In this document: piece by piece, positions 1 to 64,000 of the stretch
Numbering within the stretch: position 1 is the first letter of the stretch
How the letters are laid out: every line of letters begins with the position of its first letter
Assembly (NCBI GenBank): GCA_002497905.1
Contig: DAFJ01000024.1
Coordinates: 260-64,259, forward strand
Source: Euryarchaeota archaeon UBA251
GTDB taxonomy: Archaea > Thermoplasmatota > Poseidoniia > Poseidoniales > Thalassarchaeaceae
DNA: 64,000 bases
Direction: 5' to 3'
Program-made: the position numbers and the translations under genes
The notes under the pieces: generated by a model
Told to the model about the DNA's origin: nothing
Database searches by the model: none
Seen by the model: the letters and a program-made list of their open reading frames with translations, nothing else

Positions 1-1
1 G

Positions 2-3000
2 GGTTTCCATCATACGACATGGGCTAATTATTCCGATGTTGCAGTTCTCATCAATAACAGAAGTATGGACAGTGTCCAAATAGGCGAAACTTTCGCTGCA
101 GCTCGTGGTATTCCAGAGGAACGAATCTTCCGCTTAACCAATGAAAGCACCCCTACCAGTGAGACAATCAATGCAGGGCAATTCGACGAGTTCTTTGCTG
201 ATCCAGTTCGAGAGATGATGCTAAATCGGTCACTTGGCGGCGAAATCAACTACATTGTCACCACAAAAGGCATTCCACTTCGGGTTAATGGAGGCACTAA
301 TTCACGTGCATCATTTGATTCAGAACTAGCTCTAATCGATTCTGCGCAGTATTCTCCAGCAATTCATGCGAATTACTGGACTGAGCATGCGTATGGCCCT
401 TGGTCGGACACAGTTGGAGATGATTATTCCAGTTATAGTGAGACGCCTGTGCCAATATTCAATCGGATTGATCAGGGATTCTATATTGTTACTAGATTGA
501 CTGGATATGATGTTAGTACTGCACTTGGCCTCATTGATCTTGCCAACGAGTCATACGGTTCTAGAGGCACTACTGTTCTCGATTTGGCTACAAATCGGAA
601 TTCTTCTGGATATCAGTTCTGGAATGATGCCCTATATCGTGCCGATGAAATAGTCAATGGCACCCTTGGTTTTCCTACCGAGTTCAATCAGAACTCAACT
701 TATCTGACGAATGTCGATAATGTAATCCAATATGCTGCGTGGGGGAGTAACGACGGCTCTTGGGGGGATAACCAACTACCAGACAGTGGGTTGGATGCTC
801 CGGATGGCTCTACAAGTTCGGGTATCCGTTCATGGGAGGCATCCACTCCTGTGGTATCGGTAGGGGAGACAAGTGATTGGTACTGGGACGATTCCGTTAA
901 GAAAAATGGCAATGGGGCAGCATCTCTCAGTATTTCATCGGCACCGTGCTCGGCAACAAATGGGGAGATTACCTCAGGCCTCTTAGCTGAGTATTTCGAC
1001 AATCAGGGATTGTCTTACAACTCATCCTTCATGCCGAATCTCACAAACCGTGCCCCGAACCATTTCCGTTCCGAGGCCAACATCGATCAGACTCAAGTGA
1101 ACACATATTGGGCCGGTCTCGATTCACGGTTTGCCGACTATTTCTCGGTACGTCACACTGGTGTGCTGACAATTCCCGAGGATGGGAACTGGACAATCTA
1201 TTCTAATGCTGATGACGGTGTTATGATTTGGATTGATGACGTCCTAGTCGTCAACAATTCAGGTGTGCATGGTATGCGAGAGGTGGGTGTTACGGTCAAT
1301 CTTACGGGGGGCGAACATCGATTCCGAGCCGAGTTCTTTGAGCATGGCGGATGGGCCGGTCATATCGTTTCATGGGAGGGTCCAAATCTAACAAAACAGG
1401 TAATTCCTCCTTCAGCGTTCAGTCGTGCGATGAGTGCTCCCATCCGTTCGGATATTCTAGTCCATCATTGGGATTTTGAAGCTGGGAACGGAACAGTCGT
1501 CGAGGACTTGGTTGGTGATGCGAATCTTTCCATGTCAGGGTCTCCAACATGGCAATCCTGTTTGCTTGGGAACTGTATCCATTTGGATGGTGTTGATGAT
1601 GAACTACGAGTGGATGTTGACGATCGCTTAGGTAATTTCACTATCTCCCTGTGGGCTAAGGCGAACCATACAGGACAACCAGGGTATGCCTCTGTTGTAG
1701 CTGTGAATGATGTGGGTGGCGATTTCGATTCTTTCCAAATTATGACTAGTGGTTCGACACCAGGTGTCTGGCAACTATATCACAACTCTAGATACGATTT
1801 TGGCACAGTTTCTGCAAGTGAATGGGTTCACTTTGTGGTGGTGAAGGACGGTGATCAACTGATGCAGTACATGGATGGAACTCTCGTCAATAATATCACA
1901 TTGCCAAGCGGAGCAATCGATGAGATTGATCTTTACAAATTCGGTGTTAATCGAGCAGGAAATACGCATTGGGCTGGACAAATCGACGAGGTTCAGGTGT
2001 GGACCGAGGCTCTCAATGCATCCGACATTACTCTGGTTAATGGGGAAGTAGCCCTCGATTGTCCATCTTTCACAACCGTTGGTCAGGGATTAAGTCGAAT
2101 CTCTACTAACCTCACAATTGATTTAGAACAGACAGACCATGCGTGGATTCTCTCAGGTCATGGCCGATCTACAGGGGAGATTAATGCAGATTGGATGTTG
2201 AACATAGAAGCTTACGACGGCAATGGCTCTCTTCTTTCAGTCAATTCAACCAATCCAACTACCATGACACCTTCTTGGGCCCAACAGGCCATACGATTCC
2301 GTCCACATGAAAATGCAACCACATTACAGATTTCTTACGAAGCCGAGATTCTGAATATTAGTCGCGAAGGCACCTTGCACTTCGACACGACAAATCTTCG
2401 AATTATCCGCCCACATATGGGCTGGATTCCAGGGTCTATCGCGGAGACTGCAGTATCAACGGGGGGGCGTTCCTTCAATTGGGGCACAGAATATGGGCAG
2501 AGCCTCATTGCCGATATTCTTGAGGATGGTGTTTCTGGTGTCAAAGGATATGTGTACGAGCCTTATCTGACAGCAGTATCTAGGCCAGATTTGATGACTG
2601 CTTACTATGCATCAGGGTACAATCTTGGTGAGGCTTACACTGCATCTAACGGCCACCTGTCTTGGATGGGAGTGGTTGTAGGGGACCCAAAGATGGCGCC
2701 ATTTTCGGATCAGTTACACGACGTAGAAGTTCGGAATGTATCGATACCTGTTAGGGCTTCAGCGAATGAGAATTTTGAGATACATGTGGACGTTGCAAAT
2801 CTTGGTGCATCATCCGCATCTGGATGGATTGAAGTTAGGGAAAGAATTGGTAACTATCTGTTGACAAATCAATCGATTACTTTGCCTGCAGGCGATGAAC
2901 CGGGTTCTATCGCAACACTCCTCATCCCGGTTATGACTTCAACTACCGGATATGTGGATTTCCAGGTTCGTTACATCGCGGATGATGGTCCAATCTTGAA

Positions 3001-4987
3001 TCGATCCCAGTTTGTGCAGTCGAGAATTCTCTCAGAAAGGGTCGTACACAACAATTTTCAAACGGTGAATACGCAAATTAACGGGCCCCCGGTAATCACA
3101 GATATTGCTTGTTCGTCAAATGTTGTCCCACGCGGTGCTACTGTTGCTTGTTGGGTGGATGCGACGGATGATTTTGGTATGGCAACAGCTCAAATGACAA
3201 TCATCGGACCAGAAGGATTTGTCTTGATTTCGATGAATGCTCTATCGAGTGGTTCCGAACGATGGACAGCCTTCTTCGATGTTCCTGGTAATGCCACCCT
3301 TGATTTTTATGATGTACAATTCGATATTACCGACATCGATGGCGTCAATGTGACTTCAAACCTCACCGATGCTCTTGAATTCATAGATTCCCCTTCGATT
3401 TGGTATGGGATTCACATTCAGGGTGCTGATGAGAACGATTGGAACGGAGATACAAATCTTCCATCAAGCACCCCTGAAGGAATGATTCGAGGGAGAGAAG
3501 CAATCATTCGTGCTTGTGTTGAGGATGTAGATCATGATCCTATTACTGAGGCTCCTACGTTCTCTTTTGAATCCGGTGTCTTAGGGGTTGTCGTCGCTCT
3601 TCCGAAGGATCCATCATCTAGTTTTCATTGCTATGCAAGCACCTTACTCCTTCCATTAGATCAGCCATTAATCCCCATTCTTGGCCGTCTAATTGATTCA
3701 GAGGGAAATACCCAGTCAACCCGATCGATCCGCGTTGAAAACGAGGCACCAACCGTTTTGTTGACCTTTGAGAGGGAGGGTATATCGGAAGGTTTCGCAT
3801 TTGGTGTTGGAAATGAATCAGTGAGAATTTCCGTGTTGGATTTGGATGCTGTAAATGGAATGGCAAATGGTCAATTGACATTGCAATGGCCAGAGCAGGG
3901 TGAGATGAAAATCCCGTTCACGGCCATGACTGATGGTACTGATACTATCGTCCCGATTCCGATGCCTGGCCCGGGTCTGACGGCAGGTACGCTCTTACTC
4001 GATGTATCTGTTATCGATCGTGATGCAGGTCAAGCTATCCAATCTATTTCTTTACCTGTAGAGACTCGTCCACCGTCAATTTCAGAGATTAACATCTGTC
4101 GAGGAGGGGAGATATTCCCTCTAGTAAATGGTTCAATCTTGAATCGAGGTGAGGCCAATCACATGGTAGTGTCTCTCGATATCCATCGCAAGGTCTTGCA
4201 GACGACTGCATCAATTCGTCAGGCAGGGTGGAGTGAGACGCTTGATTTCTCACTTGAAACCCCTTCTAACTGTGAGGTATTAGATGCCATTGTATACACT
4301 GTGAATGTTCCTTCAGATTTCACAGAGGGGGGGGCCTCAATCGTATTGATTGCTGTGGATCAGGATGGGCTGGCCTCGGGCTGGACCGAATCGATTGAGA
4401 TTATTTTTCCCTCACCTGTAATTCACGATATTCATTGGCCATTAGGGGCTGAGGTTGGTATCCCTAGTACGATAGGGTTCAATGTAACAGATCTTGACGA
4501 CTTGTCTAGTGTTCTGTGCAATATCGATATTGTTCAAGGGAACCTTAGTATTCTATCTGTAGAGGCGTCACCCGGCCAGGAGGGTGGCATTCTTGTCGAA
4601 TGGAAACCAGGTCGACCGATGGAGAACGTCAGTGCAAGTATTGTGTGTCGAGATGAGCTTGGTCGTGTTGACGAATCCAATATCACGGGATTGAATGTCA
4701 CAGGGGAGGTGGAACTACTCATAGATGATTCATTTGAAGAAACTGAGGAACAGGCGGATGGAATTGGTTTCATGTTACCTGGTGTCGTACTCGCAGTTCT
4801 GATACTGTTGCTGTTAATTACTCAAGTATTACGCAGCGCACGTTTTACTTCGATGAAGGATGAATCCGAATCTCCTTGGATTGTTGCGGAATCCGATGCT
4901 TTACTGATGCAACTCGACACCTCTTCAATTACTGATGATGAATCTGATGTTTCGACAAATGATAGTGATGTTGTGAATGAGGATTGA
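2..4987 (+). CDS. Giant membrane-anchored surface protein (5' end outside the window) with PA14 and LamG/concanavalin-like lectin domains, a long beta-rich stalk, a C-terminal TM anchor and an acidic tail
   Basis: The frame is open from nt 2 with no stop before the ATG at 65, so the true start lies upstream. PA14-like block GLLAEYFDN..FSVRHTG..DDGVMIWIDD..HIVSWEG at ~977-1385. LamG-like block HHWDFE..LDGVDDELRV..FTISLWAK..IDEVQVWTEAL at ~1460-2030. Hydrophobic helix LPGVVLAVLILLLLITQVL at ~4770-4835. Confidence 0.85.
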   Translation, partial: GFHHTTWANYSDVAVLINNRSMDSVQIGETFAAARGIPEERIFRLTNESTPTSETINAGQFDEFFADPVREMMLNRSLGGEINYIVTTKGIPLRVNGGTNSRASFDSELALIDSAQYSPAIHANYWTEHAYGPWSDTVGDDYSSYSETPVPIFNRIDQGFYIVTRLTGYDVSTALGLIDLANESYGSRGTTVLDLATNRNSSGYQFWNDALYRADEIVNGTLGFPTEFNQNSTYLTNVDNVIQYAAWGSNDGSWGDNQLPDSGLDAPDGSTSSGIRSWEASTPVVSVGETSDWYWDDSVKKNGNGAASLSISSAPCSATNGEITSGLLAEYFDNQGLSYNSSFMPNLTNRAPNHFRSEANIDQTQVNTYWAGLDSRFADYFSVRHTGVLTIPEDGNWTIYSNADDGVMIWIDDVLVVNNSGVHGMREVGVTVNLTGGEHRFRAEFFEHGGWAGHIVSWEGPNLTKQVIPPSAFSRAMSAPIRSDILVHHWDFEAGNGTVVEDLVGDANLSMSGSPTWQSCLLGNCIHLDGVDDELRVDVDDRLGNFTISLWAKANHTGQPGYASVVAVNDVGGDFDSFQIMTSGSTPGVWQLYHNSRYDFGTVSASEWVHFVVVKDGDQLMQYMDGTLVNNITLPSGAIDEIDLYKFGVNRAGNTHWAGQIDEVQVWTEALNASDITLVNGEVALDCPSFTTVGQGLSRISTNLTIDLEQTDHAWILSGHGRSTGEINADWMLNIEAYDGNGSLLSVNSTNPTTMTPSWAQQAIRFRPHENATTLQISYEAEILNISREGTLHFDTTNLRIIRPHMGWIPGSIAETAVSTGGRSFNWGTEYGQSLIADILEDGVSGVKGYVYEPYLTAVSRPDLMTAYYASGYNLGEAYTASNGHLSWMGVVVGDPKMAPFSDQLHDVEVRNVSIPVRASANENFEIHVDVANLGASSASGWIEVRERIGNYLLTNQSITLPAGDEPGSIATLLIPVMTSTTGYVDFQVRYIADDGPILNRSQFVQSRILSERVVHNNFQTVNTQINGPPVITDIACSSNVVPRGATVACWVDATDDFGMATAQMTIIGPEGFVLISMNALSSGSERWTAFFDVPGNATLDFYDVQFDITDIDGVNVTSNLTDALEFIDSPSIWYGIHIQGADENDWNGDTNLPSSTPEGMIRGREAIIRACVEDVDHDPITEAPTFSFESGVLGVVVALPKDPSSSFHCYASTLLLPLDQPLIPILGRLIDSEGNTQSTRSIRVENEAPTVLLTFEREGISEGFAFGVGNESVRISVLDLDAVNGMANGQLTLQWPEQGEMKIPFTAMTDGTDTIVPIPMPGPGLTAGTLLLDVSVIDRDAGQAIQSISLPVETRPPSISEINICRGGEIFPLVNGSILNRGEANHMVVSLDIHRKVLQTTASIRQAGWSETLDFSLETPSNCEVLDAIVYTVNVPSDFTEGGASIVLIAVDQDGLASGWTESIEIIFPSPVIHDIHWPLGAEVGIPSTIGFNVTDLDDLSSVLCNIDIVQGNLSILSVEASPGQEGGILVEWKPGRPMENVSASIVCRDELGRVDESNITGLNVTGEVELLIDDSFEETEEQADGIGFMLPGVVLAVLILLLLITQVLRSARFTSMKDESESPWIVAESDALLMQLDTSSITDDESDVSTNDSDVVNED

Positions 4988-5019
4988 GTTGATTACTGTA
5001 GCAAAGCCTTGATTGGCTA

Positions 5020-5271
5020 ATGCCTTTATCGCCCTCCATGGCAACTGGATACGTGCTTGTGAATGTTGAACCGGGAATGGAGTTCTCTGTCTTTGAATCG
5101 GTTAAGGGACTGGATAAAGTTGCAGATGCAACTCTCCTTTTCGGCGACTATGATCTAATAATCAAGGTAATTTCAGAAGACATGTCTTCTATTGCCGCAT
5201 TTGTCGTTGAGAAAGTACGCCAAGTCGAAGGTGTTTCAAACACAAAAACACTTGCTGGCGCTGAGATTTGA
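5020..5271 (+). CDS. Stand-alone Lrp/AsnC-type ligand-binding (RAM) domain protein without an HTH
   Basis: 83-aa ORF. The pattern GYVLVNVEPG..DLIIKV..VEKVRQVEGVSNTKT is typical of the C-terminal effector domain of Lrp/AsnC regulators. ATG at 5020, alternative ATG at 5041. Confidence 0.65.
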   Translation: MPLSPSMATGYVLVNVEPGMEFSVFESVKGLDKVADATLLFGDYDLIIKVISEDMSSIAAFVVEKVRQVEGVSNTKTLAGAEI

Positions 5272-5351
5272 GCACATCGATGGACTGCGAGGAACCCCTC
5301 GGAATCCCTGAAAAACCGTTGATTTCGGAGACGTATTGCGTTTTTGTGGTT

Positions 5352-5394
5352 AAAGTTTATACGCGAGAAACCAAGCAGGTTTGTTCACAGGTGA
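5352..5394 (+). promoter_or_regulatory. Putative archaeal BRE/TATA (AAAGTTTATA, 5352-5361) and Shine-Dalgarno (AGGTGA, 5389-5394) for the MC1 gene
   Basis: The A/T-rich TTTATA lies ~40 nt upstream of the ATG at 5401. AGGTGA lies 6 nt upstream of that ATG. Confidence 0.35.
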
Positions 5395-5400
5395 AGCCTG

Positions 5401-5667
5401 ATGAGTGAAAAGAAGTACTTCGTACTAATGGAAAACGGGAAGGACACCTCCACGGTGTACCACAACAAGCAGCCCCGCCAGGCGGCCCTAAAGGCCGCCA
5501 ACAAGGGACACAAGGACATCCGTCTGCGCGAGCGCGGCACGGACAAGGTCCACGTGTTCACTGGGCAGCGCAACCAGGTGCCAAAGCCTGCTAGCGCACC
5601 TGCGTGGCTGAAGGGTGACACGGTCTGGAAGGCCAACGTCAGCAAGGTCGGCATCGAGCGCCTTTGA
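5401..5667 (+). CDS. Archaeal chromatin protein MC1 (non-histone chromosomal protein MC1 family)
   Basis: 88 aa and basic. KQPRQAALKAANKG and IRLRERGTDKVHVF match the signature segments I recall from Methanosarcina MC1 (GKQPRQAALKAANRG, IRLRERGTKKVHVF). The PAW..K..V.K..IE+L tail is also shared. Confidence 0.85.
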   Translation: MSEKKYFVLMENGKDTSTVYHNKQPRQAALKAANKGHKDIRLRERGTDKVHVFTGQRNQVPKPASAPAWLKGDTVWKANVSKVGIERL

Positions 5668-5734
5668 GCAGCTCTGCAGACACCCTCTTGGAAATAATTC
5701 CCATGAACCGCCCTTAGGGCCCAGAACATCCCCC

Positions 5735-5769
5735 GCCTTAGACCGTCGGCGTCCCCTTCGGTCTTAGGC
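5735..5769 (+). terminator. Stem-loop downstream of the MC1 gene, possibly a terminator or stability element
   Basis: GCCUUAGACCG (5735-5745) pairs with CGGUCUUAGGC (5759-5769) at 10 of 11 positions, with a 13-nt loop. A pyrimidine tract CTTCTTCTCT follows. Confidence 0.3.
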
Positions 5770-5858
5770 GAACCCCTTCTTCTCTGAATTATCCATTTGA
5801 GTTATTGGATAGAGGTTATTCTTGATAGAGTGTCTTCAGGTTTTTTTTCCTGATAGCA

Positions 5859-6440
5859 ATGCAGATGTCTCCCTTTGAATTCGTGACTATTTTCTGTTCG
5901 TTGATTCTTGGTTTGGCTCTTACGCACATCTTTCGAGCAGTATCGGATTTGTATGAAATACGTGACCGAGTCAAAACATATTGGCTCAATTCGCTTTGGG
6001 TTGTCACCGTTACTATGTGGGCGATTTACACATGGTGGGGGTTGTGGTCGCTATCTATCGATATGGATATCTGGAATTATGGACAATATTGGTTCCTGGT
6101 CGTGAATCTGTCTTCAATCTACTTTTTCACGACACTGGTCCTTCCTAAAGCAACAGATGAAGGGCAGATTAATCTTGAAAATCACTACTATTCGGTGCAC
6201 AAGGCCTTCTTTGTCATCGTAGCAATTTCGTTATTCTCATCTAGCGCGGTGAACTTTGCTCTGTTCGGGAAGGCGCTAGCTACACCTCAGGTGATTATGC
6301 CTACAATTGTGGGTTGTGCTGCTGTAGGGGCTGCCATTAACAATTCCAAGAAGTATCACCAAGTCATCGGTGTTTTCATGTTCTTGATGTTCATTGCCTT
6401 CCAGATGACAGATGAATTGGTAATCACCTTCACACCCTGA
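5859..6440 (+). CDS. Polytopic membrane protein, unknown function
   Basis: 193-aa ORF with ATG at 5859 and about six hydrophobic helices. I recognise no family motif. Confidence 0.55.
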   Translation: MQMSPFEFVTIFCSLILGLALTHIFRAVSDLYEIRDRVKTYWLNSLWVVTVTMWAIYTWWGLWSLSIDMDIWNYGQYWFLVVNLSSIYFFTTLVLPKATDEGQINLENHYYSVHKAFFVIVAISLFSSSAVNFALFGKALATPQVIMPTIVGCAAVGAAINNSKKYHQVIGVFMFLMFIAFQMTDELVITFTP

Positions 6441-6455
6441 TCGGATGCAACTTGC

Positions 6456-7223
6456 TTATTTGCGAAGACCAAGTTTCTTCGCAAGTATCGCAAGTGGGTC
6501 GTAGTATTCGGTGACTACACGTTCCTTTAACGGAATGATTGCGTTGTCTGTAATGTTAATTCCAGCAGGGCATACTTCTGTGCAGCAACGAGTAATATTA
6601 CAGTAATTGATGCCAAAATCGTCCTTTATCTCTTTCAATCGTTCTATCTTGTCAAGCGGATGCATTTCTAAACCTGCAAGTCGGACAAAGAACCTTGGAC
6701 CAACAAATTCTTCGAACATTTGGTGTTCACGCATTACATGGCATGTATTCACACATAACATGCACTCAATGCAACTTCTGAATTCTTGAATCCGATTTGC
6801 TTCGTTTTGATGGAAAACCCAATCTTTCTCATCTGGGCCTGAGATTGGCGATATTCGCTTATCTGTTTTGTAAGCCCACGATGTGTCTGTGACTAGATCG
6901 CGAAGTAGCGGAAATGATTGCATGGGTTTTATTGTAATTGGAGCAGATGGGTCAGGCATATCATGAAACACTTCGTCCATTCTAGTCATGCACATTAGTT
7001 GTGATTTTCCATTAATTTCCGCGCTGCAAGATCCACATTTACCAGCCTTACAATTCCACCTACATGCTAAATCAGGTGCGTCAGATGATTGTATTCTATG
7101 AATAACATCGAGAACAACCATACCTTCGTCTAATTCGACAGTGTAGTCGATCATTTCTCCTTGAGCGACTCCTGAATCATCAGGAGCGCCCCTGAAGACA
7201 CTGAAAGTAACTTTGTCTGCCAA
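6456..7223 (-). CDS. sdhB: Succinate dehydrogenase/fumarate reductase iron-sulfur subunit
   Basis: 2Fe-2S motif CRWNCKAGKCGSC and 4Fe-4S/3Fe-4S motifs CIECMLCVNTC and CTEVCP. The start is TTG at 7223, 2 nt after the sdhA stop. Confidence 0.9.
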   Translation of the reverse strand: MADKVTFSVFRGAPDDSGVAQGEMIDYTVELDEGMVVLDVIHRIQSSDAPDLACRWNCKAGKCGSCSAEINGKSQLMCMTRMDEVFHDMPDPSAPITIKPMQSFPLLRDLVTDTSWAYKTDKRISPISGPDEKDWVFHQNEANRIQEFRSCIECMLCVNTCHVMREHQMFEEFVGPRFFVRLAGLEMHPLDKIERLKEIKDDFGINYCNITRCCTEVCPAGINITDNAIIPLKERVVTEYYDPLAILAKKLGLRK

Positions 7224-7225
7224 TT

Positions 7226-9058
7226 TTATTCCTCCTCGTGCAGGTCATCCTTGTCAAGGTGCACCTTCAATTCCTCGGGTATTGGAGGGTACTTGGTATA
7301 ATCAATTACCATATTTCCACTTTCATCTTGTTTGATACGACTGTTGATTTTTCCCCATTTTTGATGATCTGGGATCGGAAAATCCTCTCTCGTGTGGCCA
7401 CCTCGACTTTCCTCACGATGTAATGCAGCAAGAGCGCACATCCGGCTAACATCTATCATCGCCTGTATTTCCAACGATTGATGCCAGCCGGGGTTGTATA
7501 TCCTGCCACCTGGAGAAGATGTAAATTTCGCTCTATTCTCTAACTCATCCAGATCTTTCAAGGCTTCTTTGAGTAGTTTTCCAGTGCGGATGATCCCTAC
7601 TTTGTTTTGCATCATGTGGCGCAAATCCTCAACAACAGTTGCGGGGTTCTCACCTTCTGAGCGGTTGAGTGGGGCTAGGGTAGTTTTGATTGCATAATCA
7701 ATTTCTTTTTGATCGATATCAAGATAATCTGAAGTGGATTTTGCAGCAATAGCCGCGGCTTCTCCTGCAATCTTCCCGAACACAATCAGGTCTGAGAGGG
7801 AATTTCCTCCAAGCCGATTGGCTCCGTGGAGTCCTGTCGCTGCTTCTCCAGCAGCATATAACCCTGGAACTGTTGTTTCTTGGGTATACGAATCAACTTT
7901 GACTCCCCCCATAACATAATGCGCGGTTGGCCCAACTTCCATAGCTTGCTTGGTAATGTCAACTGCGGCGAGTTCCATGAATTGGTGATACATACCTGGG
8001 AGTTTCTTTCTAACTTCATCTTCGTCTCTCCATGAAATATCAAGATATGCTCCACCATGTTCAGATGCGCGGCCTGCTTCTCGTTCACTGTTTATCGCTT
8101 TTGCAACAACATCTCGGGTTAGCAGTTCAGGGGGCCGTCTTTTTGTTGCGAGTTTGCCGGCGATCACTTCTTCTACCCATTCTAGAGCCTCTTGCTCTGT
8201 ATCTGCAAATTCCTCTCTGTACATTTCTGGAACATAATCGAACATGAATCGTTTCCCTTCGGAATTACGCAGCATTCCACCTTCGCCTCGAACTCCTTCA
8301 GTAACTAAGATCCCTTTTACTGACGGTGGCCAAATCATTCCAGTAGGATGGAACTGTACGAATTCCATGTCACCCATATGTGCTCCAACCCAGTATGCAA
8401 GCGCATGTCCTTCTCCAGTATATTCCCAAGACCCAGAACAAACTTCCCAGCATCGAGTTATGCCTCCAGTTGCAAGAACGATTTTTTTTGCTTTGAAAAG
8501 ATGCAAACTACCATCTTGACGGTTGTAACAAAAAAATCCACTGATATGGCCATCGGTCTTGAATAGCGTTCGAACCGTATATTCCATGAATACCTCCATG
8601 CCTGTGTGGATTCCTTTTTGCTGCAATGTTCGTATTATTTCGAGACCAGTTGCATCTCCGATATGGGCAAGCCTTGGGAAGGTATGGCCTCCGAAGTTTC
8701 TCTGATTGGTTATCCCTTTTGGAGTTCGATCGAAAACAGCCCCCCATTGTTCCAATTCTCGGATACGGTCAGGTGCTTGTTGAGCATGAATTTGAGCCAT
8801 CCTCCAGTCTCCAAGATATTTTCCTCCTTTCATTGTATCACGAAAGTGTGTTTGCCATGAATCACGATGATCTTTGTTTGAAAGAGCTGCTGCGGCTCCT
8901 CCTTCAGCCATAACTGTGTGAGCTTTTCCTAGCATTGATTTGGAAATAATAGCAACTGAAACATTATGAGAACTTGCTTCGATTGCAGCTCTGAGGCCTG
9001 CCCCACCAGCTCCAATCACTACCACATCATACTGGTGAGTAGTATATCCTTCATCCAT
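7226..9058 (-). CDS. sdhA: Succinate dehydrogenase/fumarate reductase flavoprotein subunit
   Basis: N-terminal FAD fold YDVVVIGAGGAGLRAA, an FAD-attachment-region His in GKAHTVMAEGG, and HPTG, RGEGG and GANRLGGNSL motifs. Confidence 0.95.
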   Translation of the reverse strand: MDEGYTTHQYDVVVIGAGGAGLRAAIEASSHNVSVAIISKSMLGKAHTVMAEGGAAAALSNKDHRDSWQTHFRDTMKGGKYLGDWRMAQIHAQQAPDRIRELEQWGAVFDRTPKGITNQRNFGGHTFPRLAHIGDATGLEIIRTLQQKGIHTGMEVFMEYTVRTLFKTDGHISGFFCYNRQDGSLHLFKAKKIVLATGGITRCWEVCSGSWEYTGEGHALAYWVGAHMGDMEFVQFHPTGMIWPPSVKGILVTEGVRGEGGMLRNSEGKRFMFDYVPEMYREEFADTEQEALEWVEEVIAGKLATKRRPPELLTRDVVAKAINSEREAGRASEHGGAYLDISWRDEDEVRKKLPGMYHQFMELAAVDITKQAMEVGPTAHYVMGGVKVDSYTQETTVPGLYAAGEAATGLHGANRLGGNSLSDLIVFGKIAGEAAAIAAKSTSDYLDIDQKEIDYAIKTTLAPLNRSEGENPATVVEDLRHMMQNKVGIIRTGKLLKEALKDLDELENRAKFTSSPGGRIYNPGWHQSLEIQAMIDVSRMCALAALHREESRGGHTREDFPIPDHQKWGKINSRIKQDESGNMVIDYTKYPPIPEELKVHLDKDDLHEEE

Positions 9059-9068
9059 AGGTCAAACC

Positions 9069-9923
9069 TCAGAATATCCTGGGGTCGCTGAGGACCCCCT
9101 CTGCGACACCCCACACAAATAAGTCCCCAAGAAAAACCATTGCTAAACTGGTCCAAAACCAAAATCCATGGTGAATATTGAAACCACTTACAATTTCGTA
9201 CATTTTTCCTTGAAATTTCCCAAGGCTACCCCTCCATCTATTTGCTCCTCCTCCAATCAAATGTCTGAATGCATGGCATGATGTTACGTACATAGTTAGA
9301 AGGAAGGCTTCGATTGTAAGCACTATTGTTCCAATGGATAGCCCAATGCTAGTTTGTCCATTAGGCGAGTAGAATTGCATTGTGTGAAGGATATCGAAAT
9401 ACTTCATTGTCAGTATGATCAATGCTAGGTATAGCATGTATCTATGTAGATGATTAAAGAAGAAAAGTCCTCTTTCACCACGGTATCCAATCTTCTTGGA
9501 AATTTTAGGCTCCGCGACCATACATGCGCTTGGACTAGCAAAAAAAGTCCTGTAGTACACTTTTCGCATGTAATAGCAAGTCCCGCGAAAACCAAATGGA
9601 ATCCATAGAATCAACATCGCAGAATTTGCCCAATTTGGAACATCTAGATTCCAGAGATGGATGATATCTGGAGAGAAAATTGGACTTGTAACCCTGTGAT
9701 TTTCATAGTGGATTTGAGAATCAAAGAAAACCAGCCTCAACACTGTGTATACTAAGGCTGCAGTTAGTGCAACCCCCATCCACAGTGGTTGTGTCCACCA
9801 CCGATCAATCCTATCCGTTTCTCCAAAACCACTGGACATTGGGAGCTTGACTGTAGTTCCCATAGTATAGCACCTTACCCTTTTTTCAACGGTCTTTATC
9901 TCTATTGTTTCTTGGAATCCCAT
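9069..9923 (-). CDS. sdhC: Probable SDH membrane anchor/cytochrome b subunit (single large subunit, five helices)
   Basis: Sits directly upstream of sdhA-sdhB on the same strand. About 5 TM helices with conserved His residues. ATG at 9923 overlaps the upstream stop (TGATG); the track start at 9926 is TTG. Confidence 0.5.
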   Translation of the reverse strand: MGFQETIEIKTVEKRVRCYTMGTTVKLPMSSGFGETDRIDRWWTQPLWMGVALTAALVYTVLRLVFFDSQIHYENHRVTSPIFSPDIIHLWNLDVPNWANSAMLILWIPFGFRGTCYYMRKVYYRTFFASPSACMVAEPKISKKIGYRGERGLFFFNHLHRYMLYLALIILTMKYFDILHTMQFYSPNGQTSIGLSIGTIVLTIEAFLLTMYVTSCHAFRHLIGGGANRWRGSLGKFQGKMYEIVSGFNIHHGFWFWTSLAMVFLGDLFVWGVAEGVLSDPRIF

Positions 9924-10150
9924 CAAGCATTACATTTAGTAGACGCATGAGTCCCATCGCTTCTTCGATCTTGCCTGATAATCCTGTAAGTTGCTAGAGT
10001 TAAAACAACTGAAATTATTGACCAAGCCACTGTTGAAATCACCAGAAGAAATGAGCCGATATAATTCAAAATCATCTCACTGGTTTGTATCTTGTTGAGG
10101 CTGCTAATCATGATTCCAAAGACAATGACGGCCAGAATCGATTTGGCCAT
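9923..10150 (-). CDS. Small two-helix membrane protein, unknown function, first gene of the sdh cluster
   Basis: 75 aa with two hydrophobic helices. ATG at 10150; its stop overlaps the next start. Confidence 0.4.
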   Translation of the reverse strand: MAKSILAVIVFGIMISSLNKIQTSEMILNYIGSFLLVISTVAWSIISVVLTLATYRIIRQDRRSDGTHASTKCNA

Positions 10151-10203
10151 GTTATTTTGTCGATACCCTCCTTCTTTAGGTATTGCTTGAACTCATTTTC
10201 CAT

Positions 10204-11838
10204 TCAAGCAAGGCCGCCATAGTCTGCTTCTGCTTCTTCAATCTCGATTTCATCCACGTCCATTTGCGCGAGTTGTAATTTACCACTCAATTCATCGTTT
10301 ACTGCGTGCCAGTAGGAGTAAGCCTCAATCACCCAAATCCCAGATTCACGTGTTCCATTACCTGACCCCTTAACGCCACCGAATGGGAGGTGCGCCTCCG
10401 CGCCCGTGGTGGAGTTGTTGATACCTGTCATTCCTGCCTTAATTCCAGTTTTGAAGCGATAGGCTTCGAGGCGATCGTTGGTATAGATTGCCGATGATAG
10501 GCCGTAGGGCGAAGCATTCGCAAGGTGAAGGGCGTGGTCGAAGTCTTTCGCTTTCACGATTGTGACAACGGGCCCGAATATCTCCTCATGGAAGCATTCC
10601 ATATCTTCTGTGACATCAACATAGACATGAGGCCACATGTAGACTCCCTCGTTGGCAGATCCAAGGAAATTTTCTGGAGCGCTAGCTTCGGTAATCCGCC
10701 CTTCTCCATGAATGCGCTTTGCACCGGACGCATCGCACATATCGAGACCCTTTAGGAAGTCCTTGGCGTATTTTTCGGATAACATGGATCCATACAACAC
10801 ATCCTCATGACGCATTGAGTCACCGATTTTTGTTGTTCGAACCTTGTTCATGTACATCTCAAGGAATTTGTCGTAGATACTCTCGTGGACAATCAGGTTA
10901 CCAAGGCTTGTGCAACGTTGCCCCGCTGTTCCAAATCCTGCCCAGTAGGCGCCAGTAACTGCGTTTTCGAGATTTGCAGAAGGCATGATGACAAGTGGAT
11001 TCTTTCCGCCAAGTTCCAAAGAGCAGGAAACGAGGTTTCGTCCACAAATTTCTCCAATCATCTTGCCAACACCTGTCGACCCGGTGAACGAGATTTTGTT
11101 GACAAGCCCATCATCCACAGCATCCACTAGGTGTTGTCCAGCACCGCTACCTTTCCCGTGCACGAGATTGATTACACCATCAGGGATTCCAGATTCGTGC
11201 ATAATTCGTGCAAGTGCGAATGAAAGAAGAGGCGCATCTTGAGGCGATTTCCAGACACAAGTATTTCCACACATGATGGCTGGAATCATTTTCCAGAAAG
11301 GAACTGCTGAAGGGAAGTTACAAGCATTAATGATACCACACACGCCCAGTGGTCGGCGATAGGTGAAGAGTTCCTTATCAGGGAGTTCACTGTTGACTGT
11401 CTGGCCGTATAGGCGTCGTCCCTCGGACTGGAAAAATAGGCAAGTATCAATCGCTTCCTGAACCTCTCCAGCACTCTCCTTCAGGGTCTTTCCAATCTCA
11501 CGACTCTGGAGGCGAACAATCTCATCTTTGTGTTCCATTAGGAGGCGACCCATATTGCCGATTATTTGGCCACGGGTGGGCGCAGGTGTTGCTGCCCATG
11601 ATGGGAATGCAGTGCGAGCTGCAGCCAAGGCATCCCTCACATCTTCCTTAGTAGATAGCGGAAATTCTCCTAATTCATCCTCAAGCCAAGCCGGGTTTGT
11701 GGAAACGAAGGTACTTCCGTCCGATGCTAACTTCAGTTGCCCTCCAATGATGTTGTATCCTCGGATTTTTGGAGATCCGTTCGGATTCTTTGAAGACGTT
11801 TCCATGGATTCAAAGCCAGTTTCAAGGATGTGTACCAT
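10204..11838 (-). CDS. NAD(P)-dependent aldehyde dehydrogenase family protein
   Basis: ALDH signatures ELGGKNP and GQRCTS (catalytic Cys) plus FTGSTGVG. ATG at 11838, alternative ATG at 11805. Confidence 0.85.
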   Translation of the reverse strand: MVHILETGFESMETSSKNPNGSPKIRGYNIIGGQLKLASDGSTFVSTNPAWLEDELGEFPLSTKEDVRDALAAARTAFPSWAATPAPTRGQIIGNMGRLLMEHKDEIVRLQSREIGKTLKESAGEVQEAIDTCLFFQSEGRRLYGQTVNSELPDKELFTYRRPLGVCGIINACNFPSAVPFWKMIPAIMCGNTCVWKSPQDAPLLSFALARIMHESGIPDGVINLVHGKGSGAGQHLVDAVDDGLVNKISFTGSTGVGKMIGEICGRNLVSCSLELGGKNPLVIMPSANLENAVTGAYWAGFGTAGQRCTSLGNLIVHESIYDKFLEMYMNKVRTTKIGDSMRHEDVLYGSMLSEKYAKDFLKGLDMCDASGAKRIHGEGRITEASAPENFLGSANEGVYMWPHVYVDVTEDMECFHEEIFGPVVTIVKAKDFDHALHLANASPYGLSSAIYTNDRLEAYRFKTGIKAGMTGINNSTTGAEAHLPFGGVKGSGNGTRESGIWVIEAYSYWHAVNDELSGKLQLAQMDVDEIEIEEAEADYGGLA

Positions 11839-11913
11839 GAGGGGCCATCGAACCTCGTCTCATCAATGTGACGAACGGCTCTTGACGACGTAGAGTGTAG
11901 GTTTCGGTTTGGG

Positions 11914-11953
11914 TTTAATAGCCCCCAATGAACAGTTCCTATCACCCGAGGTG
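11914..11953 (+). promoter_or_regulatory. Putative TATA (TTTAATA, 11914-11920) and SD (GAGGTG, 11948-11953) for cdc48
   Basis: An A/T box lies ~40 nt upstream of the ATG at 11959, inside the divergent spacer shared with the aldehyde dehydrogenase gene. Confidence 0.3.
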
Positions 11954-11958
11954 CAAGG

Positions 11959-14181
11959 ATGGCAGGAGCAGATGAATCAGTGACTCTCCGTGTTGCGAAA
12001 GCAATTCCCAGTGATGTTGGACATGGCCGAGCTCGTGTCCCATTCAACAATGATCTTGATCTGAAGCCAGGTGATATCATCGAGATATCTGGCGAGAACA
12101 AGACGGCTGCAGTTGTATGGCGATGTCGGCCAGAGGATGCTAATCTTGGTGTCATCCGAATAGATGGCATCATCCGAAAGAACGCAGGGGTTAGCCTTGG
12201 CGACCGTGTCGATATCAGTAAGGTCGAGGTCAAGAAGTGTGAACGCCTCGTTCTTTCTCCAGTTATGGCTAAGCAGCAGAAGGTCCGCTTTGGACCAGGT
12301 ATCGAAGGATTTGCTCGCCGAGGTTTGAACAAGAGACCAGTTGTAGCCGGGGATCGGATTTTCATCCCTGGTATGACTCTATTTGCTGAGGCCCTCCCCT
12401 TCGCAATCGTAAGCACTCGACCCAAGGGTATCGTACAAGTCGCGCCAGAGACGGAGATTGTAATCAAAGAGGAGATACTAGACGAGGAAGAGGATGCTGC
12501 TGGTCATCAAATCGCGTACGAAGATATCGGCGGCTTGGGCAATCAACTCCAGAAAGTCCGAGAGATGATTGAACTCCCACTCAAGCATCCGATTCTGTTT
12601 CGCAGGCTGGGTATAGATCCACCCAAAGGTGTGCTCCTTCATGGTCCGCCTGGAACAGGAAAGACGATGATTGCCAAGGCGGTTGCTTCTGAGACACAAG
12701 CCCATTTCACTTCGATTAACGGTCCAGAGATTATCTCGAAGTATTATGGTGAATCGGAGAAGCAACTCAGAGAGATTTTCGATGAAGCTACTCAAAATGC
12801 TCCTGCGATTATTTTCATTGATGAATTGGATAGTATTGCCCCTAAGCGAGAAGACGTCACAGGGGAGGTAGAGCGTCGTGTTGTCGCGCAACTACTGACA
12901 TTGATGGATGGTATGCATGGACGTGACAATGTCATCGTAATCGGGGCAACGAATCGTCGTGATGCGATTGATCAGGCCCTACGGCGCCCCGGTCGATTCG
13001 ATCGTGAACTTGAAATTGGCGTGCCAGACAAGGAAGGTCGACGCGAGATAGTTGACATCCACACGCGTGGTATGCCAATTAGTGACGATTTTGAGATAGA
13101 ATGGGTCCTCGAGAATACTTACGGTTTCGTTGGCGCAGACATCAATGCCCTCGTTCGAGAGGCCGCCATGAAGGCTCTTCGGCGCTATCTTCCGGAAATC
13201 GACCTAGATGAGGAAGAGATTGCACCCGAGGTTCTTGAGAAGATGGAGGTTCAGATGAACGATTTCAAGGAGGCGATAAAGGATATCGAACCCAGTGCAC
13301 TGAGAGAGATTTATGTCGAGATTCCAGAGGTATCATGGGACCAGGTAGGCGGTCTTCATGAGATTAAAGATCGGCTTAAGGAGAGTATTGAATGGCCATT
13401 GACTCAGCCAGAGTTGTTCGAGCATTTTGGTGTGAAACCTCCTAGAGGTGTAATCCTCTTTGGTGCACCCGGTACTGGGAAGACCCTCCTTGCAAAGGCA
13501 ATTGCGAATGAAGCGAAGGCGAATTTCATCTCTATCAAGGGTCCAGAGATGATTTCGAAATGGGTGGGGGAATCCGAACGAGGTATTCGTGAGGTGTTCA
13601 AGAAGGCTAAGCAAGCCTCACCTAGCATCATTTTCCTCGATGAATTCGAATCAATCGCAGGTGCTCGTGTTGAGAATAGGGGCGAAGGTAGCGACGTGAT
13701 GAATCGTGTCGTCAACCAACTCTTAGCTTCAATGGACGGTGTCGAAGCCCTAGATGGAGTCATTGTCATTGCAGCAACAAACCGTCCTGAAATGATTGAC
13801 CCAGCACTTCTCCGGTCGGGTCGTTTCGAACGGGTCCTGCACGTCCCTCCGCCAGATGAGGAATCTATCCGTGAGATTTTGAAGATCCATACTGATGGTA
13901 TGCCAATTGGAAAGTTCTCTCTGGATGATATGGCGAAGCCGTTGGCTGGATATACCGGAGCAGATATCGAGGCAATTTGTCGTGAAGCCGCTCTTATCGC
14001 CATGAGGGCAAAGAGGAAGACAATTACTCGTAAGCACTTTGAGGAGGCTATCGATAGAGTTCGTCCTACTGTGACACCTCAGATGATGGAGTATTACGAA
14101 AAGCTTCAATCGATGCTTACCAGTGGACTTGATTCTATTCGACGTAATAATGACGGTCTTCGTGGGATTGAATCGGTGTGA
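11959..14181 (+). CDS. cdc48: Cdc48/VCP/p97-type AAA+ ATPase with two ATPase domains
   Basis: N-domain followed by two AAA modules. Walker A GPPGTGKT and GAPGTGKT; Walker B IIFIDELD and IIFLDEFE; 740 aa. Confidence 0.95.
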
Positions 14182-14190
14182 GGTGATTCG

Positions 14191-14433
14191 ATGCCTGCAA
14201 CCTTCACGCGGGAACTTCTCGCGAGGGAGGTTCGGGACAGGAGTGGAGATGTTCTCGGCCATGTCGCCGATCTTATTGTTGACTCACGCACCGGCTCTGT
14301 AACCTATATTTTGGTTAAGATTGCGCAGGAATTAGATCCTGCCCAACTACCATGGCCTTCCGAGGGGGGAATGATTCCTCTCCCCATAGACGAGGTCCGA
14401 GAAATCGGCGCAATCGTTCAACTGCATCGTTAA
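14191..14433 (+). CDS. PRC-barrel domain protein
   Basis: 80 aa. VRDRSGDVLGHVADLIVDSRTGSVTYILV is typical of a PRC barrel. A strong SD GAGGTGAT (14180-14187) overlaps the cdc48 stop. Confidence 0.6.
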   Translation: MPATFTRELLAREVRDRSGDVLGHVADLIVDSRTGSVTYILVKIAQELDPAQLPWPSEGGMIPLPIDEVREIGAIVQLHR

Positions 14434-14503
14434 TCTGTATGCGCGGGACCGCACAACCGTCTTAAGGCTCGCATGAACGTCTGAATCTTGCTCCACTTGT
14501 TGG

Positions 14504-16159
14504 ATGGTGATTGGATTGGCTACATTGAGCGCTGCTGCTGCGACAGATTGGTTGCGTTCAGCGAACGGACGTCGTTCGATTGCGATAGTCCTGTTTTATC
14601 TCACGCTTGGAACCCTTCTAATGACGGTGGCGGGCACTTACATCGAAAGATCAGAAGTACACCAGAGTGCTTACGGAACGGATTGGAATGATATGAGTTC
14701 CTTCCGTGAAGATATCAAGGCACAGAACCTCACAACCACTAGCATAGTCAGTAGCCCTCTTCTTCTAGAGGAGATTCAATCGCCTAGCGATACGGTGTTT
14801 GTAATCTCAGGCGTGGAACGCGATACAATCTCGTTACCAAGTTTCAGTGGGGATTCATCTGTGATTAATTTGGTTGAAGGACTCGGTTATTCAAACTCTG
14901 AGATTGAAGCCATTAGGACCTTTGTTGAACGTGGTGGGACTCTAATCATGCTAGATGATTTTGGATATTCACAAGGCCTAGCTGAAGATTTTGGTCTTGG
15001 GTTTAGCGGTCACCAATTGTATGATACACAGACATGGGATCCTAGTTTAGACTACAATTTCGTATGGTCGAATATTACGAACGGATTCAATTACACCAGC
15101 ACTTCGGGTCCAAAGACGGAAACAAATCCTTGTACTGCGGATGGAGATATTGACGGAGTCCCCGATTTCCTCGATGTTGAATCTAGTAATCCTAGTGTTG
15201 GATTCGAACGTCTGCCTACCTCGACGGATCTTGGCCTCTGTGCGCACCGATGGGATTCTGTAACTCAGCAATATGATACAGACCCTGGTTACGATCTTCT
15301 TCTCAACCAACCCAGCGCATTCGATAAGGACCTCTCAGGAGACGAGGATCAGAATCTCTATGCGATCGGCTACTCCTCTCAAGATGCATATCTTGACACC
15401 AATGATGATGGTCAGCTAACTGTTGGATTCAGTGGTTCAGAAGTTGGTGCCGATGAGCAGGGTCCATTCGCTACATACATCAAATACTGCAGGTCAAGGA
15501 ACTGTGACAATGCTGATGCTGGTCGTGCATTCTTCGTGACAGATGGCAGCCTTCTAATCAATGCGCTTTACGATACTGTGGGCTTAGCGGAGGGTGCTTA
15601 TGGGGACCTGAACAAGACGGTGCCTGATAATGACAATCGGCGATGGGTTTTGGATGCACTTGCTGAAGCACTCATGTCAGAGGATGGTGAGATATCTGCA
15701 GAAGCACAAGTGATTTTTGATGAAAGTCGCCATCAGCAACCAAGTTTCATGGGGGATACCTACAATCTTCTCTACTATATTCTGATTTACTTTACTAACG
15801 ATTGGATGGCGATGCTGTTTATGTTCCTTGGACTATTCGTTATGTTTGAGTTCATTATCATCAAGAAGATGGATCCAGAGCCGTGGAGGCACGTCTTCAG
15901 CATCATCTACTATGGATATGGAGATGCAGCGAGATATGAGTACTACGCGAATCCAAAGAAGATCAAGCAAATCCTACTAACCAGAGTGAGAAACGTCAAT
16001 TCATTGAGTCGTGAGGAATTCGATGCCTTGCCTGCACGTGAGTTACAGAAGATGGTGGATGATCCTGTGCTCGTTAAATTCATCTTCGAAGATCGCCGAT
16101 ATTCGATGGAGGAAGTCATCGCGGTGATTAAGCGAATCAAGACATGGGGGCGGCGCTGA
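14504..16159 (+). CDS. Membrane protein with a large acidic extracytoplasmic domain, tentatively DUF4350-like
   Basis: TM helices at both ends. The GGTLIMLDDFGYS segment and a Ca-binding-like DGDIDGVPDFLD are present. It lies immediately upstream of, and overlapping, a DUF58 gene, as is typical for DUF4350/DUF58 operons. Confidence 0.55.
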   Translation: MVIGLATLSAAAATDWLRSANGRRSIAIVLFYLTLGTLLMTVAGTYIERSEVHQSAYGTDWNDMSSFREDIKAQNLTTTSIVSSPLLLEEIQSPSDTVFVISGVERDTISLPSFSGDSSVINLVEGLGYSNSEIEAIRTFVERGGTLIMLDDFGYSQGLAEDFGLGFSGHQLYDTQTWDPSLDYNFVWSNITNGFNYTSTSGPKTETNPCTADGDIDGVPDFLDVESSNPSVGFERLPTSTDLGLCAHRWDSVTQQYDTDPGYDLLLNQPSAFDKDLSGDEDQNLYAIGYSSQDAYLDTNDDGQLTVGFSGSEVGADEQGPFATYIKYCRSRNCDNADAGRAFFVTDGSLLINALYDTVGLAEGAYGDLNKTVPDNDNRRWVLDALAEALMSEDGEISAEAQVIFDESRHQQPSFMGDTYNLLYYILIYFTNDWMAMLFMFLGLFVMFEFIIIKKMDPEPWRHVFSIIYYGYGDAARYEYYANPKKIKQILLTRVRNVNSLSREEFDALPARELQKMVDDPVLVKFIFEDRRYSMEEVIAVIKRIKTWGRR

Positions 16160-17415
16160 ATATGTGGACTCGAAAGGCTTCGATTCTTGGTGCATCTGGA
16201 GTATCATTAGTTCTCATTGGAATGATGATGTCTAACTTCCAAATGATGGTTTTTGGTGTTGCTTTTGTTTCTTTTATCGCTGTAGCCTCATGGATTACAG
16301 GTCATGGTGACATCGAGGTTGTTCGTACTCTCAGTGCCGATAATCTGTACAAGGGTGACGACCTATACGTTGATCTTGAGATTACCAATTCTTCTTGGCG
16401 TAGGACTCAACAACTCGAAATCTACGATAATATCCCACATGAAATGAAACTGCGAAGTGGACTCAATTACATGCGTGTCAATCTTGGACCTGGTGAAACT
16501 ACTCGTATTCGTTACGTACTTCGTTGCCCTCTACGGGGGCACTACTCCCTTGGCCCAATTTCGATTCGCTACCGCGATTCGTTCAATCTATTTGCACAGG
16601 AAATGTATGTTGACCACCGTTCGGATCTTATTGTCTTCCCACAGGTGCGTGAAATTGAGGAGGCGATGGTTCGTAGTCGCACTCCTAAGATGTATACCGG
16701 TGCAACGACTCTCAGGACACCTGGTCCGGGAACTGAGTTCTTCAGCCTACGTGAGTATGTCCCGGGTGATCCGTTTAAGATTATCAATTGGAAGGCATTT
16801 GCCCGAACGGGCACATTGATTGTCAATGAGAAGTGTAGGGACGCAGTAACAGACGTATTCATTTTACTCGACAGCCGTGATATCAGCCGTATTGGTACAG
16901 TGCTCAAGAATCCACTTGAGGTGGGCACAGTCGCAGCAGCATCTCTTGCATCGTATTTCATCAAACGTCGTGATAGCGTGGCTCTTGCAGTATACGATGA
17001 TCGCCTTTCATTCCTACCACCAGACACTGGTGATAAGCAGTATTTCAAGATCCTGAGTAGCCTTGCTGGAGTTGCTCCAAAGGGTGCGATGCCCCTGCAA
17101 GCTGTGACAAACGCGCTTTCATCTCGATTCAGTCGAGGCTCCCCAGTCTTCATCATTAGTGCGGCTGAGGGTGATGGGACAACAATTCCTGCGGTGCGAG
17201 ACCTTGCTGGACGTGGCCACGAGGTCATTATCCTCAGTCCGAGCAGTGTTGATTTTGAACGGCTCGTTAGTCGAATTCCTCGAACATCCTATGAGGTTCT
17301 CAAGCTTGAGCGTCAGAATCGTTTGACTGCTCTTGCTGGATTCGGAGCACGTGTGATTGATTGGATGCCGGACGTGGAGCTGTCCCAAGCTCTGTTACAG
17401 GTCAAGATGGGGTGA
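16144..17415 (+). CDS. DUF58 family protein (vWA-like, MoxR-operon associated family)
   Basis: N-terminal TM hairpin and the DUF58 signature REYVPGDPFKIINWKAFARTG. ATG at 16144 overlaps the upstream gene; alternative ATG at 16162. Confidence 0.8.
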   Translation: MGAALNMWTRKASILGASGVSLVLIGMMMSNFQMMVFGVAFVSFIAVASWITGHGDIEVVRTLSADNLYKGDDLYVDLEITNSSWRRTQQLEIYDNIPHEMKLRSGLNYMRVNLGPGETTRIRYVLRCPLRGHYSLGPISIRYRDSFNLFAQEMYVDHRSDLIVFPQVREIEEAMVRSRTPKMYTGATTLRTPGPGTEFFSLREYVPGDPFKIINWKAFARTGTLIVNEKCRDAVTDVFILLDSRDISRIGTVLKNPLEVGTVAAASLASYFIKRRDSVALAVYDDRLSFLPPDTGDKQYFKILSSLAGVAPKGAMPLQAVTNALSSRFSRGSPVFIISAAEGDGTTIPAVRDLAGRGHEVIILSPSSVDFERLVSRIPRTSYEVLKLERQNRLTALAGFGARVIDWMPDVELSQALLQVKMG

Positions 17416-17419
17416 TAGA

Positions 17420-18661
17420 ATGGCAGACGAAGTGAACTTACAGAGCGAAGGGCAGACCAGTCTGCATTTGCGTTCTCTTCGCCGGAAGTGGCAGGTACTC
17501 GCCCTCCAGATTACTGCAACGATTTCTCTCGTTTGGATGTACATAATGATGACACGTACCTATGGGTCATGTGATCCAATTGATGCAACTTGGTGTCCAG
17601 CTGTGGATCACACGATTACTCTCGGCGCCTTAGATCAATATCTTGTTTCGATTAACAAGTCATTGCCTATTCCTGATTGGATGATTGGTATGGGTAACGA
17701 GGGGGACGGCCGATATTGGATGCCACTCTTGATTATCGGGGCAATTGTTGCCGGATGGACCTTCCTCGGCTATCAGTCGATGAAGATTCGGCGCCGTGTT
17801 AATCTGGGTATTCTATCGGTTGCATTACTGTATCTTGCAGGTCTTTTCCTCATTACATGGCTCTTCGGAATGATTGGCTCATTTACCCTATACTTGCCCT
17901 TTGGCCAAGACGAAATGAATCGGAATCATGTGGAGTATCTCATCGGGCCGTTACTGCTCTACATTGAACTCTTCATTCTACTGATTTACTTCCTTCCTGT
18001 ATTCACTGGATTGATGGGTGTATGGCGTTTGTCTAAGCAGCAGATTACATGGTCGGTAGGTTCCACTATCGTCTATCTAGGAATTCATTCATTGCTTTCC
18101 TATGAGGGCGTTCGATCTTCTGTTGAGGTCAATCTTCAGGCTCTTCCAGTACAGATTGGTGAGGCTACTCAATGGGGAGGCCTAATTGCGCCAGAAATTG
18201 TCCCGTTGTTGACGATTGGTCTACTGATGATGATCTTCTTGGAATCAGGTTCTGCAACAATAAGATACATGCAGTATGCGTTCAAACTCCCCGAATCTTG
18301 CAAGAAAGATCCAGAATACGTCCGGCAATTCGACAATATTCTGAATTCCCATCTCAAGCATACAGCTGGCATGACTTTCTTTGTGGGTCTTGTTACTGCC
18401 CTTGCCCTGAAGTTTGATGACTTGATTGTTGACCTCATGTCTGTCTTCGAAGGGACGCAGTGGAGTGGCCAAGTTGAGGAGTCACTCGAGCTTCAACTTA
18501 CCTATGGGACTGTAATTTCAGCACTAATTTTCGTAATCTTTGTTGCAGGAATGCGTTACATCATTCCATGGGCTCGTATTAGCGGCCTAATTGAGAAGGG
18601 ATTGAATCAGGTCAATGGAACTGTAAGGGCTACAAACAGTTCAACGATCGAAGAACCGTGA
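17420..18661 (+). CDS. Polytopic membrane protein (~9 TM), third gene of the DUF4350/DUF58 operon
   Basis: ATG at 17420, 4 nt after the DUF58 stop (the track start at 17357 is TTG). Many hydrophobic helices. Confidence 0.6.
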   Translation: MADEVNLQSEGQTSLHLRSLRRKWQVLALQITATISLVWMYIMMTRTYGSCDPIDATWCPAVDHTITLGALDQYLVSINKSLPIPDWMIGMGNEGDGRYWMPLLIIGAIVAGWTFLGYQSMKIRRRVNLGILSVALLYLAGLFLITWLFGMIGSFTLYLPFGQDEMNRNHVEYLIGPLLLYIELFILLIYFLPVFTGLMGVWRLSKQQITWSVGSTIVYLGIHSLLSYEGVRSSVEVNLQALPVQIGEATQWGGLIAPEIVPLLTIGLLMMIFLESGSATIRYMQYAFKLPESCKKDPEYVRQFDNILNSHLKHTAGMTFFVGLVTALALKFDDLIVDLMSVFEGTQWSGQVEESLELQLTYGTVISALIFVIFVAGMRYIIPWARISGLIEKGLNQVNGTVRATNSSTIEEP

Positions 18662-18895
18662 AAGGATTTCTGAGATCATTAGTCCGATAAGCACTCCTGG
18701 GAAGCAGGCAAGTCCTACTACCAACTCGGGACCCATGGGGCCAATACCGCCTTCTGTCCAACCATACCATCCTACTGTTGCTGCAATGATTAGGCCAAGA
18801 AGAAGTGAGAGGATATCGAAGGGTCGGCGATACCTTACTGGAGCGATATCCTCCTCTCGTGCAAGGAGAGTTGGGAGTTGATCTATGTCCGACAT
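18641..18895 (-). CDS. Small two-TM membrane protein
   Basis: 84 aa, ATG at 18895. Follows the coiled-coil gene stop codon after an 8-nt gap (11 nt from the last sense codon) on the same strand. Confidence 0.45.
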   Translation of the reverse strand: MSDIDQLPTLLAREEDIAPVRYRRPFDILSLLLGLIIAATVGWYGWTEGGIGPMGPELVVGLACFPGVLIGLMISEILSRFFDR

Positions 18896-18906
18896 AGGAC
18901 TCCCTC

Positions 18907-21900
18907 TCAGATGTCGAGATCCGCTAAATCGTCCTCAAGCGACGACAAGGCATCACGTTGGTTTGGGTCTGCTGGCATGGGAACACCGTTCCGGATAGAT
19001 TGTCGGTGCTCGGACATAGAATCGACTTCACGGAGTTGCCGTTCGGTCTCATGGAGGTCTTGAACTTCCTTTGATCCAAGGATTGCTGAGGTTGGAACAA
19101 GGCCTAGATCAGATCGGTTTGAGATACTGACGCCATGTGTCTCTGAAGGTTCAGGTAGGGGTTCCCAAGTAGAGCGAACTTCACCATCATTTCTTTCCAC
19201 CTTGCTGTTTTCTTCTTTCCGTTCTGGATCCATTTCTTGAAGTGCCCGGTCATCAATCTCAGGGCGTTGCACCCCAACTAGTCGCCCAGTCTCGAAAGGT
19301 AACATACCGGATCTTTGGAAGCGCCAGATTGGCCCATGGAATCCCCCTTCCTCACTTGAGAGTGCTTCGAGACGCTTCGCCATCCTCTCCAGTGCTTCAA
19401 TAGTCGAGGCAAGATCCACGGATTGTCCTGCGTCTCTCTGGTCTGCATCGATGTAGATATCGTCGAGGGCTGATTGGATAAGTGCTTGAGTTTCAGCAGC
19501 TATGCGCGGCAGTGTCTCAGGGCGTGTAAGCATTCGCTCAATCGCTTCAATTCGGCTTCCAGGCATACCAAGATCATTGAGGCTACGGAGAACGTCACGC
19601 ATTTGTCCAATGGTGGTGGCTGCTTCTTCGTAACCACGAATTATGTCTTCCAAATCTAGTACTACATCGTTGACAATTTGCCCGAGCATGTGGTGCAGGC
19701 GTTGTTGAACCGACCAGCGTGTCAGGCCACGGACAGCAGAAGCAGTCTCTGGAGCCTGTTGTTCAAGAAGATCCATCACTTCAGTCGAAAGAAGGTGACG
19801 TGGTGTTGCTGCAACTTCATCAACAGTGTGTTGGATAACCGCTAGTCCTCTCTCGACAGCGCGATCGAGGAGAACCATAGATAGGCCACGATTACGAGCA
19901 CTTTCCATCCGTTCAAGCACTGGTTCGAGTGCACGCAGTCCCTCGTCGTCAAGGAGGGCTCGTGCGAGCGGCTCTTCTTGGAGGCGTGCGCGGATACGGT
20001 CAGCTTCAGCAATGTCAACTAGTGCCTGTTCATGAGCATCAGTGAGTTCTTCTGCATCAGCAATCATCTCTCTGAGTTCCGCTTCTGCCTGCGCCTTCCG
20101 TGCATCGAGATCACCTAGTTCCCGCATCAGAGTCCGTCGTTCTGACATGAGTTCTTTCAATTCGGTCTGAAGGAGGGATTGCCTTCTCTCAAGGTCATTC
20201 GTGCGACCTCGATCTTCGTCGATTTGTCTCCTTAGAGTGTGGAGATCCCCTTCAAGTGCTGCAACTTCCGCTCGATGATTTCTCATACGTACTTCGGCTT
20301 CCTTTGTTTCTGCTTCAGCGAGACGGTGCCGGTCGCGTAGAGATGCGACCTGTTCGGAGAGAACACGTTGGACACGCTCATCTTCGTTGAGTGCAGTGCG
20401 GACTTCGTCGAGTCGAGATTCGGCATCATTGAGGGTAGCACGCGTCTCTACCTCCTTCTTCATAATCTCCTCAAGCTCAGTACTCAGTTCCTCGCGCTTC
20501 TTGCTCTCACCTATAGCCGATGCAATCTCACTGGCCTTGCGCTCGACGAGGTGTTCGAGTTCTGCGACACGCTTCGCAAGAGAATCAGCTCTTGTTCGAT
20601 CAGCCTCGCTAGATTCACCTGCACGTTGGACAATGAGTCGCGCTTGGTCCAATTCATCGTTTAGGCTTCGAGCCCGGTTAGTGGCCTCATCGAGGAGTGC
20701 TGTCTTCTGGGCGAGGGTTTCATCGGATTGAGTGCGTTGAGTCTGTTCCTCTTCGAGCATCCGTTCCAAACGACCACGGTCCCGCTCTAATCCAATTTTG
20801 TCATCTTCTAATCGTCTGATTCGGTCGAGGACTTGGCGATCTTCAGGCTGTAGTACTTTGCCCGCTGCAGAAGATGGTAGAATCTTCGCGGTAGCACGTC
20901 CACCCGTGTCTAATAATCTCCATTGGATCTTTGAAGAGGCTACAGCGTCCATCCCCATCTCGAATCGGTATAGTCGATCCAAACGGTCAGTAAGGAGGTC
21001 GCGCCTACTCTCTGAACGTGTGCGGACAGTGGCTATCGAATGACACATCGCTTCGAGAGTGAATCCTTCGATATTCCCTCGGCCAAGTGTGAGCCTTGCA
21101 GAGCGTTCCAAGCGATGGAGTTGAAGATCAGCACTTGGCGATGAGATATTACGAATTGAGGCAGCTAATTCCTCGACTGTTGAATAGATACCTGAGGGCA
21201 GCCCATCTATGAGAAGGATGGATACGGGTTCTCCCTTGCCTTCCGATTTCAAATGTCCCGTAATTTCCTCGGTCTTTGCCGTGGATAACATTGAGATTAA
21301 TGCGTCGACACCTCCTTTTCCTTCTCGAACAATGAATCCGTCTGATGGCGCCACAATCTCTGCATCAGCATCGTTTTCCGCAGGTTCAATCATGCCTGCA
21401 GCATTCATCAGGAGTGTCATAGGGTCGGCCCCGCCGGTCGTCCAGAGTGCTAATCCTGCTGTGCCATCTCTTGCGACAGTCATTTCATGCTCATCGAAGG
21501 CTTGTCGATACCAGGGTGCAGGGGATGCTCCCATGAGTTGAGTCAAGGCATCCATGCCTCTCATTTGGGCATCAAGATCTGCAGAAAGTGCATCCGGGTC
21601 AGCCGGCGTTTCACCTGAGGAATGGATGAGAACCCCATCCTCGAATGCTAGAGCCGCGATAACTCCAGTTTCCGATTCAAGCACGTCGACGACGAGGGGC
21701 CAATCATGCGTGGCTGCAGGTAGACGCCGTCCGGCTAGACCTAATGTTCCCATCAATGCCGGATCAGCAAGACATTCGGGAATGCCATCGATGAGGCTCC
21801 GCACTTCCTCTAACAATAGGGTGTATGCCTTGTGTCTCAATTCGTGAGCATCCTCTAACTCTACCAATCGTGCTTTTGCCGCATGTCCTCCGAGGTAGTG

Positions 21901-22086
21901 TTTGTTCTCCTCGGCATCAGCCAGCCAGCCGACTATATGTCCACCTGCCACAATTCTGTGTGCACAGGGGCTTCGTGACTTTGGTTTGTAACTCGAGATG
22001 ATTCCACATTCGAAATCAACCACTTCGTTCAGCGCACTCCCGTCGAATGTGCGGTCTATGGGGTCTCCATGGGGTAGGTCAAACAT
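18907..22086 (-). CDS. 1059-aa protein with a Roadblock/LC7-like segment, a PATAN(DUF4388)-like segment, a ~300-residue coiled coil and a helical C-terminal region
   Basis: Roadblock-like TGVIAALAFEDGVLIHSSGE..AGLALWTTGGADPMTLL at ~21382-21714. PATAN-like VDALISMLSTAKTEEITGHLKSEGKGEPVSILLIDGLPSGIYS at ~21052-21339. Uninterrupted E/R/L/A heptad-rich region at ~19927-20800. Confidence 0.7.
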   Translation of the reverse strand: MFDLPHGDPIDRTFDGSALNEVVDFECGIISSYKPKSRSPCAHRIVAGGHIVGWLADAEENKHYLGGHAAKARLVELEDAHELRHKAYTLLLEEVRSLIDGIPECLADPALMGTLGLAGRRLPAATHDWPLVVDVLESETGVIAALAFEDGVLIHSSGETPADPDALSADLDAQMRGMDALTQLMGASPAPWYRQAFDEHEMTVARDGTAGLALWTTGGADPMTLLMNAAGMIEPAENDADAEIVAPSDGFIVREGKGGVDALISMLSTAKTEEITGHLKSEGKGEPVSILLIDGLPSGIYSTVEELAASIRNISSPSADLQLHRLERSARLTLGRGNIEGFTLEAMCHSIATVRTRSESRRDLLTDRLDRLYRFEMGMDAVASSKIQWRLLDTGGRATAKILPSSAAGKVLQPEDRQVLDRIRRLEDDKIGLERDRGRLERMLEEEQTQRTQSDETLAQKTALLDEATNRARSLNDELDQARLIVQRAGESSEADRTRADSLAKRVAELEHLVERKASEIASAIGESKKREELSTELEEIMKKEVETRATLNDAESRLDEVRTALNEDERVQRVLSEQVASLRDRHRLAEAETKEAEVRMRNHRAEVAALEGDLHTLRRQIDEDRGRTNDLERRQSLLQTELKELMSERRTLMRELGDLDARKAQAEAELREMIADAEELTDAHEQALVDIAEADRIRARLQEEPLARALLDDEGLRALEPVLERMESARNRGLSMVLLDRAVERGLAVIQHTVDEVAATPRHLLSTEVMDLLEQQAPETASAVRGLTRWSVQQRLHHMLGQIVNDVVLDLEDIIRGYEEAATTIGQMRDVLRSLNDLGMPGSRIEAIERMLTRPETLPRIAAETQALIQSALDDIYIDADQRDAGQSVDLASTIEALERMAKRLEALSSEEGGFHGPIWRFQRSGMLPFETGRLVGVQRPEIDDRALQEMDPERKEENSKVERNDGEVRSTWEPLPEPSETHGVSISNRSDLGLVPTSAILGSKEVQDLHETERQLREVDSMSEHRQSIRNGVPMPADPNQRDALSSLEDDLADLDI

Positions 22087-22090
22087 TTCA

Positions 22091-22417
22091 TCACCTCAAC
22101 AAATTGGCAAGATCGCCTCGCGTTCTCCTGACTTCGTGGGCACAACGCCCAAGACGTCTTGGGGAATCAGTCTTCATCCAGAGCAATGCGTCGTCCCCTG
22201 TTCTTGAAGCGATGACCGCCCCTTGTTCAGACTCAATCCACCACTCTTGTAGCTGCCCAATTCCCGATTCACGTGCTAGACGTTCGACTGTAGTCCATGA
22301 AGGGACGGAGGATATTCCGTCTTTAGAAGGAGTAATCATTGTACCGTCTAGTTTCTCCATCCATGATTCGACCACACCAGGGAGGTGGGTATATGCGCGA
22401 ACGACGTTCTCAATCAT
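22091..22417 (-). CDS. Roadblock/LC7 (MglB-like) domain protein
   Basis: 108 aa. LPGVVESWMEKLDGTMI and GAVIASRTGDDALLWMKTD fit the Roadblock alpha-beta-alpha pattern. Its stop lies 4 nt before the 1059-aa gene. Confidence 0.5.
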   Translation of the reverse strand: MIENVVRAYTHLPGVVESWMEKLDGTMITPSKDGISSVPSWTTVERLARESGIGQLQEWWIESEQGAVIASRTGDDALLWMKTDSPRRLGRCAHEVRRTRGDLANLLR

Positions 22418-22519
22418 GCTATCTAAAGAGGTTCAGGTTGTATTCGACTTCAAGAACTTGCCCCTGAAAGGGGCCACAGATAGTGTTTCGAGGGTTTCTT
22501 GTCTGGTGCCGAGAATCTG

Positions 22520-22636
22520 AATTGGAATCATTATCCAATTGGAGGAATCTAACTTCCCACTTCTAATTTCTAAAAGTGTATTTTCCAATTGAAAAATCTA
22601 ATTTCTAATTGATTAATTGAACGATTCGTTGAAGCC
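22520..22636. promoter_or_regulatory. AT-rich, repeat-laden divergent promoter region
   Basis: Perfect 10-bp palindrome TCCAATTGGA (22534-22543). 12-nt direct repeat TCTAATTTCTAA at 22562-22573 and 22597-22608. CCAATTG occurs twice and AATTGA three times. Confidence 0.4.
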
Positions 22637-23653
22637 ATGAAGCCACTACCGAGATTCGTGCCCAGTGCTCTCGAAGTCACTTCCTGTTCTCGTTGTTCTC
22701 GTGATTCCATCATACATCAGATATACAGCGGGCAGCATCTCTGTGGTAGTCACCTCGTCGAATTGATTCACAAACGTGTATCGAAGACATTACGACGTCA
22801 ACTCCCCCTTCCAAAGAATGCACTGTCGACTCTTGGACGACCATATCGGGTGCTTGTAGCGGTGAGCGGTGGCAAGGATTCCGCTCTTATGTTGCATTTA
22901 CTTCATCGGATTCTCGGTAAGCGACGTGATGTAGAGATTATTGCTGGAGTGGTAGACGAGGGTATCGAAGGTTATCGTGCACCGTCGGTAGATTGTGCAC
23001 AATCCCTTTGCGATCATTTAGGCATCCGTCTCGAGAGAATATCGTATCCAGATCTTTCTTTTCCAAAGATGGATAATCTTGTCCAATCTCTTCCTCAGGT
23101 AGGTGAATCGAATGATGAGGTGAATGGTATGATGCCGTGTAGTTTCTGTGGAGTATTTCGCCGCCAAGGCCTCAATGCACTTGCTGAAAGGGTAGGAGCA
23201 GATGTCATGGCTTTGGGTCACAATCTCGATGATGTTGCTCAATCTATTCTCATGAATCTTCAGAAGGGAGAGGTTGATCGAACAATTCGACTAGCTCCGC
23301 ATACTGAACAGAAGATTGACGGGTTAACGCCAAGAATTGTACCTCTTCGCTGGATTCCAGAACAGGAGATACACGCTGCTGCAATTCAACTTGATCTACC
23401 CATTCATCATGGAAACTGCCCTCATGCTGGCGGAGCGCTTCGACAGAGGAGTCGTTTGATAGTTGCTGAAATTGAACGGGATGTTCCAGGCAGCCGTCAT
23501 GGGTTACTACAATCCATGGATCGAATCAAGGAACTTGCTCGTGAATCTAATGTTTCAAACAATGAGTCAATCCGTTCCTGTGAGAATTGTGGCCAGCCGA
23601 CGAACCGCCCTATTTGTCAAGCTTGTACTATGCGAGAATGGTTCATGGATTGA
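22637..23653 (+). CDS. ttuA: PP-loop ATPase of the TtuA/Ncs6(NcsA) tRNA 2-thiolation family
   Basis: N-terminal Zn finger CSRC..CGSH, PP-loop VSGGKDS, Fe-S Cys cluster CSFCG..GNCPH, and C-terminal Zn finger CENCG..CQAC. Confidence 0.75.
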   Translation: MKPLPRFVPSALEVTSCSRCSRDSIIHQIYSGQHLCGSHLVELIHKRVSKTLRRQLPLPKNALSTLGRPYRVLVAVSGGKDSALMLHLLHRILGKRRDVEIIAGVVDEGIEGYRAPSVDCAQSLCDHLGIRLERISYPDLSFPKMDNLVQSLPQVGESNDEVNGMMPCSFCGVFRRQGLNALAERVGADVMALGHNLDDVAQSILMNLQKGEVDRTIRLAPHTEQKIDGLTPRIVPLRWIPEQEIHAAAIQLDLPIHHGNCPHAGGALRQRSRLIVAEIERDVPGSRHGLLQSMDRIKELARESNVSNNESIRSCENCGQPTNRPICQACTMREWFMD

Positions 23654-23719
23654 GTATTTCTTACAGAAAAGAAAATCCCCAATATGGGACCACTGTCATT
23701 TTTACCCACTTCTGAAAGA

Positions 23720-25144
23720 TCATTCAATGGGGCGTTGTATTGCCTTTATCTCAAGGAACTCATCTAGACCTTCCACGCCAAGTTCTCGCCCATTCCCCGA
23801 TTGCTTGTAGCCGCCAAATGGTGCACTGACATTGAATGGTCCACCGTTTATGCTTACTTGACCAGTGCGCATACCCTTTGCGAATGCCATCGCTCGTTCG
23901 GAATCGCCTGACCAGACGCCGCCAGAAAGCCCGTAGATTGAATCGTTTGCTAGGGCAAGTGCCTCTTCTTCAGATTCGTATGTTGTAATTGTCATTACAG
24001 GGCCGAAAACCTCCTCTTTCCAGATTGTCATTTCAGGAGTGACGTCAGCAAAGGCAGTTGGCCGAACAAAGAAACCAGTTTCGATACCATCTGGCATCCC
24101 GGTACCTCCTGCAATCATTGTCGCACCTTGATCAATAGCCGATTGTATGTAACTGCGGACACTAGCTTGCTGTTTCGCAGATACCATTGGTCCACAGCGT
24201 GTATTCTCATCTAGTGGATCACCTGGAGTGTAGCCTTCTACACGCTTTTTGACTAACTCTAGAATCTCCTCTTTGTGTGCTACTGGGATAATGAGTCGAG
24301 TTAGTGCAGAACAGGTCTGGCCTGAGTTTTGGTAGCAGGCGCCAATCGATGATTTTGCAGCACGGATAACATCAGCGTCGTCGAGTATTACATTCGCGGA
24401 TTTCCCTCCAAGTTCAAGGGTCACGCGCTTCACAGTCGGTGCAGCCGCCCGAGAGACACGGATGCCAGCGCCGGTGGATCCGGTGAACGAAACCATGTCG
24501 ACATCTGGATGTCCCGAGAGAATCTCTCCAACCTCACTACCGTGTCCACTGACTAGGTTGAATACCCCTGGTGGGAGGCCAATGTCATGGAGAATATCAG
24601 CGAGTAAGAATGCGTTTAGTGGAGCCTCTTTGGATGGCTTGAGTACCATGGTGCAGCCGGCAGCAAGTGCAGGAGCTACCTTGCCGACAATCTGGTGGAG
24701 TGGAAAGTTCCACGGAGTGATGAAAGCACATACTCCTACAGGTTCCTTCGTGATAATCGAGTTTCGGACTTCATGCTCCCATTCGTAGGATTCAAGCATT
24801 TTCGCGTAAGATCTTGCAACAACGCGTGGAGTACCAACCATCGCCATACGGCTGTAGCCAATTGGTGTCCCAACTTCCGCTGTTATTGTCTGTGCTAACT
24901 CCTCGGTGAGTTCCTTGAGAGCCAACGAAAGGTCGTTGAGAGCAGACATACGAGTTTCGATGCTACTGTTAGCCCATTCCGGGAAGGCGCGTTTCGCCGC
25001 GGCAACTGCGAGATCTACATCTGCTGCCGATCCGGCGGGAACAGAACCGATGACCTGCTCGGTTGTGGGGTTGATAACCTCAATCGTTCCATCACCCTGA
25101 GAGGCAATCCATGCTCCATCGATGTACAGTTCTTCGCGTTGCAT
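23720..25144 (-). CDS. NAD-dependent aldehyde dehydrogenase
   Basis: ELGGKSA, GQTCSA (catalytic Cys), FTGSTGAG; 474 aa. Confidence 0.9.
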   Translation of the reverse strand: MQREELYIDGAWIASQGDGTIEVINPTTEQVIGSVPAGSAADVDLAVAAAKRAFPEWANSSIETRMSALNDLSLALKELTEELAQTITAEVGTPIGYSRMAMVGTPRVVARSYAKMLESYEWEHEVRNSIITKEPVGVCAFITPWNFPLHQIVGKVAPALAAGCTMVLKPSKEAPLNAFLLADILHDIGLPPGVFNLVSGHGSEVGEILSGHPDVDMVSFTGSTGAGIRVSRAAAPTVKRVTLELGGKSANVILDDADVIRAAKSSIGACYQNSGQTCSALTRLIIPVAHKEEILELVKKRVEGYTPGDPLDENTRCGPMVSAKQQASVRSYIQSAIDQGATMIAGGTGMPDGIETGFFVRPTAFADVTPEMTIWKEEVFGPVMTITTYESEEEALALANDSIYGLSGGVWSGDSERAMAFAKGMRTGQVSINGGPFNVSAPFGGYKQSGNGRELGVEGLDEFLEIKAIQRPIE

Positions 25145-25214
25145 CGGTCTTCCTGAGGAATACGTATCTTATGACCTTCATGGACTTCAATAACGTAGAC
25201 CTCCACCGCGAAGT

Positions 25215-26012
25215 ATGACTGTCGGCGTGGTAACCCAGGGTCAAACTGCGGTCGTGACGTTGTCAGAAGAAGCCTCTAACAACGCCTTCGATGCGGTCTC
25301 AATGGCGGCAATATCGGCCGAACTTACACGTCTGATGGATGATCCTGACATCAGATCCATCGTGATTACCGGGTCTGGTCGTGTGTTTTGTGCTGGTGCT
25401 GACATTCAGTCATTCAAGTATGCAATCGAGGATGGCTCTGCAGCGGACCTTGTTGCTACCTTGACCGGTATCCTTCATCCACTCCTTGTTCGTATGCGTG
25501 GCGATCCTACTGTTATGGTGGCAGCCATGAATGGAGCTGCTGCTGGAGGAGGTCTCGGGCTTGCATTAGCTTGTGATGTCCGCATCGCATCAACTAACGC
25601 ACGTATGGCCTCTGCATTCTTCCGGCTTGGACTCTCTCCAGATGGTGGAACTACGTGGCTTCTTCCACGTCTTGTGGGTATCCAGAATACTCGTCGTTTT
25701 CTCTTTGAAGATCAGACCTGGAGTGCAGAGGAAGCTTTGGATTTAGGTGCAGTCGATGAGGTTGTTGAAGCTGATGAACTCATACCTCGTGCGATTCGTA
25801 TTGCGATGGATTGGGGGCGCTGGTCTGATCAATCAAAGAGGTCTACAAAGCAGTTGTTGGATTCTCAATCCTCGACTTTCTTTGAGACTCAATTAGAATT
25901 TGAACGAATGCTCATTACGGAATCAAGCCGTTCACCCGACTTTGTCGAAGGTGTCGAATCTTTCCTCGAGAAGCGCGATCCAATCTTCCATTCTTCTGAT
26001 GAATCAGAATAA
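25215..26012 (+). CDS. Enoyl-CoA hydratase/isomerase (crotonase) family protein
   Basis: FCAGADI and AAMNGAAAGGGLGLALACD oxyanion-hole segments; 265 aa. Confidence 0.85.
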   Translation: MTVGVVTQGQTAVVTLSEEASNNAFDAVSMAAISAELTRLMDDPDIRSIVITGSGRVFCAGADIQSFKYAIEDGSAADLVATLTGILHPLLVRMRGDPTVMVAAMNGAAAGGGLGLALACDVRIASTNARMASAFFRLGLSPDGGTTWLLPRLVGIQNTRRFLFEDQTWSAEEALDLGAVDEVVEADELIPRAIRIAMDWGRWSDQSKRSTKQLLDSQSSTFFETQLEFERMLITESSRSPDFVEGVESFLEKRDPIFHSSDESE

Positions 26013-26279
26013 TTCAGCAGAGGATTCAATCCGTCTAAGCTGTGTAACTCGTAATGCGACTAGTGCGACACATGCCCCTGCAGCAATGTTCGATCCGATA
26101 ATTGCGAGTGAATTAATTAGAAATCCGTAGATTATCCATAGGACTAAGGCGATACAGATTGCTAAGAGGGTTGGTATTGAGATACCATCGTGAAGCCGTT
26201 GAACCATTACGCGATGGAGTTGTGGAAGCCAAGCGACGACACCGAGTAATCCGGCCATAGCACCGATTGCTTCAATCAT
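26004..26279 (-). CDS. SemiSWEET / PQ-loop three-helix transporter
   Basis: About 91 aa with three TM helices and a PQ motif (AWLPQLHRV). ATG at 26279; the track start at 26294 is GTG. Confidence 0.6.
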   Translation of the reverse strand: MIEAIGAMAGLLGVVAWLPQLHRVMVQRLHDGISIPTLLAICIALVLWIIYGFLINSLAIIGSNIAAGACVALVALRVTQLRRIESSAELF

Positions 26280-26303
26280 GACATCTGAAAGCACTGCGTC
26301 ACC

Positions 26304-27191
26304 TCAGAGATTGTGGTCACGATCACTTTTCTCACCTTTTGACCAATCATAGATACCTCGTCCGGTTTTCTTTCCGAGTTCACCATCTTCAACCAGTTGG
26401 TTGAGTAGTGGATGCGGGAGATATCGAGTATCATCGAAGGCCTTTGCAAGGTTGTTTAGGATATCTCTGCGAACATCGAGGCCTACAAGATCAGTTAGTT
26501 CCAAGGGTCCCATCGGGTGCCTGTATCCTAATCGCATCGCTGTGTCAATGTCGCTAGCAGAAGCGACGCCGTCCGCTAGCATACGAATTGCTTCGTTTCC
26601 GAGCACGACACCGAGCCGACTCGTGGCGAACCCTGGCACATCTCGGACTAGGATAGAGGTCTTGTCTAGATGTTCAGCGATACTTCGAGCCGCTTCGATG
26701 GTCTCATCACTCGTGCCATCATGTTGGATGAGTTCGAGGAGTGCCATCAACGGAACCGGATTGAAGAAGTGCATGCCGATGACACTTTGTGGCCTTGTGG
26801 TTACTTCTGCAATTTCTCCGATGGGGAGTCCAGAGGTATTACTTCCAAGGATTGCATGTGCAGGTGCTGCAGCATCGATTCTTTGGAAAATCTCTCTCTT
26901 TAGATCCATAATCTCTGGAACTGCTTCGATAACTAGATCTGCTTCACATACAGCGTCCTCAAGAGAATTTGTAGGGTGAAGATTTGCACTCCATTCAGAC
27001 TTTTGATTCTCGGTGGTCTTACCCCTAGCGATGCCCTTGTCCCAGAATGCATGTATACGTTCCATCCCTCGTTCAAGACCTTCAGGAAACGCATCATGGA
27101 GGTGTGTCTTCCAACCGGTTTGAGCACAGATTTGGGCGATACCCGCCCCCATCGTCCCGGCTCCAATCACGGCGACGGTTCGTATGTCCAT
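26304..27191 (-). CDS. 3-hydroxyacyl-CoA (3-hydroxybutyryl-CoA) dehydrogenase
   Basis: Rossmann motif VAVIGAGTMGAGIA, HFFNPVP motif and a C-terminal dimerisation domain. Confidence 0.9.
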   Translation of the reverse strand: MDIRTVAVIGAGTMGAGIAQICAQTGWKTHLHDAFPEGLERGMERIHAFWDKGIARGKTTENQKSEWSANLHPTNSLEDAVCEADLVIEAVPEIMDLKREIFQRIDAAAPAHAILGSNTSGLPIGEIAEVTTRPQSVIGMHFFNPVPLMALLELIQHDGTSDETIEAARSIAEHLDKTSILVRDVPGFATSRLGVVLGNEAIRMLADGVASASDIDTAMRLGYRHPMGPLELTDLVGLDVRRDILNNLAKAFDDTRYLPHPLLNQLVEDGELGKKTGRGIYDWSKGEKSDRDHNL

Positions 27192-27192
27192 A

Positions 27193-28149
27193 TCATTCGA
27201 CAGTTATTGCCTGTACATCACCCTTCGCGCTCTGAGCGAATGCAACACCTCCGACGATTAGAACAAAGGCAAGTAGGAGACTCCACCCCAACTTCTCATC
27301 TAATAGGATCCAACCACTCAGAATTCCAAACAATGGAACCAGATAGACGTAGAGTGCGGCAGGCCCGGCTCCGATTGTTCGGATACCTTCTGCATACCAT
27401 ACATAGGATACAACAGTAGATAGAATGGCAAGGAAGAGGATTGCTGCCAATGCTTCTGTGGATGGTATGACCCATTGGCTTGATGCACCTTCCCAGATGA
27501 ATCCAGGTGTCAGAAATATGAGACCAGTAATCGATGACCAGACGGTGATGCGCAGTGGTGACATTGGTTTTTCACCATCTGGCGCGCTAGTCATACCTCG
27601 CTTCATTGCAATTGCAGATGCTGACCATGACAGTGCTGCCAACATTATGAACAAATCACCCAAAATTCGTGTGCCATTTGGTATGTCTATGTTCGGTGAT
27701 TGGAGGAAGAGAATCGCAACACCAGCGATTGCGAAAATGATCCCCGTTCCGAGTCGAGAAGTCATCTTCTCGTTAAGGAAGAAGATGGCTAGTATTGCAG
27801 TAAATAGTGGGTTAAATGTAATCATTAGTGATGCATCACCTGCTGCAGTCCGCTCCATGCCGAGCATGAAGAATACCTGGTAAAGAAAGGTTGAGAAGAA
27901 GCCGACAAAGGCTACGATTTTCCATTCTCTCATGTTTGGTAATGTAAAACGTCCAGTCGAAGCTAGCCAAGTGATGAATGCTAGGACGGCAACGAGGTAA
28001 CGGAGCCAAGATGCAGTGAAGGTGGGTATTTCTTGAGCAAGAACCCGTCCTGCCACCCAGCCAACGCCCCATATAGCGGCAACTACGACCAACCTAAGAT
28101 GGACAGTGAGGTGTTGCACACGATGCCGTCCATGTTTACGATGAATCAA
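27193..28149 (-). CDS. EamA/DMT superfamily transporter
   Basis: About 10 TM helices in two EamA-like repeats. The TTG start at 28149 directly abuts the upstream stop. Confidence 0.7.
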   Translation of the reverse strand: MIHRKHGRHRVQHLTVHLRLVVVAAIWGVGWVAGRVLAQEIPTFTASWLRYLVAVLAFITWLASTGRFTLPNMREWKIVAFVGFFSTFLYQVFFMLGMERTAAGDASLMITFNPLFTAILAIFFLNEKMTSRLGTGIIFAIAGVAILFLQSPNIDIPNGTRILGDLFIMLAALSWSASAIAMKRGMTSAPDGEKPMSPLRITVWSSITGLIFLTPGFIWEGASSQWVIPSTEALAAILFLAILSTVVSYVWYAEGIRTIGAGPAALYVYLVPLFGILSGWILLDEKLGWSLLLAFVLIVGGVAFAQSAKGDVQAITVE

Positions 28150-28710
28150 TCATTCGCGTCCATATGCAGCAAGCGCGGCTTGGAAGAGACGCTGTCTAGG
28201 CACGTCATGCTCCAAGAAGCACGTGAATGGAGCTAGGTCCTTCAGTAGCTCGATAGTACCAACATAGGCTCCATAGATGAATGGGTCAGCCTCCTCAGTC
28301 GCAGGTATCTCAAATCCGAGTTTTGCTAGCCCCTTACGTGTATCCTCATCCCATATTGCATATGTGTGGCTAGTGAAGTGCAGGTAAGCAGAAAGCCGTC
28401 GTAAATCGGAGGTCATTACATCGTCTAGGCTTTCGAATAGTAGGGTATCTGGATAGCGAATTGCAAGAAGGAATAGGCGTAGCATTATCTCCTGTTCACT
28501 AGATATTTTCAGTTCTTCTAACCCCATCCATTCGTCGATTAGGCCAAACATATGATTGGGATATGGACGATACACCTTGTAGAGTAACTCTTCGTAACCT
28601 TCGGGATCTTCTTCGGCTTGGTGATGGTGCATCTCGAAGAGTTCGGGGACTCTCTCAAAGAAGGGGCGTAGACGATTACGGTCAACAGCAAGAAGGGATA
28701 GTGTCTGCAT
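28150..28710 (-). CDS. Hypothetical soluble acidic protein, downstream partner of the BoxB-like gene
   Basis: 186-aa ORF with ATG at 28710 and no recognisable motif. Same strand, 26 nt after the BoxB-like stop. Confidence 0.5.
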   Translation of the reverse strand: MQTLSLLAVDRNRLRPFFERVPELFEMHHHQAEEDPEGYEELLYKVYRPYPNHMFGLIDEWMGLEELKISSEQEIMLRLFLLAIRYPDTLLFESLDDVMTSDLRRLSAYLHFTSHTYAIWDEDTRKGLAKLGFEIPATEEADPFIYGAYVGTIELLKDLAPFTCFLEHDVPRQRLFQAALAAYGRE

Positions 28711-28736
28711 TTCTCACACGCTCCGATGGATTAGAA

Positions 28737-29882
28737 TTACTCCTTCCATTCACGATATTGAATCCATTCAACACCGGGGGCCATGTATTCTTCCATGAGT
28801 TTCTTTTCATCCGCTTCTGTAGGAAGGTTATCGTCAAGGTATTTTTGCCACTCAGAATCGCTTCCTTCGAATGGTTCGCCAGTGATAGTGTAGCGTTTGT
28901 CTGAGTACATGCCGATACCTCGATTGAATTTGTCTGAAGGACAGAACAACTCAGGTTCGCCTTCTTTCCTAGCCTTACTTGTCCGCTTCATGTCTGCACG
29001 GATTTCATCGAAGTAGAGCATGCGACTTGCTTCGTTTAGGTGCTCTCGATCAGCCTTTTCGGAAGATTCGCGCTCATCATATCTGCCCTTAACTCCATAG
29101 ACGTAAGCCCATTGAGCGGAAGTCGACTCATCTGTTCCAAATAGGTCAAGGCCGGTGCTGACCCATTTGTTGATGTATTTCTGAAGGAAGGCGACAGGAA
29201 TCACACCAGCTCTCACGATTCTGCGGATTCCATTTGCTCCGGTGCCTAAGTGGAAAGACTCTTCTTTTAGCATGGGTCCCATTGAAGCAGCCAGAGGCTG
29301 GAACGAACTTGTTGAGAGCATCTTGAGTTGATACTTCCCATCTCGGTCGATGAACTGGGTGAAGCAGAAGAAATCGAGCCAGTGATCAATTGGAGCGTTG
29401 AATGAACCAAGAAGACGGGTACCATCCTGTGCGTTTCTTTCAAGGAGTTTCGCGGCTTCTCTTACACCCTGTTCGCCGAAGTATGTGCAGAGGAGGTAAG
29501 CCATTTGCCATCCGTGGCGTTGTTCTTCACACATGATTCGAAGTGCGGACTTTCGATCGTACTCGGTCGGGGCAGTTGCAAGGAGATGGTTTTGCTGTTC
29601 GACGGAGGCGAATTCAGTGTCGCCCTGAACACTGACCATGGTTAGGATAGCATCGATAATGTTCTGTTGGGGGATTTGCATTCGGCGTTTCCATTTGGGC
29701 ATGCCCGCGAAATCACCGAATTCGATTGTATCTCCTGCGGAATCCCAATCAAAGCGAATTTCGAAGCGGTAGTCCCCAAGCCAAGATGGATCGAAGCCGA
29801 TACGAGTTTGCCAATCTTGGAATTCTTGGACCCACCCCTCAAAGTTGGGATGGTAATTCTCTACAATCTCAGTGGTGCTCAT
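28737..29882 (-). CDS. Diiron-carboxylate oxygenase of the BoxB (benzoyl-CoA 2,3-epoxidase component B)/PaaA-like group
   Basis: Two E-x-x-H diiron motifs, MCEEQRHGW and LKEESFHLG. VQGDTEFASVEQQ and FIDRDGKYQL closely resemble BoxB segments I recall (QGDTEPASVEQQ, DRDGKFQL). At 381 aa it is shorter than canonical BoxB. Confidence 0.65.
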   Translation of the reverse strand: MSTTEIVENYHPNFEGWVQEFQDWQTRIGFDPSWLGDYRFEIRFDWDSAGDTIEFGDFAGMPKWKRRMQIPQQNIIDAILTMVSVQGDTEFASVEQQNHLLATAPTEYDRKSALRIMCEEQRHGWQMAYLLCTYFGEQGVREAAKLLERNAQDGTRLLGSFNAPIDHWLDFFCFTQFIDRDGKYQLKMLSTSSFQPLAASMGPMLKEESFHLGTGANGIRRIVRAGVIPVAFLQKYINKWVSTGLDLFGTDESTSAQWAYVYGVKGRYDERESSEKADREHLNEASRMLYFDEIRADMKRTSKARKEGEPELFCPSDKFNRGIGMYSDKRYTITGEPFEGSDSEWQKYLDDNLPTEADEKKLMEEYMAPGVEWIQYREWKE

Positions 29883-29963
29883 GTTTAGTAGGGGGTGGAT
29901 GGTGGTATTTCAACATCAGCCATGGCCCGTGGAAAGCCATCCTGCGAGCAGGTGACTGGAATC

Positions 29964-30824
29964 TTAGTTTCCGGAGAAGCGCGGAGTTTCCTTTTCGACA
30001 TAGGCTTTGATTCCGGCCTTTGCATCATCCGATTGGAAGAGATCGGACTGGAGTTCACGCTCTAGCGCAAGATGATACTCCAATGGAATCTCCATCCCAC
30101 TCTGCACGCTTCGCTTGATGTTCCCAATGGCCTTAGCTGCAGCGAAAGGAAGGGTGAATCGACCAGCATAGTCTAGGGTATCTTGTCGGTATTCTTCGAG
30201 AGTCATACTGTCATATATGTCGTGCACTAGATCCATTTCTTTGGCCTCTTCAAACGAGAATTTTCGACCAGTGACCATGATCTCCATCGCTTTCGCTTTA
30301 CCGACGAGACGTGAAAGTCGAGCAGTACCACCTGTGCCTGCGAGGACACCAAGGGAGACCTCTGGAAGTCCTACCTGGAAGTTGCCCTTGCGACCAATGC
30401 GAATATCTGCTGCCATGGCGATTTCAAGGCCACCACCAACAGTATGGCCGTTCAGAGCAGCGATAACGAGTTTTGGGGTCTGTTCTAGGCGAGAGAGAGT
30501 TTCGTTTGCATGGAGGCAGAAGAAGTACTTGTAGCGCGGCGTGAGTTTGTTGAGATACTTGATGCTAGCACCAGCTGAAAAGAATTTGTCACCGTGTCCA
30601 GTGAGAAGTATTACTGAAACATCATCATCAAATCGAGCTGCAAGGATTGCGTCATCGATATCGTGCCACATTTCGCGAGTGTAGGTATTCACCGACGTCT
30701 TGTCGCCTTCAAGCGGTTCACCATCCGAATCGGAGATAAGTTCGATGATGGCGACACCATTGTCACTCACACCGTAGTTCACAAGTCGGTTCTTCATAGG
30801 CTTCAGTTCAGGCCACTCTGACAT
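29964..30824 (-). CDS. Crotonase-superfamily enzyme (enoyl-CoA hydratase/hydrolase)
   Basis: FFSAGASI and ALNGHTVGGGLEIAMAAD oxyanion-hole motifs. ATG at 30824 avoids overlap with the upstream gene; the longer track ORF to 30956 is probably an artefact. Confidence 0.8.
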   Translation of the reverse strand: MSEWPELKPMKNRLVNYGVSDNGVAIIELISDSDGEPLEGDKTSVNTYTREMWHDIDDAILAARFDDDVSVILLTGHGDKFFSAGASIKYLNKLTPRYKYFFCLHANETLSRLEQTPKLVIAALNGHTVGGGLEIAMAADIRIGRKGNFQVGLPEVSLGVLAGTGGTARLSRLVGKAKAMEIMVTGRKFSFEEAKEMDLVHDIYDSMTLEEYRQDTLDYAGRFTLPFAAAKAIGNIKRSVQSGMEIPLEYHLALERELQSDLFQSDDAKAGIKAYVEKETPRFSGN

Positions 30825-30867
30825 ACATCGCCCAACGGAACGGGGCATAAGAAGTTGAGGTCGAGTA

Positions 30868-32106
30868 TCAGGCGGTGTCATTATCGCCGAAGGACACCCG
30901 TCCCCCGGAGGATCTGATACTCTTCCACTCCTCTGCAATCTCGTTCGCTCTGACACTCATTTCCCACTCGTCTCGCTTCAACGCCTTTCTGAAGGGCATT
31001 CTTCGTGCAGTTCGCCCATCGGTCAGTTGCACCTTTCTAAGTAGCAGTTGTTTTGTAATCGGCCAAAGCATACGGCGAAACAATCCTGGCTTGTATAGAC
31101 GTTCCATGAACAATAGACCATCTCCAGTTTTCTCTTGGTTCTTCATCCAATAAGTAGCGACTCGCTTGAATCCACGGTCGCCAATACGGTTCATCAGTAG
31201 GCGGTTAGTTGCACTAGTACGAATCGATGGGAGCAACGTGGAGCGGATACGTGCATCGTATTCTTGGCCGCCTCCATTGAGGATGGTTTGCGCTGCGTGA
31301 ACACCACTTGTAATCGCATAACGCATTCCAAAGCCCCACATAAAGTCCTGAAGCCCACCGGCTTCACCAACGTAGTACTTTCCATCATGGTAGTAGGAAT
31401 TAGGGAGGGAGAAGTCACCCATCCCTCCGACCCGTTTGATAGGTTCACGATCGAGGTCAGGATACATCCGTTCATACCAGGCAATAGTCTCGTTGAGATA
31501 TCGATTTGATTGTTTTTGTTTACGCCATAGACAGGTGCATATGAGGCCTATTCCTTGTATGACTATTAGGTAAGAATAGGCGCCTGGCGCTAACTTGTCA
31601 TTGAGTTGAAATGTCACATGATCAGGGTGAGATGTTCGAAAAACTTCGCCAAATGCGACTGCACTCGTCTTCTTCGGACCTGCGGCAATGATGGTGCAAG
31701 TTTCTGGGTCAACCTTTGAACCGTATCTAATTTCTGCACCTGCTTTGATTGCCATCCGCTTGAATCCCTGGTCGATACAGTGTTCATCTGTACCTCGTTC
31801 AACAATTCTGAACGCTAGTCGAGGGCTCTGAGGTATGGTGATTGTGTCATCTGGGTGTGCCAGATCCATCTGCTTGAAATCTGTTGAACGGAAGCCATCA
31901 GGATCTAGTCCCCATTCTCTCATTTCATCGAAGAAGTCACTGCTTTGTGTCCAATTTTCAAGGCCTTGAAAATCTCCATCAAAACGGGCTCCGGAATCTT
32001 TCCGAATATCGTGAACGGTGACATTCCGGCCCGCTTTAGCAAGAATAGTGGCCGCCGCGAGGCCGGAAAGACCAGCACCGAGAATGTGGATAACCTCGTC
32101 CGACAT
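30868..32106 (-). CDS. FAD-dependent oxidoreductase (geranylgeranyl-reductase/FixC-like fold)
   Basis: The dinucleotide fold IHILGAGLSGLAAATILAKAG sits right after the ATG at 32106. GD motif VGEAGG. Confidence 0.75.
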   Translation of the reverse strand: MSDEVIHILGAGLSGLAAATILAKAGRNVTVHDIRKDSGARFDGDFQGLENWTQSSDFFDEMREWGLDPDGFRSTDFKQMDLAHPDDTITIPQSPRLAFRIVERGTDEHCIDQGFKRMAIKAGAEIRYGSKVDPETCTIIAAGPKKTSAVAFGEVFRTSHPDHVTFQLNDKLAPGAYSYLIVIQGIGLICTCLWRKQKQSNRYLNETIAWYERMYPDLDREPIKRVGGMGDFSLPNSYYHDGKYYVGEAGGLQDFMWGFGMRYAITSGVHAAQTILNGGGQEYDARIRSTLLPSIRTSATNRLLMNRIGDRGFKRVATYWMKNQEKTGDGLLFMERLYKPGLFRRMLWPITKQLLLRKVQLTDGRTARRMPFRKALKRDEWEMSVRANEIAEEWKSIRSSGGRVSFGDNDTA

Positions 32107-32187
32107 GGCGTCTCCTCGGAATCGCCATGCATCAATGTGCCCAAGAATGCTCCGAAGCACCTTTGCGTTCGATGCCGTCCATGCATC

Positions 32188-32613
32188 ATGGCCGAGCGGG
32201 TGGTAATCCATGTTGAGACCGATCATCTTGATTCAGATGCTCTCAGATCTAAACTCGATTTGTCTGGTTGTGGTGGCGTAGTGTCCTTCCTAGGGATTAC
32301 ACGAGGAGTGGAAGACGGAATGGAGGTCCATGCGCTTGAATTCGATGCTTGGGAAGAGCGCCTTCCTACGGTTCTGAATGATCTTGTCCTAGAGTCAGTG
32401 AATCGTTTCGGTGTACTCGCGGTTGCTATAGCGCATCGCATCGGTCGTGTCGGAGTAGGTGAACCGATTGTGTCGATTCATGTCGGTTCTGCACATCGTA
32501 AGGAGGCCTTTGAGGCCTGTTCATGGCTTATCGATTCCCTCAAGAAACAGGCCCCTTTGTGGAAGAAGGAGATTCGAGAGGATGGGACACATTGGAAGGA
32601 GGGATTGGGATGA
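32188..32613 (+). CDS. moaE: Molybdopterin synthase catalytic subunit MoaE
   Basis: GEPIVSIHVGSAHRKEAFEACSWLIDSLKKQAPLWKKE matches the MoaE signature (..HR.eAF.a....id.lK...PiWKKE). ATG at 32188. Confidence 0.8.
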   Translation: MAERVVIHVETDHLDSDALRSKLDLSGCGGVVSFLGITRGVEDGMEVHALEFDAWEERLPTVLNDLVLESVNRFGVLAVAIAHRIGRVGVGEPIVSIHVGSAHRKEAFEACSWLIDSLKKQAPLWKKEIREDGTHWKEGLG

Positions 32614-33071
32614 ATGAGAAGGGCATTGATGGCATAATTCCTGTAGGACACAAGCCCATTATCGAGCGTTATGCTCAGGCTGAGGGCCGGCTACGTCTTG
32701 GTTCGGAAAGTATCGCTGCTATCCATCAAGGACTTGTGTCGAAGGGAGATGTATTGGAAGCGAGTACCGTAGCTGCCATTCAAGCGGCTAAAGAGACCCC
32801 ACGTGCGATTCCCCATTGCCATCCCATTCCACTGGAGAGTTGCCGAGTTGAGTGGGATTGGGAAGAATCCGACCTGATATGTCGAGTTAGTGTGTCTGCC
32901 CATTGGAAGACCGGCGTAGAGATGGAGGCACTTTGTGCTGTGACTACCGGGTTACTCTGCGCACTCGATATGGTGAAGTCCTTCGAGAAGGATGATGATG
33001 GTCAGTATCCATCTACTCGAATCCATGGAGTTCGAGTTCTGGAGAAGCGTAAATCCGATGGTGAGGTTTAG
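32610..33071 (+). CDS. moaC: Cyclic pyranopterin monophosphate synthase accessory protein MoaC
   Basis: KGDVL..A..AAIQAAK.T...IP.CHPIPL and TGVEMEAL motifs. ATGA overlap with the moaE stop. Confidence 0.85.
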   Translation: MNEKGIDGIIPVGHKPIIERYAQAEGRLRLGSESIAAIHQGLVSKGDVLEASTVAAIQAAKETPRAIPHCHPIPLESCRVEWDWEESDLICRVSVSAHWKTGVEMEALCAVTTGLLCALDMVKSFEKDDDGQYPSTRIHGVRVLEKRKSDGEV

Positions 33072-33095
33072 ACACCTAATCCTCTACGAGCCACC

Positions 33096-34049
33096 ATGAA
33101 GCGCACCGCCGATCTGGCTGAGTCCTTCCTGAGAGCAACTGAAGCCGCTGCCATTGCTGCAGCTGATTGGCGTGGCCGAGGAGAGGGGAAAATAGCAGAT
33201 GGTGCCGCGGTAGAAGCTATGCGTGCGGTATTCGACACAGTTCCTTTCGACGGTCGTGTTGCAATTGGTGAAGGGGAGCGTGATGATGCACCCATGCTTT
33301 GGATTGGGGAACCACTCGGCAACCGACAGGGGGACTCTGATGCGCTGAGTATCGATATTGCAGTTGATCCTCTTGAGTGTACTAACCATTGTGCTAAGGA
33401 TTCACCTAACGCAATCGCAGTCCTTGCAGCCGCTCCTCGCGGAACTCTACTCCATGCACCTGACTGCTACATGGACAAGATTGCCGGTCCTGCTGAACTT
33501 GCGGGAAAGATTTCTCTTGAAGCTGATGTTGCTTACAACATTGAAGCGGCTTCGCAGGCGCTAGACAAGCCGGTTCGTGATCTTTTGACAGTAGTCATGG
33601 ATCGTCCTCGTCATGAGAATCTCATTCGTGAGCTTCGAGATTTGGATGTAAAGGTCCGTTTGATTGGCGATGGTGATGTGTCTGCGGCTCTCGATGCTGC
33701 GAATCCAGATTCCGAGGTTGACATGCTGATTGGTATTGGTGCCGCCCCGGAAGGCGTCATTACCGCTACAGCATTACGTGGTTTAGGGGCTCATTTTGAG
33801 GGGCAACTTGTGTTCAAGAATGATGGTCATCGAGAACGTGCGGAGGATATGATAGATGGTGATATCGAGCGTATATGGCAGCGGGATGATCTTTGCACAT
33901 CTGATGATGCAATCTTCGTTGCGAGTGGTGTATGCAGCGGTTATCTTCCTGGTGTAGAGTTTCTACCCGGGCGCACTGCCGTTCATAGCGAGATTATCGA
34001 TGTCATGCAAGGAACTCGCCGATTCGTGAGCAATGACTACCCTCGTTGA
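33096..34049 (+). CDS. glpX: Fructose-1,6-bisphosphatase class II (GlpX type)
   Basis: ATEAAAIAAADWRGRG.K..AD.AAV.AMR and GEGERDDAPMLWIGE motifs; 317 aa. Confidence 0.9.
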   Translation: MKRTADLAESFLRATEAAAIAAADWRGRGEGKIADGAAVEAMRAVFDTVPFDGRVAIGEGERDDAPMLWIGEPLGNRQGDSDALSIDIAVDPLECTNHCAKDSPNAIAVLAAAPRGTLLHAPDCYMDKIAGPAELAGKISLEADVAYNIEAASQALDKPVRDLLTVVMDRPRHENLIRELRDLDVKVRLIGDGDVSAALDAANPDSEVDMLIGIGAAPEGVITATALRGLGAHFEGQLVFKNDGHRERAEDMIDGDIERIWQRDDLCTSDDAIFVASGVCSGYLPGVEFLPGRTAVHSEIIDVMQGTRRFVSNDYPR

Positions 34050-34097
34050 GAATACTCTGTGCGAACTCTTCAAGGACTGTTAGAGGGTGCTTTGGCC

Positions 34098-35111
34098 ATG
34101 GACACAGCGCTCCTTGAATCAACAGCGAATTTCCTCGTGGGACCCGGACGAGGCATCCTCGCGGCAGATGAATCCAATGGCACCATGACGAAGAGACTCG
34201 AAGCAGTTGGGGTAGAATCTTCATCGGAAACACGGCGAGAGTACCGTGCTAATTTGTTCGCTATGCCAACGATGGCGAAAGCAATCAGTGGTGTGATTCT
34301 CTACGATGAAACCATCCGCCAGAATGCAGTTGACGGCACCTCAATCCCTGATTATCTACATGCTCGCGACATCATGCCTGGCATCAAAGTGGATACTGGA
34401 GCCAAACCACTCGCTTGTAATGATGGTGAGACTGTTACAGAGGGTCTCGATGGTTTACGGGATCGCTGTATGGAGTATTTCCAGATGGGTGCCCGATTCG
34501 CTAAGTGGAGAGCTGTAATCCGCATTGATGATGGCATGCCTTCAGATGCTTGTATATCCACTAACGCTCATGCTCTCGCACGTTATGCTGCCATCTGTCA
34601 AGAACAAGGGCTCGTCCCAATTATCGAACCCGAGGTCTTGATGGAGGGAAATCATGATGCTCAACGATGCTTCGATATCACCGCGACTGTCCTTGATGCT
34701 ACATGGGAAGCTTGCGCGGTTCAGGGTGTTCATCTTCCTGGTGCACTTCTGAAGCCTAACATGATTCTTCCAGGTAAGGCACATGCTGTCCGTAGCGATG
34801 TGGATACATGTGCTAGGATGACCATTGATCTTCTTCACAACCATGTCCCTCACGAAATCCCTGGTGTTGTTTTCTTGTCTGGCGGACAAACCGAGGTCGA
34901 AGCTACGGCGCATCTCAACGCGATGAACAACATGGGGCCTCATCCGTTCCAATTGTCTTACTCTTATGGTCGGGCACTCCAATCATCCACCCTCAAAACA
35001 TGGGCGAAGAATCGCGACAATGTAGGCGAAGCTCACGAAGTATTTGCTCATCGATGCGAGATGGCACATCTTGCCCGTTCAGGCTCCTGGTCCACAGATC
35101 TAGAGGTATGA
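34098..35111 (+). CDS. fba: Fructose-bisphosphate aldolase class I (eukaryote/bacterial 'Glycolytic' family)
   Basis: GRGILAADESNGTMTKRL, the Schiff-base region LLKPNM and YSYGRALQ. ATG at 34098; the track start at 34059 is GTG. Confidence 0.9.
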   Translation: MDTALLESTANFLVGPGRGILAADESNGTMTKRLEAVGVESSSETRREYRANLFAMPTMAKAISGVILYDETIRQNAVDGTSIPDYLHARDIMPGIKVDTGAKPLACNDGETVTEGLDGLRDRCMEYFQMGARFAKWRAVIRIDDGMPSDACISTNAHALARYAAICQEQGLVPIIEPEVLMEGNHDAQRCFDITATVLDATWEACAVQGVHLPGALLKPNMILPGKAHAVRSDVDTCARMTIDLLHNHVPHEIPGVVFLSGGQTEVEATAHLNAMNNMGPHPFQLSYSYGRALQSSTLKTWAKNRDNVGEAHEVFAHRCEMAHLARSGSWSTDLEV

Positions 35112-35117
35112 GCATTC

Positions 35118-35897
35118 ATGCGCATCGTCTCTTGGAATCTTAATGGAATCCGTGCAGCAATCCGGAAGGGATTGGATCTTTTCATTCATGAATTAGATGC
35201 GGACATTTGGCTCTTCCAAGAGGTTCGTGCTCTTCCCGAGCAACTTCCCAAGGATTGGACTCCTCCCTCTGATATGCAGGTAGAATGGCATCCTGCGGAG
35301 AAAAAAGGGTACTCTGGTGTGGCGACTTGGGGTCGCGGAGTATTCACAACTATTGGAAAAGGCATGGGACGTGGAGATGATCCAGGAGATTTGGAAGGTC
35401 GTATACTTGTTACGCAGCATAATGGGATTAGATGCATAAACACGTATCTACCAAGTGGTTCATCAAAAATCGAACGACAGTTATACAAGGAGAAATGGAT
35501 GAATGATTGGGCTGAATGGTTAGAATCTGAACTTGTCAGCGAGGAGCCTGTAATCGTCGCGGGCGACTTGAATATCGCTCATGAGGAAATCGATATTTGG
35601 AACGCTCGCGGAAATATGATGTCATCAGGCTTCCTTCCTCAGGAACGGGAATGGTTCAGTAGTCTTCTTGGAAATGGTTGGCATGATCTCTGTCGTGAAC
35701 ATTGGGGCCCAGTTCAGGGCCCCTATTCTTGGTGGTCAAACAGGGGGCGAGCACGGGAGGACAACAAGGGTTGGCGCATCGACTACATACTAGGAAACGA
35801 TGCTGCGAAGGAACGATTCAAGGATGCACGCATTGTGAGAGCAGGTGGCCTCCAGGTATCTGACCATGCGCCAGTAGTTGTTGACTTTGACATCTAA
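35118..35897 (+). CDS. xth: Exodeoxyribonuclease III / AP endonuclease
   Basis: MRIVSWNLNGIRA, LQEV, GDLNIAH, RIDY and SDHAP motifs. Confidence 0.9.
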   Translation: MRIVSWNLNGIRAAIRKGLDLFIHELDADIWLFQEVRALPEQLPKDWTPPSDMQVEWHPAEKKGYSGVATWGRGVFTTIGKGMGRGDDPGDLEGRILVTQHNGIRCINTYLPSGSSKIERQLYKEKWMNDWAEWLESELVSEEPVIVAGDLNIAHEEIDIWNARGNMMSSGFLPQEREWFSSLLGNGWHDLCREHWGPVQGPYSWWSNRGRAREDNKGWRIDYILGNDAAKERFKDARIVRAGGLQVSDHAPVVVDFDI

Positions 35898-37646
35898 TCA
35901 GACTCGTCGTCGTAACCTTTCCATCCGTCCATCTGCGTCACCTAGTGCGTCGAGACATCTAGGGACATCGGCTACTTCGTAGGCCTCCTTCACACTGGCG
36001 ACTGCGGCTTCGCATTCCAATCGTTCTAAATCATCAGGGCCAATTCCGGTCTTCTGTAGACGATTCCTGAGGTCTTTCCATTCACCGAGTAGGAATTCAA
36101 GGAGTTCTGTAGCATCTTCTATCGCAGCAGTACGAGCATCGAGTTCCTTTGTTAATTCATCCATAGACTCTGCAGCAGCCCTCCAAGACCCTTTCTTAGT
36201 AGCATCAAGGATTTGCCCTAATTTTGCTTCCCAATTTTCTTCATCAGACCAACCGACCCATCGCTTGCGTAGGGTTTTGCGTTGTCGCAGTGATCGTTGA
36301 ACACTCGCCTTAGCTTCCTCAGTAGCCTCAATCTCCCTTCGGATGGAATCTGCCAGTCCTCGTGCAAGAGAACCATCTCCTGCGTCTAGTGCTTCTTCTG
36401 CACGATTGAGCATTTCCTCCCAGAGCGTGATATCGAGCCCATCAGTCCGTGCGAGCAGGTCTTTTGCGTCTTGCACAGCTTCAGAGGCTGCTTCCATGGC
36501 TTCACCGAGATTGCTGACGTGTGTAGGGATAGCCAGAGCGATAGTCAATGCATCTCCAGGTTCTTCCGCATCCATTGCATCCTGTGCCGCTTGTAGGAGC
36601 GCATTCATCCGTTCTAAATCGGTTCCAGTCACCCCTTCCATGGATTTTTTTGCTTCATGAATTGCTTTTTCTGCATTCGCCCAGTTTGCGATGATGTCTT
36701 GCGCTCGAGTTTTTGCACGCCGATACAACATCTCCCCGTCTCGTAGACTACCAAGTTCGACCTCTCTTCGCCCTTGTTCCAGGGCCTTCATAGGCCGTTC
36801 AGCGAGAGGTGCGATTTCTTCAGATTCTTTGACGAATGTTGCGGCGTCCTCCTCAATTACCGTTATGTCTTCGGAGAAACTCAGGATGCGTTCCAGGTCA
36901 TCTTCCGCTTGTCGGAGAAGATGCATCCCCTCGTCGTGATCCGTCCAACCAACTTCGTTTGCCTTGGAGAGAAGAGATATTGCCTGATCGATGATGGTAC
37001 CGGAGGCTCGTACTTCGAGGAGACGAAGTTCAAGGGTCTCGTATCTATCTTTGAAAGCGCGTCTTTGTGTACGATCATCCTTGCCAAGTCGGAGATCGAA
37101 GCCGAATACAAAACCGGCGAACAACAGAGCAACTAGATACATCGCGATTTCTCTCTCAGGAATTTCAGCGATACACCATGCGGCTGCGATACCTATTCCA
37201 AGTAATCGTGTCATAGCTCGATATCGGATAACTTCGGATCGTGCCTCTTGTCCGAAAATTATCGTGTTTGAAACCATCAGGACTGCCCCGGAAAACATCC
37301 ATCCAATTCCAGCGAATTGACCGTCTTGGTGTTGGGATTCGATTGCATAAAACAATCCTGCCACTATGAGGGCAGGGCCAAGCATACCGCTTATAGTGCC
37401 AATTCGGGATCTCTGGTTAGGTCCGAAATCAACTAAATCTGCAACGAGGAGAGAACATCCGAGAAGGGCGAATAAGGGTATGAAACCATTGGACTCAGTA
37501 TCCCCTGATAGTGTTGGAAAGGCTAGGTATGCACCGAGAGAAACTAATGCAAGTGTGGTAATCAATCCGATACCATCTACGGGGCGTCGCCAAGCAGAGA
37601 GAGCTTGCTGAATACGCAATTCCTTGGAGTCCACCTCTCCCTCCAT
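35898..37646 (-). CDS. Membrane protein (~6-7 N-terminal TM helices) with a ~390-aa acidic all-helical cytoplasmic domain
   Basis: 582-aa ORF with ATG at 37646. Hydrophobic N-terminal third, then an A/E/L/R-rich helical region. Confidence 0.6.
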   Translation of the reverse strand: MEGEVDSKELRIQQALSAWRRPVDGIGLITTLALVSLGAYLAFPTLSGDTESNGFIPLFALLGCSLLVADLVDFGPNQRSRIGTISGMLGPALIVAGLFYAIESQHQDGQFAGIGWMFSGAVLMVSNTIIFGQEARSEVIRYRAMTRLLGIGIAAAWCIAEIPEREIAMYLVALLFAGFVFGFDLRLGKDDRTQRRAFKDRYETLELRLLEVRASGTIIDQAISLLSKANEVGWTDHDEGMHLLRQAEDDLERILSFSEDITVIEEDAATFVKESEEIAPLAERPMKALEQGRREVELGSLRDGEMLYRRAKTRAQDIIANWANAEKAIHEAKKSMEGVTGTDLERMNALLQAAQDAMDAEEPGDALTIALAIPTHVSNLGEAMEAASEAVQDAKDLLARTDGLDITLWEEMLNRAEEALDAGDGSLARGLADSIRREIEATEEAKASVQRSLRQRKTLRKRWVGWSDEENWEAKLGQILDATKKGSWRAAAESMDELTKELDARTAAIEDATELLEFLLGEWKDLRNRLQKTGIGPDDLERLECEAAVASVKEAYEVADVPRCLDALGDADGRMERLRRRV

Positions 37647-37685
37647 GAATTCAGGGACGCGTTATCCTCCATGAATCGACCGGAT

Positions 37686-40481
37686 TCATGGGCGCCCAAA
37701 ACGCCGATCAAAGAGGACACCTGCGGTGTACGCGATTAGCACAATCCAGATGATCATCTTAGCTGTCTCTCGCCAAGCTGGCTCCACTATGGGGCCTGCA
37801 CTGGCTATACTATTGATTTCACCATCTTTGATCCATTCAACAACAATGCTCTGTGTTCCACTAGGGAGATCCTCGAATTCAAGGCTAAGTGTAAGGATAC
37901 CTTCTGAATCGATTGTTGCAGCTGGGAGGGTGCCATTATCACATGAATTCGCCATGCAGACGCTTACATCATGAGAATCTGCACCCATGTTCGCAACAAC
38001 AATCCGGACAGTCGCGGGTTGTCCACTCACACCTCCATCGACAATCATTACATCCTCAATTCTTGGTAGGAACGTTCCGGATGGATGGATTTCCACGATG
38101 GAAGAATGACTTCCGATGTTGCCTGCCCGGTCCGTACCAGTTACGACAAGGGTATGTCTTCCGCGATTGAGCCCATTTATTGGGAATCTATCTGCATCCT
38201 CCCATGACGCATTTTCAAAGAGAAGTATACCATTGATTGAAGCAGTCCAAAGCACGGCATCAATAGGGTCAAGATCATCGAATGATTCAGACATATCAAT
38301 CTCGATTATCGACTCCATTTTGGCAGTGTTTGTTGAGCCTATTGGTAATCCATTAACGAGAATCGAAGGTCTCGGAACCGGGCCAAAGAGATCGAGGGAG
38401 GTTACAGACCATTCTTTCTCTATGGTGTTCCCCACGGAGTCTGAAACCTCCAGCTTCAGCCACCGAACAGCGGGTTCCCGTTCTTTATGACGTTCCTCAA
38501 TCGTCATGTGCATGCCGTTGATATGATCGCCCTGTGGCCACATCTCAGCGAAGTAGAGGCGATTGTCAGCCATCCGGTTCCATCCATCGCTTCGGTTTGA
38601 GGTCAGGATGATTTGGGTTGATTCCCCATTTGTATCGTTCGCGTGTATATCAACGATGATGGTGCTAGTAGCATTAATCGATACTGCATCCATAAATTCG
38701 ATTTCGTGCAGAATTTGTGCCCAGTAGGATGGATGATCTTCGAGCATTACAATCTCCCAGTTAGGTGGAGTGGAATCGAGGACTAGGTCATGAGTAATAT
38801 CGGTTCGATTACCATGGGAATCGATACAGGTGGCTTGAATTAGCACGTCTTCTCCTTCCGATTGCTCTGCAGAATCAAAGGTAATGGAGAAGTTTGCTCC
38901 ATTATGAGCGCCAGTAAAATCGTCTCCAATAATCTGCCATTGCATCTGGACATCGCCTGGACTTGAATCGGTACAAGTCATAGTCTGCTCGATGGGCCCT
39001 CCAAGGCGGGCATAGTTGTTCGATAACCCGATACCATTGATTGAAACCTCTGGTGCCTCATTCTTTGCGATAACAATGAGAATCTCTCCAGTTACATCCA
39101 TCGAGGAGCGTTGGACAGTCACCTGATTCCCATTTGCCAAAATATGATTCGATTGTGGACTTTGTCGCATTTCCCATTCATCGGGTAGAGTTATGCTTAG
39201 GTCGATACCATCGCGAGCATCGCCTCGGAACGGTACAACTAATCTTCTACTCATATCAGTGTCGCTTTCTCTCCCAATCTGTCCGGATTCTGACCACCCC
39301 CAACTAACTCCATCGTCGAGAACCCCTGGTGAAGAGGGCTCAATCCAAGCATCCGTGGGAGATATTGGAGGATATGCAAACATCGCTCTATCATCGAGTA
39401 TACAACAGCCCACATGACTCCCATTCCACCATTTCAAATCATGTAGCATGTTACTGAAGGAAGAGAACTCAGCCCCTTGGACAATACCGTCCCAATTACC
39501 ATGGAATCGATCAATTTGGATTCCAATTCCTGAGGTGATGGCAGGGAGAGATCCATGGCCGATGAGGGAATCAAATCGATGATTTGCTGAGAAGTATGCC
39601 TCGATAGCTGTATTTGGATTAAGTGGGGAATTAGCGAAGATGAGTGATGCAGATCCTGACGGTAGGTTACGTGTGTCTATGGGGGAATTTAGCCATGCTT
39701 CAATGTCCTCAAAGAGTGCATCATCGATGATATGGGCATGAGCTTCGATTTCTCCATTATCGAGTCGCCAGAGGTGCCATTCACCACCACTTATTCTCGG
39801 CATGAGGTAGTCTATGGCTCCATTCACCTCGATAATCTCAGACCAACCACTGGGAGAATGCCGAATCAGCATGGAACCGTTCCAATACGAATTACTAGCC
39901 ATTAAGCGGAGATTGCCGATTGACATCACGTCAATCTCGTTTTCACCGTTCCATTCAGTTAGCTGAATCTGTTCTCCATCACGTATTTCGATCCAACCTT
40001 TCGAAGCATTTGGTAGATGAATTGAATCGTCATCAATCGGATTTACTTGCCATCCAATGGTCCGATTTGTGAGGGTACGAATCACTGTTGTCTGCCCAAC
40101 TCCAGTCAAGTTAATCTGATCTTCAGTGAGAATTTTGACGTCTACGATGGTGGTATTTGTTCCGTTGGGGTGGATGACATCGGACCGCTCAATGTGTAAA
40201 TCACTAGTGAATATCTCAGGGCGAAAGGATTCTGATGAAGTCCACCCAATAGAATATGTTGTACCCTGTACATCGGTTGCTGCAGAGAGAACTCTTCCAG
40301 ACCATGGGTCGATGAGTTCAATCGTTATATCTGCTACAGGGTAAGGATTTCCTGATGAATCAATGAATCTAAACTCAATCCCTGAAGGTTCAGGCACCTC
40401 TGCTCCATGAAGAGGAGTGCTTGAGAGAACCAATACGAAGAGGACAAGGAGTGTGTGTAGGCGAAAGGGATTCACCCCCAT
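37686..40481 (-). CDS. Secreted, C-terminally anchored 931-aa surface protein (beta-rich/Ig-like)
   Basis: Signal peptide LLVLFVLVLSSTPLHGAEV and C-terminal TM IIWIVLIAYTAGVLF followed by basic residues. Its start overlaps the stop of the upstream sugar kinase by 10 nt. Confidence 0.75.
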   Translation of the reverse strand: MGVNPFRLHTLLVLFVLVLSSTPLHGAEVPEPSGIEFRFIDSSGNPYPVADITIELIDPWSGRVLSAATDVQGTTYSIGWTSSESFRPEIFTSDLHIERSDVIHPNGTNTTIVDVKILTEDQINLTGVGQTTVIRTLTNRTIGWQVNPIDDDSIHLPNASKGWIEIRDGEQIQLTEWNGENEIDVMSIGNLRLMASNSYWNGSMLIRHSPSGWSEIIEVNGAIDYLMPRISGGEWHLWRLDNGEIEAHAHIIDDALFEDIEAWLNSPIDTRNLPSGSASLIFANSPLNPNTAIEAYFSANHRFDSLIGHGSLPAITSGIGIQIDRFHGNWDGIVQGAEFSSFSNMLHDLKWWNGSHVGCCILDDRAMFAYPPISPTDAWIEPSSPGVLDDGVSWGWSESGQIGRESDTDMSRRLVVPFRGDARDGIDLSITLPDEWEMRQSPQSNHILANGNQVTVQRSSMDVTGEILIVIAKNEAPEVSINGIGLSNNYARLGGPIEQTMTCTDSSPGDVQMQWQIIGDDFTGAHNGANFSITFDSAEQSEGEDVLIQATCIDSHGNRTDITHDLVLDSTPPNWEIVMLEDHPSYWAQILHEIEFMDAVSINATSTIIVDIHANDTNGESTQIILTSNRSDGWNRMADNRLYFAEMWPQGDHINGMHMTIEERHKEREPAVRWLKLEVSDSVGNTIEKEWSVTSLDLFGPVPRPSILVNGLPIGSTNTAKMESIIEIDMSESFDDLDPIDAVLWTASINGILLFENASWEDADRFPINGLNRGRHTLVVTGTDRAGNIGSHSSIVEIHPSGTFLPRIEDVMIVDGGVSGQPATVRIVVANMGADSHDVSVCMANSCDNGTLPAATIDSEGILTLSLEFEDLPSGTQSIVVEWIKDGEINSIASAGPIVEPAWRETAKMIIWIVLIAYTAGVLFDRRFGRP

Positions 40482-41467
40482 CTCTTCCCATCGTCATGGA
40501 TGATGACGCTGCCGCGCTTATCAAGAATCAAGGGGAGGATGCGATGATTCGCATCGAGTTCTTGTCGCAGTGCTTCACGAACTCTTGATTCTCCATGAGC
40601 GAGGAAGAATCCACCTCCTCCTGCCCCCAGCAGTTTCGCTCCAGAGGCCCCACAACTTAGGATACGGTCATGGAGGGCGTCTAGGTTGTCTCCTGTAATA
40701 CCCTCGACTAACGTCCGTTTAATCTGCCATGATGCTTCAAGTAATCCTCCTACAGTTCCTAAATCACCTCGCTCGATGGCTCCTCTGACCTCGAATGCTT
40801 GTTCTCGGAGGCGTTCAAGTTCCGCCATACGATTACCAGTATTTTCTTTCTGTGCAGAAAGTACTGAGGATGCACTTCGAGTCATGCCTGTGAAGATAAG
40901 GGTAAATTCGGATTCAATTCGGTTAACAATCGATTCAGACAACTCCAATGGATCAATACTAACGCTTCCATCAGGGAGGAAGCCAATTGTGTTGGCTCCA
41001 CCCACGGCAGCGGCGAACTGATCCTGCTTGCCTATGGGCTGTCCAAGCACATCGATTTCGATTCGACAGGCCTCTTCGGCCAATTCTACAGGATTCATTG
41101 GACGACCTACTAGGGTAGAGAGGGCATTGAGAAGTCCTACAGTGACAGCAGAGGAGGACCCAAGTCCTGTCCCGCGGGAGGGGATGTCTGCGATGGTAGT
41201 AATCTCCACTCCATGAGTTACTCCTGTCGATTTCATCGCTTCACGTACGAGATCATGCTGGACCTTATCTAACGAATCTACAAGTTCCATGTTTGAGTAT
41301 GAAACACGGATTTGGTCGTCGAATCTTGGATTAACGGTCACGTATAGGTAGCGCGCCATTGCCATGGAGGTGACTGCTCCCCCGTGGGGGCTTTGTTCGT
41401 AGAATGCGGCGAGATCTGTACCCCCCCCGCAGAACGACGCTCTCACCGGGGTTCGGCTGATGAGCAT
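40472..41467 (-). CDS. GHMP-family sugar kinase (HddA/fucokinase-like)
   Basis: SRTPVRASFCGGGTDLAAFYE N-terminus, GHMP motif GTGLGSSSAV and GAGGGGF. ATG at 41467; the track start at 41491 is GTG. Confidence 0.75.
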   Translation of the reverse strand: MLISRTPVRASFCGGGTDLAAFYEQSPHGGAVTSMAMARYLYVTVNPRFDDQIRVSYSNMELVDSLDKVQHDLVREAMKSTGVTHGVEITTIADIPSRGTGLGSSSAVTVGLLNALSTLVGRPMNPVELAEEACRIEIDVLGQPIGKQDQFAAAVGGANTIGFLPDGSVSIDPLELSESIVNRIESEFTLIFTGMTRSASSVLSAQKENTGNRMAELERLREQAFEVRGAIERGDLGTVGGLLEASWQIKRTLVEGITGDNLDALHDRILSCGASGAKLLGAGGGGFFLAHGESRVREALRQELDANHRILPLILDKRGSVIIHDDGKRWG

Positions 41468-41580
41468 GGTTCTCCGACAGAACCCCTTCACATGAAGTCC
41501 ACGGAAGCGCCCCTATCTGGGGGTTCAGAACACGGGAAGGAATATGGTCGGTTTCATCCCGGTTAGGGAAGGGGAGAGCC

Positions 41581-42513
41581 ATGGCGAGTCTCATTACGAT
41601 GGATGACCTGACGAACGAAGAGATCATCTCGATACTAGATATAGCGGAACAGATGTTACCGATTGCACGTGGTGAGGCGCATACTCCAATCCTTGCAGGT
41701 AAGGTATTAGCTAACCTGTTTTTCGAACCATCTACTCGAACTAGGATGTCCTTTGAAGCAGCTATGAAGCGGCTTGGCGGCTCAGTTTTGAATCTTGGAG
41801 ATGTTTCAACTTCGTCAGTTGTCAAGGGTGAGACTTTGTTTGATACGATGCAGATGATGGACGGATATGCGGATATTGCTGTAATTAGGCATCCTCGTCA
41901 GGGTGCTGCGAAGTATTCGTCAGACGCAGTTAAAATCCCTGTAATCAATGCAGGAGATGGCGCAGGTCATCATCCTACTCAGACGTTGTTGGACTTATTC
42001 ACCATCCGCAAATGTCATGGTACGCTCGAAGGCCTCCAAGTTGCTCTTGTGGGCGACCTCCGTTACGGCCGCACAGTTCACAGTCTTTCTGGAGCTCTTG
42101 CCCGTTTCGGGAGTTCACTCACTTTCATTTCACCGTCGTCTCTTTCGATGCCCAGAGAGATTGTGCAGGATCTCCATAAATCGGGCGTGGATATTGTTGA
42201 GACAGAGGACTTCCTCGGGTCGATTGAATCATTGGATGTCATTTACATGACTCGTATTCAGAAGGAGCGTTTCCCCGATGAAGAGGAGTATCGGAAGGTT
42301 GCCGGTATCTTTTGCTTGACTGCTAAGGACCTTGTAAACGCCAAGAAGGATATGATCATCATGCATCCACTCCCTCGAGTCAATGAAATCGCCCCAGACG
42401 TTGATTCAACTCCTCATGCCAAGTACTTTGAACAGGCATTCTACGGCGTCGTTGCGCGAATGGCATTGCTCTGTCGTCTTCTCGAAGTAGATGTTCAGGA
42501 GGCGATTGAATGA
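41581..42513 (+). CDS. pyrB: Aspartate carbamoyltransferase catalytic subunit
   Basis: FFEPSTRTR, HPTQ and HPLPR motifs. Confidence 0.95.
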   Translation: MASLITMDDLTNEEIISILDIAEQMLPIARGEAHTPILAGKVLANLFFEPSTRTRMSFEAAMKRLGGSVLNLGDVSTSSVVKGETLFDTMQMMDGYADIAVIRHPRQGAAKYSSDAVKIPVINAGDGAGHHPTQTLLDLFTIRKCHGTLEGLQVALVGDLRYGRTVHSLSGALARFGSSLTFISPSSLSMPREIVQDLHKSGVDIVETEDFLGSIESLDVIYMTRIQKERFPDEEEYRKVAGIFCLTAKDLVNAKKDMIIMHPLPRVNEIAPDVDSTPHAKYFEQAFYGVVARMALLCRLLEVDVQEAIE

Positions 42514-42983
42514 GCGAGCAAGGTATGAGAAGGGTAACTGCGATTCAGAACGGGACTGTTATCGATCATATCCCAGCAGGATCATCATTGAGTGTTCTTG
42601 GTATGTTGGGACTCCTTGATTCTCGACGCACTCCTATCTCACTTGTCATGAATGTTCCAAGCAAGAAGTTAGGACGCAAGGACGTGATTAAAGTCGAAGA
42701 TCGTGAATTGACTCAGGAGGAACTTGATCGCCTCGCGATTATTGCTTCAAATGCATCAGTCGCTATCATCAGAGACTTCAGGGTTGCGGAGAAGAGGACC
42801 GTAGAACTTGGTTCTGAGTTAGTAAACATCGCTCGTTGCTCTTTCTCAAATTGTATTACGGCGAATCCAAGAGAACCACTTCCACACCGCTTGGTTGTGC
42901 GAAGTGCTGAACCTATGGAATTGAGATGTGCTTATTGTGGAAGGATTCAGGAGATTGGCGATCTCGTCAATCATTTGATTTGA
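42510..42983 (+). CDS. pyrI: Aspartate carbamoyltransferase regulatory subunit
   Basis: I.NGTVIDHI N-terminus and the C-terminal Zn site CSFSNC..CAYCG. ATGA overlap with pyrB. Confidence 0.9.
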   Translation: MSEQGMRRVTAIQNGTVIDHIPAGSSLSVLGMLGLLDSRRTPISLVMNVPSKKLGRKDVIKVEDRELTQEELDRLAIIASNASVAIIRDFRVAEKRTVELGSELVNIARCSFSNCITANPREPLPHRLVVRSAEPMELRCAYCGRIQEIGDLVNHLI

Positions 42984-43031
42984 TGTCCTTTTCTACGGAG
43001 AAATTAGAACAGGTCTTACGGTGCGGTATCC

Positions 43032-43457
43032 ATGGTCCATATAACGGAGAATGATCGTCTCATACTCGATGCTTTACGAAGAAATAGTCGGGCAACAGCA
43101 CGTGCGATTGCTGAGTCCGTGGGGTTGAATCAACGCACAGTTAGTGCGCGGATTACACAGTTGGAGGAAAGTGGAGTCATCCGCCAATACACGATACGTG
43201 AGAGTGGGGCTGGTTTGTCCGCATTAATCCGAATAAAGGTCAGTCCTGGTGCAAAGGAGATTGGTGCCTTAGGTGCGGAGATACGCACTTGGTCTGGAGT
43301 GGATACAGTGTTTGAAATTGCGGGTGAGGCCGATCTCATTGCCCTTGTTCATGTCTCTGATACGATATCTCTTCGCACCCTTCTTGACCGTATTTGGGAA
43401 TCTTCATCTGATCAAATTGCTTCGACTATTACGGAACTCGTTCTGGAACAGTATTGA
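43032..43457 (+). CDS. Lrp/AsnC family transcriptional regulator (HTH plus RAM domain)
   Basis: DRLILDALRRNSRATARAIAESVGLNQRTVSARI HTH followed by the effector domain; 141 aa. Confidence 0.85.
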   Translation: MVHITENDRLILDALRRNSRATARAIAESVGLNQRTVSARITQLEESGVIRQYTIRESGAGLSALIRIKVSPGAKEIGALGAEIRTWSGVDTVFEIAGEADLIALVHVSDTISLRTLLDRIWESSSDQIASTITELVLEQY

Positions 43458-43508
43458 TGCCCTGTCCTTCACCGAAGGAAACATGAGGTCGAAGCCTAAA
43501 TTCAGACC

Positions 43509-44117
43509 ATGGTGGATGAGCAGATGGTGGTTCGCACGCCGCGGCTCGTCCTCATTGCAGGGGCTACAGGTACAGGAAAGTCAAGGCTCGCCCATATGGT
43601 TGCACATGAGATGGGTTTCAGTCGATGTGTATCTACGGACACGATTCGAGAGGTACTCCGGGTTGGCCGTTCTCCCAATGATTCTCCTGAACTTCATCGT
43701 TCCAGTTACTCTCATGGGAAAACGGGTGACTCTGTGAACGACTGGTTAGATGCTTGCGATCCAATCAGACCTGGTATATCAGCAGTCATTAATCGTGCTC
43801 GATCCCAAGGCGTCGACCTTGTTCTCGAAGGTGTGCATCTAATCCCTCAGTCCAATTGGATTAGGGAATGGCGTGAGAGTGGGGGGCGTGCAGTCGGGAT
43901 CTATGTCACAGCGGATGCCGAGGCACAACATCGCGGATTTATCGTTGAACGTGAGTCCAGTAGTTATCGTGGTTCAGAGAGGTATATGATGGCCTTTGAA
44001 CGAATTCGAGCAATCCAGCGCGCCATGATGGAGCGCGGACGCCTTGCTGAATGGATCCGAATTGATCCTCTTCTCCACGAGGATCCATTGATTCGTGTCC
44101 GTCAGAATCTGATGTGA
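43509..44117 (+). CDS. P-loop kinase of the 2-phosphoglycerate kinase family
   Basis: Walker A AGATGTGKS followed by VSTDTIREVLR, characteristic of the 2PGK family as I recall it. Confidence 0.6.
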   Translation: MVDEQMVVRTPRLVLIAGATGTGKSRLAHMVAHEMGFSRCVSTDTIREVLRVGRSPNDSPELHRSSYSHGKTGDSVNDWLDACDPIRPGISAVINRARSQGVDLVLEGVHLIPQSNWIREWRESGGRAVGIYVTADAEAQHRGFIVERESSSYRGSERYMMAFERIRAIQRAMMERGRLAEWIRIDPLLHEDPLIRVRQNLM

Positions 44118-44549
44118 TTATGATACATCGATTTCTGCGTGTAAATCAAAGAGAAGTCGCCCGTTTCGATCAGCAATTCCTGCTTCAGCGACGACGGTGC
44201 AAATATCAGAATCGATTGTTGCATTAAGATCAACAAGAATGATTTCTACACCTCGATGTTCCCCATGTCGCATCAAATCCGCCTTTACACTATTTGCTGC
44301 ATCTAGACACCTTTCTTCCACTGTCCCAATTCCGTTCAAGTCATCGAATCGATGCTGAATTGATGTTTTCCAGACCTCACTAGTCTCTTCAGCAGTTTGT
44401 AGTACAGCATCATCGGATGCATTGTAGGGTTCCCCCATACCGACAACCTTCACGCTATAGATCGCCATCGACAATAGTGCAAGAATGAGAACCACTCCTG
44501 TAGCTAGGAGCATTTGTGCCTCATCATTAGAACGCTCTCTTCTCATCAT
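44118..44549 (-). CDS. Type IV pilin-like protein (class III signal peptide candidate)
   Basis: MMRRERSNDEA/QMLLATGVVLILALLSMAI: a charged N-terminus, then A-Q, then a hydrophobic helix. ATGATGA start/stop overlap with the upstream gene. Confidence 0.5.
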   Translation of the reverse strand: MMRRERSNDEAQMLLATGVVLILALLSMAIYSVKVVGMGEPYNASDDAVLQTAEETSEVWKTSIQHRFDDLNGIGTVEERCLDAANSVKADLMRHGEHRGVEIILVDLNATIDSDICTVVAEAGIADRNGRLLFDLHAEIDVS

Positions 44550-44992
44550 ATGCCCCCTCCAACATGCCAAACCTGTACTCCAATAGTCCACAAGTGGCCG
44601 TCTACGTCTTTCAGATGCATCACTGACAGGGTTTGAGATGGCGGGATCTCAGCATCTCCCGCTCGTTCCATGGCACCGGAGTCCACTGCTAGCCAACAGT
44701 TGCCAGTCACGGTCTTAGGTAACTGTTCAAGTATCAGAGTACAAGCTTCATCACGGCGGTCAGCCTCAAGATAATTTTCCAGAGTTGATGATCCGTCTTC
44801 ATCGACTACTGCTACAGATAGTAAGTGCGCATCTTCGGCAGCGAGCCGGAGGGATGCATCCGATGCAATTGCGTTGGTATCAGGCACCTGAAGTTGGATT
44901 ACAAAGGCTGCGGCAAGGAAGAACAACCAGAATAGTGTAATCATCTCAATCATGTGGACTTGAGCGGAATCATCTCGAAACAAATGTTTCAT
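44546..44992 (-). CDS. Type IV pilin-like protein (class III signal peptide candidate)
   Basis: MKHLFRDDSA/QVHMIEMITLFWLFFLAAAFVI. ATG at 44992, 4 nt after the platform gene stop; the track start at 45019 is TTG. Confidence 0.5.
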   Translation of the reverse strand: MKHLFRDDSAQVHMIEMITLFWLFFLAAAFVIQLQVPDTNAIASDASLRLAAEDAHLLSVAVVDEDGSSTLENYLEADRRDEACTLILEQLPKTVTGNCWLAVDSGAMERAGDAEIPPSQTLSVMHLKDVDGHLWTIGVQVWHVGGGI

Positions 44993-44996
44993 CCAA

Positions 44997-46532
44997 TCAC
45001 CCTGGAGCGGTCCTACCAATAGAGTGCACCAACCCTTCAGCCATCGGTACTCCGATGAGGTCCGGGGTAAAGGCCACGAAGTTGAACGCTAATAGGGCTA
45101 GCATCAGCATGAATCCAGAGTGTTTCATTCCGTTCGATAGACGGCCAGTTGCCATCAGGCCTGCCATCGCACCATTGCCCACGGCTTGTGCTGATACTCC
45201 GTAGAAGAACACCACGAGGAAGAATAGTGGATCTACGGCGTTAATTTGCATGTTCCCAATACTTTCGGATTCTCCCCCACTATTGGATGAAGCAATCGCC
45301 GGGATGAATACCTTCGACAAAACAACGATAACTCCCATGAATACCAGATAGGATACCCATATGACGGAAATATACGAGGCGATTGCACGCACACGCTCAC
45401 CTTCAAGGAATTTTATTTCTCGAGAATCATTGGCTGCGGTAACAAGAATATCAGAGATTTTCCCACCTGCTTTGTTTGCCTCATCCACTAGAGATACAGC
45501 TCGATGGACAAGAGGAGTATTCACCCGTCCAGCGAATAACCTCATGACGTCACCAAAGGGAATCCCCCACGATAATTGATCTGACATCTTTTGGATGTCA
45601 TCGTTCAAAGCTCCATATTCGGAACGAGCTAATGTGCGAACTGAGACCACCATGGAGAGCCCTCCCTTCCAGTATTCTGCGAGGTCACGCAGGAAGTCAG
45701 GAAACTTGTCCTCGATTGCCTTAATCTTCCGTGCCTGTGCATCTTTGTAGATGGAAGGAGGGAATACCGCAACCAAAAGACCAATTCCAAAGAAGTTGAC
45801 GAATATAGTTGGATGAAGATCGAAGGGTCCGAGTTCAAATCCTGGTCCAATCCAAAGTGATTTGTTGTTCATGTTATCCGGTATTCCATCATACGCATCC
45901 ACAGATACAGTGAACTCGAAGGTCCTAAGGGTGGGTTGACCAGGTTCTATTTCCACCCACACTTCGTACTTCTTGTTGGCTTCAACAGGAATGTCTTGAA
46001 GTCCGCACTCATCCGAGTTGGCGACAATCTGTGCACTATCTTGTACTGATGTTGTCAAGTCATAGTACCGTTCAACGACAGAGAGTGTGAATACTCCGTT
46101 GTTGTCTGCTTCTGCTGAACATTCTATGTTGGCGAACTGTTGGGGATGAGGCATCGTACCAAGTCGTTGTTTGTCAATGCCTGGGACTACGAAGAAACCT
46201 GCACCGCCAGGTGATCCTACCTTCGACCATTCTTCAGTCCAAATTTCCGTAGAGGGAGATTCCTGAGTAAGGAAGCAGGATTCGTTGTCCGAATAGGTTG
46301 GAGGAACTGGGCTGTTCGGATCGAAGGAATCCGGACAAGCCATGTTGAGGAACATCGGCATCTGATTTATCGGTTTGAATACGAGGTCCGCGTTGGTAAT
46401 CCAAAATCCCATACAACCCACGCCAAGCATCATACATATGGCGAGGATGATGCTAAAATTGGTCTCAGACCGGTCGTCTTTTGGGAGTTCCAGCCTGACC
46501 TTAATCTTCTTCTTACGGTTCTTCTTTGCCAC
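44997..46532 (-). CDS. Pilus assembly platform protein (T2SS-F/TadC/ArlJ-like domain) with a ~180-aa Cys-containing extracytoplasmic insertion
   Basis: The C-terminal half FPDFLRDLAEYWKGGLSM..EANKAGGKISDIL plus TM helices fits a T2SSF domain. GTG start at 46532, preceded by SD GGAGGG. Confidence 0.65.
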   Translation of the reverse strand: MAKKNRKKKIKVRLELPKDDRSETNFSIILAICMMLGVGCMGFWITNADLVFKPINQMPMFLNMACPDSFDPNSPVPPTYSDNESCFLTQESPSTEIWTEEWSKVGSPGGAGFFVVPGIDKQRLGTMPHPQQFANIECSAEADNNGVFTLSVVERYYDLTTSVQDSAQIVANSDECGLQDIPVEANKKYEVWVEIEPGQPTLRTFEFTVSVDAYDGIPDNMNNKSLWIGPGFELGPFDLHPTIFVNFFGIGLLVAVFPPSIYKDAQARKIKAIEDKFPDFLRDLAEYWKGGLSMVVSVRTLARSEYGALNDDIQKMSDQLSWGIPFGDVMRLFAGRVNTPLVHRAVSLVDEANKAGGKISDILVTAANDSREIKFLEGERVRAIASYISVIWVSYLVFMGVIVVLSKVFIPAIASSNSGGESESIGNMQINAVDPLFFLVVFFYGVSAQAVGNGAMAGLMATGRLSNGMKHSGFMLMLALLAFNFVAFTPDLIGVPMAEGLVHSIGRTAPG

Positions 46533-46550
46533 CGTATATCCCTCCTCTAT

Positions 46551-47618
46551 TCACATCTCGTTTTCTTTTGACATCAGCCAGACAAAGAGGGAATATGCGA
46601 TGTGGATCATAGGTAAGAGACCCATTACGATACCATATACCATATTTTCTGAAATTTGAGATCCAGCTCCGGATACCCAGAACATAATGACTAGCATGAC
46701 GATAAGGAAGAGAGGCATTGCAACTGCGACCACAATATATGTCTCAGCGAACATTGCAAGGGTCTCAAGGAACATTGTCAATCGTATGCGATTTTCCCGC
46801 ATGTAGTGCTCTGCACGGTTGAGGAAGTACAACTTGAGATTTCCACCAGAGGATAGGGTACCAACCATCCCTTGGAAGAATTCAGTGACCCAAGTAGAGG
46901 CGGCCCGATCAACAGCCAGTTTGACTGCTGTGATGATATCGTAGCCGAATAGTGTCATGTCACGATAAATCATCGAAGAGTCGTAGGCAATGTCGCCATA
47001 GATTTCGCCGTTCTTTGCAAGTGACCTAAAAATCCGCACCGGTGTTGCATTCGCTGCGGACATCGCTGCAGTATAGGATGAAGCGTAGGGCAAAAATTTC
47101 TCAAGCCGCTCTGCCCGCTCTGCCCGCTTACGTTCAGCCTCTCCACCGAAGTAACGGTTGGACATCACGGGGACGATTAGCGCGAGAAGACCTACAACTA
47201 ACACCTTCCACAATAAGGGAAAGGTCTGGGTAGCATAATGCGGACATCCGTTTCCAGGAAGAGACGGGTTGAGGTCGTTTTTGTGCCAGAATTCCCAGTC
47301 TTGACATGGCATGACAGTGGCAACATCCTGAATAGATTCATAGATGGCAATTAGTCCAGCACCGGGAAGGAATACGAGTGCCAGAAGTCCACCACATCCG
47401 AAGATGACTGCAATCGTACTCATCAGTTGAGTCGACTTGTAGACCTCTGGCATGACTCGTATGTCTGCTTGAACAAGCAACTTGGTGAGATCAGCATCAC
47501 CCCTAGCACGATCGCGGTACATCCTTCCAAAGAAAGCCGTGGAGAACTTTTGCCACGGTGTGAGGGTCATGCCTTCGAATTCGTAGACCTTCTCCCTCGA
47601 TTTTCGTTTCTTAGCCAT
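46551..47618 (-). CDS. Pilus assembly platform protein (T2SS-F/TadB/ArlJ-like)
   Basis: YASSYTAAMSAANATPVRIF..DIITAVKLAV..TLSSGGNLKLYF plus flanking TM helices. SD GGAGGG upstream of the ATG at 47618. Confidence 0.7.
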   Translation of the reverse strand: MAKKRKSREKVYEFEGMTLTPWQKFSTAFFGRMYRDRARGDADLTKLLVQADIRVMPEVYKSTQLMSTIAVIFGCGGLLALVFLPGAGLIAIYESIQDVATVMPCQDWEFWHKNDLNPSLPGNGCPHYATQTFPLLWKVLVVGLLALIVPVMSNRYFGGEAERKRAERAERLEKFLPYASSYTAAMSAANATPVRIFRSLAKNGEIYGDIAYDSSMIYRDMTLFGYDIITAVKLAVDRAASTWVTEFFQGMVGTLSSGGNLKLYFLNRAEHYMRENRIRLTMFLETLAMFAETYIVVAVAMPLFLIVMLVIMFWVSGAGSQISENMVYGIVMGLLPMIHIAYSLFVWLMSKENEM

Positions 47619-47635
47619 CCCTCATCCCTCCGGGT

Positions 47636-49159
47636 TCAGCGAAGGCCATCGACGCGGGCGAGGATTTCCTCAGGCCTGACGTAGAACTCCGTGATGATTT
47701 GTGCGACCTGATCCGACTTTCGGATATCGTTGAGCACCATCCAGTCTAGGATGCGCTTACGGGTCCGGAGTTCATTCCGCATCCGCTCTTGGCTGAAGTT
47801 GATCTTAACCATAATTTTCTCAAGGACATATGATTTGCCACTGAAGTCGAAGTCGTCTCTTGATGGGTCCCACTTGAACACTTCATTGGTGATGATTTCT
47901 TGGCTATGAGGGTCGACCCCTACAATCTCGACAATTTGCTTAGTTCGTCGTACACGTCGACCGTTGATTCTCGTCTGGATTTGAATTGCGATTGCCTCAA
48001 GTGCAGGTAAAAGAACACGTGGGATATCGATTGGCTTGTTTTCTAACCGATGGACTAGTGATGCAGCTGAATCAGCGTGGACTGTAGAATAGGAACAGTG
48101 CCCTGTTGCCATTGCTTGGAATAGAACATATGCCTCTGAACCACGAATTTCACCCACAATGATGTATTCAGGCCGTTCACGGAGGGCGGCCTTGAGAAGT
48201 TCGAACTCCGTAATTTCTCCTTCCGAGGATTCACCTCCGAATCCTTGACGGGTAAGTCCTGGAATCCAGTTTGGTTGAGGGATGTTCACTTCACGTGTAG
48301 ATTCAATACTGACGATTTTCATCTGCCATGGGATGAATAGACACATCGCATTCAGAGTAGTAGTTTTCCCGGAGGCAGTGCCTCCAACGAATAGCATTGA
48401 AACACCTTGCTGGAATGCGATCCATAGGTAGGCTACCATCAGGCTGGTCATGGTTCGGAACGCCACAATATCGCATGGGCTGAACGGATCTTCGCGGAAT
48501 CGGCGAATACAGAATGCGGAACCACGGGTCGATACTTCGCGACCGAGTTTCATGACAATACGGGAACCATCCATTAGCGTTGCATCGAGTAGAGGTTCAG
48601 CTACGGAGATGTGCTTGCCGCAGCGCTGTGCGAGCTTAATCACATATGCTTCTAATTCATCATCTGTTGGCCATGCAATGGTCGTCTCCACGGATTCGAA
48701 TTTTCGATGGTAAGCGAAAATCGGAACATTTGTACCATCGAGTGAGATATCCTCGACGTTAGCATCATTCATCAGCACGTCCATTCGGCCGTAACCAATT
48801 AGATCACGTCGGATGTAATAGAAAATCTTGGATCGAGACTTCTTGCTGATTTTCATCCGGTATGATTTGATAATCTGATCCATCGCGGCGCGAAGGTATG
48901 CAACAGGGTCGGCATCGATTTCTTCGATGTCCGCATTTAGTGCTTGGACGAAGATATTCATAATCTGGTCCTTTTGCTCGGTTTCTTTCTTGTTTAGTGG
49001 CGGTTCAATCACTTGGTAGAGAACATTCAGCGTACGTAGGTCGCGCACGATCCGTGCGAAGGAATGCGGAGGAGACACCGGGTATTTATCCAGTTCCTCG
49101 AACTGGTTTTGCTGTTTCTGACGCTTTTTTCCTTGGCTGCCCCGTCCTCTCCGCGCCAT
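47636..49159 (-). CDS. Type II/IV secretion-family assembly ATPase (archaeal PilB/ArlI/TadA-like)
   Basis: Walker A GGTASGKTT, Walker B/Asp box RPEYIIVGEIRGSEA and His box GHCSYSTVHA. SD GAGGTGAT lies before the ATG at 49159. Confidence 0.9.
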   Translation of the reverse strand: MARRGRGSQGKKRQKQQNQFEELDKYPVSPPHSFARIVRDLRTLNVLYQVIEPPLNKKETEQKDQIMNIFVQALNADIEEIDADPVAYLRAAMDQIIKSYRMKISKKSRSKIFYYIRRDLIGYGRMDVLMNDANVEDISLDGTNVPIFAYHRKFESVETTIAWPTDDELEAYVIKLAQRCGKHISVAEPLLDATLMDGSRIVMKLGREVSTRGSAFCIRRFREDPFSPCDIVAFRTMTSLMVAYLWIAFQQGVSMLFVGGTASGKTTTLNAMCLFIPWQMKIVSIESTREVNIPQPNWIPGLTRQGFGGESSEGEITEFELLKAALRERPEYIIVGEIRGSEAYVLFQAMATGHCSYSTVHADSAASLVHRLENKPIDIPRVLLPALEAIAIQIQTRINGRRVRRTKQIVEIVGVDPHSQEIITNEVFKWDPSRDDFDFSGKSYVLEKIMVKINFSQERMRNELRTRKRILDWMVLNDIRKSDQVAQIITEFYVRPEEILARVDGLR

Positions 49160-49214
49160 GGTATCACCTCAGTGCATGCGGAATAGGCATGAGGATTGGC
49201 ATAACCTTTGGCCT

Positions 49215-49763
49215 TCAATCGGTTCTGCCGAGGCCTTCCAAGAGGGCTCTCACATCTCTCCGGAATGAATTGATGTCATCTTCGTTATGAATCCGATAAT
49301 TTGCCTCATCTATTAGTGCTTCAACGCCCCAATTCCGTTCCCGTGTATCTCGTGTAGAGGTCCCCTCGTCATCAGATCGTCCTCGTCCACTCAATCTGGA
49401 GTCCCTGGTGCTCTCTGAAGCAAGAATCGCAAGAATATCCGGTTCATCCCCCATCAGTTCAATCAAAGCCTCTTTCTCGGGCGTGCTTCGCATACCGTCG
49501 ATAAGGACGAGAGGATGTTTGGAAACTGCGTTTTGAATGTCTGGCCACAATCTTCTCAGGACGACATCGTCTCCGAACTCTTTGCGGAGATCGACTGCTA
49601 CTTCTCCGATGTTATCTCCGTTGGGTTCCAAGCCGCGCTTCGCGGTTTCAGCACGGATCAAATCTCCCATTGTGATTACAGGTATGTCCATCATCACAGC
49701 GATTTCGGAGGCCACACTCTTCCCCGATCCGGGAAGTCCTGTGAGCACTAGAATCCTTGACAT
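49215..49763 (-). CDS. P-loop nucleotide kinase (archaeal UPF0200/CoaE-like family)
   Basis: ILVLTGLPGSGKS..ITMGDLIR..LIDGMRS..GRGRSDD pattern. Confidence 0.6.
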   Translation of the reverse strand: MSRILVLTGLPGSGKSVASEIAVMMDIPVITMGDLIRAETAKRGLEPNGDNIGEVAVDLRKEFGDDVVLRRLWPDIQNAVSKHPLVLIDGMRSTPEKEALIELMGDEPDILAILASESTRDSRLSGRGRSDDEGTSTRDTRERNWGVEALIDEANYRIHNEDDINSFRRDVRALLEGLGRTD

Positions 49764-49857
49764 GAGGGGTGGTATCTATTGGTCGCTCATGAACACACCG
49801 TACGCATGGTTTGAAGGGATTAGCACGTGACTCAGAGGTTATACGCAGAGACTACGT

Positions 49858-51495
49858 TCAGTTCTCGAACGGTGCACTCTTCCACTTTCGATCAATCAGG
49901 CGGAGGAATAGGAAAGAGAATGAAAGCAGAATCGCACAGATACCCATGATGTAGGTCATGTCGGTGGATTGCCTATCCTCTAGTTTGAGTGCTTGAGCTT
50001 CTGCATCAAGGCCCGAAGATGAGACCTGCATGCCCCAGTTTTCCAATAACGTGGTGTCCCCCTGTGTCCACGATAGGAGGAATAAGCCGATGAGTGGGAA
50101 TGCTGTTGCCATCCAGAAGCGAGCCATGATGCCACTGTCAAAGATGGCCTTGTTCGGGCGTAGCCCCATTAGCCAAGCAGAGAGTGACACGATGTAAATC
50201 GAGTTGGCGAGCATTACAATCATGGAGGCCAACATTACATCCCACTGATTTAGCATCCATGCCATAAGGAGAATAAACAGGACTCCAATCCAACTTGTTA
50301 GTAGGAAGTAAGTCCAGATTTTTGCTCTTAGTAGTTCAGGTACCGAGACAGGCATCGTGTTGAGGTGGTCTGGTGCATCAATCGCATTTAGCCATGAATA
50401 GAAATTGAATCCAAAGAAGCCGATGAATGGGGCATACGATAGGAGATTGAATGGTATTGGGAAAGCAGCAAACTCTGCTCCCCATGCCATAAGGAGGAGA
50501 AAAAGAAGAGGAACAGCGAAGGACCCTAGCATCTTGAAGAGAGTCCCTGAACGAAGGACATCTACAATCTCCTTTGCGATAAGAATCCTCATGCGACTGT
50601 CTTCCTTCAACCCAAGTTTCCCGAGTCGTTCGAACATCGGTAGAAACAGATCATCTCTTGCGGATATCCTAACTTCGAAGTCTTCAGGAAGTAGACCTGC
50701 GGCAAGCCATGCAACGATGATACAAGTTAGGAAACCAAGAGGCGTCCACCAGAAAATGGCGGTAGCATGAGCGTAGAGGCCGAGTACTACACGGTCGATT
50801 GGAATGATGTCAATGTAAACAGTGACTCCAAGGAGCGCTGCTAGTATTGGGATGCCGAATGTGAAAGGTTGTCCGCGGGATATCAATGTCGAGCCGAAGA
50901 AGGATAGTGCAATTCCCTGTGCCATCGTTAGTGATACACATAACAGGAATGGTAGAAGCGACGACCACAGGAGTGGCGTCGAGATACCTAGGAAAGATTG
51001 TGACAGGATTCCTAACCCCATCCCAATTGTTACTGGCGTCAGAATTAGTACAATGTAGAATGCAACTTCCTTGAGATAGTATGCGAGGTAGGTGGTTTGC
51101 AGGTCAATGGGTAACATAGCTGGTGATGCTAGGAGGAAATTTTTCCCACCACCTCGTTGGGATACTATAGATTGTCCGAGAAAGGCGAAACTTCCCATGC
51201 CCATTGAGAACAAGAACACCATGAGGTGGATACCTTGCCTTAATTCGTCAAAGGTGAAAGTTTCTCGAGCGAGTTCGTCGGCATTGGCCCCTACAACTCC
51301 ATCTCCAGTCAGGAATCGGAGTCCAATTGTAACCGCCATCGCAACGACAGCAAGAAGAGCGGGGAAAAGGAGGATACGCCGACTCTTGGCAAAGTCAACA
51401 TTCTGTCGCCATTCCTCCTTGAACATCATCCAGAAAGTAATCGGAAAAGCATCGAGGAAATGTGCCTCATCCCGACGAGCCGACACGGCTTTCAC
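49858..51495 (-). CDS. ABC-2-type transporter permease (>=12 TM)
   Basis: 545 aa, highly hydrophobic. The GTG start overlaps the stop of the ABC ATPase (GTGA). Confidence 0.7.
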   Translation of the reverse strand: MKAVSARRDEAHFLDAFPITFWMMFKEEWRQNVDFAKSRRILLFPALLAVVAMAVTIGLRFLTGDGVVGANADELARETFTFDELRQGIHLMVFLFSMGMGSFAFLGQSIVSQRGGGKNFLLASPAMLPIDLQTTYLAYYLKEVAFYIVLILTPVTIGMGLGILSQSFLGISTPLLWSSLLPFLLCVSLTMAQGIALSFFGSTLISRGQPFTFGIPILAALLGVTVYIDIIPIDRVVLGLYAHATAIFWWTPLGFLTCIIVAWLAAGLLPEDFEVRISARDDLFLPMFERLGKLGLKEDSRMRILIAKEIVDVLRSGTLFKMLGSFAVPLLFLLLMAWGAEFAAFPIPFNLLSYAPFIGFFGFNFYSWLNAIDAPDHLNTMPVSVPELLRAKIWTYFLLTSWIGVLFILLMAWMLNQWDVMLASMIVMLANSIYIVSLSAWLMGLRPNKAIFDSGIMARFWMATAFPLIGLFLLSWTQGDTTLLENWGMQVSSSGLDAEAQALKLEDRQSTDMTYIMGICAILLSFSFLFLRLIDRKWKSAPFEN

Positions 51496-52307
51496 TCCTC
51501 TTCGGTCAAGCCATCGGATTCAGCTTCAATATCTTCTATGGAGCGTCCTACGAGGCGGATGAAGATGTCCTCCAAGGTTTCTTCATTGGTATCTCTTAGA
51601 TCTGAGAGTCGTCCCGCTGCAAGAACCCGTCCGTGATCAATAACTGCTACCCGCGTACAGAGTCGTTCGGCGATTTCGAGGATGTGGGAGCAGAGGAAAA
51701 TAGTTCCTCCATTACCTACGTGTTCGAGTAGGAGTTCACGACATTTTCTTTGATAGATGGGGTCAAGGTTCACGAATGGCTCATCGAGGAACAATAATCG
51801 AGGCTCATGTATGAAGGCCGAGGCTAGCATGACCTTCTGTCGTTGACCTTTGCTCAGATCCTTGCATAGCGTCGTTCGTTTGTCAGTCATGCCAAACCAA
51901 TCAAGCCAGTATGCTACCTTTTCTGATAGATTGTCGACACGCCTGAGACGTGCAACAAATTCGAGAAATTCAGCCGCAGTGAGGTAGGATGGAGGAGATT
52001 CAGATTCAGGGACGATTCCAATATTAGCCTTGACAAGTCGCGGTTTATCTCCTACGTCGATACCGAGAATCTTAGCTTCTCCTTCTGTAGGTGAAAGCTG
52101 ACCCGTGAGCAGACGAATGAAGGTGGACTTCCCTGCTCCATTTGGACCGAAGACCCCGAAGAATTCACCTGATTTGACTTTGACATCGAGGGGTTGTAGG
52201 GCGACGAAATCACCGAATCTCTTAGCGAGACCCTGTGCCTCGACCAAAGTCTCGGACACTGAGTCACTCTCCAGTCCACTCCGGGGTACTGCGTTCAAGG
52301 AAGGCAT
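51492..52307 (-). CDS. ABC transporter ATP-binding protein
   Basis: Walker A GPNGAGKST, signature LSKGQRQK and Walker B LLFLDEP. ATG at 52307 overlaps the upstream gene by 44 nt; an alternative GTG at 52259 lies 4 nt after that stop. Confidence 0.9.
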   Translation of the reverse strand: MPSLNAVPRSGLESDSVSETLVEAQGLAKRFGDFVALQPLDVKVKSGEFFGVFGPNGAGKSTFIRLLTGQLSPTEGEAKILGIDVGDKPRLVKANIGIVPESESPPSYLTAAEFLEFVARLRRVDNLSEKVAYWLDWFGMTDKRTTLCKDLSKGQRQKVMLASAFIHEPRLLFLDEPFVNLDPIYQRKCRELLLEHVGNGGTIFLCSHILEIAERLCTRVAVIDHGRVLAAGRLSDLRDTNEETLEDIFIRLVGRSIEDIEAESDGLTEEE

Positions 52308-53163
52308 TTACCCCGATATCTTTGTCTTTTGTGTCGAAGAGATCTACGAACATGTTGTGCTCTAACAGAACACCATCTGAGATTGGATGATCAAGGGCGG
52401 CCCTCACAGCACGCTTGGCCACTTGGACTGTTAGTGGGGATTTGGAAGCCAGATTCTCTGCGAGTTCCATCCCTTTATCCATTAGTGAATCAGGCTCAAT
52501 CACGTGATTGACGAGTCCAATACGATGGGCTTCTTCTGCATCAATCATGCCTCCCCCCATCACCATCTCCATTGCACGGCCGTAACCGATGAGCCAGGTA
52601 AGTCGCTGCGTTCCTCCGCCTCCGGGAATTAGGCCGAGATTAATCTCGGGAGTGCCAAACATGGAGCGAGGGGTAGCAATCCTGATGTCACAGGATATGG
52701 CTAGCTCGCTTCCACCGCCGAGAGCGTATCCATCAATTAGTGCGATAGTTGGTTTTGAGATATTCCAGACAGCTTCCCAGACATTATCTTCAAACTCAGG
52801 ACGTATTGTTGCACTGTCTTTTCCTTTGAAGTCAGAGACATCGGCTCCTGCGACGAAGGCATGTGGTTTGGGACGTTTACCTTCCGGAGCTGGTCCTGGC
52901 TTTGCACCTTGGAAAATGATGACACGGACATGGTCTGCATCATCTGCCCAAGTAGCGAGTTCTTTGATTGCCTCCTTGACTTCATGATTTAGAGCATTCA
53001 GTTTCTCCGGCCGATTTACAGTTGCAATAACAACAACCCCAGTTCCAGAAATGACTTCTTCAACCGTCAGTTCATCGATGTCAGGTTTCTTGACCATAAG
53101 GGGGTGGAAGCGCATTCGATACATAGCATCATGGTTTGAAAAGATCCAGTAATCCACCCTCAT
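52264..53163 (-). CDS. Enoyl-CoA hydratase/isomerase family protein
   Basis: FVAGADV and IDGYALGGGSELAISCD motifs. ATGA overlap with the upstream gene at 53160-53163. Confidence 0.85.
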   Translation of the reverse strand: MRVDYWIFSNHDAMYRMRFHPLMVKKPDIDELTVEEVISGTGVVVIATVNRPEKLNALNHEVKEAIKELATWADDADHVRVIIFQGAKPGPAPEGKRPKPHAFVAGADVSDFKGKDSATIRPEFEDNVWEAVWNISKPTIALIDGYALGGGSELAISCDIRIATPRSMFGTPEINLGLIPGGGGTQRLTWLIGYGRAMEMVMGGGMIDAEEAHRIGLVNHVIEPDSLMDKGMELAENLASKSPLTVQVAKRAVRAALDHPISDGVLLEHNMFVDLFDTKDKDIGVNAFLERSTPEWTGE

Positions 53164-53975
53164 TCAGGGGGTGGTGGCAGGTCCATATCACCTGGAGGAG
53201 GAGGTAGGGGGAGTCCTCCCTCGCCAGGCAAGGGTGGTGGAGGCAAGCCTCCAAAATCTAGAGCAGGTTCCTCTTCAGCAGCTCGGAGCCCTTCATCTAG
53301 AGGGATTCTTAGTTTGATTACACGGTTTTCATCGATTTGGATAAGGATTCGACCATATGGGTGACCTGGCTTGGGAGATTCTGGTTCATCGATGATTTGC
53401 AATGTGTTTCCAGGTTGCTTAATCAAATCGCGAAGTTCCTCATTTCCAGTTCGAATATATCTAGAACGAAGGGTATCCCCTCTAATTTTCGCTAACTGCT
53501 TCCTTCTGCGTTTTTCGACTTCAATACGGATTTCATCCTGAGTGGTTCGCCGGGTCTCGACGACTGTATCGATCTCGGTTTCAAGCATTGATTGAGCATC
53601 AATTTCGACCACATATTCCTGTGCCTCAACCACGTCTTCGACAATTGCTTGAACCTCGACAAAAGCCTCCTCGTCAGAGTTTTCTTCCTGCTCCGTGACC
53701 ACATCAACACCCCTAGTACGCTTGATGGGAACCTCTGGTTCAATCGAATCAGGAAGCTCTTCGTCATTGACTTCTTCATCTTCGCTTCGCGTCTTGGACA
53801 TTGATTTCCGTGGTTGGGGAGCGGGTTCTCCACCAGAGAACATCAGATATGCAAGCAAGATGAGCAGTATTCCAGCGTATGTCATCTCGCCATTTAGGGT
53901 GAGATCAATGGAGAGCAGACCGAGGACTCCAATGAGAAGACTCGTCCAGAGCACCAATCGGAAGAAGGATGCCAT
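53160..53975 (-). CDS. Membrane-anchored protein with an acidic linker and a C-terminal polyproline tail
   Basis: Two N-terminal TM helices, an E/D-rich middle, and the C-terminus LPPPPLPGEGGLPLPPPPGDMDLPPPPE. ATG at 53975; the track start at 54005 is GTG. Confidence 0.6.
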   Translation of the reverse strand: MASFFRLVLWTSLLIGVLGLLSIDLTLNGEMTYAGILLILLAYLMFSGGEPAPQPRKSMSKTRSEDEEVNDEELPDSIEPEVPIKRTRGVDVVTEQEENSDEEAFVEVQAIVEDVVEAQEYVVEIDAQSMLETEIDTVVETRRTTQDEIRIEVEKRRRKQLAKIRGDTLRSRYIRTGNEELRDLIKQPGNTLQIIDEPESPKPGHPYGRILIQIDENRVIKLRIPLDEGLRAAEEEPALDFGGLPPPPLPGEGGLPLPPPPGDMDLPPPPE

Positions 53976-54024
53976 TGTTCCACCTTTTCTAGGCCACAAG
54001 GTCACGTGTATTGAGGTTGGTGCT

Positions 54025-54615
54025 TCATCCTCGGTCTTCCAGCAGTGTCACCAGTCGTGCCATTGCATGGCCACGGTGGGAAAGAGCCTTCTTTTCATCG
54101 ATGGACATTTCTGCAAATGTCCGCCCATCTCCATCTTCGGGGATGAATAAGGGGTCGTAGCCAAATCCTCCGTCTCCTCGAATTTCTTCCGAAAGCCGGC
54201 CACGGCAGCTACCCTGGGCTACAAACCTCTCTGATTCGATTTGGAGCACAATTGTAGATTGGAACTCAGCACCACGTTCTCTCCGTCCACGCATTAATCG
54301 AAGAATCCCTTCAAGGCCTAGACTTTCGAGTATATGGGCAGAATATACTCCTGGGAAATTAGGATGCGCATCGATGAAAAATCCGGCATCTTCGACCATT
54401 ACACCGTCTATTTGGTGCGCATTTTCAACATAAGATTCGGCTTGCTCGATTTTGCTCAGAGCAACGGTAACTAGGTCCCTAGCTTGTACTTCGACAAGTT
54501 GTACCTTATTGGTACCGCCTACGATGGAGACAATTTCGTATCCCCATGGTTCAAGGGCATGCTTCGCTTCTCGTAACTTACCTTCGTTAGAGGTTAGGAA
54601 AAGAATTCTCTTCAT
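54025..54615 (-). CDS. Non-canonical purine NTP pyrophosphatase (HAM1/RdgB/ITPase)
   Basis: MKRILFLTSNEGKLREA, GFGYDPLF and SHRG motifs. ATG at 54615, 1 nt after the bud32 stop. Confidence 0.85.
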   Translation of the reverse strand: MKRILFLTSNEGKLREAKHALEPWGYEIVSIVGGTNKVQLVEVQARDLVTVALSKIEQAESYVENAHQIDGVMVEDAGFFIDAHPNFPGVYSAHILESLGLEGILRLMRGRRERGAEFQSTIVLQIESERFVAQGSCRGRLSEEIRGDGGFGYDPLFIPEDGDGRTFAEMSIDEKKALSHRGHAMARLVTLLEDRG

Positions 54616-54616
54616 C

Positions 54617-55282
54617 TCAACCATGGTATCGAACCCGCCCCCTGATCTGGTTGAACCGTTCGATGACCTCACTCGCAGATGGTTCACCACTGTCTTGTTG
54701 ATCAGCGTAACCAGTCAAAACCTCCTCGAGGGCGTATGGATGATCGGGGTGACTAGCACTGAGGCATTCGTTTAGAACTTGAATATCCTGTCCGAGAGCT
54801 TCAATTTCAGGTGAGAGGCGACCGAGTCCGAAATCAATTAGCCCAACTCCTTCCTTCTCATCCCACATGATGTTGTGCGTGGTTAGGTCTCCATGAGATG
54901 CACCATTGAGGTGTAGTCGCCGGATGTTTGCCCCTACTGAGCGCAAAACATCTTTCGTAGAAGATTCAGACATAATGGAAGAGCGTAAGTGCTCAAACAG
55001 CGGGAGGCCGGGAATACGCGTCATGATGATAGTTCCTGTATCGATATCTGCATCGAGGATTAGTGGAGTATTCATTCCAATGTGGTGCATTTGGCGGAGG
55101 ATTCGCAATTCGCTGAGGATGCGTGTTTTGGTCAGCGCACGATCCAGACTTGGATCTCGATATCCTCGTGGCCGCCTAACTTTCATCACGGCCTCTTCAT
55201 CGAACCATTGTCCGAGGTGGACAAGCCCCTCTGCGCCTTCATGAATAAGGGGTCCTTCAGACCACGGCATGCCCGCCCCCAT
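54617..55282 (-). CDS. bud32: Bud32/PRPK-type atypical protein kinase (KEOPS subunit), stand-alone
   Basis: GAEGLV..VMKVRRPRGYR...LD..L...R...E...L and catalytic HGDLTTHNIM..LIDFGL. Confidence 0.85.
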   Translation of the reverse strand: MGAGMPWSEGPLIHEGAEGLVHLGQWFDEEAVMKVRRPRGYRDPSLDRALTKTRILSELRILRQMHHIGMNTPLILDADIDTGTIIMTRIPGLPLFEHLRSSIMSESSTKDVLRSVGANIRRLHLNGASHGDLTTHNIMWDEKEGVGLIDFGLGRLSPEIEALGQDIQVLNECLSASHPDHPYALEEVLTGYADQQDSGEPSASEVIERFNQIRGRVRYHG

Positions 55283-55328
55283 GACTCCACGGTGAAGAAG
55301 ATGGATTCAAATGCACCGGGAATGACGC

Positions 55329-56480
55329 ATGTTCGAAATGAGTGTCGGACTCCCTGTGGCCTCCTGCGCATTCGATCCTGATGAAGAGAATCATCGTCAG
55401 CGGATTATTGCGGCGAAAGCTGCCTTGAAAGATCGAGTATTGATTCTCGGCCATCATTATCAGCGCGATTCAATAATCGAACATGCTGATGCTACGGGGG
55501 ATTCCTTTAGCCTCTCTCGGCTCGCTGCAGATAGTACTGCGGATCATATTGTGTTCTGCGGCGTCCATTTCATGGCCGAGTCAGCAGATATACTGACAGA
55601 TTCCACTCAGATAGTGAGCATGCCTACTACGAGGGCGGGGTGCTCTATGGCGGATATGGCGAATGTACCCGATGTCGAAGAGTGCTGGGCGACACTAATC
55701 GATGAGTTCGGTTTGTCTGATCCAGCGAATCGAGAGGATCCAGATCAGGTTGCTAAGGAGGAAGATGCATTCCTTGTTCCTGTGACATACATGAACAGTT
55801 CCGCTGCCCTCAAGTCCTTCGTAGGTAAGCATGGAGGGATTGTATGTACCTCTACAAATGCGCGTGGCGTGCTTGAGTGGGCGCTTGAACGAGCAGGAGG
55901 TCAAGGCAAGGTTCTCTTCTTCCCTGATCAACACCTTGGCAGGAATACTGCACTTAGTATGGGCTTCGATGAGCCGGATATGGCAGTGTGGACCCCCGGG
56001 GAAATATGGGATGATGACAGTATCCAAGCGGCTCGATTCATCCTATGGCATGGGTACTGTTCCGTGCATCAGAGGTTTACAGTGGATCAGATTGACCGAT
56101 TGCGTATGACTCATTCTGATGCACAAATCGTAGTCCATCCTGAGTGTAGTCGTGAGGTTGTCGATGCCGCCGATGCTAACGGTTCCACAGACTATATTCG
56201 GAGATATTGTGATGCTGCACCTTCTGGATCTATTATCGGCGTAGGTACAGAGGTCAATCTTGTTGAGAGATTAGATGAACAGTATCAAGATAAATCGATT
56301 ATCTGCCTTGATGATTCAATATGTCCTTGTTCAACAATGTACATGATCCATCCTCGATTCTTAGCAGAGCAACTTGAGGCAATCCTCAGAGGGGATTTCA
56401 ATCGGAATGTTATCGCAGTCGATGATAGAACGGCGAAGAATGCCTCGATTGCTTTGAACAGGATGTTGGCGACCCAGTGA
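55329..56480 (+). CDS. nadA: Quinolinate synthase
   Basis: ILGHHYQ, FCGVHFMAE, VHPEC and CPCSTM motifs, with the Fe-S Cys ligands present. Confidence 0.9.
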   Translation: MFEMSVGLPVASCAFDPDEENHRQRIIAAKAALKDRVLILGHHYQRDSIIEHADATGDSFSLSRLAADSTADHIVFCGVHFMAESADILTDSTQIVSMPTTRAGCSMADMANVPDVEECWATLIDEFGLSDPANREDPDQVAKEEDAFLVPVTYMNSSAALKSFVGKHGGIVCTSTNARGVLEWALERAGGQGKVLFFPDQHLGRNTALSMGFDEPDMAVWTPGEIWDDDSIQAARFILWHGYCSVHQRFTVDQIDRLRMTHSDAQIVVHPECSREVVDAADANGSTDYIRRYCDAAPSGSIIGVGTEVNLVERLDEQYQDKSIICLDDSICPCSTMYMIHPRFLAEQLEAILRGDFNRNVIAVDDRTAKNASIALNRMLATQ

Positions 56481-56729
56481 TCAAAGTTCGCCAGCCTGCT
56501 CACGCAAGCGCCAGACACAAATGTCGTATCGGCCGGAGAGTGCTCCACCGCGCTTCGTAGTCGAGACCTTCTCGATGTCCTTGTCCTTGGACAGAACATT
56601 CCCCAATTGCTGAGGGGTGGTTCCGTGTCGAGTCGTGGTATTCACGTGCTCGAGGATTTCAGTTGTGTTAGCCTCGCCCTTTTCGGCGAGGAATCTCTTG
56701 ATGCGTTCTCGTAGTCTTGTAGTTCTCAT
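56481..56729 (-). CDS. Small winged-helix-like DNA-binding protein (paralog B)
   Basis: 82 aa. RIKRFLAEKGEANTTEILEHV..LSGRYDICVW. ATGA overlap with paralog A. Confidence 0.55.
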   Translation of the reverse strand: MRTTRLRERIKRFLAEKGEANTTEILEHVNTTTRHGTTPQQLGNVLSKDKDIEKVSTTKRGGALSGRYDICVWRLREQAGEL

Positions 56730-56977
56730 TGTTGTTCCCTCCTATTGGTCATCCAATCGACAGAGGCCCATTCGCAGATTCTGTAGCCGGAAGAGAGCAC
56801 ACCACTCCTACGTACGAGATCGACACGGACGACCTGAGAATCAGCTCGAAGCATCTTCTCAATCTCCTCTAGGCTCGCACTATTGCCATTAGCGTGTGCG
56901 TGCTCTGCAATCTCGGACGTATTCCGAGGTTTATTCTGGAGGTAGGATCGAATTAGAATTCTAAGATTCTCGCTCAT
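56726..56977 (-). CDS. Small winged-helix-like DNA-binding protein (paralog A)
   Basis: 83 aa. IRSYLQNKPRNTSEIAEHA..LSSGYRICEW shares the [ST][ST]EI.EH and LS.GY.IC.W motifs with the neighbour. Confidence 0.55.
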   Translation of the reverse strand: MSENLRILIRSYLQNKPRNTSEIAEHAHANGNSASLEEIEKMLRADSQVVRVDLVRRSGVLSSGYRICEWASVDWMTNRREQQ

Positions 56978-57111
56978 TTCCGGGCCTCCAGGTCTCTACC
57001 GGCACAATCGTCGCAATGTACAACTCCAGCCGATGTAAGCGCCATGGTCGGGGGGGTTATCAAATGACCGCCGCCATTCTGGAAGATAGTTACACATTCG
57101 TCGCAGAAAAT
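56974..57111 (-). CDS. Cryptic 45-codon zinc-ribbon-like reading frame (CxxC..CxxC) lacking a canonical start
   Basis: Hand translation gives IFCDECVTIFQNGGGHLITPPTMALTSAGVVHCDDCAGRDLEARK*. Its TGA overlaps the ATG of the next gene (ATGA at 56974-56977). The only ATG (57045) lies after the first CxxC, and an in-frame TAA sits at 57115-57117. Confidence 0.2.
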   Translation of the reverse strand: MFCDECVTIFQNGGGHLITPPTMALTSAGVVHCDDCAGRDLEARK

Positions 57112-57261
57112 ACCTTATTTTTCTGATTTAACGATTAGTTCATGCTAACATTTAGCGCACCTACTCCGTTTTATGTAACAAATTGTAACTTAAACAGTTG
57201 TTAAATAAGAAATATATCAAGATTGAAATATGAATGTGGTTCAGACGCTTCTGAGTACACA

Positions 57262-59799
57262 ATGGCGAATCCGATCAAGGTCGCGAGGATTCGGGGTCGA
57301 CATCGTCGACTTATCCTCATTCAACTCGCTGTTGAGTCCGGGACAGTGACTGAGATTGCCCAGCGAGCCGGTCTTCATGTTCCTCACGTGTCGACGGAAC
57401 TCAAGCGGATGCGTCAGGAAGGACTCATTGAACTAACGGATGCTCCTGGAAGTAGAGGAGCATCTCTTGCATTAACTGCCTCTGGATTCAGTATGTTGGA
57501 GTCAGATGAGCTTTCACGGATTACTGAAGTTTTGTTCGAGGAACAGAAACCAAAATCATGTGCAGTCATCTCTATTCTTGGCCGGGATGCTCTCCTTCTT
57601 CTCTCTGATCGTGTCGAATCTTCGGTTGTACACCTTCCATTGATTGATGGTACATGGACAATCGCGGAAACCCGTGAAAGGAGTTCACGCCATTACAATC
57701 AGATGTTTGAGAGGTTGGATGCTCATTTTGAGTCCAATCCTGAACGCTTGGAAGGTTGGTTGGATGCTCGTTTCGGTCTGTTGCGGATTCGATTGTTAGA
57801 CGATGCTGTCATCAATCGTATTGCATTGAACCGTTGGGTGGAAATAGATACTGGATCTTACGATCAGGAACATCCACTGTCCGCCGACCCATCTGCTTGG
57901 CAGTTAGGAAGAGTAGGGCGCGACGGCCCTCCTGCGATGTCAGTAAACTCTGTAGTTAGTCAAGTAGCTTCTGATGAGGTGTCCATGCAACTTATTCAGA
58001 TTGCAAGTACTGGTGGTGCATTTTCAATCGGCCGTCGTCGAATACTTCAGAGGGAAAGCACACCTTTGCCCCTCGGAATTCTAACCGATTGGATAGAAAT
58101 TGTACATCCTCGCCTCCGACCTCAGGTCCGTTCCTCTCGACTTGTTGCGCTTCAAGAACACATCCTGCGTGGTCGTACCGGCGGTAGAGCCCGTCGAGTA
58201 TCAGATGCGACTCTTCGTAGATTCAAAGATGACTTTGGAGGGCGAGAATTCACAGAGGAATGGGATTATGATTACGTTACGATTAACGATCTTTCAGCGA
58301 CTGGCATTCAGTCTCTACTTATCTGGGCTCTGAATCGACCGATTTCGATGCCATTAGTCCTTGACGTTCCAACTCCTTTGCCAGATGTACTTTCTCGTAG
58401 GATTCATCGTTCTGAGGACTTACGACTTCTCATCGCACCGTGGTCCACAATCCAAATGACACGCGGCGATCGTCTCGAACATCACCCCATCCATCGTCTC
58501 CCAGATCTCCGCTGGATTCGTTCCGATGGAACCGAAGGTATCGTGCATATTGGATATGGTGCACCCTCCTTGTTTAGGCCACCTCTTGGATGGAGTGTCC
58601 CAGATAGTCCCGAGGAACTCGATGATATGTCAACTTCCTTCACTACATCCATGCGTCCTCCATTGATTGAGGATACTCTTGAGGAGCAAATCCTGTATGC
58701 TTGTTCCATTCATGGTGATGGAGACGAAAAATTCGCTAATTCGATAGAACGGGTTAACCCATTGGCAGCATGGATTGCATCGAGTGATGTGAACCGGATT
58801 GACCGTTGGCAGAGAACTCATGATCGCATGGAAAATCACTGGTCAAGTCTACTTGCAGTAAATCAGGTTCCAATCTCACGTATTCCTGAGATTATCTGGA
58901 TTACTTCGGATGAGTGGAGGTTTGCTCTTGATCAACATCTCAATGAAGTTCTCATCGTCGATGATGAGAAGCGCAGCATTATGCGTCGAATTGCGTTGTA
59001 TGCGGAGGATGAGATGACGCGTTCTTGGGCGTCAGGATGCCTTCTATCAATCGCTCAATGGTTAACGAATAATGAAGTCGCTGATTTGCTTCGATGGGGG
59101 ATCGATGCTTGGATTAAATCTCCACCCATTCGTTGTTCTGGTACTTTGTCAGGTATTGCCTATCTGCTATCGATGTATCCCGAATCTCGCAAGGGAGGTA
59201 TCGAGATAATCTCTGAATCTCTTATTCGTAGATCCTACACTCTTCCAGTCAACCATGATTTACAGACATGGAGGTTGTTAATGCATTGGAATGAATTTGG
59301 TTCTGCACCTGATACAAGGGATATCATACGCATTATCCAGCATTTACCATGGTCATGGTGGTCATCACACGCTGCCGAGGTTCTCACAATTCTTACCGAG
59401 AGTGGGGCTGGTCGTTCAGAACTGTCATGTAATCCAGCTCCTTGGCCGGCTCTTCTCTTCCAGCCCCTCGATTCTGAGATTGCTTTGCCCCTTGCTCCTC
59501 CGGGAATCCATCCAGGTTTTCGTCCAAGCCTTTCAGATAGAATTCGACGCCTACTATCGTCTACGCGCTTCGATGAAGCGGTACAGGATTCCTTGATCGA
59601 TGCGGCTCAAGCTATCGAGGATATGAGGGCGGACCGCCCCCCTCGTCCAGGCTCTACACATCGTCACGTAGGTTGGCTTTGTCGCCCAGTAGAGCAGTGG
59701 CCTTCTTCTCATCATCTAATCGATGTTGATGGTTCTCCTGCAATTATGCAATTACTTGGTAGAATGTCCGCCGGAATCCCTCAGATACCGTATCGGTGA
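57262..59799 (+). CDS. 845-aa protein with an N-terminal ArsR/TrmB-like winged HTH fused to a large Trp-rich helical domain of unknown function
   Basis: HRRLILIQLAVESGTVTEIAQRAGLHVPHVSTELKRMRQEGLIEL is a wHTH. I saw no P-loop or nuclease motif in the remainder. ATG at 57262; the track start at 57223 is TTG. Confidence 0.7.
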   Translation: MANPIKVARIRGRHRRLILIQLAVESGTVTEIAQRAGLHVPHVSTELKRMRQEGLIELTDAPGSRGASLALTASGFSMLESDELSRITEVLFEEQKPKSCAVISILGRDALLLLSDRVESSVVHLPLIDGTWTIAETRERSSRHYNQMFERLDAHFESNPERLEGWLDARFGLLRIRLLDDAVINRIALNRWVEIDTGSYDQEHPLSADPSAWQLGRVGRDGPPAMSVNSVVSQVASDEVSMQLIQIASTGGAFSIGRRRILQRESTPLPLGILTDWIEIVHPRLRPQVRSSRLVALQEHILRGRTGGRARRVSDATLRRFKDDFGGREFTEEWDYDYVTINDLSATGIQSLLIWALNRPISMPLVLDVPTPLPDVLSRRIHRSEDLRLLIAPWSTIQMTRGDRLEHHPIHRLPDLRWIRSDGTEGIVHIGYGAPSLFRPPLGWSVPDSPEELDDMSTSFTTSMRPPLIEDTLEEQILYACSIHGDGDEKFANSIERVNPLAAWIASSDVNRIDRWQRTHDRMENHWSSLLAVNQVPISRIPEIIWITSDEWRFALDQHLNEVLIVDDEKRSIMRRIALYAEDEMTRSWASGCLLSIAQWLTNNEVADLLRWGIDAWIKSPPIRCSGTLSGIAYLLSMYPESRKGGIEIISESLIRRSYTLPVNHDLQTWRLLMHWNEFGSAPDTRDIIRIIQHLPWSWWSSHAAEVLTILTESGAGRSELSCNPAPWPALLFQPLDSEIALPLAPPGIHPGFRPSLSDRIRRLLSSTRFDEAVQDSLIDAAQAIEDMRADRPPRPGSTHRHVGWLCRPVEQWPSSHHLIDVDGSPAIMQLLGRMSAGIPQIPYR

Positions 59800-59831
59800 C
59801 TTGATAACGGAACGGAGTCGGAGTATGCTTG

Positions 59832-60098
59832 CCCCGACTGCAACACCGTGCTGACGACCTCCCTCGCCGGAAGGAAGGATGACGTTCGGTACCACGTTCG
59901 GGGATTCGCCGTCGATCGAAGTTCACGGGGACCATCTGGGATGATCCGTGAGGCAAACGACGGCTGGACGGACTATGGGTCCCCGGTTGACCGAATGGGA
60001 TGATTCATGGGACAACCAATCCGTCCGACAGACGTCCTGGGGCAGGGTCAGGCCCGTGAGCTACGGCGATGAAGCGGGAAGTTACGCCCCGGGACACA
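59832..60098 (+). ncRNA. Candidate multi-hairpin H/ACA-type guide sRNA: four tandem K-turn-capped hairpins, the last two followed by ACA boxes
   Basis: Hand-folded. H3: 10-bp lower stem 60034-60043/60086-60095, pocket of 9+7 nt, upper stem 60053-60057/60073-60078, K-turn (GA 60058-59; GC-UACG-GC; bulge GAU 60068-70; GA 60071-72), ACA at 60096-98. H2: 8-bp stem 59965-72/60020-27, K-turn (GA 59989-90; CC-GAAU-GG; bulge GAU 59999-60001; GA 60002-03), ACA at 60028-30. H1 and H0 have the same architecture but no ANA box. The region is locally GC-rich and has no credible ORF. Confidence 0.55.
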
Positions 60099-60142
60099 GA
60101 CTCTGTCGGATGTTTCAATTCACTCCTCCTCTACCTAAGGCC

Positions 60143-61150
60143 ATGAGCGAACGGATTGGCCTTCTTGGTGGAACGTTCGATCGCCTCCATGTAGGCCATC
60201 ATCGCCTGATTGAAGAGGTCGCCGCTCGCTGCGATAATCTTGAGATTCATGTGACTTCAGACAGTATGGCTTCAGCAAAGGGAAATCAGGTCCAATCTTA
60301 CGACCAGCGCTTTGAATCACTTTCTACATTTATTGAACAGACTGGAGTTCAAGCTTCAGTACACATGTTAGATGATCCATTCGGACCTGCACCACATCGG
60401 GAAGATTGTGTAGTCATTGGTTGCACCTCTGAGACACTAGATGGTTGTGAGCGAATCAACGAGATGCGTCTTGAAGCGGCATTGAAACCATTGGAAATTG
60501 TGGTTGTGGCACATTTCATCGATGAAGCAGGGGAGATCCTTTCATCATCACGAATTAGGAGCGGTATAGTATCACCATCTGGGACTCTCTGGATTCAGGC
60601 ATCGGATTTCGATACTGTTCGTTATATGCCTGCAGTCCTTGATGAGGAGTTGAAGCAACCTTTGGGAACGTTGCACAAGGGTCCAGAGGATAATCCATCC
60701 ATCGCCCTTGAATCCGCTCTTTCAACTGTGAAGGATAAATCCATGATTATCGCAGTTGGGGATGTCACCGTTCTTTCTCTCGAAGAGAGTGGTCATATCC
60801 CGCGTGTTGCAGTCATTGACGGTTGTACGAAAAGGCAGGAATGGAGTCCATCATCTCGGATTACTCTTGATGAGTCTAAACGCTTCCATGCGGTCAACCC
60901 AGCAGGAACGCTAACGCGATCTATGTACGAAGCTTGTCGAGATGCCATGCATTGGGATGGACCCACGGTTATCGATGTTGAAGGAGAGGAGGATCTTTCT
61001 CCGATTCCTTTGATTCTAATCTGTCCCCTAGGTACAGTCATCATGTATGGTCAGCCAGGAGAGGGGATCGTCGTCCGTCGTGTGGATTTAGCCGCCAAAT
61101 CTAGGGCTCGCCGTTTTCTTGATGCGTTTCAGTCAACGGAGTCGAAGTGA
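60143..61150 (+). CDS. Bifunctional CoA biosynthesis protein: archaeal/eukaryotic-type phosphopantetheine adenylyltransferase fused to a DUF359-like (GTP-dependent dephospho-CoA kinase) domain
   Basis: The N-terminus GLLGGTFDRLHVGHHRLI is the cytidylyltransferase (T/H)xGH motif. The C-terminal half IIAVGDVTV..PRVAVIDGCTKR resembles DUF359. ATG at 60143; the upstream 65 codons of the track ORF overlap the RNA locus. Confidence 0.7.
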   Translation: MSERIGLLGGTFDRLHVGHHRLIEEVAARCDNLEIHVTSDSMASAKGNQVQSYDQRFESLSTFIEQTGVQASVHMLDDPFGPAPHREDCVVIGCTSETLDGCERINEMRLEAALKPLEIVVVAHFIDEAGEILSSSRIRSGIVSPSGTLWIQASDFDTVRYMPAVLDEELKQPLGTLHKGPEDNPSIALESALSTVKDKSMIIAVGDVTVLSLEESGHIPRVAVIDGCTKRQEWSPSSRITLDESKRFHAVNPAGTLTRSMYEACRDAMHWDGPTVIDVEGEEDLSPIPLILICPLGTVIMYGQPGEGIVVRRVDLAAKSRARRFLDAFQSTESK

Positions 61151-62130
61151 TGCTCATCACTATCACCGTATGTGCACGTGATGCTGAAGATTGGGTGGAT
61201 GATTGTCTTTCCTCGCTCTGTGCTCAGGATTACCGGCCATTACAGATCATAGCCGTGGATGACGGTTCAAATGATGCAACATTGGAACGGATGCAGTCAT
61301 TCATACCACCACTGGATAGTGACCTCGAACTTCTTGTTCGTAGTCAAGGAAGAGTAGGCCTATCAGCCGGTCGTAATCGTGCTGTGAACGAGGCCGCTGG
61401 TGAGTGGATTGCGATTACCGATATCGATTGCCGTCCGGATCATAACTGGATTAGTACGATGCTTACCCACTTGCCTAGCCTAGAAGGTGAGAATGTTGTC
61501 GCTTTGACGGGTCGGACTGTATTCGCTCCGGGATCAAGTCGAATTTCTCGTCTTCGTTCAGAGGCCATCGCAAAGAAGTATGCGAGTCGAGATAAAATTG
61601 TGTTACTTGCCAATGGCCCATGTTCCATGTTTCGTGCTGATATGCTTCGTTCAATTGGTGGTTTTTCACCTGATTGGTTTCATGCAGAAGATATGGAGGT
61701 CAGTATCCGGATGATCCAGAATGGAGGAACCATTCTCTATGTCTCTGAAGCGACGGTCCAACATGTGGCAGAGGAGGGCCTCTTACGATTCCTCAAGAAG
61801 AGATATCGAGATGCTCGTGCTCATTTCAGAATTGTTCGACGATATGGGTTTCGTGGAGTTAAGACACCTGAACAATTGACGATGAATCATGATTTCATCT
61901 CAGATGGTGCTATCATATCCCTCATACTTCCTATGTTGGGGTTATGGTCACTTGCTGTCAAATTGCTTTGCTACGATTACCCAACCATTGCTCTATTGGG
62001 TATATTCGTGGAAATTACCATGTTTGCTGTACCTTGGTCACGAATTCGAATCCTATGGAGTGGCGCTATCTGGCTAGGAGTTGGACAAGGCATCATAGAT
62101 GCAATTCTTGGTCGCGCAGGACACCGATAA
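61150..62130 (+). CDS. Family 2 glycosyltransferase with C-terminal TM helices
   Basis: ITVCARDAEDWVDDCLSSL..QIIAVDDGSNDAT and a DxD-like ITDID. ATG at 61150 overlaps the upstream TGA by 1 nt. Confidence 0.8.
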   Translation: MLITITVCARDAEDWVDDCLSSLCAQDYRPLQIIAVDDGSNDATLERMQSFIPPLDSDLELLVRSQGRVGLSAGRNRAVNEAAGEWIAITDIDCRPDHNWISTMLTHLPSLEGENVVALTGRTVFAPGSSRISRLRSEAIAKKYASRDKIVLLANGPCSMFRADMLRSIGGFSPDWFHAEDMEVSIRMIQNGGTILYVSEATVQHVAEEGLLRFLKKRYRDARAHFRIVRRYGFRGVKTPEQLTMNHDFISDGAIISLILPMLGLWSLAVKLLCYDYPTIALLGIFVEITMFAVPWSRIRILWSGAIWLGVGQGIIDAILGRAGHR

Positions 62131-62679
62131 TCAAGCATCTTCTGCATCAGAATCGAGGTGTGGAAGCATGATGCCGAACCCGATTAGGGGGATGGTAATT
62201 GCGTACACACCAGGGTCGACCCAAGTCATGTTCATTCCAGACCATCCGAAATAGAAGATGAGTCCAATCAAGGTCATCCAGTTACCAATCATCTTGTTGG
62301 TCCCATTACTTGCGTCAAAGAAAGGTGTCCAGCGGTCGAGGGTAAGGAAACTTTGCAACCATCCAACAAACCCATTTTCCTCAGTAGATTGCAGAATCAT
62401 GAATCCAAGACCGAGGCAGGCGAGAGCCATGGCGGTAAACACCATGTCACCTGAACTGAAGACAACTCCATCGTGAGTTACGTGTGTGTTGTCTGCAAGG
62501 TATCCATACGTGAGGAAGCCAGCCCAGACAACCTTCTGTCCCGCAGCGTATGCACCATACAGGACATTAATCACATCGACGAGCAGAGCCCAGATACCTA
62601 TACTCGTCAGAATGCGCCCAAGGGTGGGCGATTCTGGAATGAAGGAGGGGTTAACCTCGTCGACCGCATCATCCGCCAT
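62131..62679 (-). CDS. Polytopic membrane protein, unknown function
   Basis: 182 aa with 5-6 hydrophobic helices; ATG at 62679. Confidence 0.5.
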   Translation of the reverse strand: MADDAVDEVNPSFIPESPTLGRILTSIGIWALLVDVINVLYGAYAAGQKVVWAGFLTYGYLADNTHVTHDGVVFSSGDMVFTAMALACLGLGFMILQSTEENGFVGWLQSFLTLDRWTPFFDASNGTNKMIGNWMTLIGLIFYFGWSGMNMTWVDPGVYAITIPLIGFGIMLPHLDSDAEDA

Positions 62680-62730
62680 GACCGTTCGACCGGAGAGGTC
62701 GTCTTAACCGTTGCCGGATGAGACCGCGCC

Positions 62731-63969
62731 TTATCCAAGCCTTTTCTGGAGTTTGTAGGCTCCCTTAGATGCCGCTTCGAGGCCAGGATTATCTTGGGCT
62801 AGGATCTGTATTGCATCGATTCCCTTTGGGATGAGGCTATACACATGCTTCGTTCTTCCATGGCGGCCTAGGAAGACGTTTCTTACATGTGCCAGGCCAG
62901 CCGAATCAAACTCGTTGATGATTGTTGATACTCGCCGTGATGTCAATGGTCTGAAGCCCGCGCGGGAGCAAGCTTGAGTGTAGGTTTCCCAGATTGTTCC
63001 ACTATTTTGGGTATGGACACCGTTTCTCTGATTGATGAGGATAGACATCAGGATCAATTTCTGGTGCTCAGGAAGGCCTTGCATGAGCGTTATGGCGCGA
63101 TCCTGTTCCATTTGGGCTTGAGCGCTGATTACATGTTCGATATTGATGCTGTTCGCATCACCAATCTCCGCTCGTTGTGCGGATACGCGAAGAAGATCGA
63201 TTGCCCTCCTTGCATCACCATGTTCCTTAGCAACTAGGTCAGCACACAGCCTAATTCCAGATTCATCCCAGGTTCCTTCGCGAAGACCATCTTTTGCTCG
63301 GTTGATTAGAATGTCATTGACTTGGTCAGCAGTGTAGGGTATGAACACAATGTCTTCTGCTGCAAGTCGAGAACGTATGGGGCCGGTCAGTGAGTCGGTA
63401 AAAGAGAAGTCGTTACTGATTCCAATAATTGAGGCTCTTGCCGTACTCAGGAGTACGTTCAGAGTGGTTAGGTCGTAGAGCAATTGTTCCTCGGATTGTG
63501 CTGCAAGGCGATCCATTTCGTCGAGAACAATGACATGGACTCCTGATCGGCGATCCATGCGACGAACTGTTTCCTCAAGGACCCTGTCTGCAGGCCATCC
63601 AGTGAATGGAATAGTGACGTCGCCCTTCTCCCTGAGTCGGGTGGCGATACTGTGCAGTACCCTATATCGAGTGTTAGTATGCTGGGCATTCACCTCATGT
63701 GATGTCACACTACTACCGATTGCTTCTGCCCGTTCCTCAAGTTGCTGGATTACGAATCGGGCGGCTGCAGTCTTCCCCGCACCTGTCGGGCCGTAGAGAA
63801 TCATGTTACCCGGGATGTGACCTTCAAGAGCATCCGCGAGGTTGAGTACCATGGCGTGTACTTGTGCATCTCGATGACAGAGGGCAGAAGGAGAGTGGCG
63901 AGGGTCAAAGACTCGACGATCTGAGAACATTGAGTTTGAACGACTCGCCGCTTCAAAGATGTTCGTCAT
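62731..63969 (-). CDS. cdc6: Orc1/Cdc6 replication initiator
   Basis: Walker A GPTGAGKT, Walker B VIVLDEMD, and a C-terminal winged helix ..SRRVSTIINEFDSAGL... ATG at 63969; the track start at 63993 is GTG. Confidence 0.9.
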   Translation of the reverse strand: MTNIFEAASRSNSMFSDRRVFDPRHSPSALCHRDAQVHAMVLNLADALEGHIPGNMILYGPTGAGKTAAARFVIQQLEERAEAIGSSVTSHEVNAQHTNTRYRVLHSIATRLREKGDVTIPFTGWPADRVLEETVRRMDRRSGVHVIVLDEMDRLAAQSEEQLLYDLTTLNVLLSTARASIIGISNDFSFTDSLTGPIRSRLAAEDIVFIPYTADQVNDILINRAKDGLREGTWDESGIRLCADLVAKEHGDARRAIDLLRVSAQRAEIGDANSINIEHVISAQAQMEQDRAITLMQGLPEHQKLILMSILINQRNGVHTQNSGTIWETYTQACSRAGFRPLTSRRVSTIINEFDSAGLAHVRNVFLGRHGRTKHVYSLIPKGIDAIQILAQDNPGLEAASKGAYKLQKRLG

Positions 63970-64000
63970 TTCAATCACTCCAAATCCAAGCACATGTCCA

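Follow-up and report, generated by a model that had tools for sequence, protein, structure and literature searches.

MC1 is a small, basic, monomeric chromatin protein that bends and compacts DNA, and the closest described example for the gene analyzed here is the MC1 of Methanosarcina thermophila (93 aa; structures 1T23, 2KHL, and 2NBJ; Pfam family PF05854). The gene itself comes from Marine Group II, whose members count among the most numerous archaea of surface ocean water. To our knowledge, no Marine Group II archaeon is in culture, so the cell biology of the group must be read from sequence, and codon bias can serve as a proxy for expression. The second system with which the locus can be compared is that of highly expressed prokaryotic genes, which combine codon bias with low synonymous divergence and have been described in terms of a mutation-selection balance (Sharp and Li, Bulmer). 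The presence of MC1 in Marine Group II has been reported before. According to the accessible text of Hocher et al. 2022 (Nat Microbiol, PMC7613761), most Marine Group II archaea encode MC1 and other Diaforarchaea lack it, the Marine Group II protein was probably obtained by an old horizontal transfer, and the clade lost histones and Alba at its root. The searches reported below agree with that survey on the distribution of MC1 and on the losses of chromatin proteins. They add codon usage, synonymous constraint, and flanking signals, which find no mention in the portion of its main text available to us; a literature search that returned its sources in part likewise yielded no publication on MC1 codon usage in Marine Group II.

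The locus lies in a stretch of 64,000 nucleotides (the window, to which all coordinates refer) from a Thalassarchaeaceae (Marine Group II b) archaeon represented by a 1.76-Mb MAG. Positions 5401..5667 of the forward strand, 88 codons plus a stop, encode an MC1 homolog, as the original prediction had proposed from the letters alone. The product matched PF05854 with an E value of 8e-26 (90.6 bits, the family cut-off being 23; residues 3–88 on positions 1–95 of the 96-position profile), scored 89.7 bits for the same family in a whole-genome profile search, and in a sequence search matched chain A of the solved MC1 structure 1T23 with an E value of 2.3e-14 (query residues 5–88 on chain residues 4–92). 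The range given in the prediction, 5272–5800, corresponds to the gene plus its two flanks.

The 88-aa protein consists of a single Pfam domain and is strongly basic (12 Lys and 6 Arg versus 4 Asp and 4 Glu). Among 35 aligned MC1 sequences, haloarchaeal ones included, the PRxAALKA and LRE motifs are invariant (P25, R26, A28, A29, L30, K31, A32, L42, R43, and E44, with the same residues aligning with 1T23), and RG and W69 are nearly so. The M. thermophila protein belongs to the same family by both profile and pairwise search and shares the motifs KQPRQAALKAAN, LRERGT.KVHVF, and PAW with the protein described here. On the other hand, a 5–6 residue insert after ...ANRG is present in Methanosarcina MC1 and missing here, the residue following the conserved Trp is Met there and Leu here, and the present host is an aerobic marine heterotroph from a different phylum. 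An AlphaFold2 model (mean pLDDT 92.0) predicts the order strand-strand-helix-strand-strand-strand, which would be a further likeness to the M. thermophila protein. A Foldseek search of the PDB with this model returned nothing at E ≤ 0.001, and VIA-align placed 1T23 model 1 at rank 21 with a weak superposition (Z 3.2, rmsd 4.1 Å, 66 residues aligned). The fold searches thus did not single out MC1, and the identification is carried by the profile and pairwise evidence. Membership in the family predicts that the protein bends DNA; in Methanosarcina, MC1 is present at roughly one protein for every 100–200 bp of DNA.

The codon usage of the gene was found to be far outside that of its surroundings. 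The third position is G or C in exactly 72 of its 88 codons (C 38, G 34, A 8, and T 8; GC3 0.818), and a recount also reproduced the figure of 9 for the first 30 codons of the gene originally named cdc48, a 740-aa ORF at 11959..14181 whose family we take from that prediction. The 55 other ORFs called in the window have a GC3 of 0.452 ± 0.052 with a maximum of 0.61, and GC3 steps from 0.82 in MC1 to 0.39 and 0.52 in the neighboring genes. Over the genome as a whole the mean GC3 is about 0.44, EF-1alpha has 0.61, and besides MC1 none of 1474 crude ORFs reaches 0.818. The 31 ribosomal-protein genes average 0.52 and span only 0.37–0.67, and the anomaly therefore stands when it is judged against highly expressed genes of the same genome. 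With the amino acids of MC1 kept, background usage would give 40.0 ± 4.5 codons ending in G or C, and a model built from the 31 Pfam-confirmed ribosomal proteins would give 49.2 ± 4.3; 20,000 draws from each model gave maxima of 58 and 66, respectively, and none reached 72. When ORFs of at least 60 codons were ranked by per-codon GC3 excess in a set of 1355 ORFs, taken with a home-made ORF caller from a MAG that is 80% complete, MC1 ranked first at 0.368, followed by a gene at 0.239. The genes ranking next include ribosomal proteins, EF-1alpha, an archaeal pilin, and ATP synthase subunits.

At two-fold sites, MC1 follows the preferences of highly expressed genes. It uses C at 18 of 19 NNY codons, continuing the direction seen from background (0.42) to ribosomal proteins (0.55) and EF-1alpha (0.75), and G at 18 of 20 Lys/Glu/Gln codons, where the corresponding fractions are 0.48, 0.74, and 0.82. 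The four-fold sites (n = 43) are different: G makes up 0.28 of them versus 0.12 in ribosomal proteins (binomial p 0.004) and T makes up 0.16 versus 0.37 (p 0.004), a G-rich and T-poor pattern that departs from both the ribosomal proteins and EF-1alpha. Because of this departure, part of the GC excess of MC1 is not the usual translational preference, and its bias is more than a stronger version of the ribosomal-protein pattern. The tRNA repertoire was set aside as an explanation of the codon choice, as the 27 tRNA genes found in the incomplete MAG are too few for the purpose.

The same bias was observed across the genus. The GC3 of MC1 exceeded that of EF-1alpha in 10 of 10 congeners (a count that overstates independence, the genomes being kin), with a logit difference of 1.05 ± 0.08 (range 0.92–1.21) over genomes in which EF-1alpha itself varies from 0.38 to 0.62, and this offset is constant in the high-GC and low-GC subclades. 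Synonymous change is reduced as well: third-position differences pooled over 45 pairs were 0.19 for MC1 versus 0.48 for its upstream neighbor, and over 36 pairs they were 0.20 for MC1 versus 0.38 for EF-1alpha, with MC1 lower in 36 of 36, a count to be discounted for kinship in the same way. In many other Marine Group II genera the excess of MC1 GC3 over flank GC is much smaller, and in three it is about zero. A link between Alba loss and the MC1 bias was considered and is not clean, since in genera g10 and g11, which are without Alba, the excess amounts to only about +0.13.

The explanation that we favor, and hold to be probable, is that MC1 was vertically inherited and owes its extreme GC3 to synonymous-site selection linked to very high expression, in a gene furnished with conserved signals. 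Its two-fold codons would be held almost entirely to the variants preferred by ribosomal-protein and EF-1alpha genes (C over T, AAG, and CAG), with a presumed benefit for translation. Selection at its synonymous sites would balance each species' background base composition, with the consequence that the log-odds distance of MC1 above EF-1alpha would stay the same throughout the genus. Of the two causes raised by the original prediction, translational selection on a very highly expressed gene fits the synonymous constraint and the two-fold preferences, and falls short at the G-rich, T-poor four-fold sites. Compared with the genes in which translational selection is usually described, MC1 is alike in the direction of its two-fold preferences, in its reduced synonymous divergence, and in its constant log-odds offset. 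It is unlike them in that the top gene is a chromatin protein standing far above EF-1alpha and every ribosomal protein tested, in its four-fold sites favoring G and avoiding T, and in a constraint concentrated in the first 37 codons. Judged by this bias, MC1 would be the gene under the strongest selection in this genus, and its product is probably the most abundant one. In other respects the case is an ordinary one, with a known protein family, a lineage in which that family was already reported, and a known kind of bias.

Histone, Alba, and HU were all searched for in this genome and none was found, leaving MC1 as the only one detected of four chromatin-protein families tested; among 81 genomes of the order, HU was found in none and a histone scored above the cut-off in one, within a 279-aa ORF. 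These results are consistent with the suggestion that MC1 may be a major chromatin protein of the lineage. The rank of MC1 above EF-1alpha and all ribosomal proteins tested supports the published view of MC1 as the chromatin backbone of the clade, a view now testable with metaproteomes. RNA-library contigs from two studies cover MC1 (X3, 5085–5640, and X5, 5396–5691), bearing in mind that contigs cannot rank genes; in RNA runs X1 and X2 contigs lie on neighboring genes and none is listed on MC1, and such a hole in contigs proves nothing. In the coastal metatranscriptomes of Damashek et al. 2021, as far as their tables were accessible, MC1 is in the top 5% of genes of a Marine Group II a MAG and not among the top 5% in two MGIIb MAGs of other genera; this, like the small excess in many other Marine Group II genera, weighs against the favored explanation.

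The flanks of the gene carry several signals conserved within the genus. On the 5' side, a box with the sequence GGAGACGTAT(T/C)(G/A)CG (5327..5340, forward strand) is nearly invariant in 12 genus sequences. It lies about 10 nt upstream of a putative archaeal promoter (5349..5361, forward strand) consisting of a purine-rich, BRE-like GTTAAAG followed by a TATA-like TTTATA, whose position is conserved in the genus alignment and which would start transcription about 13–18 nt before the ATG. The box does not qualify as a genome-wide motif: the genome holds only 4 exact copies of its 10-mer, roughly as many as our own arithmetic expects by chance. A Shine-Dalgarno-like GGTGA (5390..5394, forward strand) is located 6 nt before the ATG, within an AGGTGAA that is invariant in the 12 sequences, and in a single-sequence fold it sits in a small local hairpin. 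RNAalifold also proposed a pairing of the upstream box with the Shine-Dalgarno region, which was discarded on the ground that the putative TATA is downstream of the box. A scan of the flanks for bacterial-type promoters and terminators, designed for bacteria and not for archaea, returned nothing.

On the 3' side, two hairpins follow the stop codon on the forward strand. The first (5710..5720) has the form GCCC-loop-GGGC with an invariant stem and a varying loop in the 12 sequences; no covariation was seen, and conservation is its sole support. The second (5734..5770) is the 10/11-bp hairpin noticed originally at 5735–5769. It proved real: 10 of 11 positions pair between arms 5735–5745 and 5759–5769, and C5734-G5770 adds one pair more. 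In the RNAalifold prediction for the 12 genus sequences, 5 of the 14 pairs are preserved by compensatory changes in both arms, and the single-sequence fold of 5668–5800 gave a z of -2.31. Just after it comes the pyrimidine/T-rich tract CCCCTTCTTCTCT (5773..5785, forward strand); in most of the 12 sequences a run of C gives way to a T-rich run at this place. Archaeal termination uses oligo-T, and the tract is likely to be a termination signal, which would end the transcript at 5770–5785, with the hairpin perhaps acting as a terminator or stabilizer. The claim that the GC-rich character of the gene extends into the 3' flank survived in part. The stretch 5668–5790 has a GC of 0.569, and 7.5% of 174 intergenic stretches have a GC at least as high, which supports the claim weakly, whereas the whole spacer (5668–5858, GC 0.487) and the 5' flank (5272–5400, GC 0.481) are both at the intergenic median. 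The GC-richness outside the coding sequence is therefore that of the hairpin region only, and the 3' flank is GC-rich because of a conserved terminator-like hairpin and is not a compositional island. A non-coding RNA in this flank was rejected, with no tRNA and no Rfam family at gathering score.

Codon optimization alone does not predict where the constraint in MC1 is found. In nine genomes, 9 of 34 eligible codons vary among codons 1–37 versus 25 of 37 among codons 38–88, while none of 80 37-codon windows of EF-1alpha falls below 0.56 varying; synonymous variation in codons 1–37 is about a third of that in EF-1alpha overall. Moreover, the non-preferred codons GTA, CTA, GGG, and GGA of MC1 are invariant across the genus. 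A second function at the nucleotide level, an RNA or DNA constraint on the 5' coding sequence and possibly on the whole message, would freeze G/C synonymous sites in this manner; candidates for it are an mRNA structure controlling translation or stability and a DNA site for autoregulation. Over its first 133 nt, the putative mRNA does fold better than shuffled versions (z -2.13; 4 of 200 as good), and the second 3' hairpin shows that true covariation exists in this message. As the source of the high GC3, however, we judge such a function rather unlikely. The whole coding sequence did not fold significantly better than 200 synonymous-codon shuffles (z -1.55; 17 of 200 as low), and selection for its overall structure was rejected on this ground. 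Its consensus fold shows double changes in only 3 of 63 pairs, all of them replacements of G-C by A-U that accompany the low-GC subclade's shift toward AT and hence are not independent evidence. In an Rfam search no family passed its gathering threshold; only two matches came up at E ≤ 10, both inside the coding sequence and with 12–14 bits versus the 40–57 required. Such a function would also leave unexplained the close agreement with ribosomal-protein preference at two-fold sites. A related proposal, that the message is under nucleotide-level selection beyond codon optimization, with its G-ending four-fold codons frozen along with the non-preferred ones, and that its 5' third doubles as a control element, we consider unlikely as well. 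If true, this third would set the output of the main chromatin protein through mRNA structure or would, as a DNA site, let MC1 sense its own level.

A high GC3 could also be a slowly decaying relic of composition, left by the donor of the ancient transfer that gave MC1 to Marine Group II or by a high-GC ancestor shared with the sister genus. The sister genus, which groups with this one at a support of 100/96, has a flank GC of 0.60–0.64, an MC1 GC3 of 0.84–0.875, and a four-fold G of 0.40. The four-fold sites of the present MC1, rich in C and G, resemble a high-GC genome more than the organism's own ribosomal proteins, and the ancient horizontal origin put forward by Hocher et al. 2022 (PMC7613761), in the text accessible to us, would supply a donor. 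We nevertheless regard a relic as quite unlikely. Neutral sites would have caught up, as shown by the upstream neighbor, which in the same species has a GC3 of 0.22–0.46 and is near synonymous saturation (0.48); slow decay in MC1 alone would therefore need selection anyway. The constant offset to EF-1alpha in high- and low-GC subclades fits an equilibrium better, and other Marine Group II lineages bear MC1 with little or no excess.

The other cause originally proposed, a recent horizontal transfer from a high-GC donor, which would have left a small GC island, is rejected as very improbable. The sharp GC3 step at the gene and the somewhat GC-rich 3' flank speak for it. Against it, a search of 41 Poseidoniales genomes found MC1 in all 41, with an identity that falls with kinship (91–100% within the genus and 59–78% beyond), and among 300 other genomes sampled from the phylum it was present in families f1 (21 of 21) and f3 (41 of 42) and in 1 of 237 genomes from all other families. 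The phylogeny suggested at the outset as a check was built and placed the Marine Group II copies in one clade (support 100/99) within which the genus is monophyletic (99/96). The genus loci compared share the bias, and all 10 have the same gene upstream, about 130 bp from MC1. In the window this gene (5038..5271, forward strand) encodes a stand-alone Lrp/AsnC ligand-binding (RAM) domain protein of ~77 aa counted from a conserved start, MATGYVL (Pfam PF01037, E 2.5e-12). MC1 is accordingly not patchy in distribution, its flanks are unremarkable in composition, and a search of 4500–6500 found no tRNA gene that could mark an island border. A GC3 outlier of this kind should not by itself count as horizontal transfer.

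Finally, there is next to no chance that the 114-aa ORF antisense to MC1 (5385..5729, reverse strand) is a real overlapping gene whose open frame makes MC1 avoid T-ending codons: the ORF is longer than MC1, its frame is free of stops inside the coding sequence in all 13 readable genus loci (L012 is cut off), and ribosomal-protein codon usage would leave it open only ~1.5% of the time by our rough arithmetic from codon frequencies, but its coding log-odds are -20.1 versus +6.5 for MC1, a Pfam search at E up to 1 found no family, its ATG at 5729 is not conserved, stops inside the coding sequence break the frame in 4 of 30 orthologous loci, the sister genus included, and its third codon positions coincide with those of MC1, which means that it cannot cause the lack of synonymous transitions. 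The frame stays open because MC1 has few T-ending codons. It is a shadow ORF that was chosen by our first, length-based ORF caller, and a gene caller of that type takes it in place of MC1.

The 88-codon ORF at 5401..5667 (+ strand) was identified as an MC1 gene by its match to Pfam family PF05854 (E 8e-26; 90.6 bits, cut-off 23), which spans profile positions 1–95 of 96, and it also matches the solved Methanosarcina MC1 1T23 (E 2.3e-14). Residues P25, R26, A28–A32 and L42–E44 are invariant, and W69 nearly so, in an alignment of 35 MC1 sequences that includes haloarchaeal ones. An AlphaFold2 model built from this alignment has a mean pLDDT of 92.0 and the order strand-strand-helix-strand-strand-strand. 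Foldseek found no match for the model at E <= 0.001, and VIA-align placed 1T23 only at rank 21 (Z 3.2; rmsd 4.1 Å over 66 residues). Because the fold searches did not pick out MC1, it is on sequence that the ORF is assigned to the MC1 family. The organism belongs to Marine Group II b; its assembly comprises 1.76 Mb in 100 contigs (GC 0.48; ∼80% complete), the window being contig C96.

The hand counts of G/C-ending codons in the original prediction, 72 of 88 for MC1 (38 C and 34 G, against 8 A and 8 T) and 9 of the first 30 for the 740-aa ORF at 11959..14181, were both exact on recount. By comparison, GC3 is 0.452 ± 0.052 for the 55 other ORFs of the window (maximum 0.61). None of the 1474 ORFs in a crude genome-wide set (at least 60 aa; mean GC3 0.45) reaches 0.818, and the top value, 0.763, belongs to the antisense shadow of MC1 itself. 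Equality of GC3 between ribosomal-protein genes and MC1 had been set beforehand as the outcome that would remove the anomaly. For the 31 ribosomal proteins confirmed by Pfam out of 38 basic proteins submitted, GC3 was found to be 0.524 ± 0.060, with a range (0.37–0.67) that lies below MC1's 0.82; thus, the anomaly is real. EF-1alpha has a GC3 of 0.61 in this genome. With the MC1 amino acids held fixed, 40.0 ± 4.5 G/C-ending codons are expected under background codon usage and 49.2 ± 4.3 under ribosomal-protein usage, and none of 20,000 simulated draws reached 72 under either model. In a score-based set of 1355 ORFs, MC1 also ranks first for per-codon GC3 excess (0.368; runner-up 0.239) among the members with at least 60 codons.

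The direction of the bias was analyzed by site class. At two-fold pyrimidine sites, the share of C over T is 0.42 in the background, 0.55 in ribosomal proteins, and 0.75 in EF-1alpha, the latter two preferring C; MC1 has C at 18 of 19. Likewise, the share of G over A in Lys, Glu, and Gln codons is 0.48, 0.74, and 0.82 in the same three sets, and MC1 has G at 18 of 20. Other genes with a leading rank in GC3 excess include those for ribosomal proteins (L11 being one), ATP synthase subunits, EF-1alpha, and an archaeal pilin. These preferences and this company place MC1 at the far end of the expression-linked codon axis of the genome. The 43 four-fold sites of MC1 have G at 0.28 and T at 0.16, as opposed to 0.12 and 0.37 in ribosomal proteins (p 0.004 each) and 0.10 and 0.38 in EF-1alpha, and non-preferred codons such as GTA, CTA, GGG, and GGA are invariant across the genus. 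The four-fold and non-preferred codons do not fit the expected preference.

The codon bias is shared across the genus. At 14 genus loci, MC1 GC3 is 0.63–0.82 while flank GC is 0.37–0.47. MC1 GC3 exceeds that of EF-1alpha by 0.19–0.29 in all 10 genomes of the genus whose EF-1alpha gene is complete, and MC1 has fewer synonymous third-position differences than EF-1alpha (0.20 versus 0.38) in 36 of 36 pairs, neither count being independent because the genomes are kin. Mutation-selection balance predicts a log-odds step that stays constant as the background shifts. The observed log-odds gap between MC1 and EF-1alpha was 1.05 ± 0.08 (range 0.92–1.21), with EF-1alpha GC3 spanning 0.38 to 0.62. Synonymous third-position differences at eligible codons were 0.19 in MC1 versus 0.48 in the adjacent gene (45 pairs). 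These patterns agree between the high-GC and low-GC subclades.

This synonymous constraint is concentrated at the gene start. Among nine genomes, variation affects 9 of 34 eligible codons within MC1 codons 1–37 and 25 of 37 within codons 38–88, as compared with 272 of 354 in EF-1alpha, where no 37-codon window falls below 0.56. The 5′-most 133 nt of the putative mRNA form a slightly more stable fold than shuffled sequences do (z -2.13). For the whole coding sequence, structure does not exceed that of synonymous shuffles (z -1.55), and double changes in its consensus fold are confined to 3 of 63 pairs, where they coincide with a shift toward AT in one subclade. Together with the misfitting four-fold and non-preferred codons, the near-frozen codons 1–37 and the folding results suggest that the 5′ part of MC1 may have a second function at the nucleotide level.

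Recent acquisition, which the original prediction had offered as one cause of the bias, is ruled out. All 41 genomes searched in the order (3 families, 16 genera) carry an MC1 gene, with identities that drop with kinship from 91–100% inside the genus to 59–78% outside it. Among 300 further genomes sampled from the phylum, MC1 was present in 21/21 and 41/42 members of the two principal families of Poseidoniales and in 1/237 of the rest. In a maximum-likelihood tree of 42 sequences, the Marine Group II copies all fall into a single clade (support 100/99), within which those of the genus form a monophyletic group (99/96) whose sister is a high-GC genus (100/96). Moreover, the same neighbor, a stand-alone Lrp/AsnC ligand-binding (RAM) domain gene without a DNA-binding part (5038–5271, + strand; GC3 0.22–0.46), lies upstream of MC1 in all 10 genus loci compared. 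The sole non-Poseidoniales match of the phylum sample (L089, on contig C42 of G124, a 4-Mb genome from another family of the same phylum) has an N-terminal extension rich in lysine and branches off at the base of the Marine Group II clade. A 2.7-kb contig (L048; GC 0.73) from a MAG labelled Deltaproteobacteria carries an MC1 gene at 932–1192 with a GC3 of 0.97, placed among the Marine Group II sequences on a long branch; either the contig is mis-binned or the gene was transferred.

GC richness had also been proposed to extend into the 3′ flank. This holds for two hairpins, which make up the GC-rich part, but not for the whole spacer to the next gene, which at 0.487 sits at the intergenic median, as does the 5′ flank (0.481). 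The stretch 5668–5790 has a GC of 0.569, equalled or topped by 7.5% of 174 intergenic stretches. The larger hairpin (5734–5770, + strand) is the 10/11-bp hairpin of the original prediction, and in the consensus fold of 12 genus sequences 5 of its 14 pairs are kept through changes on both sides. A C-run and then a T-rich tract follow it directly in most of the genus sequences, and we infer that hairpin and tract together form a transcript 3′ end or a stabilizer. At 10 nt before the next gene start (5859), both the window species and its closest relative have a T8 run (5841–5848), which may either be the actual oligo-T terminator of MC1 or belong to the leader of the neighboring gene. On the 5′ side, a BRE/TATA-like element at 5349–5361 is a putative promoter conserved in position across the genus, and AGGTGAA upstream of MC1 is invariant. 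Just upstream of the promoter, the box GGAGACGTAT(T/C)(G/A)CG (5327–5340) is nearly invariant in 12 genus sequences, unlike the diverged spacer around it, and may be a regulator site; its 10-mer has four genome copies, not beyond chance. With 114 aa to the 88 aa of the true gene, the antisense shadow ORF (5385–5729, - strand) was the one that a longest-ORF caller selected, making the locus prone to mis-annotation.

Direct evidence on expression is sparse: four RNA-library runs were compared with the window, all as contigs, which cannot rank genes. Run X3 gave a 556-nt contig over 5085–5640 (98% identical), and run X5, from another study, two identical contigs over 5396–5691. The X3 contig bridges the RAM-domain gene and MC1, which is no proof of co-transcription. 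Damashek et al. (2021) place MC1 within the top 5% of transcribed genes for a Marine Group II a MAG, but not for two MGIIb MAGs of other genera.

Profile searches for histone-fold, Alba, and HU proteins gave no match in the 80%-complete window genome; a check for histone or Alba genes elsewhere in the genome had been suggested. Of 81 genomes from the order, none has an HU match and one has a histone-fold match over the cut-off, within a 279-aa ORF. Alba was detected in 36 of the 81; it is common in the other main family (31/39) but rare in the window's own (4/40, two genera), with no match in this genus, so the two families differ in their chromatin-protein set. These searches agree with the survey of Hocher et al. 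(2022; PMC7613761), which already reports MC1 in most MG-II archaea, its probable gain by an old transfer, and the loss of histones and Alba at the root of the wider clade. The MC1 gene and its lineage distribution are already known, and a literature search of limited scope turned up no paper on MC1 codon usage in Marine Group II. The present analysis adds measurements of codon bias and of synonymous constraint throughout the genus, both beyond those of EF-1alpha, the exclusion of recent transfer, and a simple account of the GC-rich flank by hairpins. Two details remain, the four-fold G excess and the near-frozen 5′ third.

A lysine-rich protein of 134 aa (L060; G000:C45:11854-12258, - strand) with a helix-hairpin-helix match (PF14520; E 2e-7) is a candidate for another nucleoid protein in a genome without histone, Alba, or HU matches; it has a long Lys/Ala tail and a GC3 of 0.52. 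Tandem DUF3860 (PF12976) genes at 56481–56977 (- strand), with a third copy on contig C15, encode small basic proteins of 82 and 83 aa that may be abundant DNA-binding proteins. The first of them has a GC3 of 0.61, second only to MC1 in the window, and ranks eighth in the genome for per-codon GC3 excess.

Follow-up and report, generated by a model that had tools for sequence, protein, structure and literature searches.

Organization of the locus in a Marine Group II archaeon

The whole stretch of DNA analyzed here (64 kb, hereafter the window) belongs to the genome of a Poseidoniales (Marine Group II) archaeon, in keeping with the archaeal-type module that the initial annotation had proposed. 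Three closely spaced genes lie on one strand (Table 1). The first two had been described as a pair encoding proteins of 108 and 1059 residues and separated by 4 nt, and both are indeed open reading frames on the same strand with exactly these limits and this spacing. A Shine-Dalgarno-like GAGGTGA precedes the ATG of gene 2. Gene 3 starts 11 nt past the gene 2 stop codon and is preceded by a GAGGGAG box. A spacing of 4 to 18 nt between the operon genes is retained in other lineages. The large protein family has no Pfam or NCBIfam model, and its members are labeled "hypothetical" in every annotation source.

Table 1. Genes of the operon and regions of the large protein, with positions in the window
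Feature	Positions	Strand	Basis
Gene 1, 108 aa	22091-22417	-	ORF
Gene 2, large protein, 1059 aa	18907-22086	-	ORF
Small beta-rich domain (b-b-b-b-a-b-a), residues 1-105	21772-22086	-	Alignment and AF2
Internal Roadblock domain (predicted), residues ~126-232	21391-21711	-	AF2, Foldseek, HMMER, hhalign
Second small a/b domain (b-a-b-b-b-a-b), residues 246-330	21097-21351	-	AF2
Linker helices, residues 344-387	20926-21057	-	Invariant columns and AF2 helices
Heptad coiled coil, residues 414-704	19975-20847	-	AF2 and periodicity
All-helical C-terminal domain, residues 705-935	19282-19974	-	AF2, conservation
Acidic tail, residues 936-1040	18967-19281	-	Predicted largely disordered
Terminal peptide, residues 1041-1059 and stop codon	18907-18966	-	Conserved columns
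Gene 3, 84 aa, two-TM	18641-18895	-	Sequence

The operon is conserved in Poseidoniales and transcribed in the sea

The large-protein family is represented in 291 species-level genomes; every named carrier is assigned to Poseidoniales, Thalassarchaeaceae, or Poseidoniaceae or is an unclassified archaeon. The initial annotation had suggested looking for the gene pair in related archaea; in all 63 informative genomes the large gene is immediately preceded by a gene 1 orthologue, and none of them lacks the pairing. Directly downstream of the large gene, an HMM of gene 3 found a match in 64 of 75 genomes, and in the clade missed by this HMM (L028) the remainder that was checked carries a divergent 89-aa two-TM equivalent. 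Gene 3, the conservation of the C-terminal domain, the terminal peptide, and the restriction to Poseidoniales were all absent from the initial annotation.

Transcripts of the locus occur in seawater: two marine RNA runs yielded contigs, among which contaminating DNA is possible, that match it with at least 99% identity, and one contig crosses the junction between genes 1 and 2 (positions 21966 to 22222).

Evidence for a free and a fused Roadblock domain

The gene 1 product, previously noted as Roadblock/LC7-like, stays below the Pfam cut-off when searched alone against Robl_LC7 (PF03259; E value of 0.14, 12.3 bits, cut-off of 23). The same model matches 8 of 10 gene 1 orthologues (best E value, 2.6e-5), and a profile of the gene 1 family aligns with 7f8m, a Robl_LC7 protein of solved structure in the PDB, over its full length (positions 2 to 106; E value of 3.2e-6), with MglB as a weak match. 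Seen at the family-profile level only, the gene 1 product is a Roadblock/LC7 protein; it is of the RB type and has a C-terminal helix.

For the large protein, AF2 models were of moderate quality (mean pLDDT of 64 to 70, pTM of 0.31 to 0.45) and uninformative on oligomeric state or on fold-back of the coiled coil. The protein starts with a near-invariant MFxLPxG peptide. M1, F2, L4, P5, and G28 are invariant in the alignment of the N-terminal beta-rich domain, which has a pLDDT of 55 to 74, gave no match in a Pfam search, and resembles neither Roadblock nor the second a/b domain.

The segment that follows had been called a second Roadblock-like segment, and several comparisons agree with this. 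AF2 predicts an a-b-b-a-b-b-b-a topology with a pLDDT of about 80. In Foldseek, the domain aligned best with MglB (6hjm; E value of 2.6e-6, TMt of 0.76, rmsd of 2.4 A, 110 columns), followed by LAMTOR2/3 and Asgard Roadblocks, and every one of the best 50 PDB matches of the large protein was MglB, LAMTOR, or Roadblock. The Pfam Roadblock HMM itself did not match the internal domain. The large protein matched the stand-alone Roadblock P0097 in HMMER (E value of 1e-4), and hhalign aligned the internal domain with the gene 1 family over 80 columns (E value of 2e-4). Judging from the predicted fold and these profile matches, residues ~126 to 232 are a true Roadblock domain.

The second a/b domain (residues 246 to 330) is predicted with a pLDDT of 80 to 90 and has four invariant residues, G259, G277, G295, and P297. 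It had been taken for a PATAN/DUF4388-like segment, a view for which we found no support. The DUF4388 model (PF14332) matched neither the whole large protein nor the excised segments of four family members. At an E value of up to 10, 15 divergent members gave neither a DUF4388 match nor any consistent Pfam match for this region; nothing was found in NCBIfam or among PDB sequences, and PATAN proteins were absent among the 76 matches of a profile search of 1.84 billion representatives. A PATAN/DUF4388 assignment is thus supported by none of these sequence comparisons. What is left of the idea is the succession of secondary-structure elements and a resemblance at the motif level, with some motifs that recall DUF4388. 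PATAN proteins often occur with Roadblock/MglB and REC. Their link to Roadblock has been described (Makarova et al. 2006, cited in PMC4316618). Residues 246 to 330 are likewise a small a/b domain beside a Roadblock, but they have no alpha-clip insertion.

Two linker helices (residues 344 to 353 and 359 to 387) come next and carry the invariant motifs R-T-R-S-E-x-R and F-E-x-G (invariant columns R355, T356, R357, S358, E359, R361, F375, E376, and G378).

A segmented coiled coil precedes a conserved helical domain

AF2 places the coiled coil in three helices (residues 414 to 522, 530 to 657, and 661 to 704). All three segments show a 3.5-residue periodicity (z = 10.8, 9.9, and 19.6) that was reached by none of 1000 shuffles, and the heptad register is constant inside each segment. 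Of the uninterrupted coiled coil of about 300 residues described initially, the heptad coil therefore stands but its continuity does not, since it has two conserved, Gly-containing breaks, A-x-G-E-S (524 to 527) and E-L-G-D-L (656 to 660).

NCBIfam SMC models match residues 394 to 705 (E values of 5e-8 and 4e-6), as would be expected if the large protein were an SMC/Rad50-like chromosome-organizing protein. However, these matches are restricted to the coiled-coil region and reach 25 to 31 bits, far under the cut-offs of 567 to 729. The large protein is devoid of a Walker A motif, an ABC head, and a hinge domain, and its ends consist of a Roadblock, according to AF2 and Foldseek, and of novel helical domains. 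We regard an SMC-like function as extremely improbable, and membership in the SMC/Rad50 family is refuted by the missing Walker A motif and by low-scoring matches confined to the coiled coil.

The large helical C-terminal region of the initial annotation corresponds to residues 705 to 935, which are helical in AF2. This is the best-conserved part of the protein, with a mean identity to the window sequence of 55%, versus 30 to 40% elsewhere, and 46 columns, those of LLDRA-ER and RGL-W-V among them, that do not vary in 14 divergent sequences. No Pfam family recurs among these 14 members, and a profile search with the region yielded members of its own family alone. Among PDB entries, the profile had FliS as its sole match, a marginal one (three chains, E values of 0.003 to 0.005, about 100 residues). 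The FliS Pfam model matched none of the 14 members, and the resemblance is probably a chance likeness of helical bundles. We propose residues 705 to 935 as a candidate new domain family, specific to this protein family.

The acidic tail has a mean identity of 23% and a segment pI of 4.4, with a pLDDT below 50 at residues 957 to 1005. The terminal peptide has the consensus L-x-x-L-E-x-x-L-x-D-L-D-[ILMF]-COOH; four of its positions, L1047, L1050, L1054, and D1058, do not vary in 15 sequences, and in a divergent set L1050 stays fixed and L1054 almost does.

A long heptad coiled coil with a continuous register, in a conserved core gene that is expressed in situ, would also suit a self-assembling cytoskeletal filament of the intermediate-filament/crescentin type, in which the rod would polymerize and the Roadblock head would regulate assembly. 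However, the rod makes up just ~27% of the protein, and conservation peaks in the C-terminal domain rather than in the rod. Moreover, large globular/helical domains at both ends together with a disordered C-terminal tail are commoner in tethers and scaffolds than in polymers of the intermediate-filament kind. A filament is thus distinctly unlikely.

Gene 3, the cdc48 operon, and the search for a GTPase

The gene 3 product consists of an N-terminal stretch, predicted to be cytoplasmic, followed by two hydrophobic helices. Its positional homologues can be aligned weakly and share conserved C, P, and E residues. The 3' end of gene 3 overlaps a convergent membrane-protein gene by 21 nt. The convergent neighbor operon reads cdc48-PRC-DUF4350-DUF58-membrane protein, and its adjacency is held in every lineage examined, down to ~31 to 33% protein identity.

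This retained adjacency and the overlapping 3' ends could mean that the two operons work together, with the Roadblocks regulating the AAA+ ATPase, much as Roadblock/LC7 accompanies dynein, or the scaffold organizing a DUF58/DUF4350 membrane complex. The Roadblock superfamily was first proposed as general NTPase regulators (Koonin and Aravind 2000, cited in PMC4316618). However, the operons are convergent and not co-transcribed, no Roadblock-Cdc48 interaction is known, and the housekeeping genes on the opposite flank (ncsA/ttuA; pyrBI in MGIIa) are position-conserved as well. Since these unrelated genes are conserved too, synteny with the cdc48 operon points to a stable region and not to a specific link. 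We consider a joint function with the cdc48 operon quite improbable.

The initial annotation saw no GTPase in the operon or its flanks, and our search led to the same result. An open reading frame with both GTPase motifs, G1 and G4, occurred neither in the whole window nor in the 6 kb to either side of the locus in 80 species genomes, and GTPase Pfam families were missing among the called neighbors in five lineages; the search covered 64 kb of this genome and ~12 to 19 kb of related genomes, with flanks of 6 to 8 kb. The P-loop open reading frames of the window encode Cdc48, a zeta-toxin-like kinase, T2SSE, an adenylate-kinase-like protein, Cdc6, and a putative ABC ATPase, the last called from its P-loop and neighboring genes alone. 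The adjacent small Ras-like GTPase gene of the MglA-MglB arrangement is thus not found here.

These data bear on a GTPase-regulatory polarity module, in which the Roadblock pair would be MglB- or MglB/MglC-like and act as GAP/GEF or receptor of a GTPase of the MglA/Arf/Rag type encoded at an unlinked site. In such a module the large protein would be a FrzS/AglZ-like polar scaffold, perhaps positioning a type IV pilus-like machine. MglB, and MglB complexed with MglA, are the top structural matches, and Roadblock/longin dimers serve small GTPases as conserved platforms (PMC10933270, PMC3747258). Archaeal arCOG02603 Roadblock proteins are frequent in type IV pilus loci (PMC4858521), and a pilus-like T2SSE/T2SSF locus shares the window (44.1 to 49.2 kb). 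However, this locus is unlinked, 22 kb off, and the motif and Pfam searches argue against a GTPase encoded nearby. We consider such a module possible but rather unlikely.

A putative membrane-associated scaffold or tether

We tentatively favor, as the most likely reading, a membrane-associated scaffold or tether of the coiled-coil kind, built by the products of this three-gene operon, which belongs to the core gene set of the order Poseidoniales. Solely from strict co-occurrence and tight spacing, we infer that the free gene 1 Roadblock would pair with the fused Roadblock domain to form a canonical dimer platform, for which MP1-p14, LAMTOR4-5, the C-terminal domains of RagA-RagC, and MglB2 are precedents. 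Roadblock domains act as homo- or heterodimeric platforms; those of dynein and Ragulator bind scaffold-subunit helices with no adjacent GTPase gene (PMC10933270, PMC3747258). The coiled coil would dimerize the large protein and lend it a length of tens of nanometers. To judge from its adjacency only, the two-TM gene 3 protein may anchor the assembly to the membrane, while the C-terminal domain and the terminal peptide might recruit one or more effectors. The ligand of the platform, perhaps an NTPase or a helical peptide, would be encoded elsewhere in the genome. A parallel coiled-coil dimer, however, would allow the two fused Roadblock domains to pair together, leaving the free copy without an evident role.

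A more specific version, which we offer as speculative and unlikely, is a cytoskeletal/polarity organizer specific to Poseidoniales, which are the most abundant of the planktonic Euryarchaeota. It would be a two-TM-anchored tether of ~40 nm whose Roadblock heterodimer head reads an unlinked NTPase switch, and whose unique C-terminal domain and terminal peptide position a cell-surface machine. If true, this organizer would be a prokaryotic counterpart, outside Asgard archaea, of Ragulator- or longin-SNARE-like membrane platforms.

Few surface-ocean microbes are as abundant as the Marine Group II archaea, of which none is in culture and of whose cell biology next to nothing is known. Their operon described here is core, order-specific, and expressed in situ; its largest product carries the bare label "hypothetical" and has no family model. 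The two Roadblocks, the long coiled coil, and the membrane mini-protein recognized in it offer a concrete, testable handle on a possible organization of membrane or pole in these cells. The free-plus-fused Roadblock architecture with no adjacent GTPase also adds to the known repertoire of an ancient platform domain.

Comparison with known systems

MglB/MglC, of the MglA polarity module of Myxococcus and Thermus, share the Roadblock fold, and MglB is the best Foldseek match of the fused domain. In both cases, a small stand-alone Roadblock gene lies in an operon with its partner. Here, however, there is no adjacent or in-window mglA-type GTPase gene, one Roadblock is embedded in a 1059-aa multidomain protein, and identity is just 13 to 22%.

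The polar scaffolds FrzS and AglZ of Myxococcus have an N-terminal signaling domain followed by a long coiled coil. The large protein is similar by analogy, with small alpha/beta signaling-type domains placed before its long coiled coil, and no homology to FrzS/AglZ was detected. Unlike it, these bacterial scaffolds have a (pseudo)receiver head instead of a Roadblock and are devoid of a conserved C-terminal helical domain and tail.

Ragulator/LAMTOR (MP1-p14, LAMTOR4-5, and the p18 anchor) contributes LAMTOR2/3 to the top structural matches of the fused domain. There, two differing Roadblocks pair as a platform with a separate small membrane anchor, and a similar pairing may occur here. In contrast to Ragulator, no Rag-like GTPase is encoded nearby and the proposed anchor is a two-TM protein, not a lipidated wrapper; Ragulator in turn has no counterpart to the coiled coil and C-terminal domain.

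Among Asgard Roadblocks (Thor-RB, MKD1-RB; 7yh1, 9jue, and 7f8m), 7f8m is the best sequence-profile match of gene 1, and the fused domain has 7yh1 and 9jue among its structural matches. Asgard Roadblocks carry terminal helices and belong to the RB type (PMC10933270), the same type as here. They are free homodimers from genomes rich in small GTPases, whereas we propose a free-plus-fused pair in a Thermoplasmatota lineage.

Finally, dynein LC7/Roadblock has the same fold, and dynein LC7 chains (8j07, 7k58, and 8glv) are among the Foldseek matches. These chains differ in being eukaryotic, in being without the C-terminal helix, and in belonging to an AAA+ motor complex. LC7 on the dynein intermediate chain provides a precedent for a Roadblock dimer that acts as a purely structural clamp on a helical partner with no GTPase.

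The Roadblock operon and its conservation

The two ORFs that the initial annotation had described were recovered on the minus strand at exactly the same coordinates, with 4 nt between the stop codon of gene 1 and the ATG of gene 2, and we found a third ORF, gene 3, that was absent from that annotation (see the table of features). A Shine-Dalgarno-like box (GAGGTGA) precedes the gene 2 start, within TTGAGGTGATGAAATG, and gene 3 starts 11 nt past the gene 2 stop with a GAGGGAG box in front. The gene 3 product has a polar N terminus followed by two hydrophobic helices. The closest database proteins were MAG entries labelled Candidatus Thalassarchaeaceae, Poseidoniaceae, or "Euryarchaeota archaeon", and we therefore assign the window to a Marine Group II archaeon (Poseidoniales). 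An ORF antisense to gene 1 is probably a spurious shadow ORF.

Features of the Roadblock operon, the large protein, and the surrounding window (window positions unless given as residues)
Feature	Position	Strand	Description
Gene 1	22091-22417	-	ORF, 108 aa
Gene 2	18907-22086	-	ORF, 1059 aa
Gene 3	18641-18895	-	ORF, 84 aa
N-terminal peptide	residues 1-7		MFxLPxG, near-invariant
Small beta-rich domain	residues 27-100		AF2
a-b-b-a-b-b-b-a domain	residues 126-232		AF2, pLDDT ~80
b-a-b-b-b-a-b domain	residues 251-325		AF2, pLDDT 80-90
Linker helices	residues 344-387		invariant RTRSExR motif
Three very long helices	residues 414-522, 530-657, 661-704		AF2
All-helical domain	residues 705-935		AF2
Tail	residues ~936-1040		predicted mostly disordered
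Short terminal helix	residues 1046-1055		AF2
Antisense ORF	22047-22520	+	157 aa
Divergent intergenic region	22418-22636		AT-rich
cdc48 operon	11959-18661	+	tightly packed; Cdc48 (740 aa), PRC-barrel (80 aa), DUF4350 (551 aa), DUF58 (423 aa), multi-TM protein without family (434 aa)
P-loop protein	43509-44117	+	202 aa
Type IV pilus/archaellum-like locus	44118-49159	-	T2SSE-family ATPase (507 aa), two T2SSF/TadC-like membrane proteins (355 and 511 aa), two small ORFs
PA14/Laminin_G_3 ORF	65-4987	+	1640 aa

An exhaustive profile search returned only 76 proteins, comprising about 13 full-length clusters at 50% identity (1020 to 1089 aa) and fragments. When one genome per GTDB species was scanned, relatives were encoded in 291 genomes, and the best 80 of these were labelled Poseidoniales, Thalassarchaeaceae, Poseidoniaceae, MG-II, or unclassified archaea, with one "Rhodobiaceae" exception. 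This contig (L088, CALDQY010000297.1), from a MAG named "uncultured Rhodobiaceae bacterium," has all three genes of the archaeal operon in a layout identical to that of the Poseidoniales/Poseidoniaceae loci L079 and L080 and is therefore probably a mis-binned archaeal contig.

The pairing of the two Roadblock genes was retained throughout the relatives: a small Roadblock ORF lies directly upstream and on the same strand in all 63 loci where the large ORF is full length and sufficient upstream DNA is available. The two-TM ORF was detected by HMM directly downstream in 64 of 75 loci, and one genome of the clade missed by the HMM (L028) harbors an 89-aa two-TM ORF at the gene 3 position. In one deeply divergent lineage (L006/L007), a 448-aa FG-GAP repeat protein (11221-12567) stands where the two-TM gene would be and overlaps the large gene at its end. 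In the original MG-II chromosome (L081, CM001443.1; 3907-7082), the large gene is broken at ~6747-6750, in the acidic-tail region, into ORFs of 947 and 111 aa that lie in different frames; either the gene is frameshifted or that assembly carries a sequencing error.

Two marine metatranscriptomic runs contained contigs at least 99% identical to the locus across much of the large gene; one RNA contig (21966-22222) runs from gene 1 into gene 2, and gene 3 is covered by another. Qualitatively, these contigs are evidence that the locus is transcribed and co-transcribed, although metatranscriptome assemblies can contain DNA. The intergenic region between the operon and the divergent ncsA/ttuA gene showed almost no RNA-contig coverage; AATTAGAAATTAGA and CAATTGGA(A/T)AAT-like motifs recur within it and may be shared promoter or regulator sites.

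Free and fused Roadblock domains

On its own, the small protein scored below the cut-off of 23 against Pfam Robl_LC7 (E 0.14, 12.3 bits). Among ten aligned orthologues taken from both MGII families, eight matched Robl_LC7 (best 2.6e-5), and the family profile matched, over its full length, the solved "Robl_LC7 domain-containing protein" 7f8m (E 3.2e-6), as well as two Asgard Roadblocks and, weakly, MglB. A profile built without the deeply divergent L006 orthologue still recovered it (6.7e-9). Judged from these profiles, the gene 1 product is a Roadblock protein, as had been proposed.

Modeling of the large protein by AF2, either at full length (15-sequence alignment, mean pLDDT 64) or as residues 1 to 392 (mean pLDDT 70), gave a consistent anatomy. 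Pfam matched no family in the whole protein or in excised pieces, a fold search against viral structures gave no significant match, and NCBIfam returned only SMC models, limited to residues 394 to 705 and far under the cut-off. Membership in the SMC proteins is refuted, since these matches concern the coiled coil only and the P-loop is absent.

Both AF2 models were compared to the PDB with Foldseek, and the top 50 matches were exclusively Roadblock-family chains, including M. xanthus MglB (E 2.6e-6, TMt 0.76, rmsd 2.4 A over 110 columns), LAMTOR2/3, T. thermophilus MglB, Asgard Roadblocks, and dynein LC7. On the strength of these models, residues 126 to 232 are thus a genuine Roadblock domain, the second one that the initial annotation had suspected. 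The profile of the N-terminal 392 residues also matched, via positions 126 to 220, the canonical stand-alone Roadblock protein P0097 (E 1e-4, 1.84 billion representatives), and hhalign of the fused domain (15-sequence alignment) against the small-protein family gave a suggestive 80 in-register columns (E 2e-4). The same comparison with shallow alignments was negative (prob 0.4%), and a sequence-profile search of the fused domain against the PDB returned only noise, such as IMPDH. By hhalign, no internal duplication was found between the N-terminal domain and the second a/b domain or between either of them and the Roadblock domain.

The fused Roadblock is adjoined in the models by a compact a/b domain (residues 246 to 330), which had been called PATAN/DUF4388-like. 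PATAN-Roadblock associations are on record (PMC4316618, citing Makarova et al. 2006). Pfam did not detect DUF4388 in the whole protein, in excised segments, or in 15 divergent members at E ≤ 10; NCBIfam and PDB sequence-profile searches with the segment returned nothing, and no PATAN protein was present among the 76 matches of the exhaustive HMMER search (1.84 billion representatives). The PATAN/DUF4388 assignment, the most striking element of the initial claim, is therefore unsupported at the sequence level.

Coiled coil and C-terminal domain of the large protein

Hydrophobic 3.5-residue periodicity was strong in residues 414 to 522 (z=10.8), 530 to 657 (z=9.9), and 414 to 704 (z=19.6), values reached by none of 1,000 shuffles, and the register is constant inside each long segment. 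The two breaks fall on the conserved motifs A-x-G-E-S and E-L-G-D-L. The rod thus exists but is made up of segments: the proposed length of about 300 residues stands, while the description of the coiled coil as uninterrupted does not quite hold.

The helical C-terminal region was borne out by AF2, and residues 705 to 935 are the most conserved part of the protein, with 55% mean identity to divergent members; the N-terminal domains reach 30 to 40% and the tail 23%. Pfam gave no recurrent match to this domain, and a profile search of 5.8 billion proteins returned only fragments of the same family; it looks like a new domain family. Its sole PDB match, FliS, was marginal (E 0.003). The profile aligned residues 812 to 911 (window ~19354-19653), including an "LDxIY" stretch, with the FliS structures 1orj, 1ory, and 4iwb (E 0.003 to 0.005), with no Pfam FliS support, and the similarity is probably a chance likeness between helical bundles. 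The protein ends in the conserved peptide L-x-x-L-E-x-x-L-x-D-L-D-[ILMF]. A self-assembling filament is possible but improbable; the relative sizes of the domains and the way conservation is distributed along the protein are a poorer match to it.

GTPase search and genomic neighborhood

The partner GTPase that the initial annotation had found missing from the operon and its flanks was indeed not detected. Across the 64-kb window, a P-loop and an NKxD-type motif never occur together in an ORF of at least 80 aa; the ORFs that do have a P-loop encode Cdc48, a zeta-toxin-like kinase, a T2SSE ATPase, an adenylate-kinase-like protein, an ABC ATPase (labelled from P-loop and context only), and Cdc6. 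Within ±6 kb of gene 2 in 80 species-representative genomes, no ORF showed a G1...G4 arrangement except for one spurious match inside the large protein itself, and precomputed Pfam annotations of the neighbors in five lineages contained no GTPase family.

Instead of building a scaffold, the operon could act as an MglB-like regulator on an unlinked GTPase in polarity, possibly that of a type IV pilus-like machine, for example the one at 44 to 49 kb. PMC4858521 reports that type IV pilus-like loci often harbor archaeal Roadblock proteins, and the locus in the window lies 22 kb from the Roadblock operon; we consider this main rival unlikely. One small ORF of the pilus-like locus has a weak DUF7261 match, and the adjoining 202-aa P-loop protein has a Zeta_toxin/AAA_33 kinase-like match (E 1.7e-8).

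The cdc48 operon is convergent with the Roadblock operon and overlaps gene 3 by 21 nt, and every MGII lineage examined keeps this adjacency. Also kept are the divergent tRNA-thiolation gene ncsA/ttuA on the upstream side and, in MGIIa, pyrBI. Because housekeeping genes are syntenic too, we take the conserved order to reflect a stable stretch of chromosome and not to prove that the genes are functionally linked. A link to cdc48-DUF4350-DUF58, suggested only by adjacency, is unproven and seems improbable. The usual companion of DUF58/DUF4350 is a MoxR ATPase; here, the neighboring ATPase is Cdc48. Elsewhere in the window, the 1640-aa ORF with PA14 and Laminin_G_3 (concanavalin-like lectin) domains likely encodes a giant surface adhesin or glycan-binding protein.

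Discussion

Three proteins are encoded by the operon: a free Roadblock protein, a two-TM mini-protein, and a giant protein in which a fused Roadblock is followed by a segmented coiled coil, a conserved helical domain that is novel, an acidic tail, and a terminal peptide. The operon belongs to the core gene set of one archaeal order, and it is expressed. We tentatively favor a scaffold/tether model, which as a whole is possible rather than probable. The free and fused Roadblock units would pair into a canonical dimeric platform, and pairing of different Roadblock units has precedents in MP1-p14, LAMTOR4-5, and the Rag C-terminal domains (PMC10933270, PMC3747258, PMC5680233). The large protein would dimerize and extend through its coiled coil, the two-TM mini-protein could tether it to the membrane, and the C-terminal domain and terminal peptide may recruit effectors.

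Our literature search found no paper describing the large-protein family, Pfam and NCBIfam have no model for it, and all sources label the protein hypothetical. Overall, the operon is a solid, order-wide, expressed orphan system of an ecologically important uncultured group, with nothing mechanistically unusual demonstrated. Roadblock domains, their role as platforms, and multidomain Roadblock proteins are all familiar; the operon architecture and the large-protein family are undescribed.

Follow-up and report, generated by a model that had tools for sequence, protein, structure and literature searches.

A shortened BoxB-like diiron protein in a conserved neighbourhood of CoA-ester genes in Poseidoniales archaea

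Poseidoniales archaea encode a 381-aa protein that, judged by its sequence, belongs to a distinct, shortened subfamily of BoxB-like diiron oxygenases conserved across the order. We found its gene in a 64,000-nucleotide stretch of DNA (the window) from a Poseidoniales genome (MGIIb) and determined its family, iron ligands, clade, gene order and conservation. We infer a CoA-thioester substrate, the type of reaction and a coupling to the neighbouring genes, and we read the protein as an O2-dependent acyl- or aroyl-CoA oxygenase that would feed a box/paa-like hydrolytic and beta-oxidative module (probability about 0.55). Among the planktonic archaea of the surface ocean, Poseidoniales (Marine Group II, MGII) are the most abundant, and a short BoxB-like protein in these uncultured archaea may mean that they use oxygen in degrading aromatic or unusual acids. 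The window is ~99% identical to Euryarchaeota archaeon UBA40 and has relatives in Thalassarchaeaceae and Poseidoniaceae, in agreement with the archaeal source assumed in a first-pass annotation of this DNA. In a Red Sea metatranscriptome, an MGII 'boxB' ranked with the most strongly expressed of the annotated archaeal genes (PMC5069720).

Table 1. Genes of the diiron protein neighbourhood, with positions in the window
Feature	Position	Strand	Basis
Short BoxB-like diiron oxygenase (predicted), 381 aa	28737..29882	-	TIGR03225, PF05138, 3PER, ligand mapping, NJ tree
FAD-binding protein, geranylgeranyl-reductase (GGR) / group A flavoprotein monooxygenase fold, 412 aa	30868..32106	-	GxGxxG, PF13450, AlphaFold2, Foldseek
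Crotonase 1, single-domain enoyl-CoA hydratase (ECH) type, 286 aa	29964..30824	-	PF00378, 2PPY
All-alpha protein, 186 aa	28150..28710	-	AlphaFold2; 26 nt after diiron gene
EamA/DMT transporter	27193..28149	-	PF00892, E 7e-47
3-Hydroxyacyl-CoA dehydrogenase (HCDH), PaaH/Hbd type	26304..27191	-	PF02737, PF00725
SemiSWEET/PQ-loop small transporter	26004..26294	-	NF037968, E 4e-13
Crotonase 2, isomerase/hydrolase type, PaaG/oxepin-CoA-hydrolase-like	25215..26012	+	NF046063, TIGR02280
NAD(P)-dependent aldehyde dehydrogenase (ALDH), betaine/aminoaldehyde class	23720..25144	-	PF00171, E 2e-159
Crotonase 3, PaaF / short-chain ECH-like	52264..53163	-	PF00378, E 3e-53

The diiron protein scored best by far with BoxB (NCBIfam TIGR03225, 218 bits, E = 2.1e-64), and its match to PaaA reached 34.8 bits (E = 9e-9). 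It also matched the PDB structure of BoxB, 3PER (E = 3.3e-49), was 34% identical to annotated BoxB over 396 aa, and fell in the ferritin-like Pfam family PF05138 (PaaA_PaaC). The BoxB resemblance claimed in the first-pass annotation was thus upheld, and the reading frames and motifs that it quoted were found in the translations (CEEQRH, KEESFH, VQGDTEFASVEQQ and FIDRDGKYQL). The resemblance is far beyond chance, and the protein is BoxB-like, neither PaaA-like nor a member of another ferritin-like family. Assignment to PaaA was rejected because the score lies far below the cut-off of 280 bits and because no paaB, paaC, paaD or paaE gene lies within 10 kb on either side of the diiron gene.

All six iron ligands of Azoarcus evansii BoxB (E120, E150, H153, D211, E240 and H243; PMC5489048) are kept by ligand mapping, with E90, E120, H123, D179, E208 and H211 as the predicted ligands in the diiron protein. 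Six of the seven second-shell residues that position the benzoyl group are also kept (Q116, T119, S123, F193, F203 and F206). By its residues, the protein appears catalytically intact. The seventh position, Thr210 in BoxB, is Ile178 here and Val in the MGIIa proteins; threonine occupies it in 24 of 24 representatives of the canonical BoxB clade and is replaced in every non-canonical one. The second-shell residues that are kept are family-wide, so their conservation may have to do with catalysis and not with the benzoyl ring.

The phylogeny placed the protein outside BoxB proper: in a neighbour-joining distance tree without bootstrap, the Poseidoniales proteins cluster with two others (P0122 and P0123) outside the monophyletic canonical clade. 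The score is well under the curated TIGR03225 equivalog cut-off of 499 bits (full length ~470 aa), the highest-scoring part of the match spans positions 63-325 of the 471 in the profile, and the protein is ~90 residues shorter. We therefore rejected a BoxB orthologue on score, length, the isoleucine at Thr210 and the separate clade; for the same reasons, the same substrate as BoxB cannot be assumed.

The seven genes from the FAD-binding protein through crotonase 1, the diiron protein, the 186-aa protein, EamA and HCDH to SemiSWEET run in one direction and are separated by 0-81 nt, and the stretch from the diiron gene to HCDH is linked by gaps of 0-26 nt, HCDH beginning 1 nt past EamA. The block of diiron, 186-aa, (EamA), HCDH and crotonase 2 genes is kept in both Poseidoniales families, down to 58% identity. 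This block is the core shared across the order; the oxidoreductase-crotonase-oxygenase-186aa-EamA arrangement, whose conservation the first-pass annotation proposed to test, is found only in the immediate lineage of the window (L005-L007 and L011). The FAD gene adjoins crotonase 1 wherever both were detected. In MGIIa/Poseidoniaceae this pair forms a unit of its own that is transcribed divergently, with MoaC and GlpX between it and the diiron gene. The CoA genes are no more syntenic than the housekeeping genes FBA, GlpX and MoaC, which makes synteny within the order weak evidence of function.

In every locus whose contig goes past the diiron gene, except L078, the 186-aa gene lies downstream of it. 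Its product had no match among Pfam, NCBIfam or PDB sequences; the AlphaFold2 model (pLDDT 82) has 12 helices and gave no significant Foldseek match (best, MagIII 1PU6, E = 2.6). There are 174 homologues, those with a source name coming from Thalassarchaeaceae or unclassified archaea, and by sequence the protein appears confined to Poseidoniales. EamA occurs in the window lineage and Poseidoniaceae and is missing from most other MGIIb loci, and SemiSWEET is limited to MGIIb in the synteny table.

The first-pass annotation had ended the cluster at EamA and so missed HCDH, crotonase 2 and ALDH. In all loci of sufficient length, HCDH (PRK09260, 325 bits; PaaH, 235 bits) comes next after the 186-aa gene or EamA. 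Crotonase 2, conserved on the other strand in the two families, carries GGGLG and LSPDGG in place of the two catalytic glutamates. Its best or near-best families are oxepin_alt (NF046063, 182 bits, cut-off 300) and PaaG (TIGR02280, 168 bits, cut-off 345), both below cut-off, and it matches PaaG 4FZW_C with E = 4e-36. The ALDH gene, divergent from that of crotonase 2, encodes a protein with a sub-cut-off score of 455 bits to the BADH family, and the BoxD homologue 2VRO is not among its 60 best PDB matches. ALDH is thus predicted to be generic, neither BoxD- nor PaaZ-like; MGIIa has a different ALDH paralogue at the corresponding position. Crotonase 3 (211 bits to PaaF, below cut-off) comes directly after ALDH in other MGIIb genomes (L001 and others) and has moved ~27 kb away by rearrangement in the window genome. 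The enzyme classes that the box or paa route requires once the epoxide has formed all occur here: a hydratase, an isomerase/hydrolase, an ALDH and a 3-hydroxyacyl-CoA dehydrogenase. With the genes downstream of EamA included, the cluster looks closer to a complete post-epoxidation route, not further from one.

Searches by tblastn with BoxA and benzoate-CoA ligase (queries from L181) found no match in the 64-kb window at E ≤ 1, and across 80 Poseidoniales loci gave only partial FNR-domain matches, in four MGIIa loci. No aryl-CoA ligase or thiolase was found in the window, and no acyl-CoA dehydrogenase or thiolase in the cluster. Because BoxA, a BoxC orthologue and an aryl-CoA ligase are all absent nearby, the genes do not form a standard box or paa cluster, in agreement with the first-pass annotation.

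The FAD-binding protein, whose reading frame begins MSDEVIHILGAG, has the GGR/FixC fold proposed for it: its AlphaFold2 model (pLDDT 82, pTM 0.86) matched 3OZ2 best in Foldseek (E = 7e-15, TM ~0.6), followed by KMO, halogenases and FixC (7KOE, E = 1e-12). Its score with TIGR02032 is 32 bits, in the C-terminal half, against a cut-off of 158.8, and no RCGE-type catalytic cysteine motif of GGR was seen by eye in its translation. It shows no BoxA similarity by blastp (E = 4.9) and contains no Fe-S or FNR module. No diiron oxygenase is known to use a GGR-fold flavoprotein as its reductase partner. The earlier suggestion that this protein reduces the diiron centre found no support here, the FAD-crotonase pair being a separate unit in Poseidoniaceae. 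It may be such a reductase, or it may be a substrate-modifying enzyme.

Crotonase 1 starts at MSEWPE (a longer GTG reading frame reaches 30956) and matches PF00378 with E = 6e-45. Both catalytic glutamates are present (GGGLE and LPEV). The BoxC-like segment K..FC.HANET noted in the first-pass annotation is real; it reads KYFFCLHANET and carries the motif K..FC...NET. The region is YKYFFCLHANET in crotonase 1 and WKVNFCKFTNET in Mycetohabitans BoxC, and the motif is kept in 65 of the 67 Poseidoniales orthologues. However, it also occurs in 2PPY, an ordinary single-domain enoyl-CoA hydratase, which is globally the closest match to crotonase 1 (E = 1e-59, compared with about 1e-17 to 1e-20 for BoxC; 34% identity over 192 aa to the BoxC N-domain, E = 6e-21). 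TIGR03222 (BoxC), with which genuine BoxC scores 976 bits, is not among the 25 best families of crotonase 1. We rejected a BoxC orthologue because crotonase 1 is a single domain of 286 aa and far closer to 2PPY.

The closest bacterial relatives of the diiron protein (37-48% identity) are orphan genes without CoA-metabolism neighbours; one has a TetR regulator beside it, and two have MgtE and methyltransferase genes. Genes of the P0252-like clade are mostly orphans as well, with unrelated neighbours or an adjacent GNAT. Two distant lineages independently pair a BoxB-like protein with a crotonase and a flavoprotein, and one of them adds a benzoate-CoA ligase. In L097, L101 and L102 the diiron gene is accompanied by a double crotonase and a GGR/halogenase-superfamily flavoprotein. 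In L159 and L124, ALDH, a crotonase like crotonase 1 (47% identity) and GNAT precede the diiron gene. The contig of L159 extends further and also encodes a member of the benzoate-CoA ligase family (TIGR02262, 723 bits, cut-off 375), followed by a second ligase and a flavoprotein. In both sets, non-canonical BoxB-like proteins sit in CoA-thioester operons without BoxA.

In the reaction we propose, the reduced Fe(II)-Fe(II) centre would activate O2 and place one oxygen atom in the acyl moiety of a CoA thioester, by epoxidation or hydroxylation. Most likely, this moiety would hold an aromatic ring of the benzoyl kind or some other unsaturated ring or chain. Crotonase 1 (a two-Glu hydratase) and crotonase 2 (a PaaG-like isomerase/hydrolase) would then open or hydrate the oxygenated thioester, any aldehyde formed would be oxidized by ALDH, and HCDH would serve chain shortening, giving a box/paa-like 'hybrid' route overall. 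BoxA would not be the source of electrons; the GGR-fold flavoprotein may supply them, or else a general ferredoxin or reductase encoded elsewhere. This CoA-oxygenase reading is favoured by BoxB as the best family, the kept ligands, the conserved block and the CoA operons in independent lineages. It is weakened by the generic, beta-oxidation-type character of ECH, HCDH and ALDH, by the lack of an aryl-CoA ligase, thiolase or BoxA in the 64 kb, by the equal synteny of housekeeping genes, by the ALDH paralogue that takes its place in MGIIa and by the orphan relatives.

A narrower version, which we consider doubtful, makes the protein a true benzoyl-CoA 2,3-epoxidase in a complete re-wired archaeal box pathway, with the GGR-fold flavoprotein replacing BoxA as NAD(P)H-dependent reductase, crotonase 1 replacing BoxC as epoxide/ring hydrolase, ALDH acting as BoxD, and PaaG-, PaaF- and PaaH-like steps following. 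The six benzoyl-positioning residues that are kept would fit, as would the BoxC motif and glutamate pair of crotonase 1, the tight one-strand packing of the FAD, crotonase 1 and diiron genes in MGIIb, the analogous triad in L097 and L102 and the ligase beside a distant non-canonical member in L159. Against it stand the Ile for Thr210 in a clade apart from all canonical BoxB, the flavoprotein lacking both BoxA similarity and an Fe-S/FNR module, the divergent FAD-crotonase 1 pair in MGIIa, the missing aryl-CoA ligase in 64 kb, the generic ALDH and the closeness of crotonase 1 to 2PPY. A general claim for the order is likewise unlikely, namely that Poseidoniales run a BoxA- and BoxC-independent, O2-dependent dearomatizing aryl-CoA pathway built from a short BoxB-type epoxidase, a GGR-fold flavoprotein reductase, a single-domain BoxC-like ring hydrolase and a 186-aa accessory subunit, followed by ALDH and beta-oxidation. 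If true, archaea would have their first known 'hybrid' route for aerobic aromatic metabolism, and this route would act as a sink for aromatic dissolved organic matter.

The substrate could instead be an aliphatic or isoprenoid acyl-CoA that is hydroxylated, desaturated or epoxidized as an accessory step of lipid beta-oxidation, for example to pass a branch or double bond in acids derived from phytol or archaeal lipids, with the GGR-like flavoprotein saturating C=C bonds and not donating electrons. MGII are predicted degraders of lipid and protein with widespread beta-oxidation genes, and ECH, HCDH and ALDH have been read as fatty-acid genes (PMC6336850, PMC9723583). The neighbours are generic members of these classes, and the best structural match of the flavoprotein is an archaeal lipid geranylgeranyl reductase. 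However, the GGR family score of 32 bits is far below cut-off, the cluster has neither acyl-CoA dehydrogenase nor thiolase, and the protein still has the Phe-rich pocket residues of BoxB. No characterized BoxB/PaaA-family enzyme is known to act on an aliphatic acyl-CoA, and we consider this possibility quite improbable. It is very unlikely that the diiron protein acts alone, or at most with the 186-aa partner, on an unrelated small molecule, its place among CoA-ester genes being inherited, order-wide synteny without function. The orphan bacterial relatives, the neighbours of the P0252-like genes and the equal synteny of FBA, GlpX and MoaC would fit this, but the 0-26 nt gaps and the recurrence of CoA-ester operons near distant members do not, and both characterized PF05138 members, BoxB and PaaA, act on CoA thioesters.

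Among known systems, one comparison is with the 'ring oxidation complex/phenylacetic acid degradation related protein' of the SSO1313 type (4MUD, 235 aa), presumably from Sulfolobus. It has the same fold (E = 2.6e-20) but is much shorter, with core helices alone aligning, and its PDB entry gives no function. The FAD-binding protein shares its fold with archaeal GGR, group A flavoprotein monooxygenases and FixC at only 12-19% sequence identity and with a GGR score far below cut-off, whereas BoxA (TIGR03224) has two [4Fe-4S] motifs and an FNR-like FAD/NADPH module. Crotonase 1 aligns to the catalytic N-domain of BoxC, keeping both glutamates and K..FC...NET, but BoxC is a double crotonase of 556 aa. 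With PaaA (TIGR02156) of the phenylacetyl-CoA 1,2-epoxidase PaaABCE, itself a CoA-thioester epoxidase, the diiron protein shares PF05138, and the neighbourhood shares the downstream logic of the paa route (PaaG-like isomerase, hydrolase plus ALDH, PaaF and PaaH); its score and the missing PaaB/C/D/E genes set it apart. BoxB of A. evansii (3PER/3PM5) is ~475 aa long, and the diiron protein lacks its N-terminal insertion, two internal insertions and C-terminal tail, has no BoxA or BoxC neighbours and comes from an archaeal host. It nevertheless shares with BoxB the ferritin-like diiron fold, the identical six iron ligands, the motifs QGDTE.ASVEQQ, EE.RH, F.DRDGK.QL and EE..H, and a monomer-type single catalytic subunit with no PaaC-like partner gene.

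The diiron protein resembles BoxB, as the first-pass annotation had proposed. Against NCBIfam, it scored 218 bits to TIGR03225 (BoxB; E 2.1e-64) and 35 bits to the PaaA family (E 9e-9), and Pfam assigned it to PF05138. A difference of this size argues against a PaaA-type or other ferritin-like identity, and we rejected that candidate. The top solved structure was A. evansii BoxB (3PER, E 3.3e-49), followed by 4MUD, a 235-aa protein (E 2.6e-20), and PaaA (~1e-5). The annotated Mycetohabitans BoxB shares 34% identity with it over 396 residues. We then compared the residues listed for BoxB by Liao and Siegbahn (PMC5489048). All six iron ligands (E120, E150, H153, D211, E240, H243) are retained, as E90, E120, H123, D179, E208 and H211, and so are Q116, T119, S123, F193, F203 and F206. 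The sole change among the listed residues is T210, which is Ile178 in the diiron protein. Judged from sequence, the likeness to BoxB far exceeds chance, and the alignment shows an intact diiron site of the BoxB family.

The diiron protein is not a BoxB orthologue. It scores less than half the curated BoxB cut-off of 499 bits, is ~90 residues shorter than BoxB, and lacks the ~35-aa N-terminal insertion, two internal insertions and the C-terminal tail. The Thr210 change and the tree also rule out orthology. When we searched 1.84 billion cluster representatives (E<=1e-3), we recovered 864 relatives, and we built a neighbour-joining tree from full-length representatives of the BoxB-like relatives. 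The canonical ~470-aa BoxB proteins form a single tight clade in which position 210 is invariably Thr. In Poseidoniales this residue is Ile or Val, and the proteins fall outside the canonical clade, joined by two bacterial sequences (P0122 and P0123, 47-48% identity). These data show that the diiron protein belongs to a distinct clade. Further non-canonical clades comprise P0252/P0231/P0265/P0169, P0128, P0144 and P0147. One 367-aa protein in the representative library, P0166, is a degenerate BoxB-like paralogue with replaced ligands (E120H, E150N, H153S, D211N, E240H), and may be a non-catalytic, PaaC-like structural relative.

The gene is found throughout Poseidoniales (Marine Group II, MGII). 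The closest species-representative genome is Euryarchaeota archaeon UBA40 (99%), and the best 80 loci are all from Poseidoniales save two contigs that appear mis-binned. Identity to the window protein is 71-88% in Thalassarchaeaceae (MGIIb) and 58-64% in Poseidoniaceae (MGIIa). The two exceptions, L049 (labelled Salinimicrobium sp.) and L070 (labelled Rhodobiaceae bacterium), are contigs of bacterial MAGs that carry a Poseidoniales-type block of diiron, 186-aa and EamA genes at 60-64% identity, and are probably mis-binned archaeal contigs. A collection of 5.8 billion proteins holds >5,600 clusters (90% identity) of the diiron protein, named 'benzoyl-CoA 2,3-dioxygenase component B' by JGI and 'hypothetical' or 'PaaI' by NCBI. 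In the literature that we found, the gene is mentioned only in a Red Sea metatranscriptome study, which counts MGII boxB with the annotated genes of high expression (PMC5069720). It receives no discussion in MGII genome papers, where the adjoining genes are taken as fatty-acid beta-oxidation. The gene already has an automatic, misleading annotation from public pipelines and one passing mention.

The minus strand from 32106 to 26004 carries densely packed co-directional genes, from the FAD protein to SemiSWEET. Pfam and NCBIfam back the gene assignments, and every motif quoted in the first-pass annotation was found in the translations. A TATA box is not evident in the 81-nt spacer 5' of the diiron gene.

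Genes of the diiron array and associated features in the window
Feature	Position	Strand	Details
FAD protein	30868-32106	-	412 aa from MSDEVIHILGAG
Crotonase 1 (ECH1)	29964-30824	-	286 aa; 43-nt gap after FAD gene
Diiron protein	28737-29882	-	381 aa; 81-nt gap after ECH1
186-aa ORF	28150-28710	-	26-nt gap after diiron gene
EamA transporter	27193-28149	-	0-30 nt after 186-aa ORF
3-Hydroxyacyl-CoA dehydrogenase (HCDH)	26304-27191	-	1 nt after EamA
SemiSWEET	26004-26294	-	~9 nt after HCDH
Crotonase 2 (ECH2)	25215-26012	+	convergent on minus-strand array
Aldehyde dehydrogenase (ALDH)	23720-25144	-	divergent from crotonase 2
Crotonase 3 (ECH3)	52264-53163	-	away from cluster; NadA at 55329-56480

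The window also contains very long ORFs at 65-4987(+) (1640 aa), 18907-22086(-) (1059 aa), 35898-37646(-) (582 aa) and 37686-40481(-) (931 aa), the last three with no Pfam match on record. The translation of the 582-aa ORF, read by eye, begins with hydrophobic, membrane-like stretches and continues into a long Glu/Ala/Arg-rich, coiled-coil-like region. These ORFs may be linked to the disordered surface proteins with high expression described for MGII (PMC5069720).

The model of the FAD protein (AlphaFold2 pLDDT 82, pTM 0.86) is closest to Thermoplasma geranylgeranyl reductase (GGR) 3OZ2 (E 7e-15, TM ~0.6), with kynurenine monooxygenase, flavin halogenases and FixC among the later matches. An Fe-S module, an FNR module and similarity to BoxA are all absent from this GGR-fold protein, and we rejected it as a BoxA homologue. 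It is one candidate electron donor to the diiron centre, but a role in modifying the substrate itself, as a reductase or monooxygenase, is just as plausible. In the scanned remainder of the window (~30 of 52 long ORFs) there was neither a BoxA nor a thiolase nor an acyl/aryl-CoA ligase, and tblastn with BoxA and ligase queries gave zero matches across the full 64 kb. The earlier claim that BoxA and an aryl-CoA ligase are missing therefore holds for the window.

ECH1 keeps both catalytic Glu residues (GGGLE, LPEV). Its closest structure is the Geobacillus ECH 2PPY (E 1e-59), whereas BoxC 2W3P reaches just 1e-17. This single-domain ECH is therefore not a BoxC orthologue. In the canonical system, BoxC is co-purified with BoxB. 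Its likeness to the catalytic N-domain stands: compared with the genuine BoxC of the Mycetohabitans locus, ECH1 aligns there at 34% identity (E 6e-21). The K..FC...NET segment reads WKVNFCKFTNET in BoxC, YKYFFCLHANET in ECH1 and FKTQFCLFCNET in 2PPY, and the motif is retained in 65 of 67 Poseidoniales ECH1 orthologues. Because ECH1 and BoxC share this segment, the likeness to BoxC noted in the first-pass annotation is right for the motif. MGII ECH1 and Geobacillus kaustophilus 2PPY are also unusually alike, and this likeness together with the common motif suggests an uncharacterised crotonase subfamily akin to the BoxC catalytic domain. A literature search on the context of 2PPY yielded nothing useful. 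ECH2 has Gly and Asp in place of the two catalytic residues, and its top families, crotonase-type oxepin-CoA hydrolase and PaaG, each fall under the cut-off. The ALDH belongs to a generic betaine/aminoaldehyde class, and a BoxD- or PaaZ-like identity is unsupported. With no BoxA or aryl-CoA ligase found in the window and an ECH1 that is not a BoxC orthologue, the array is neither a standard box nor a standard paa cluster, as had been suspected.

The 186-aa protein is confidently predicted to be all-alpha (AlphaFold2 pLDDT 82). It had zero matches in Pfam (even at E 10, three MGIIa orthologues included), NCBIfam and PDB sequences, and none at E<=10 to box proteins including DUF4863. Foldseek placed the HhH glycosylases MagIII and MutY on top, at scores that are not significant (E >2, TM ~0.3-0.36). 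The translation also has a vague 'IWDEDTRKGLAKLG' likeness to the HhH-GPD motif, which these scores do not bear out. In both Poseidoniales families the gene directly follows the diiron gene, and it is fast-evolving, with MGIIa proteins at 27-37% identity to the window protein.

We compared gene order by tblastn of the window's proteins against 90 loci. The MGIIb order is FBA(-), GlpX(-), MoaC(-) / FAD(+), ECH1(+), diiron(+), 186aa(+), HCDH(+), SemiSWEET(+), ECH2(-), ALDH(+), ECH3(-), with EamA limited to the window's own lineage. The MGIIa order is ECH1(-), FAD(-) / MoaC(+), GlpX(+) / diiron(+), 186aa(+), EamA(+), HCDH(+), ECH2(-), then another ALDH paralogue. Since both orders share it, diiron-186aa-(EamA)-HCDH-ECH2 is the order-wide core, a conserved block that holds the diiron gene with CoA-ester enzymes. 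The FAD and ECH1 genes are adjacent in all loci where both were detected, and lie near the diiron gene. Together with MoaC-GlpX they form a block (locus position ~5000-10000) that is inverted between MGIIa (L050-L090) and MGIIb (L001-L048), so that the pair runs in the direction of the diiron gene in MGIIb alone and is a separate divergent transcription unit in MGIIa. The FAD-ECH1-diiron-186aa-EamA order that the first-pass annotation proposed to test is kept in full only in the window's own lineage. Conservation within one order is weak functional evidence, because synteny is just as strong for gluconeogenesis and molybdopterin genes. ECH3 lies beside ALDH in other MGIIb genomes and ~27 kb off in the window, where the cluster is split by genome rearrangement.

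One MGIIa subclade (L053 6413-9932; also L049, L052, L054) lacks FAD-ECH1 and MoaC-GlpX upstream of the diiron gene. It has an HTH_10 regulator immediately upstream, plus biotin carboxylase and a CysJ-like FAD_binding_1/NAD_binding_1 flavoprotein whose C-terminal part matches the BoxA FNR module (32% identity, E 5e-15).

Beyond Poseidoniales, the closest relatives in bacteria (37-48% identity) are orphan genes; a TetR regulator adjoins one, and MgtE and methyltransferase genes adjoin two. CoA genes were absent from the inspected neighbourhoods of P0122, P0123, P0128, P0144, P0169, P0147 and P0265. Neighbour clustering of 39 soil-type (P0252-like) loci returned only a recurrent GNAT, apart from antisense ORFs that are artefacts of high G+C content. 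Two distant non-canonical lineages are located in CoA-thioester operons. In L097 (1190-5428), L101 and L102, which are hydrothermal-vent and other metagenome contigs, a 394-aa diiron protein (~31% identity to the window protein) is encoded with a 492-aa double crotonase of BoxC-like architecture and a 505-aa GGR/halogenase-superfamily flavoprotein (WxWxIP motif; CmlS 92 bits, GG-red-SF 65 bits). In the metagenome operon of L159 (178-10577) and L124 (high GC, 0.68-0.69), ALDH, a crotonase with 47% identity to ECH1 and GNAT all lie upstream of the diiron gene. On L159, the longer contig, the genes that follow encode a member of the benzoate-CoA ligase family (TIGR02262, 723 bits; cut-off 375), another AMP ligase, an FAD_binding_2 flavoprotein (aspartate-oxidase/fumarate-reductase-like) and an NMT1-like binding protein. 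With neither BoxA nor BoxC, this operon resembles an uncharacterised aryl-CoA pathway. Both lineages are distant from the MGII clade, and most of their clade has unrelated neighbours or GNAT. These data show that BoxB-like proteins without BoxA/BoxC can be part of pathways of the aryl-CoA type, with a flavoprotein as a recurrent neighbour.

The substrate of the MGII protein may carry a benzoyl-like ring. The Phe-rich pocket retained in the diiron protein, the BoxC motif of ECH1 and the benzoate-CoA ligase family protein of L159 are consistent with such a ring, but the replacement of Thr210 by Ile, the separate clade, the missing ligase nearby and the generic downstream enzymes argue against it. 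On the evidence of sequence and synteny, the diiron protein represents a short archaeal BoxB-like subfamily within a non-box, non-paa CoA-ester cluster, for which we infer a function below.

The photoheterotrophic archaea of Marine Group II are uncultured and abundant worldwide. Their diet is still inferred from genomes (proteins, lipids), and this subfamily is a testable lead on it. An order-wide, reportedly highly expressed BoxB-family oxygenase gives clonable access to an O2-dependent catabolic step that has gone unrecognised. To our knowledge, CoA-dependent aerobic 'hybrid' aromatic pathways are to date bacterial. If the substrate is aromatic, archaea would join these pathways and a minimal epoxidase system without BoxA/BoxC would be defined; if aliphatic, the chemistry of the PaaA/BoxB family would be extended. 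With either substrate, KEGG/IMG 'boxB' calls in MGII are non-orthologues and should not be taken for benzoate degradation.

In the route that we propose, the reduced diiron centre would activate O2 and oxygenate a CoA thioester on its acyl moiety. The crotonases would then hydrate, isomerise or hydrolyse the oxygenated product, ALDH would oxidise any aldehyde formed, and the 3-hydroxyacyl-CoA dehydrogenase would continue a beta-oxidation-like shortening. These steps would parallel what happens after epoxidation in box and paa catabolism (for an overview, see PMC4498308).
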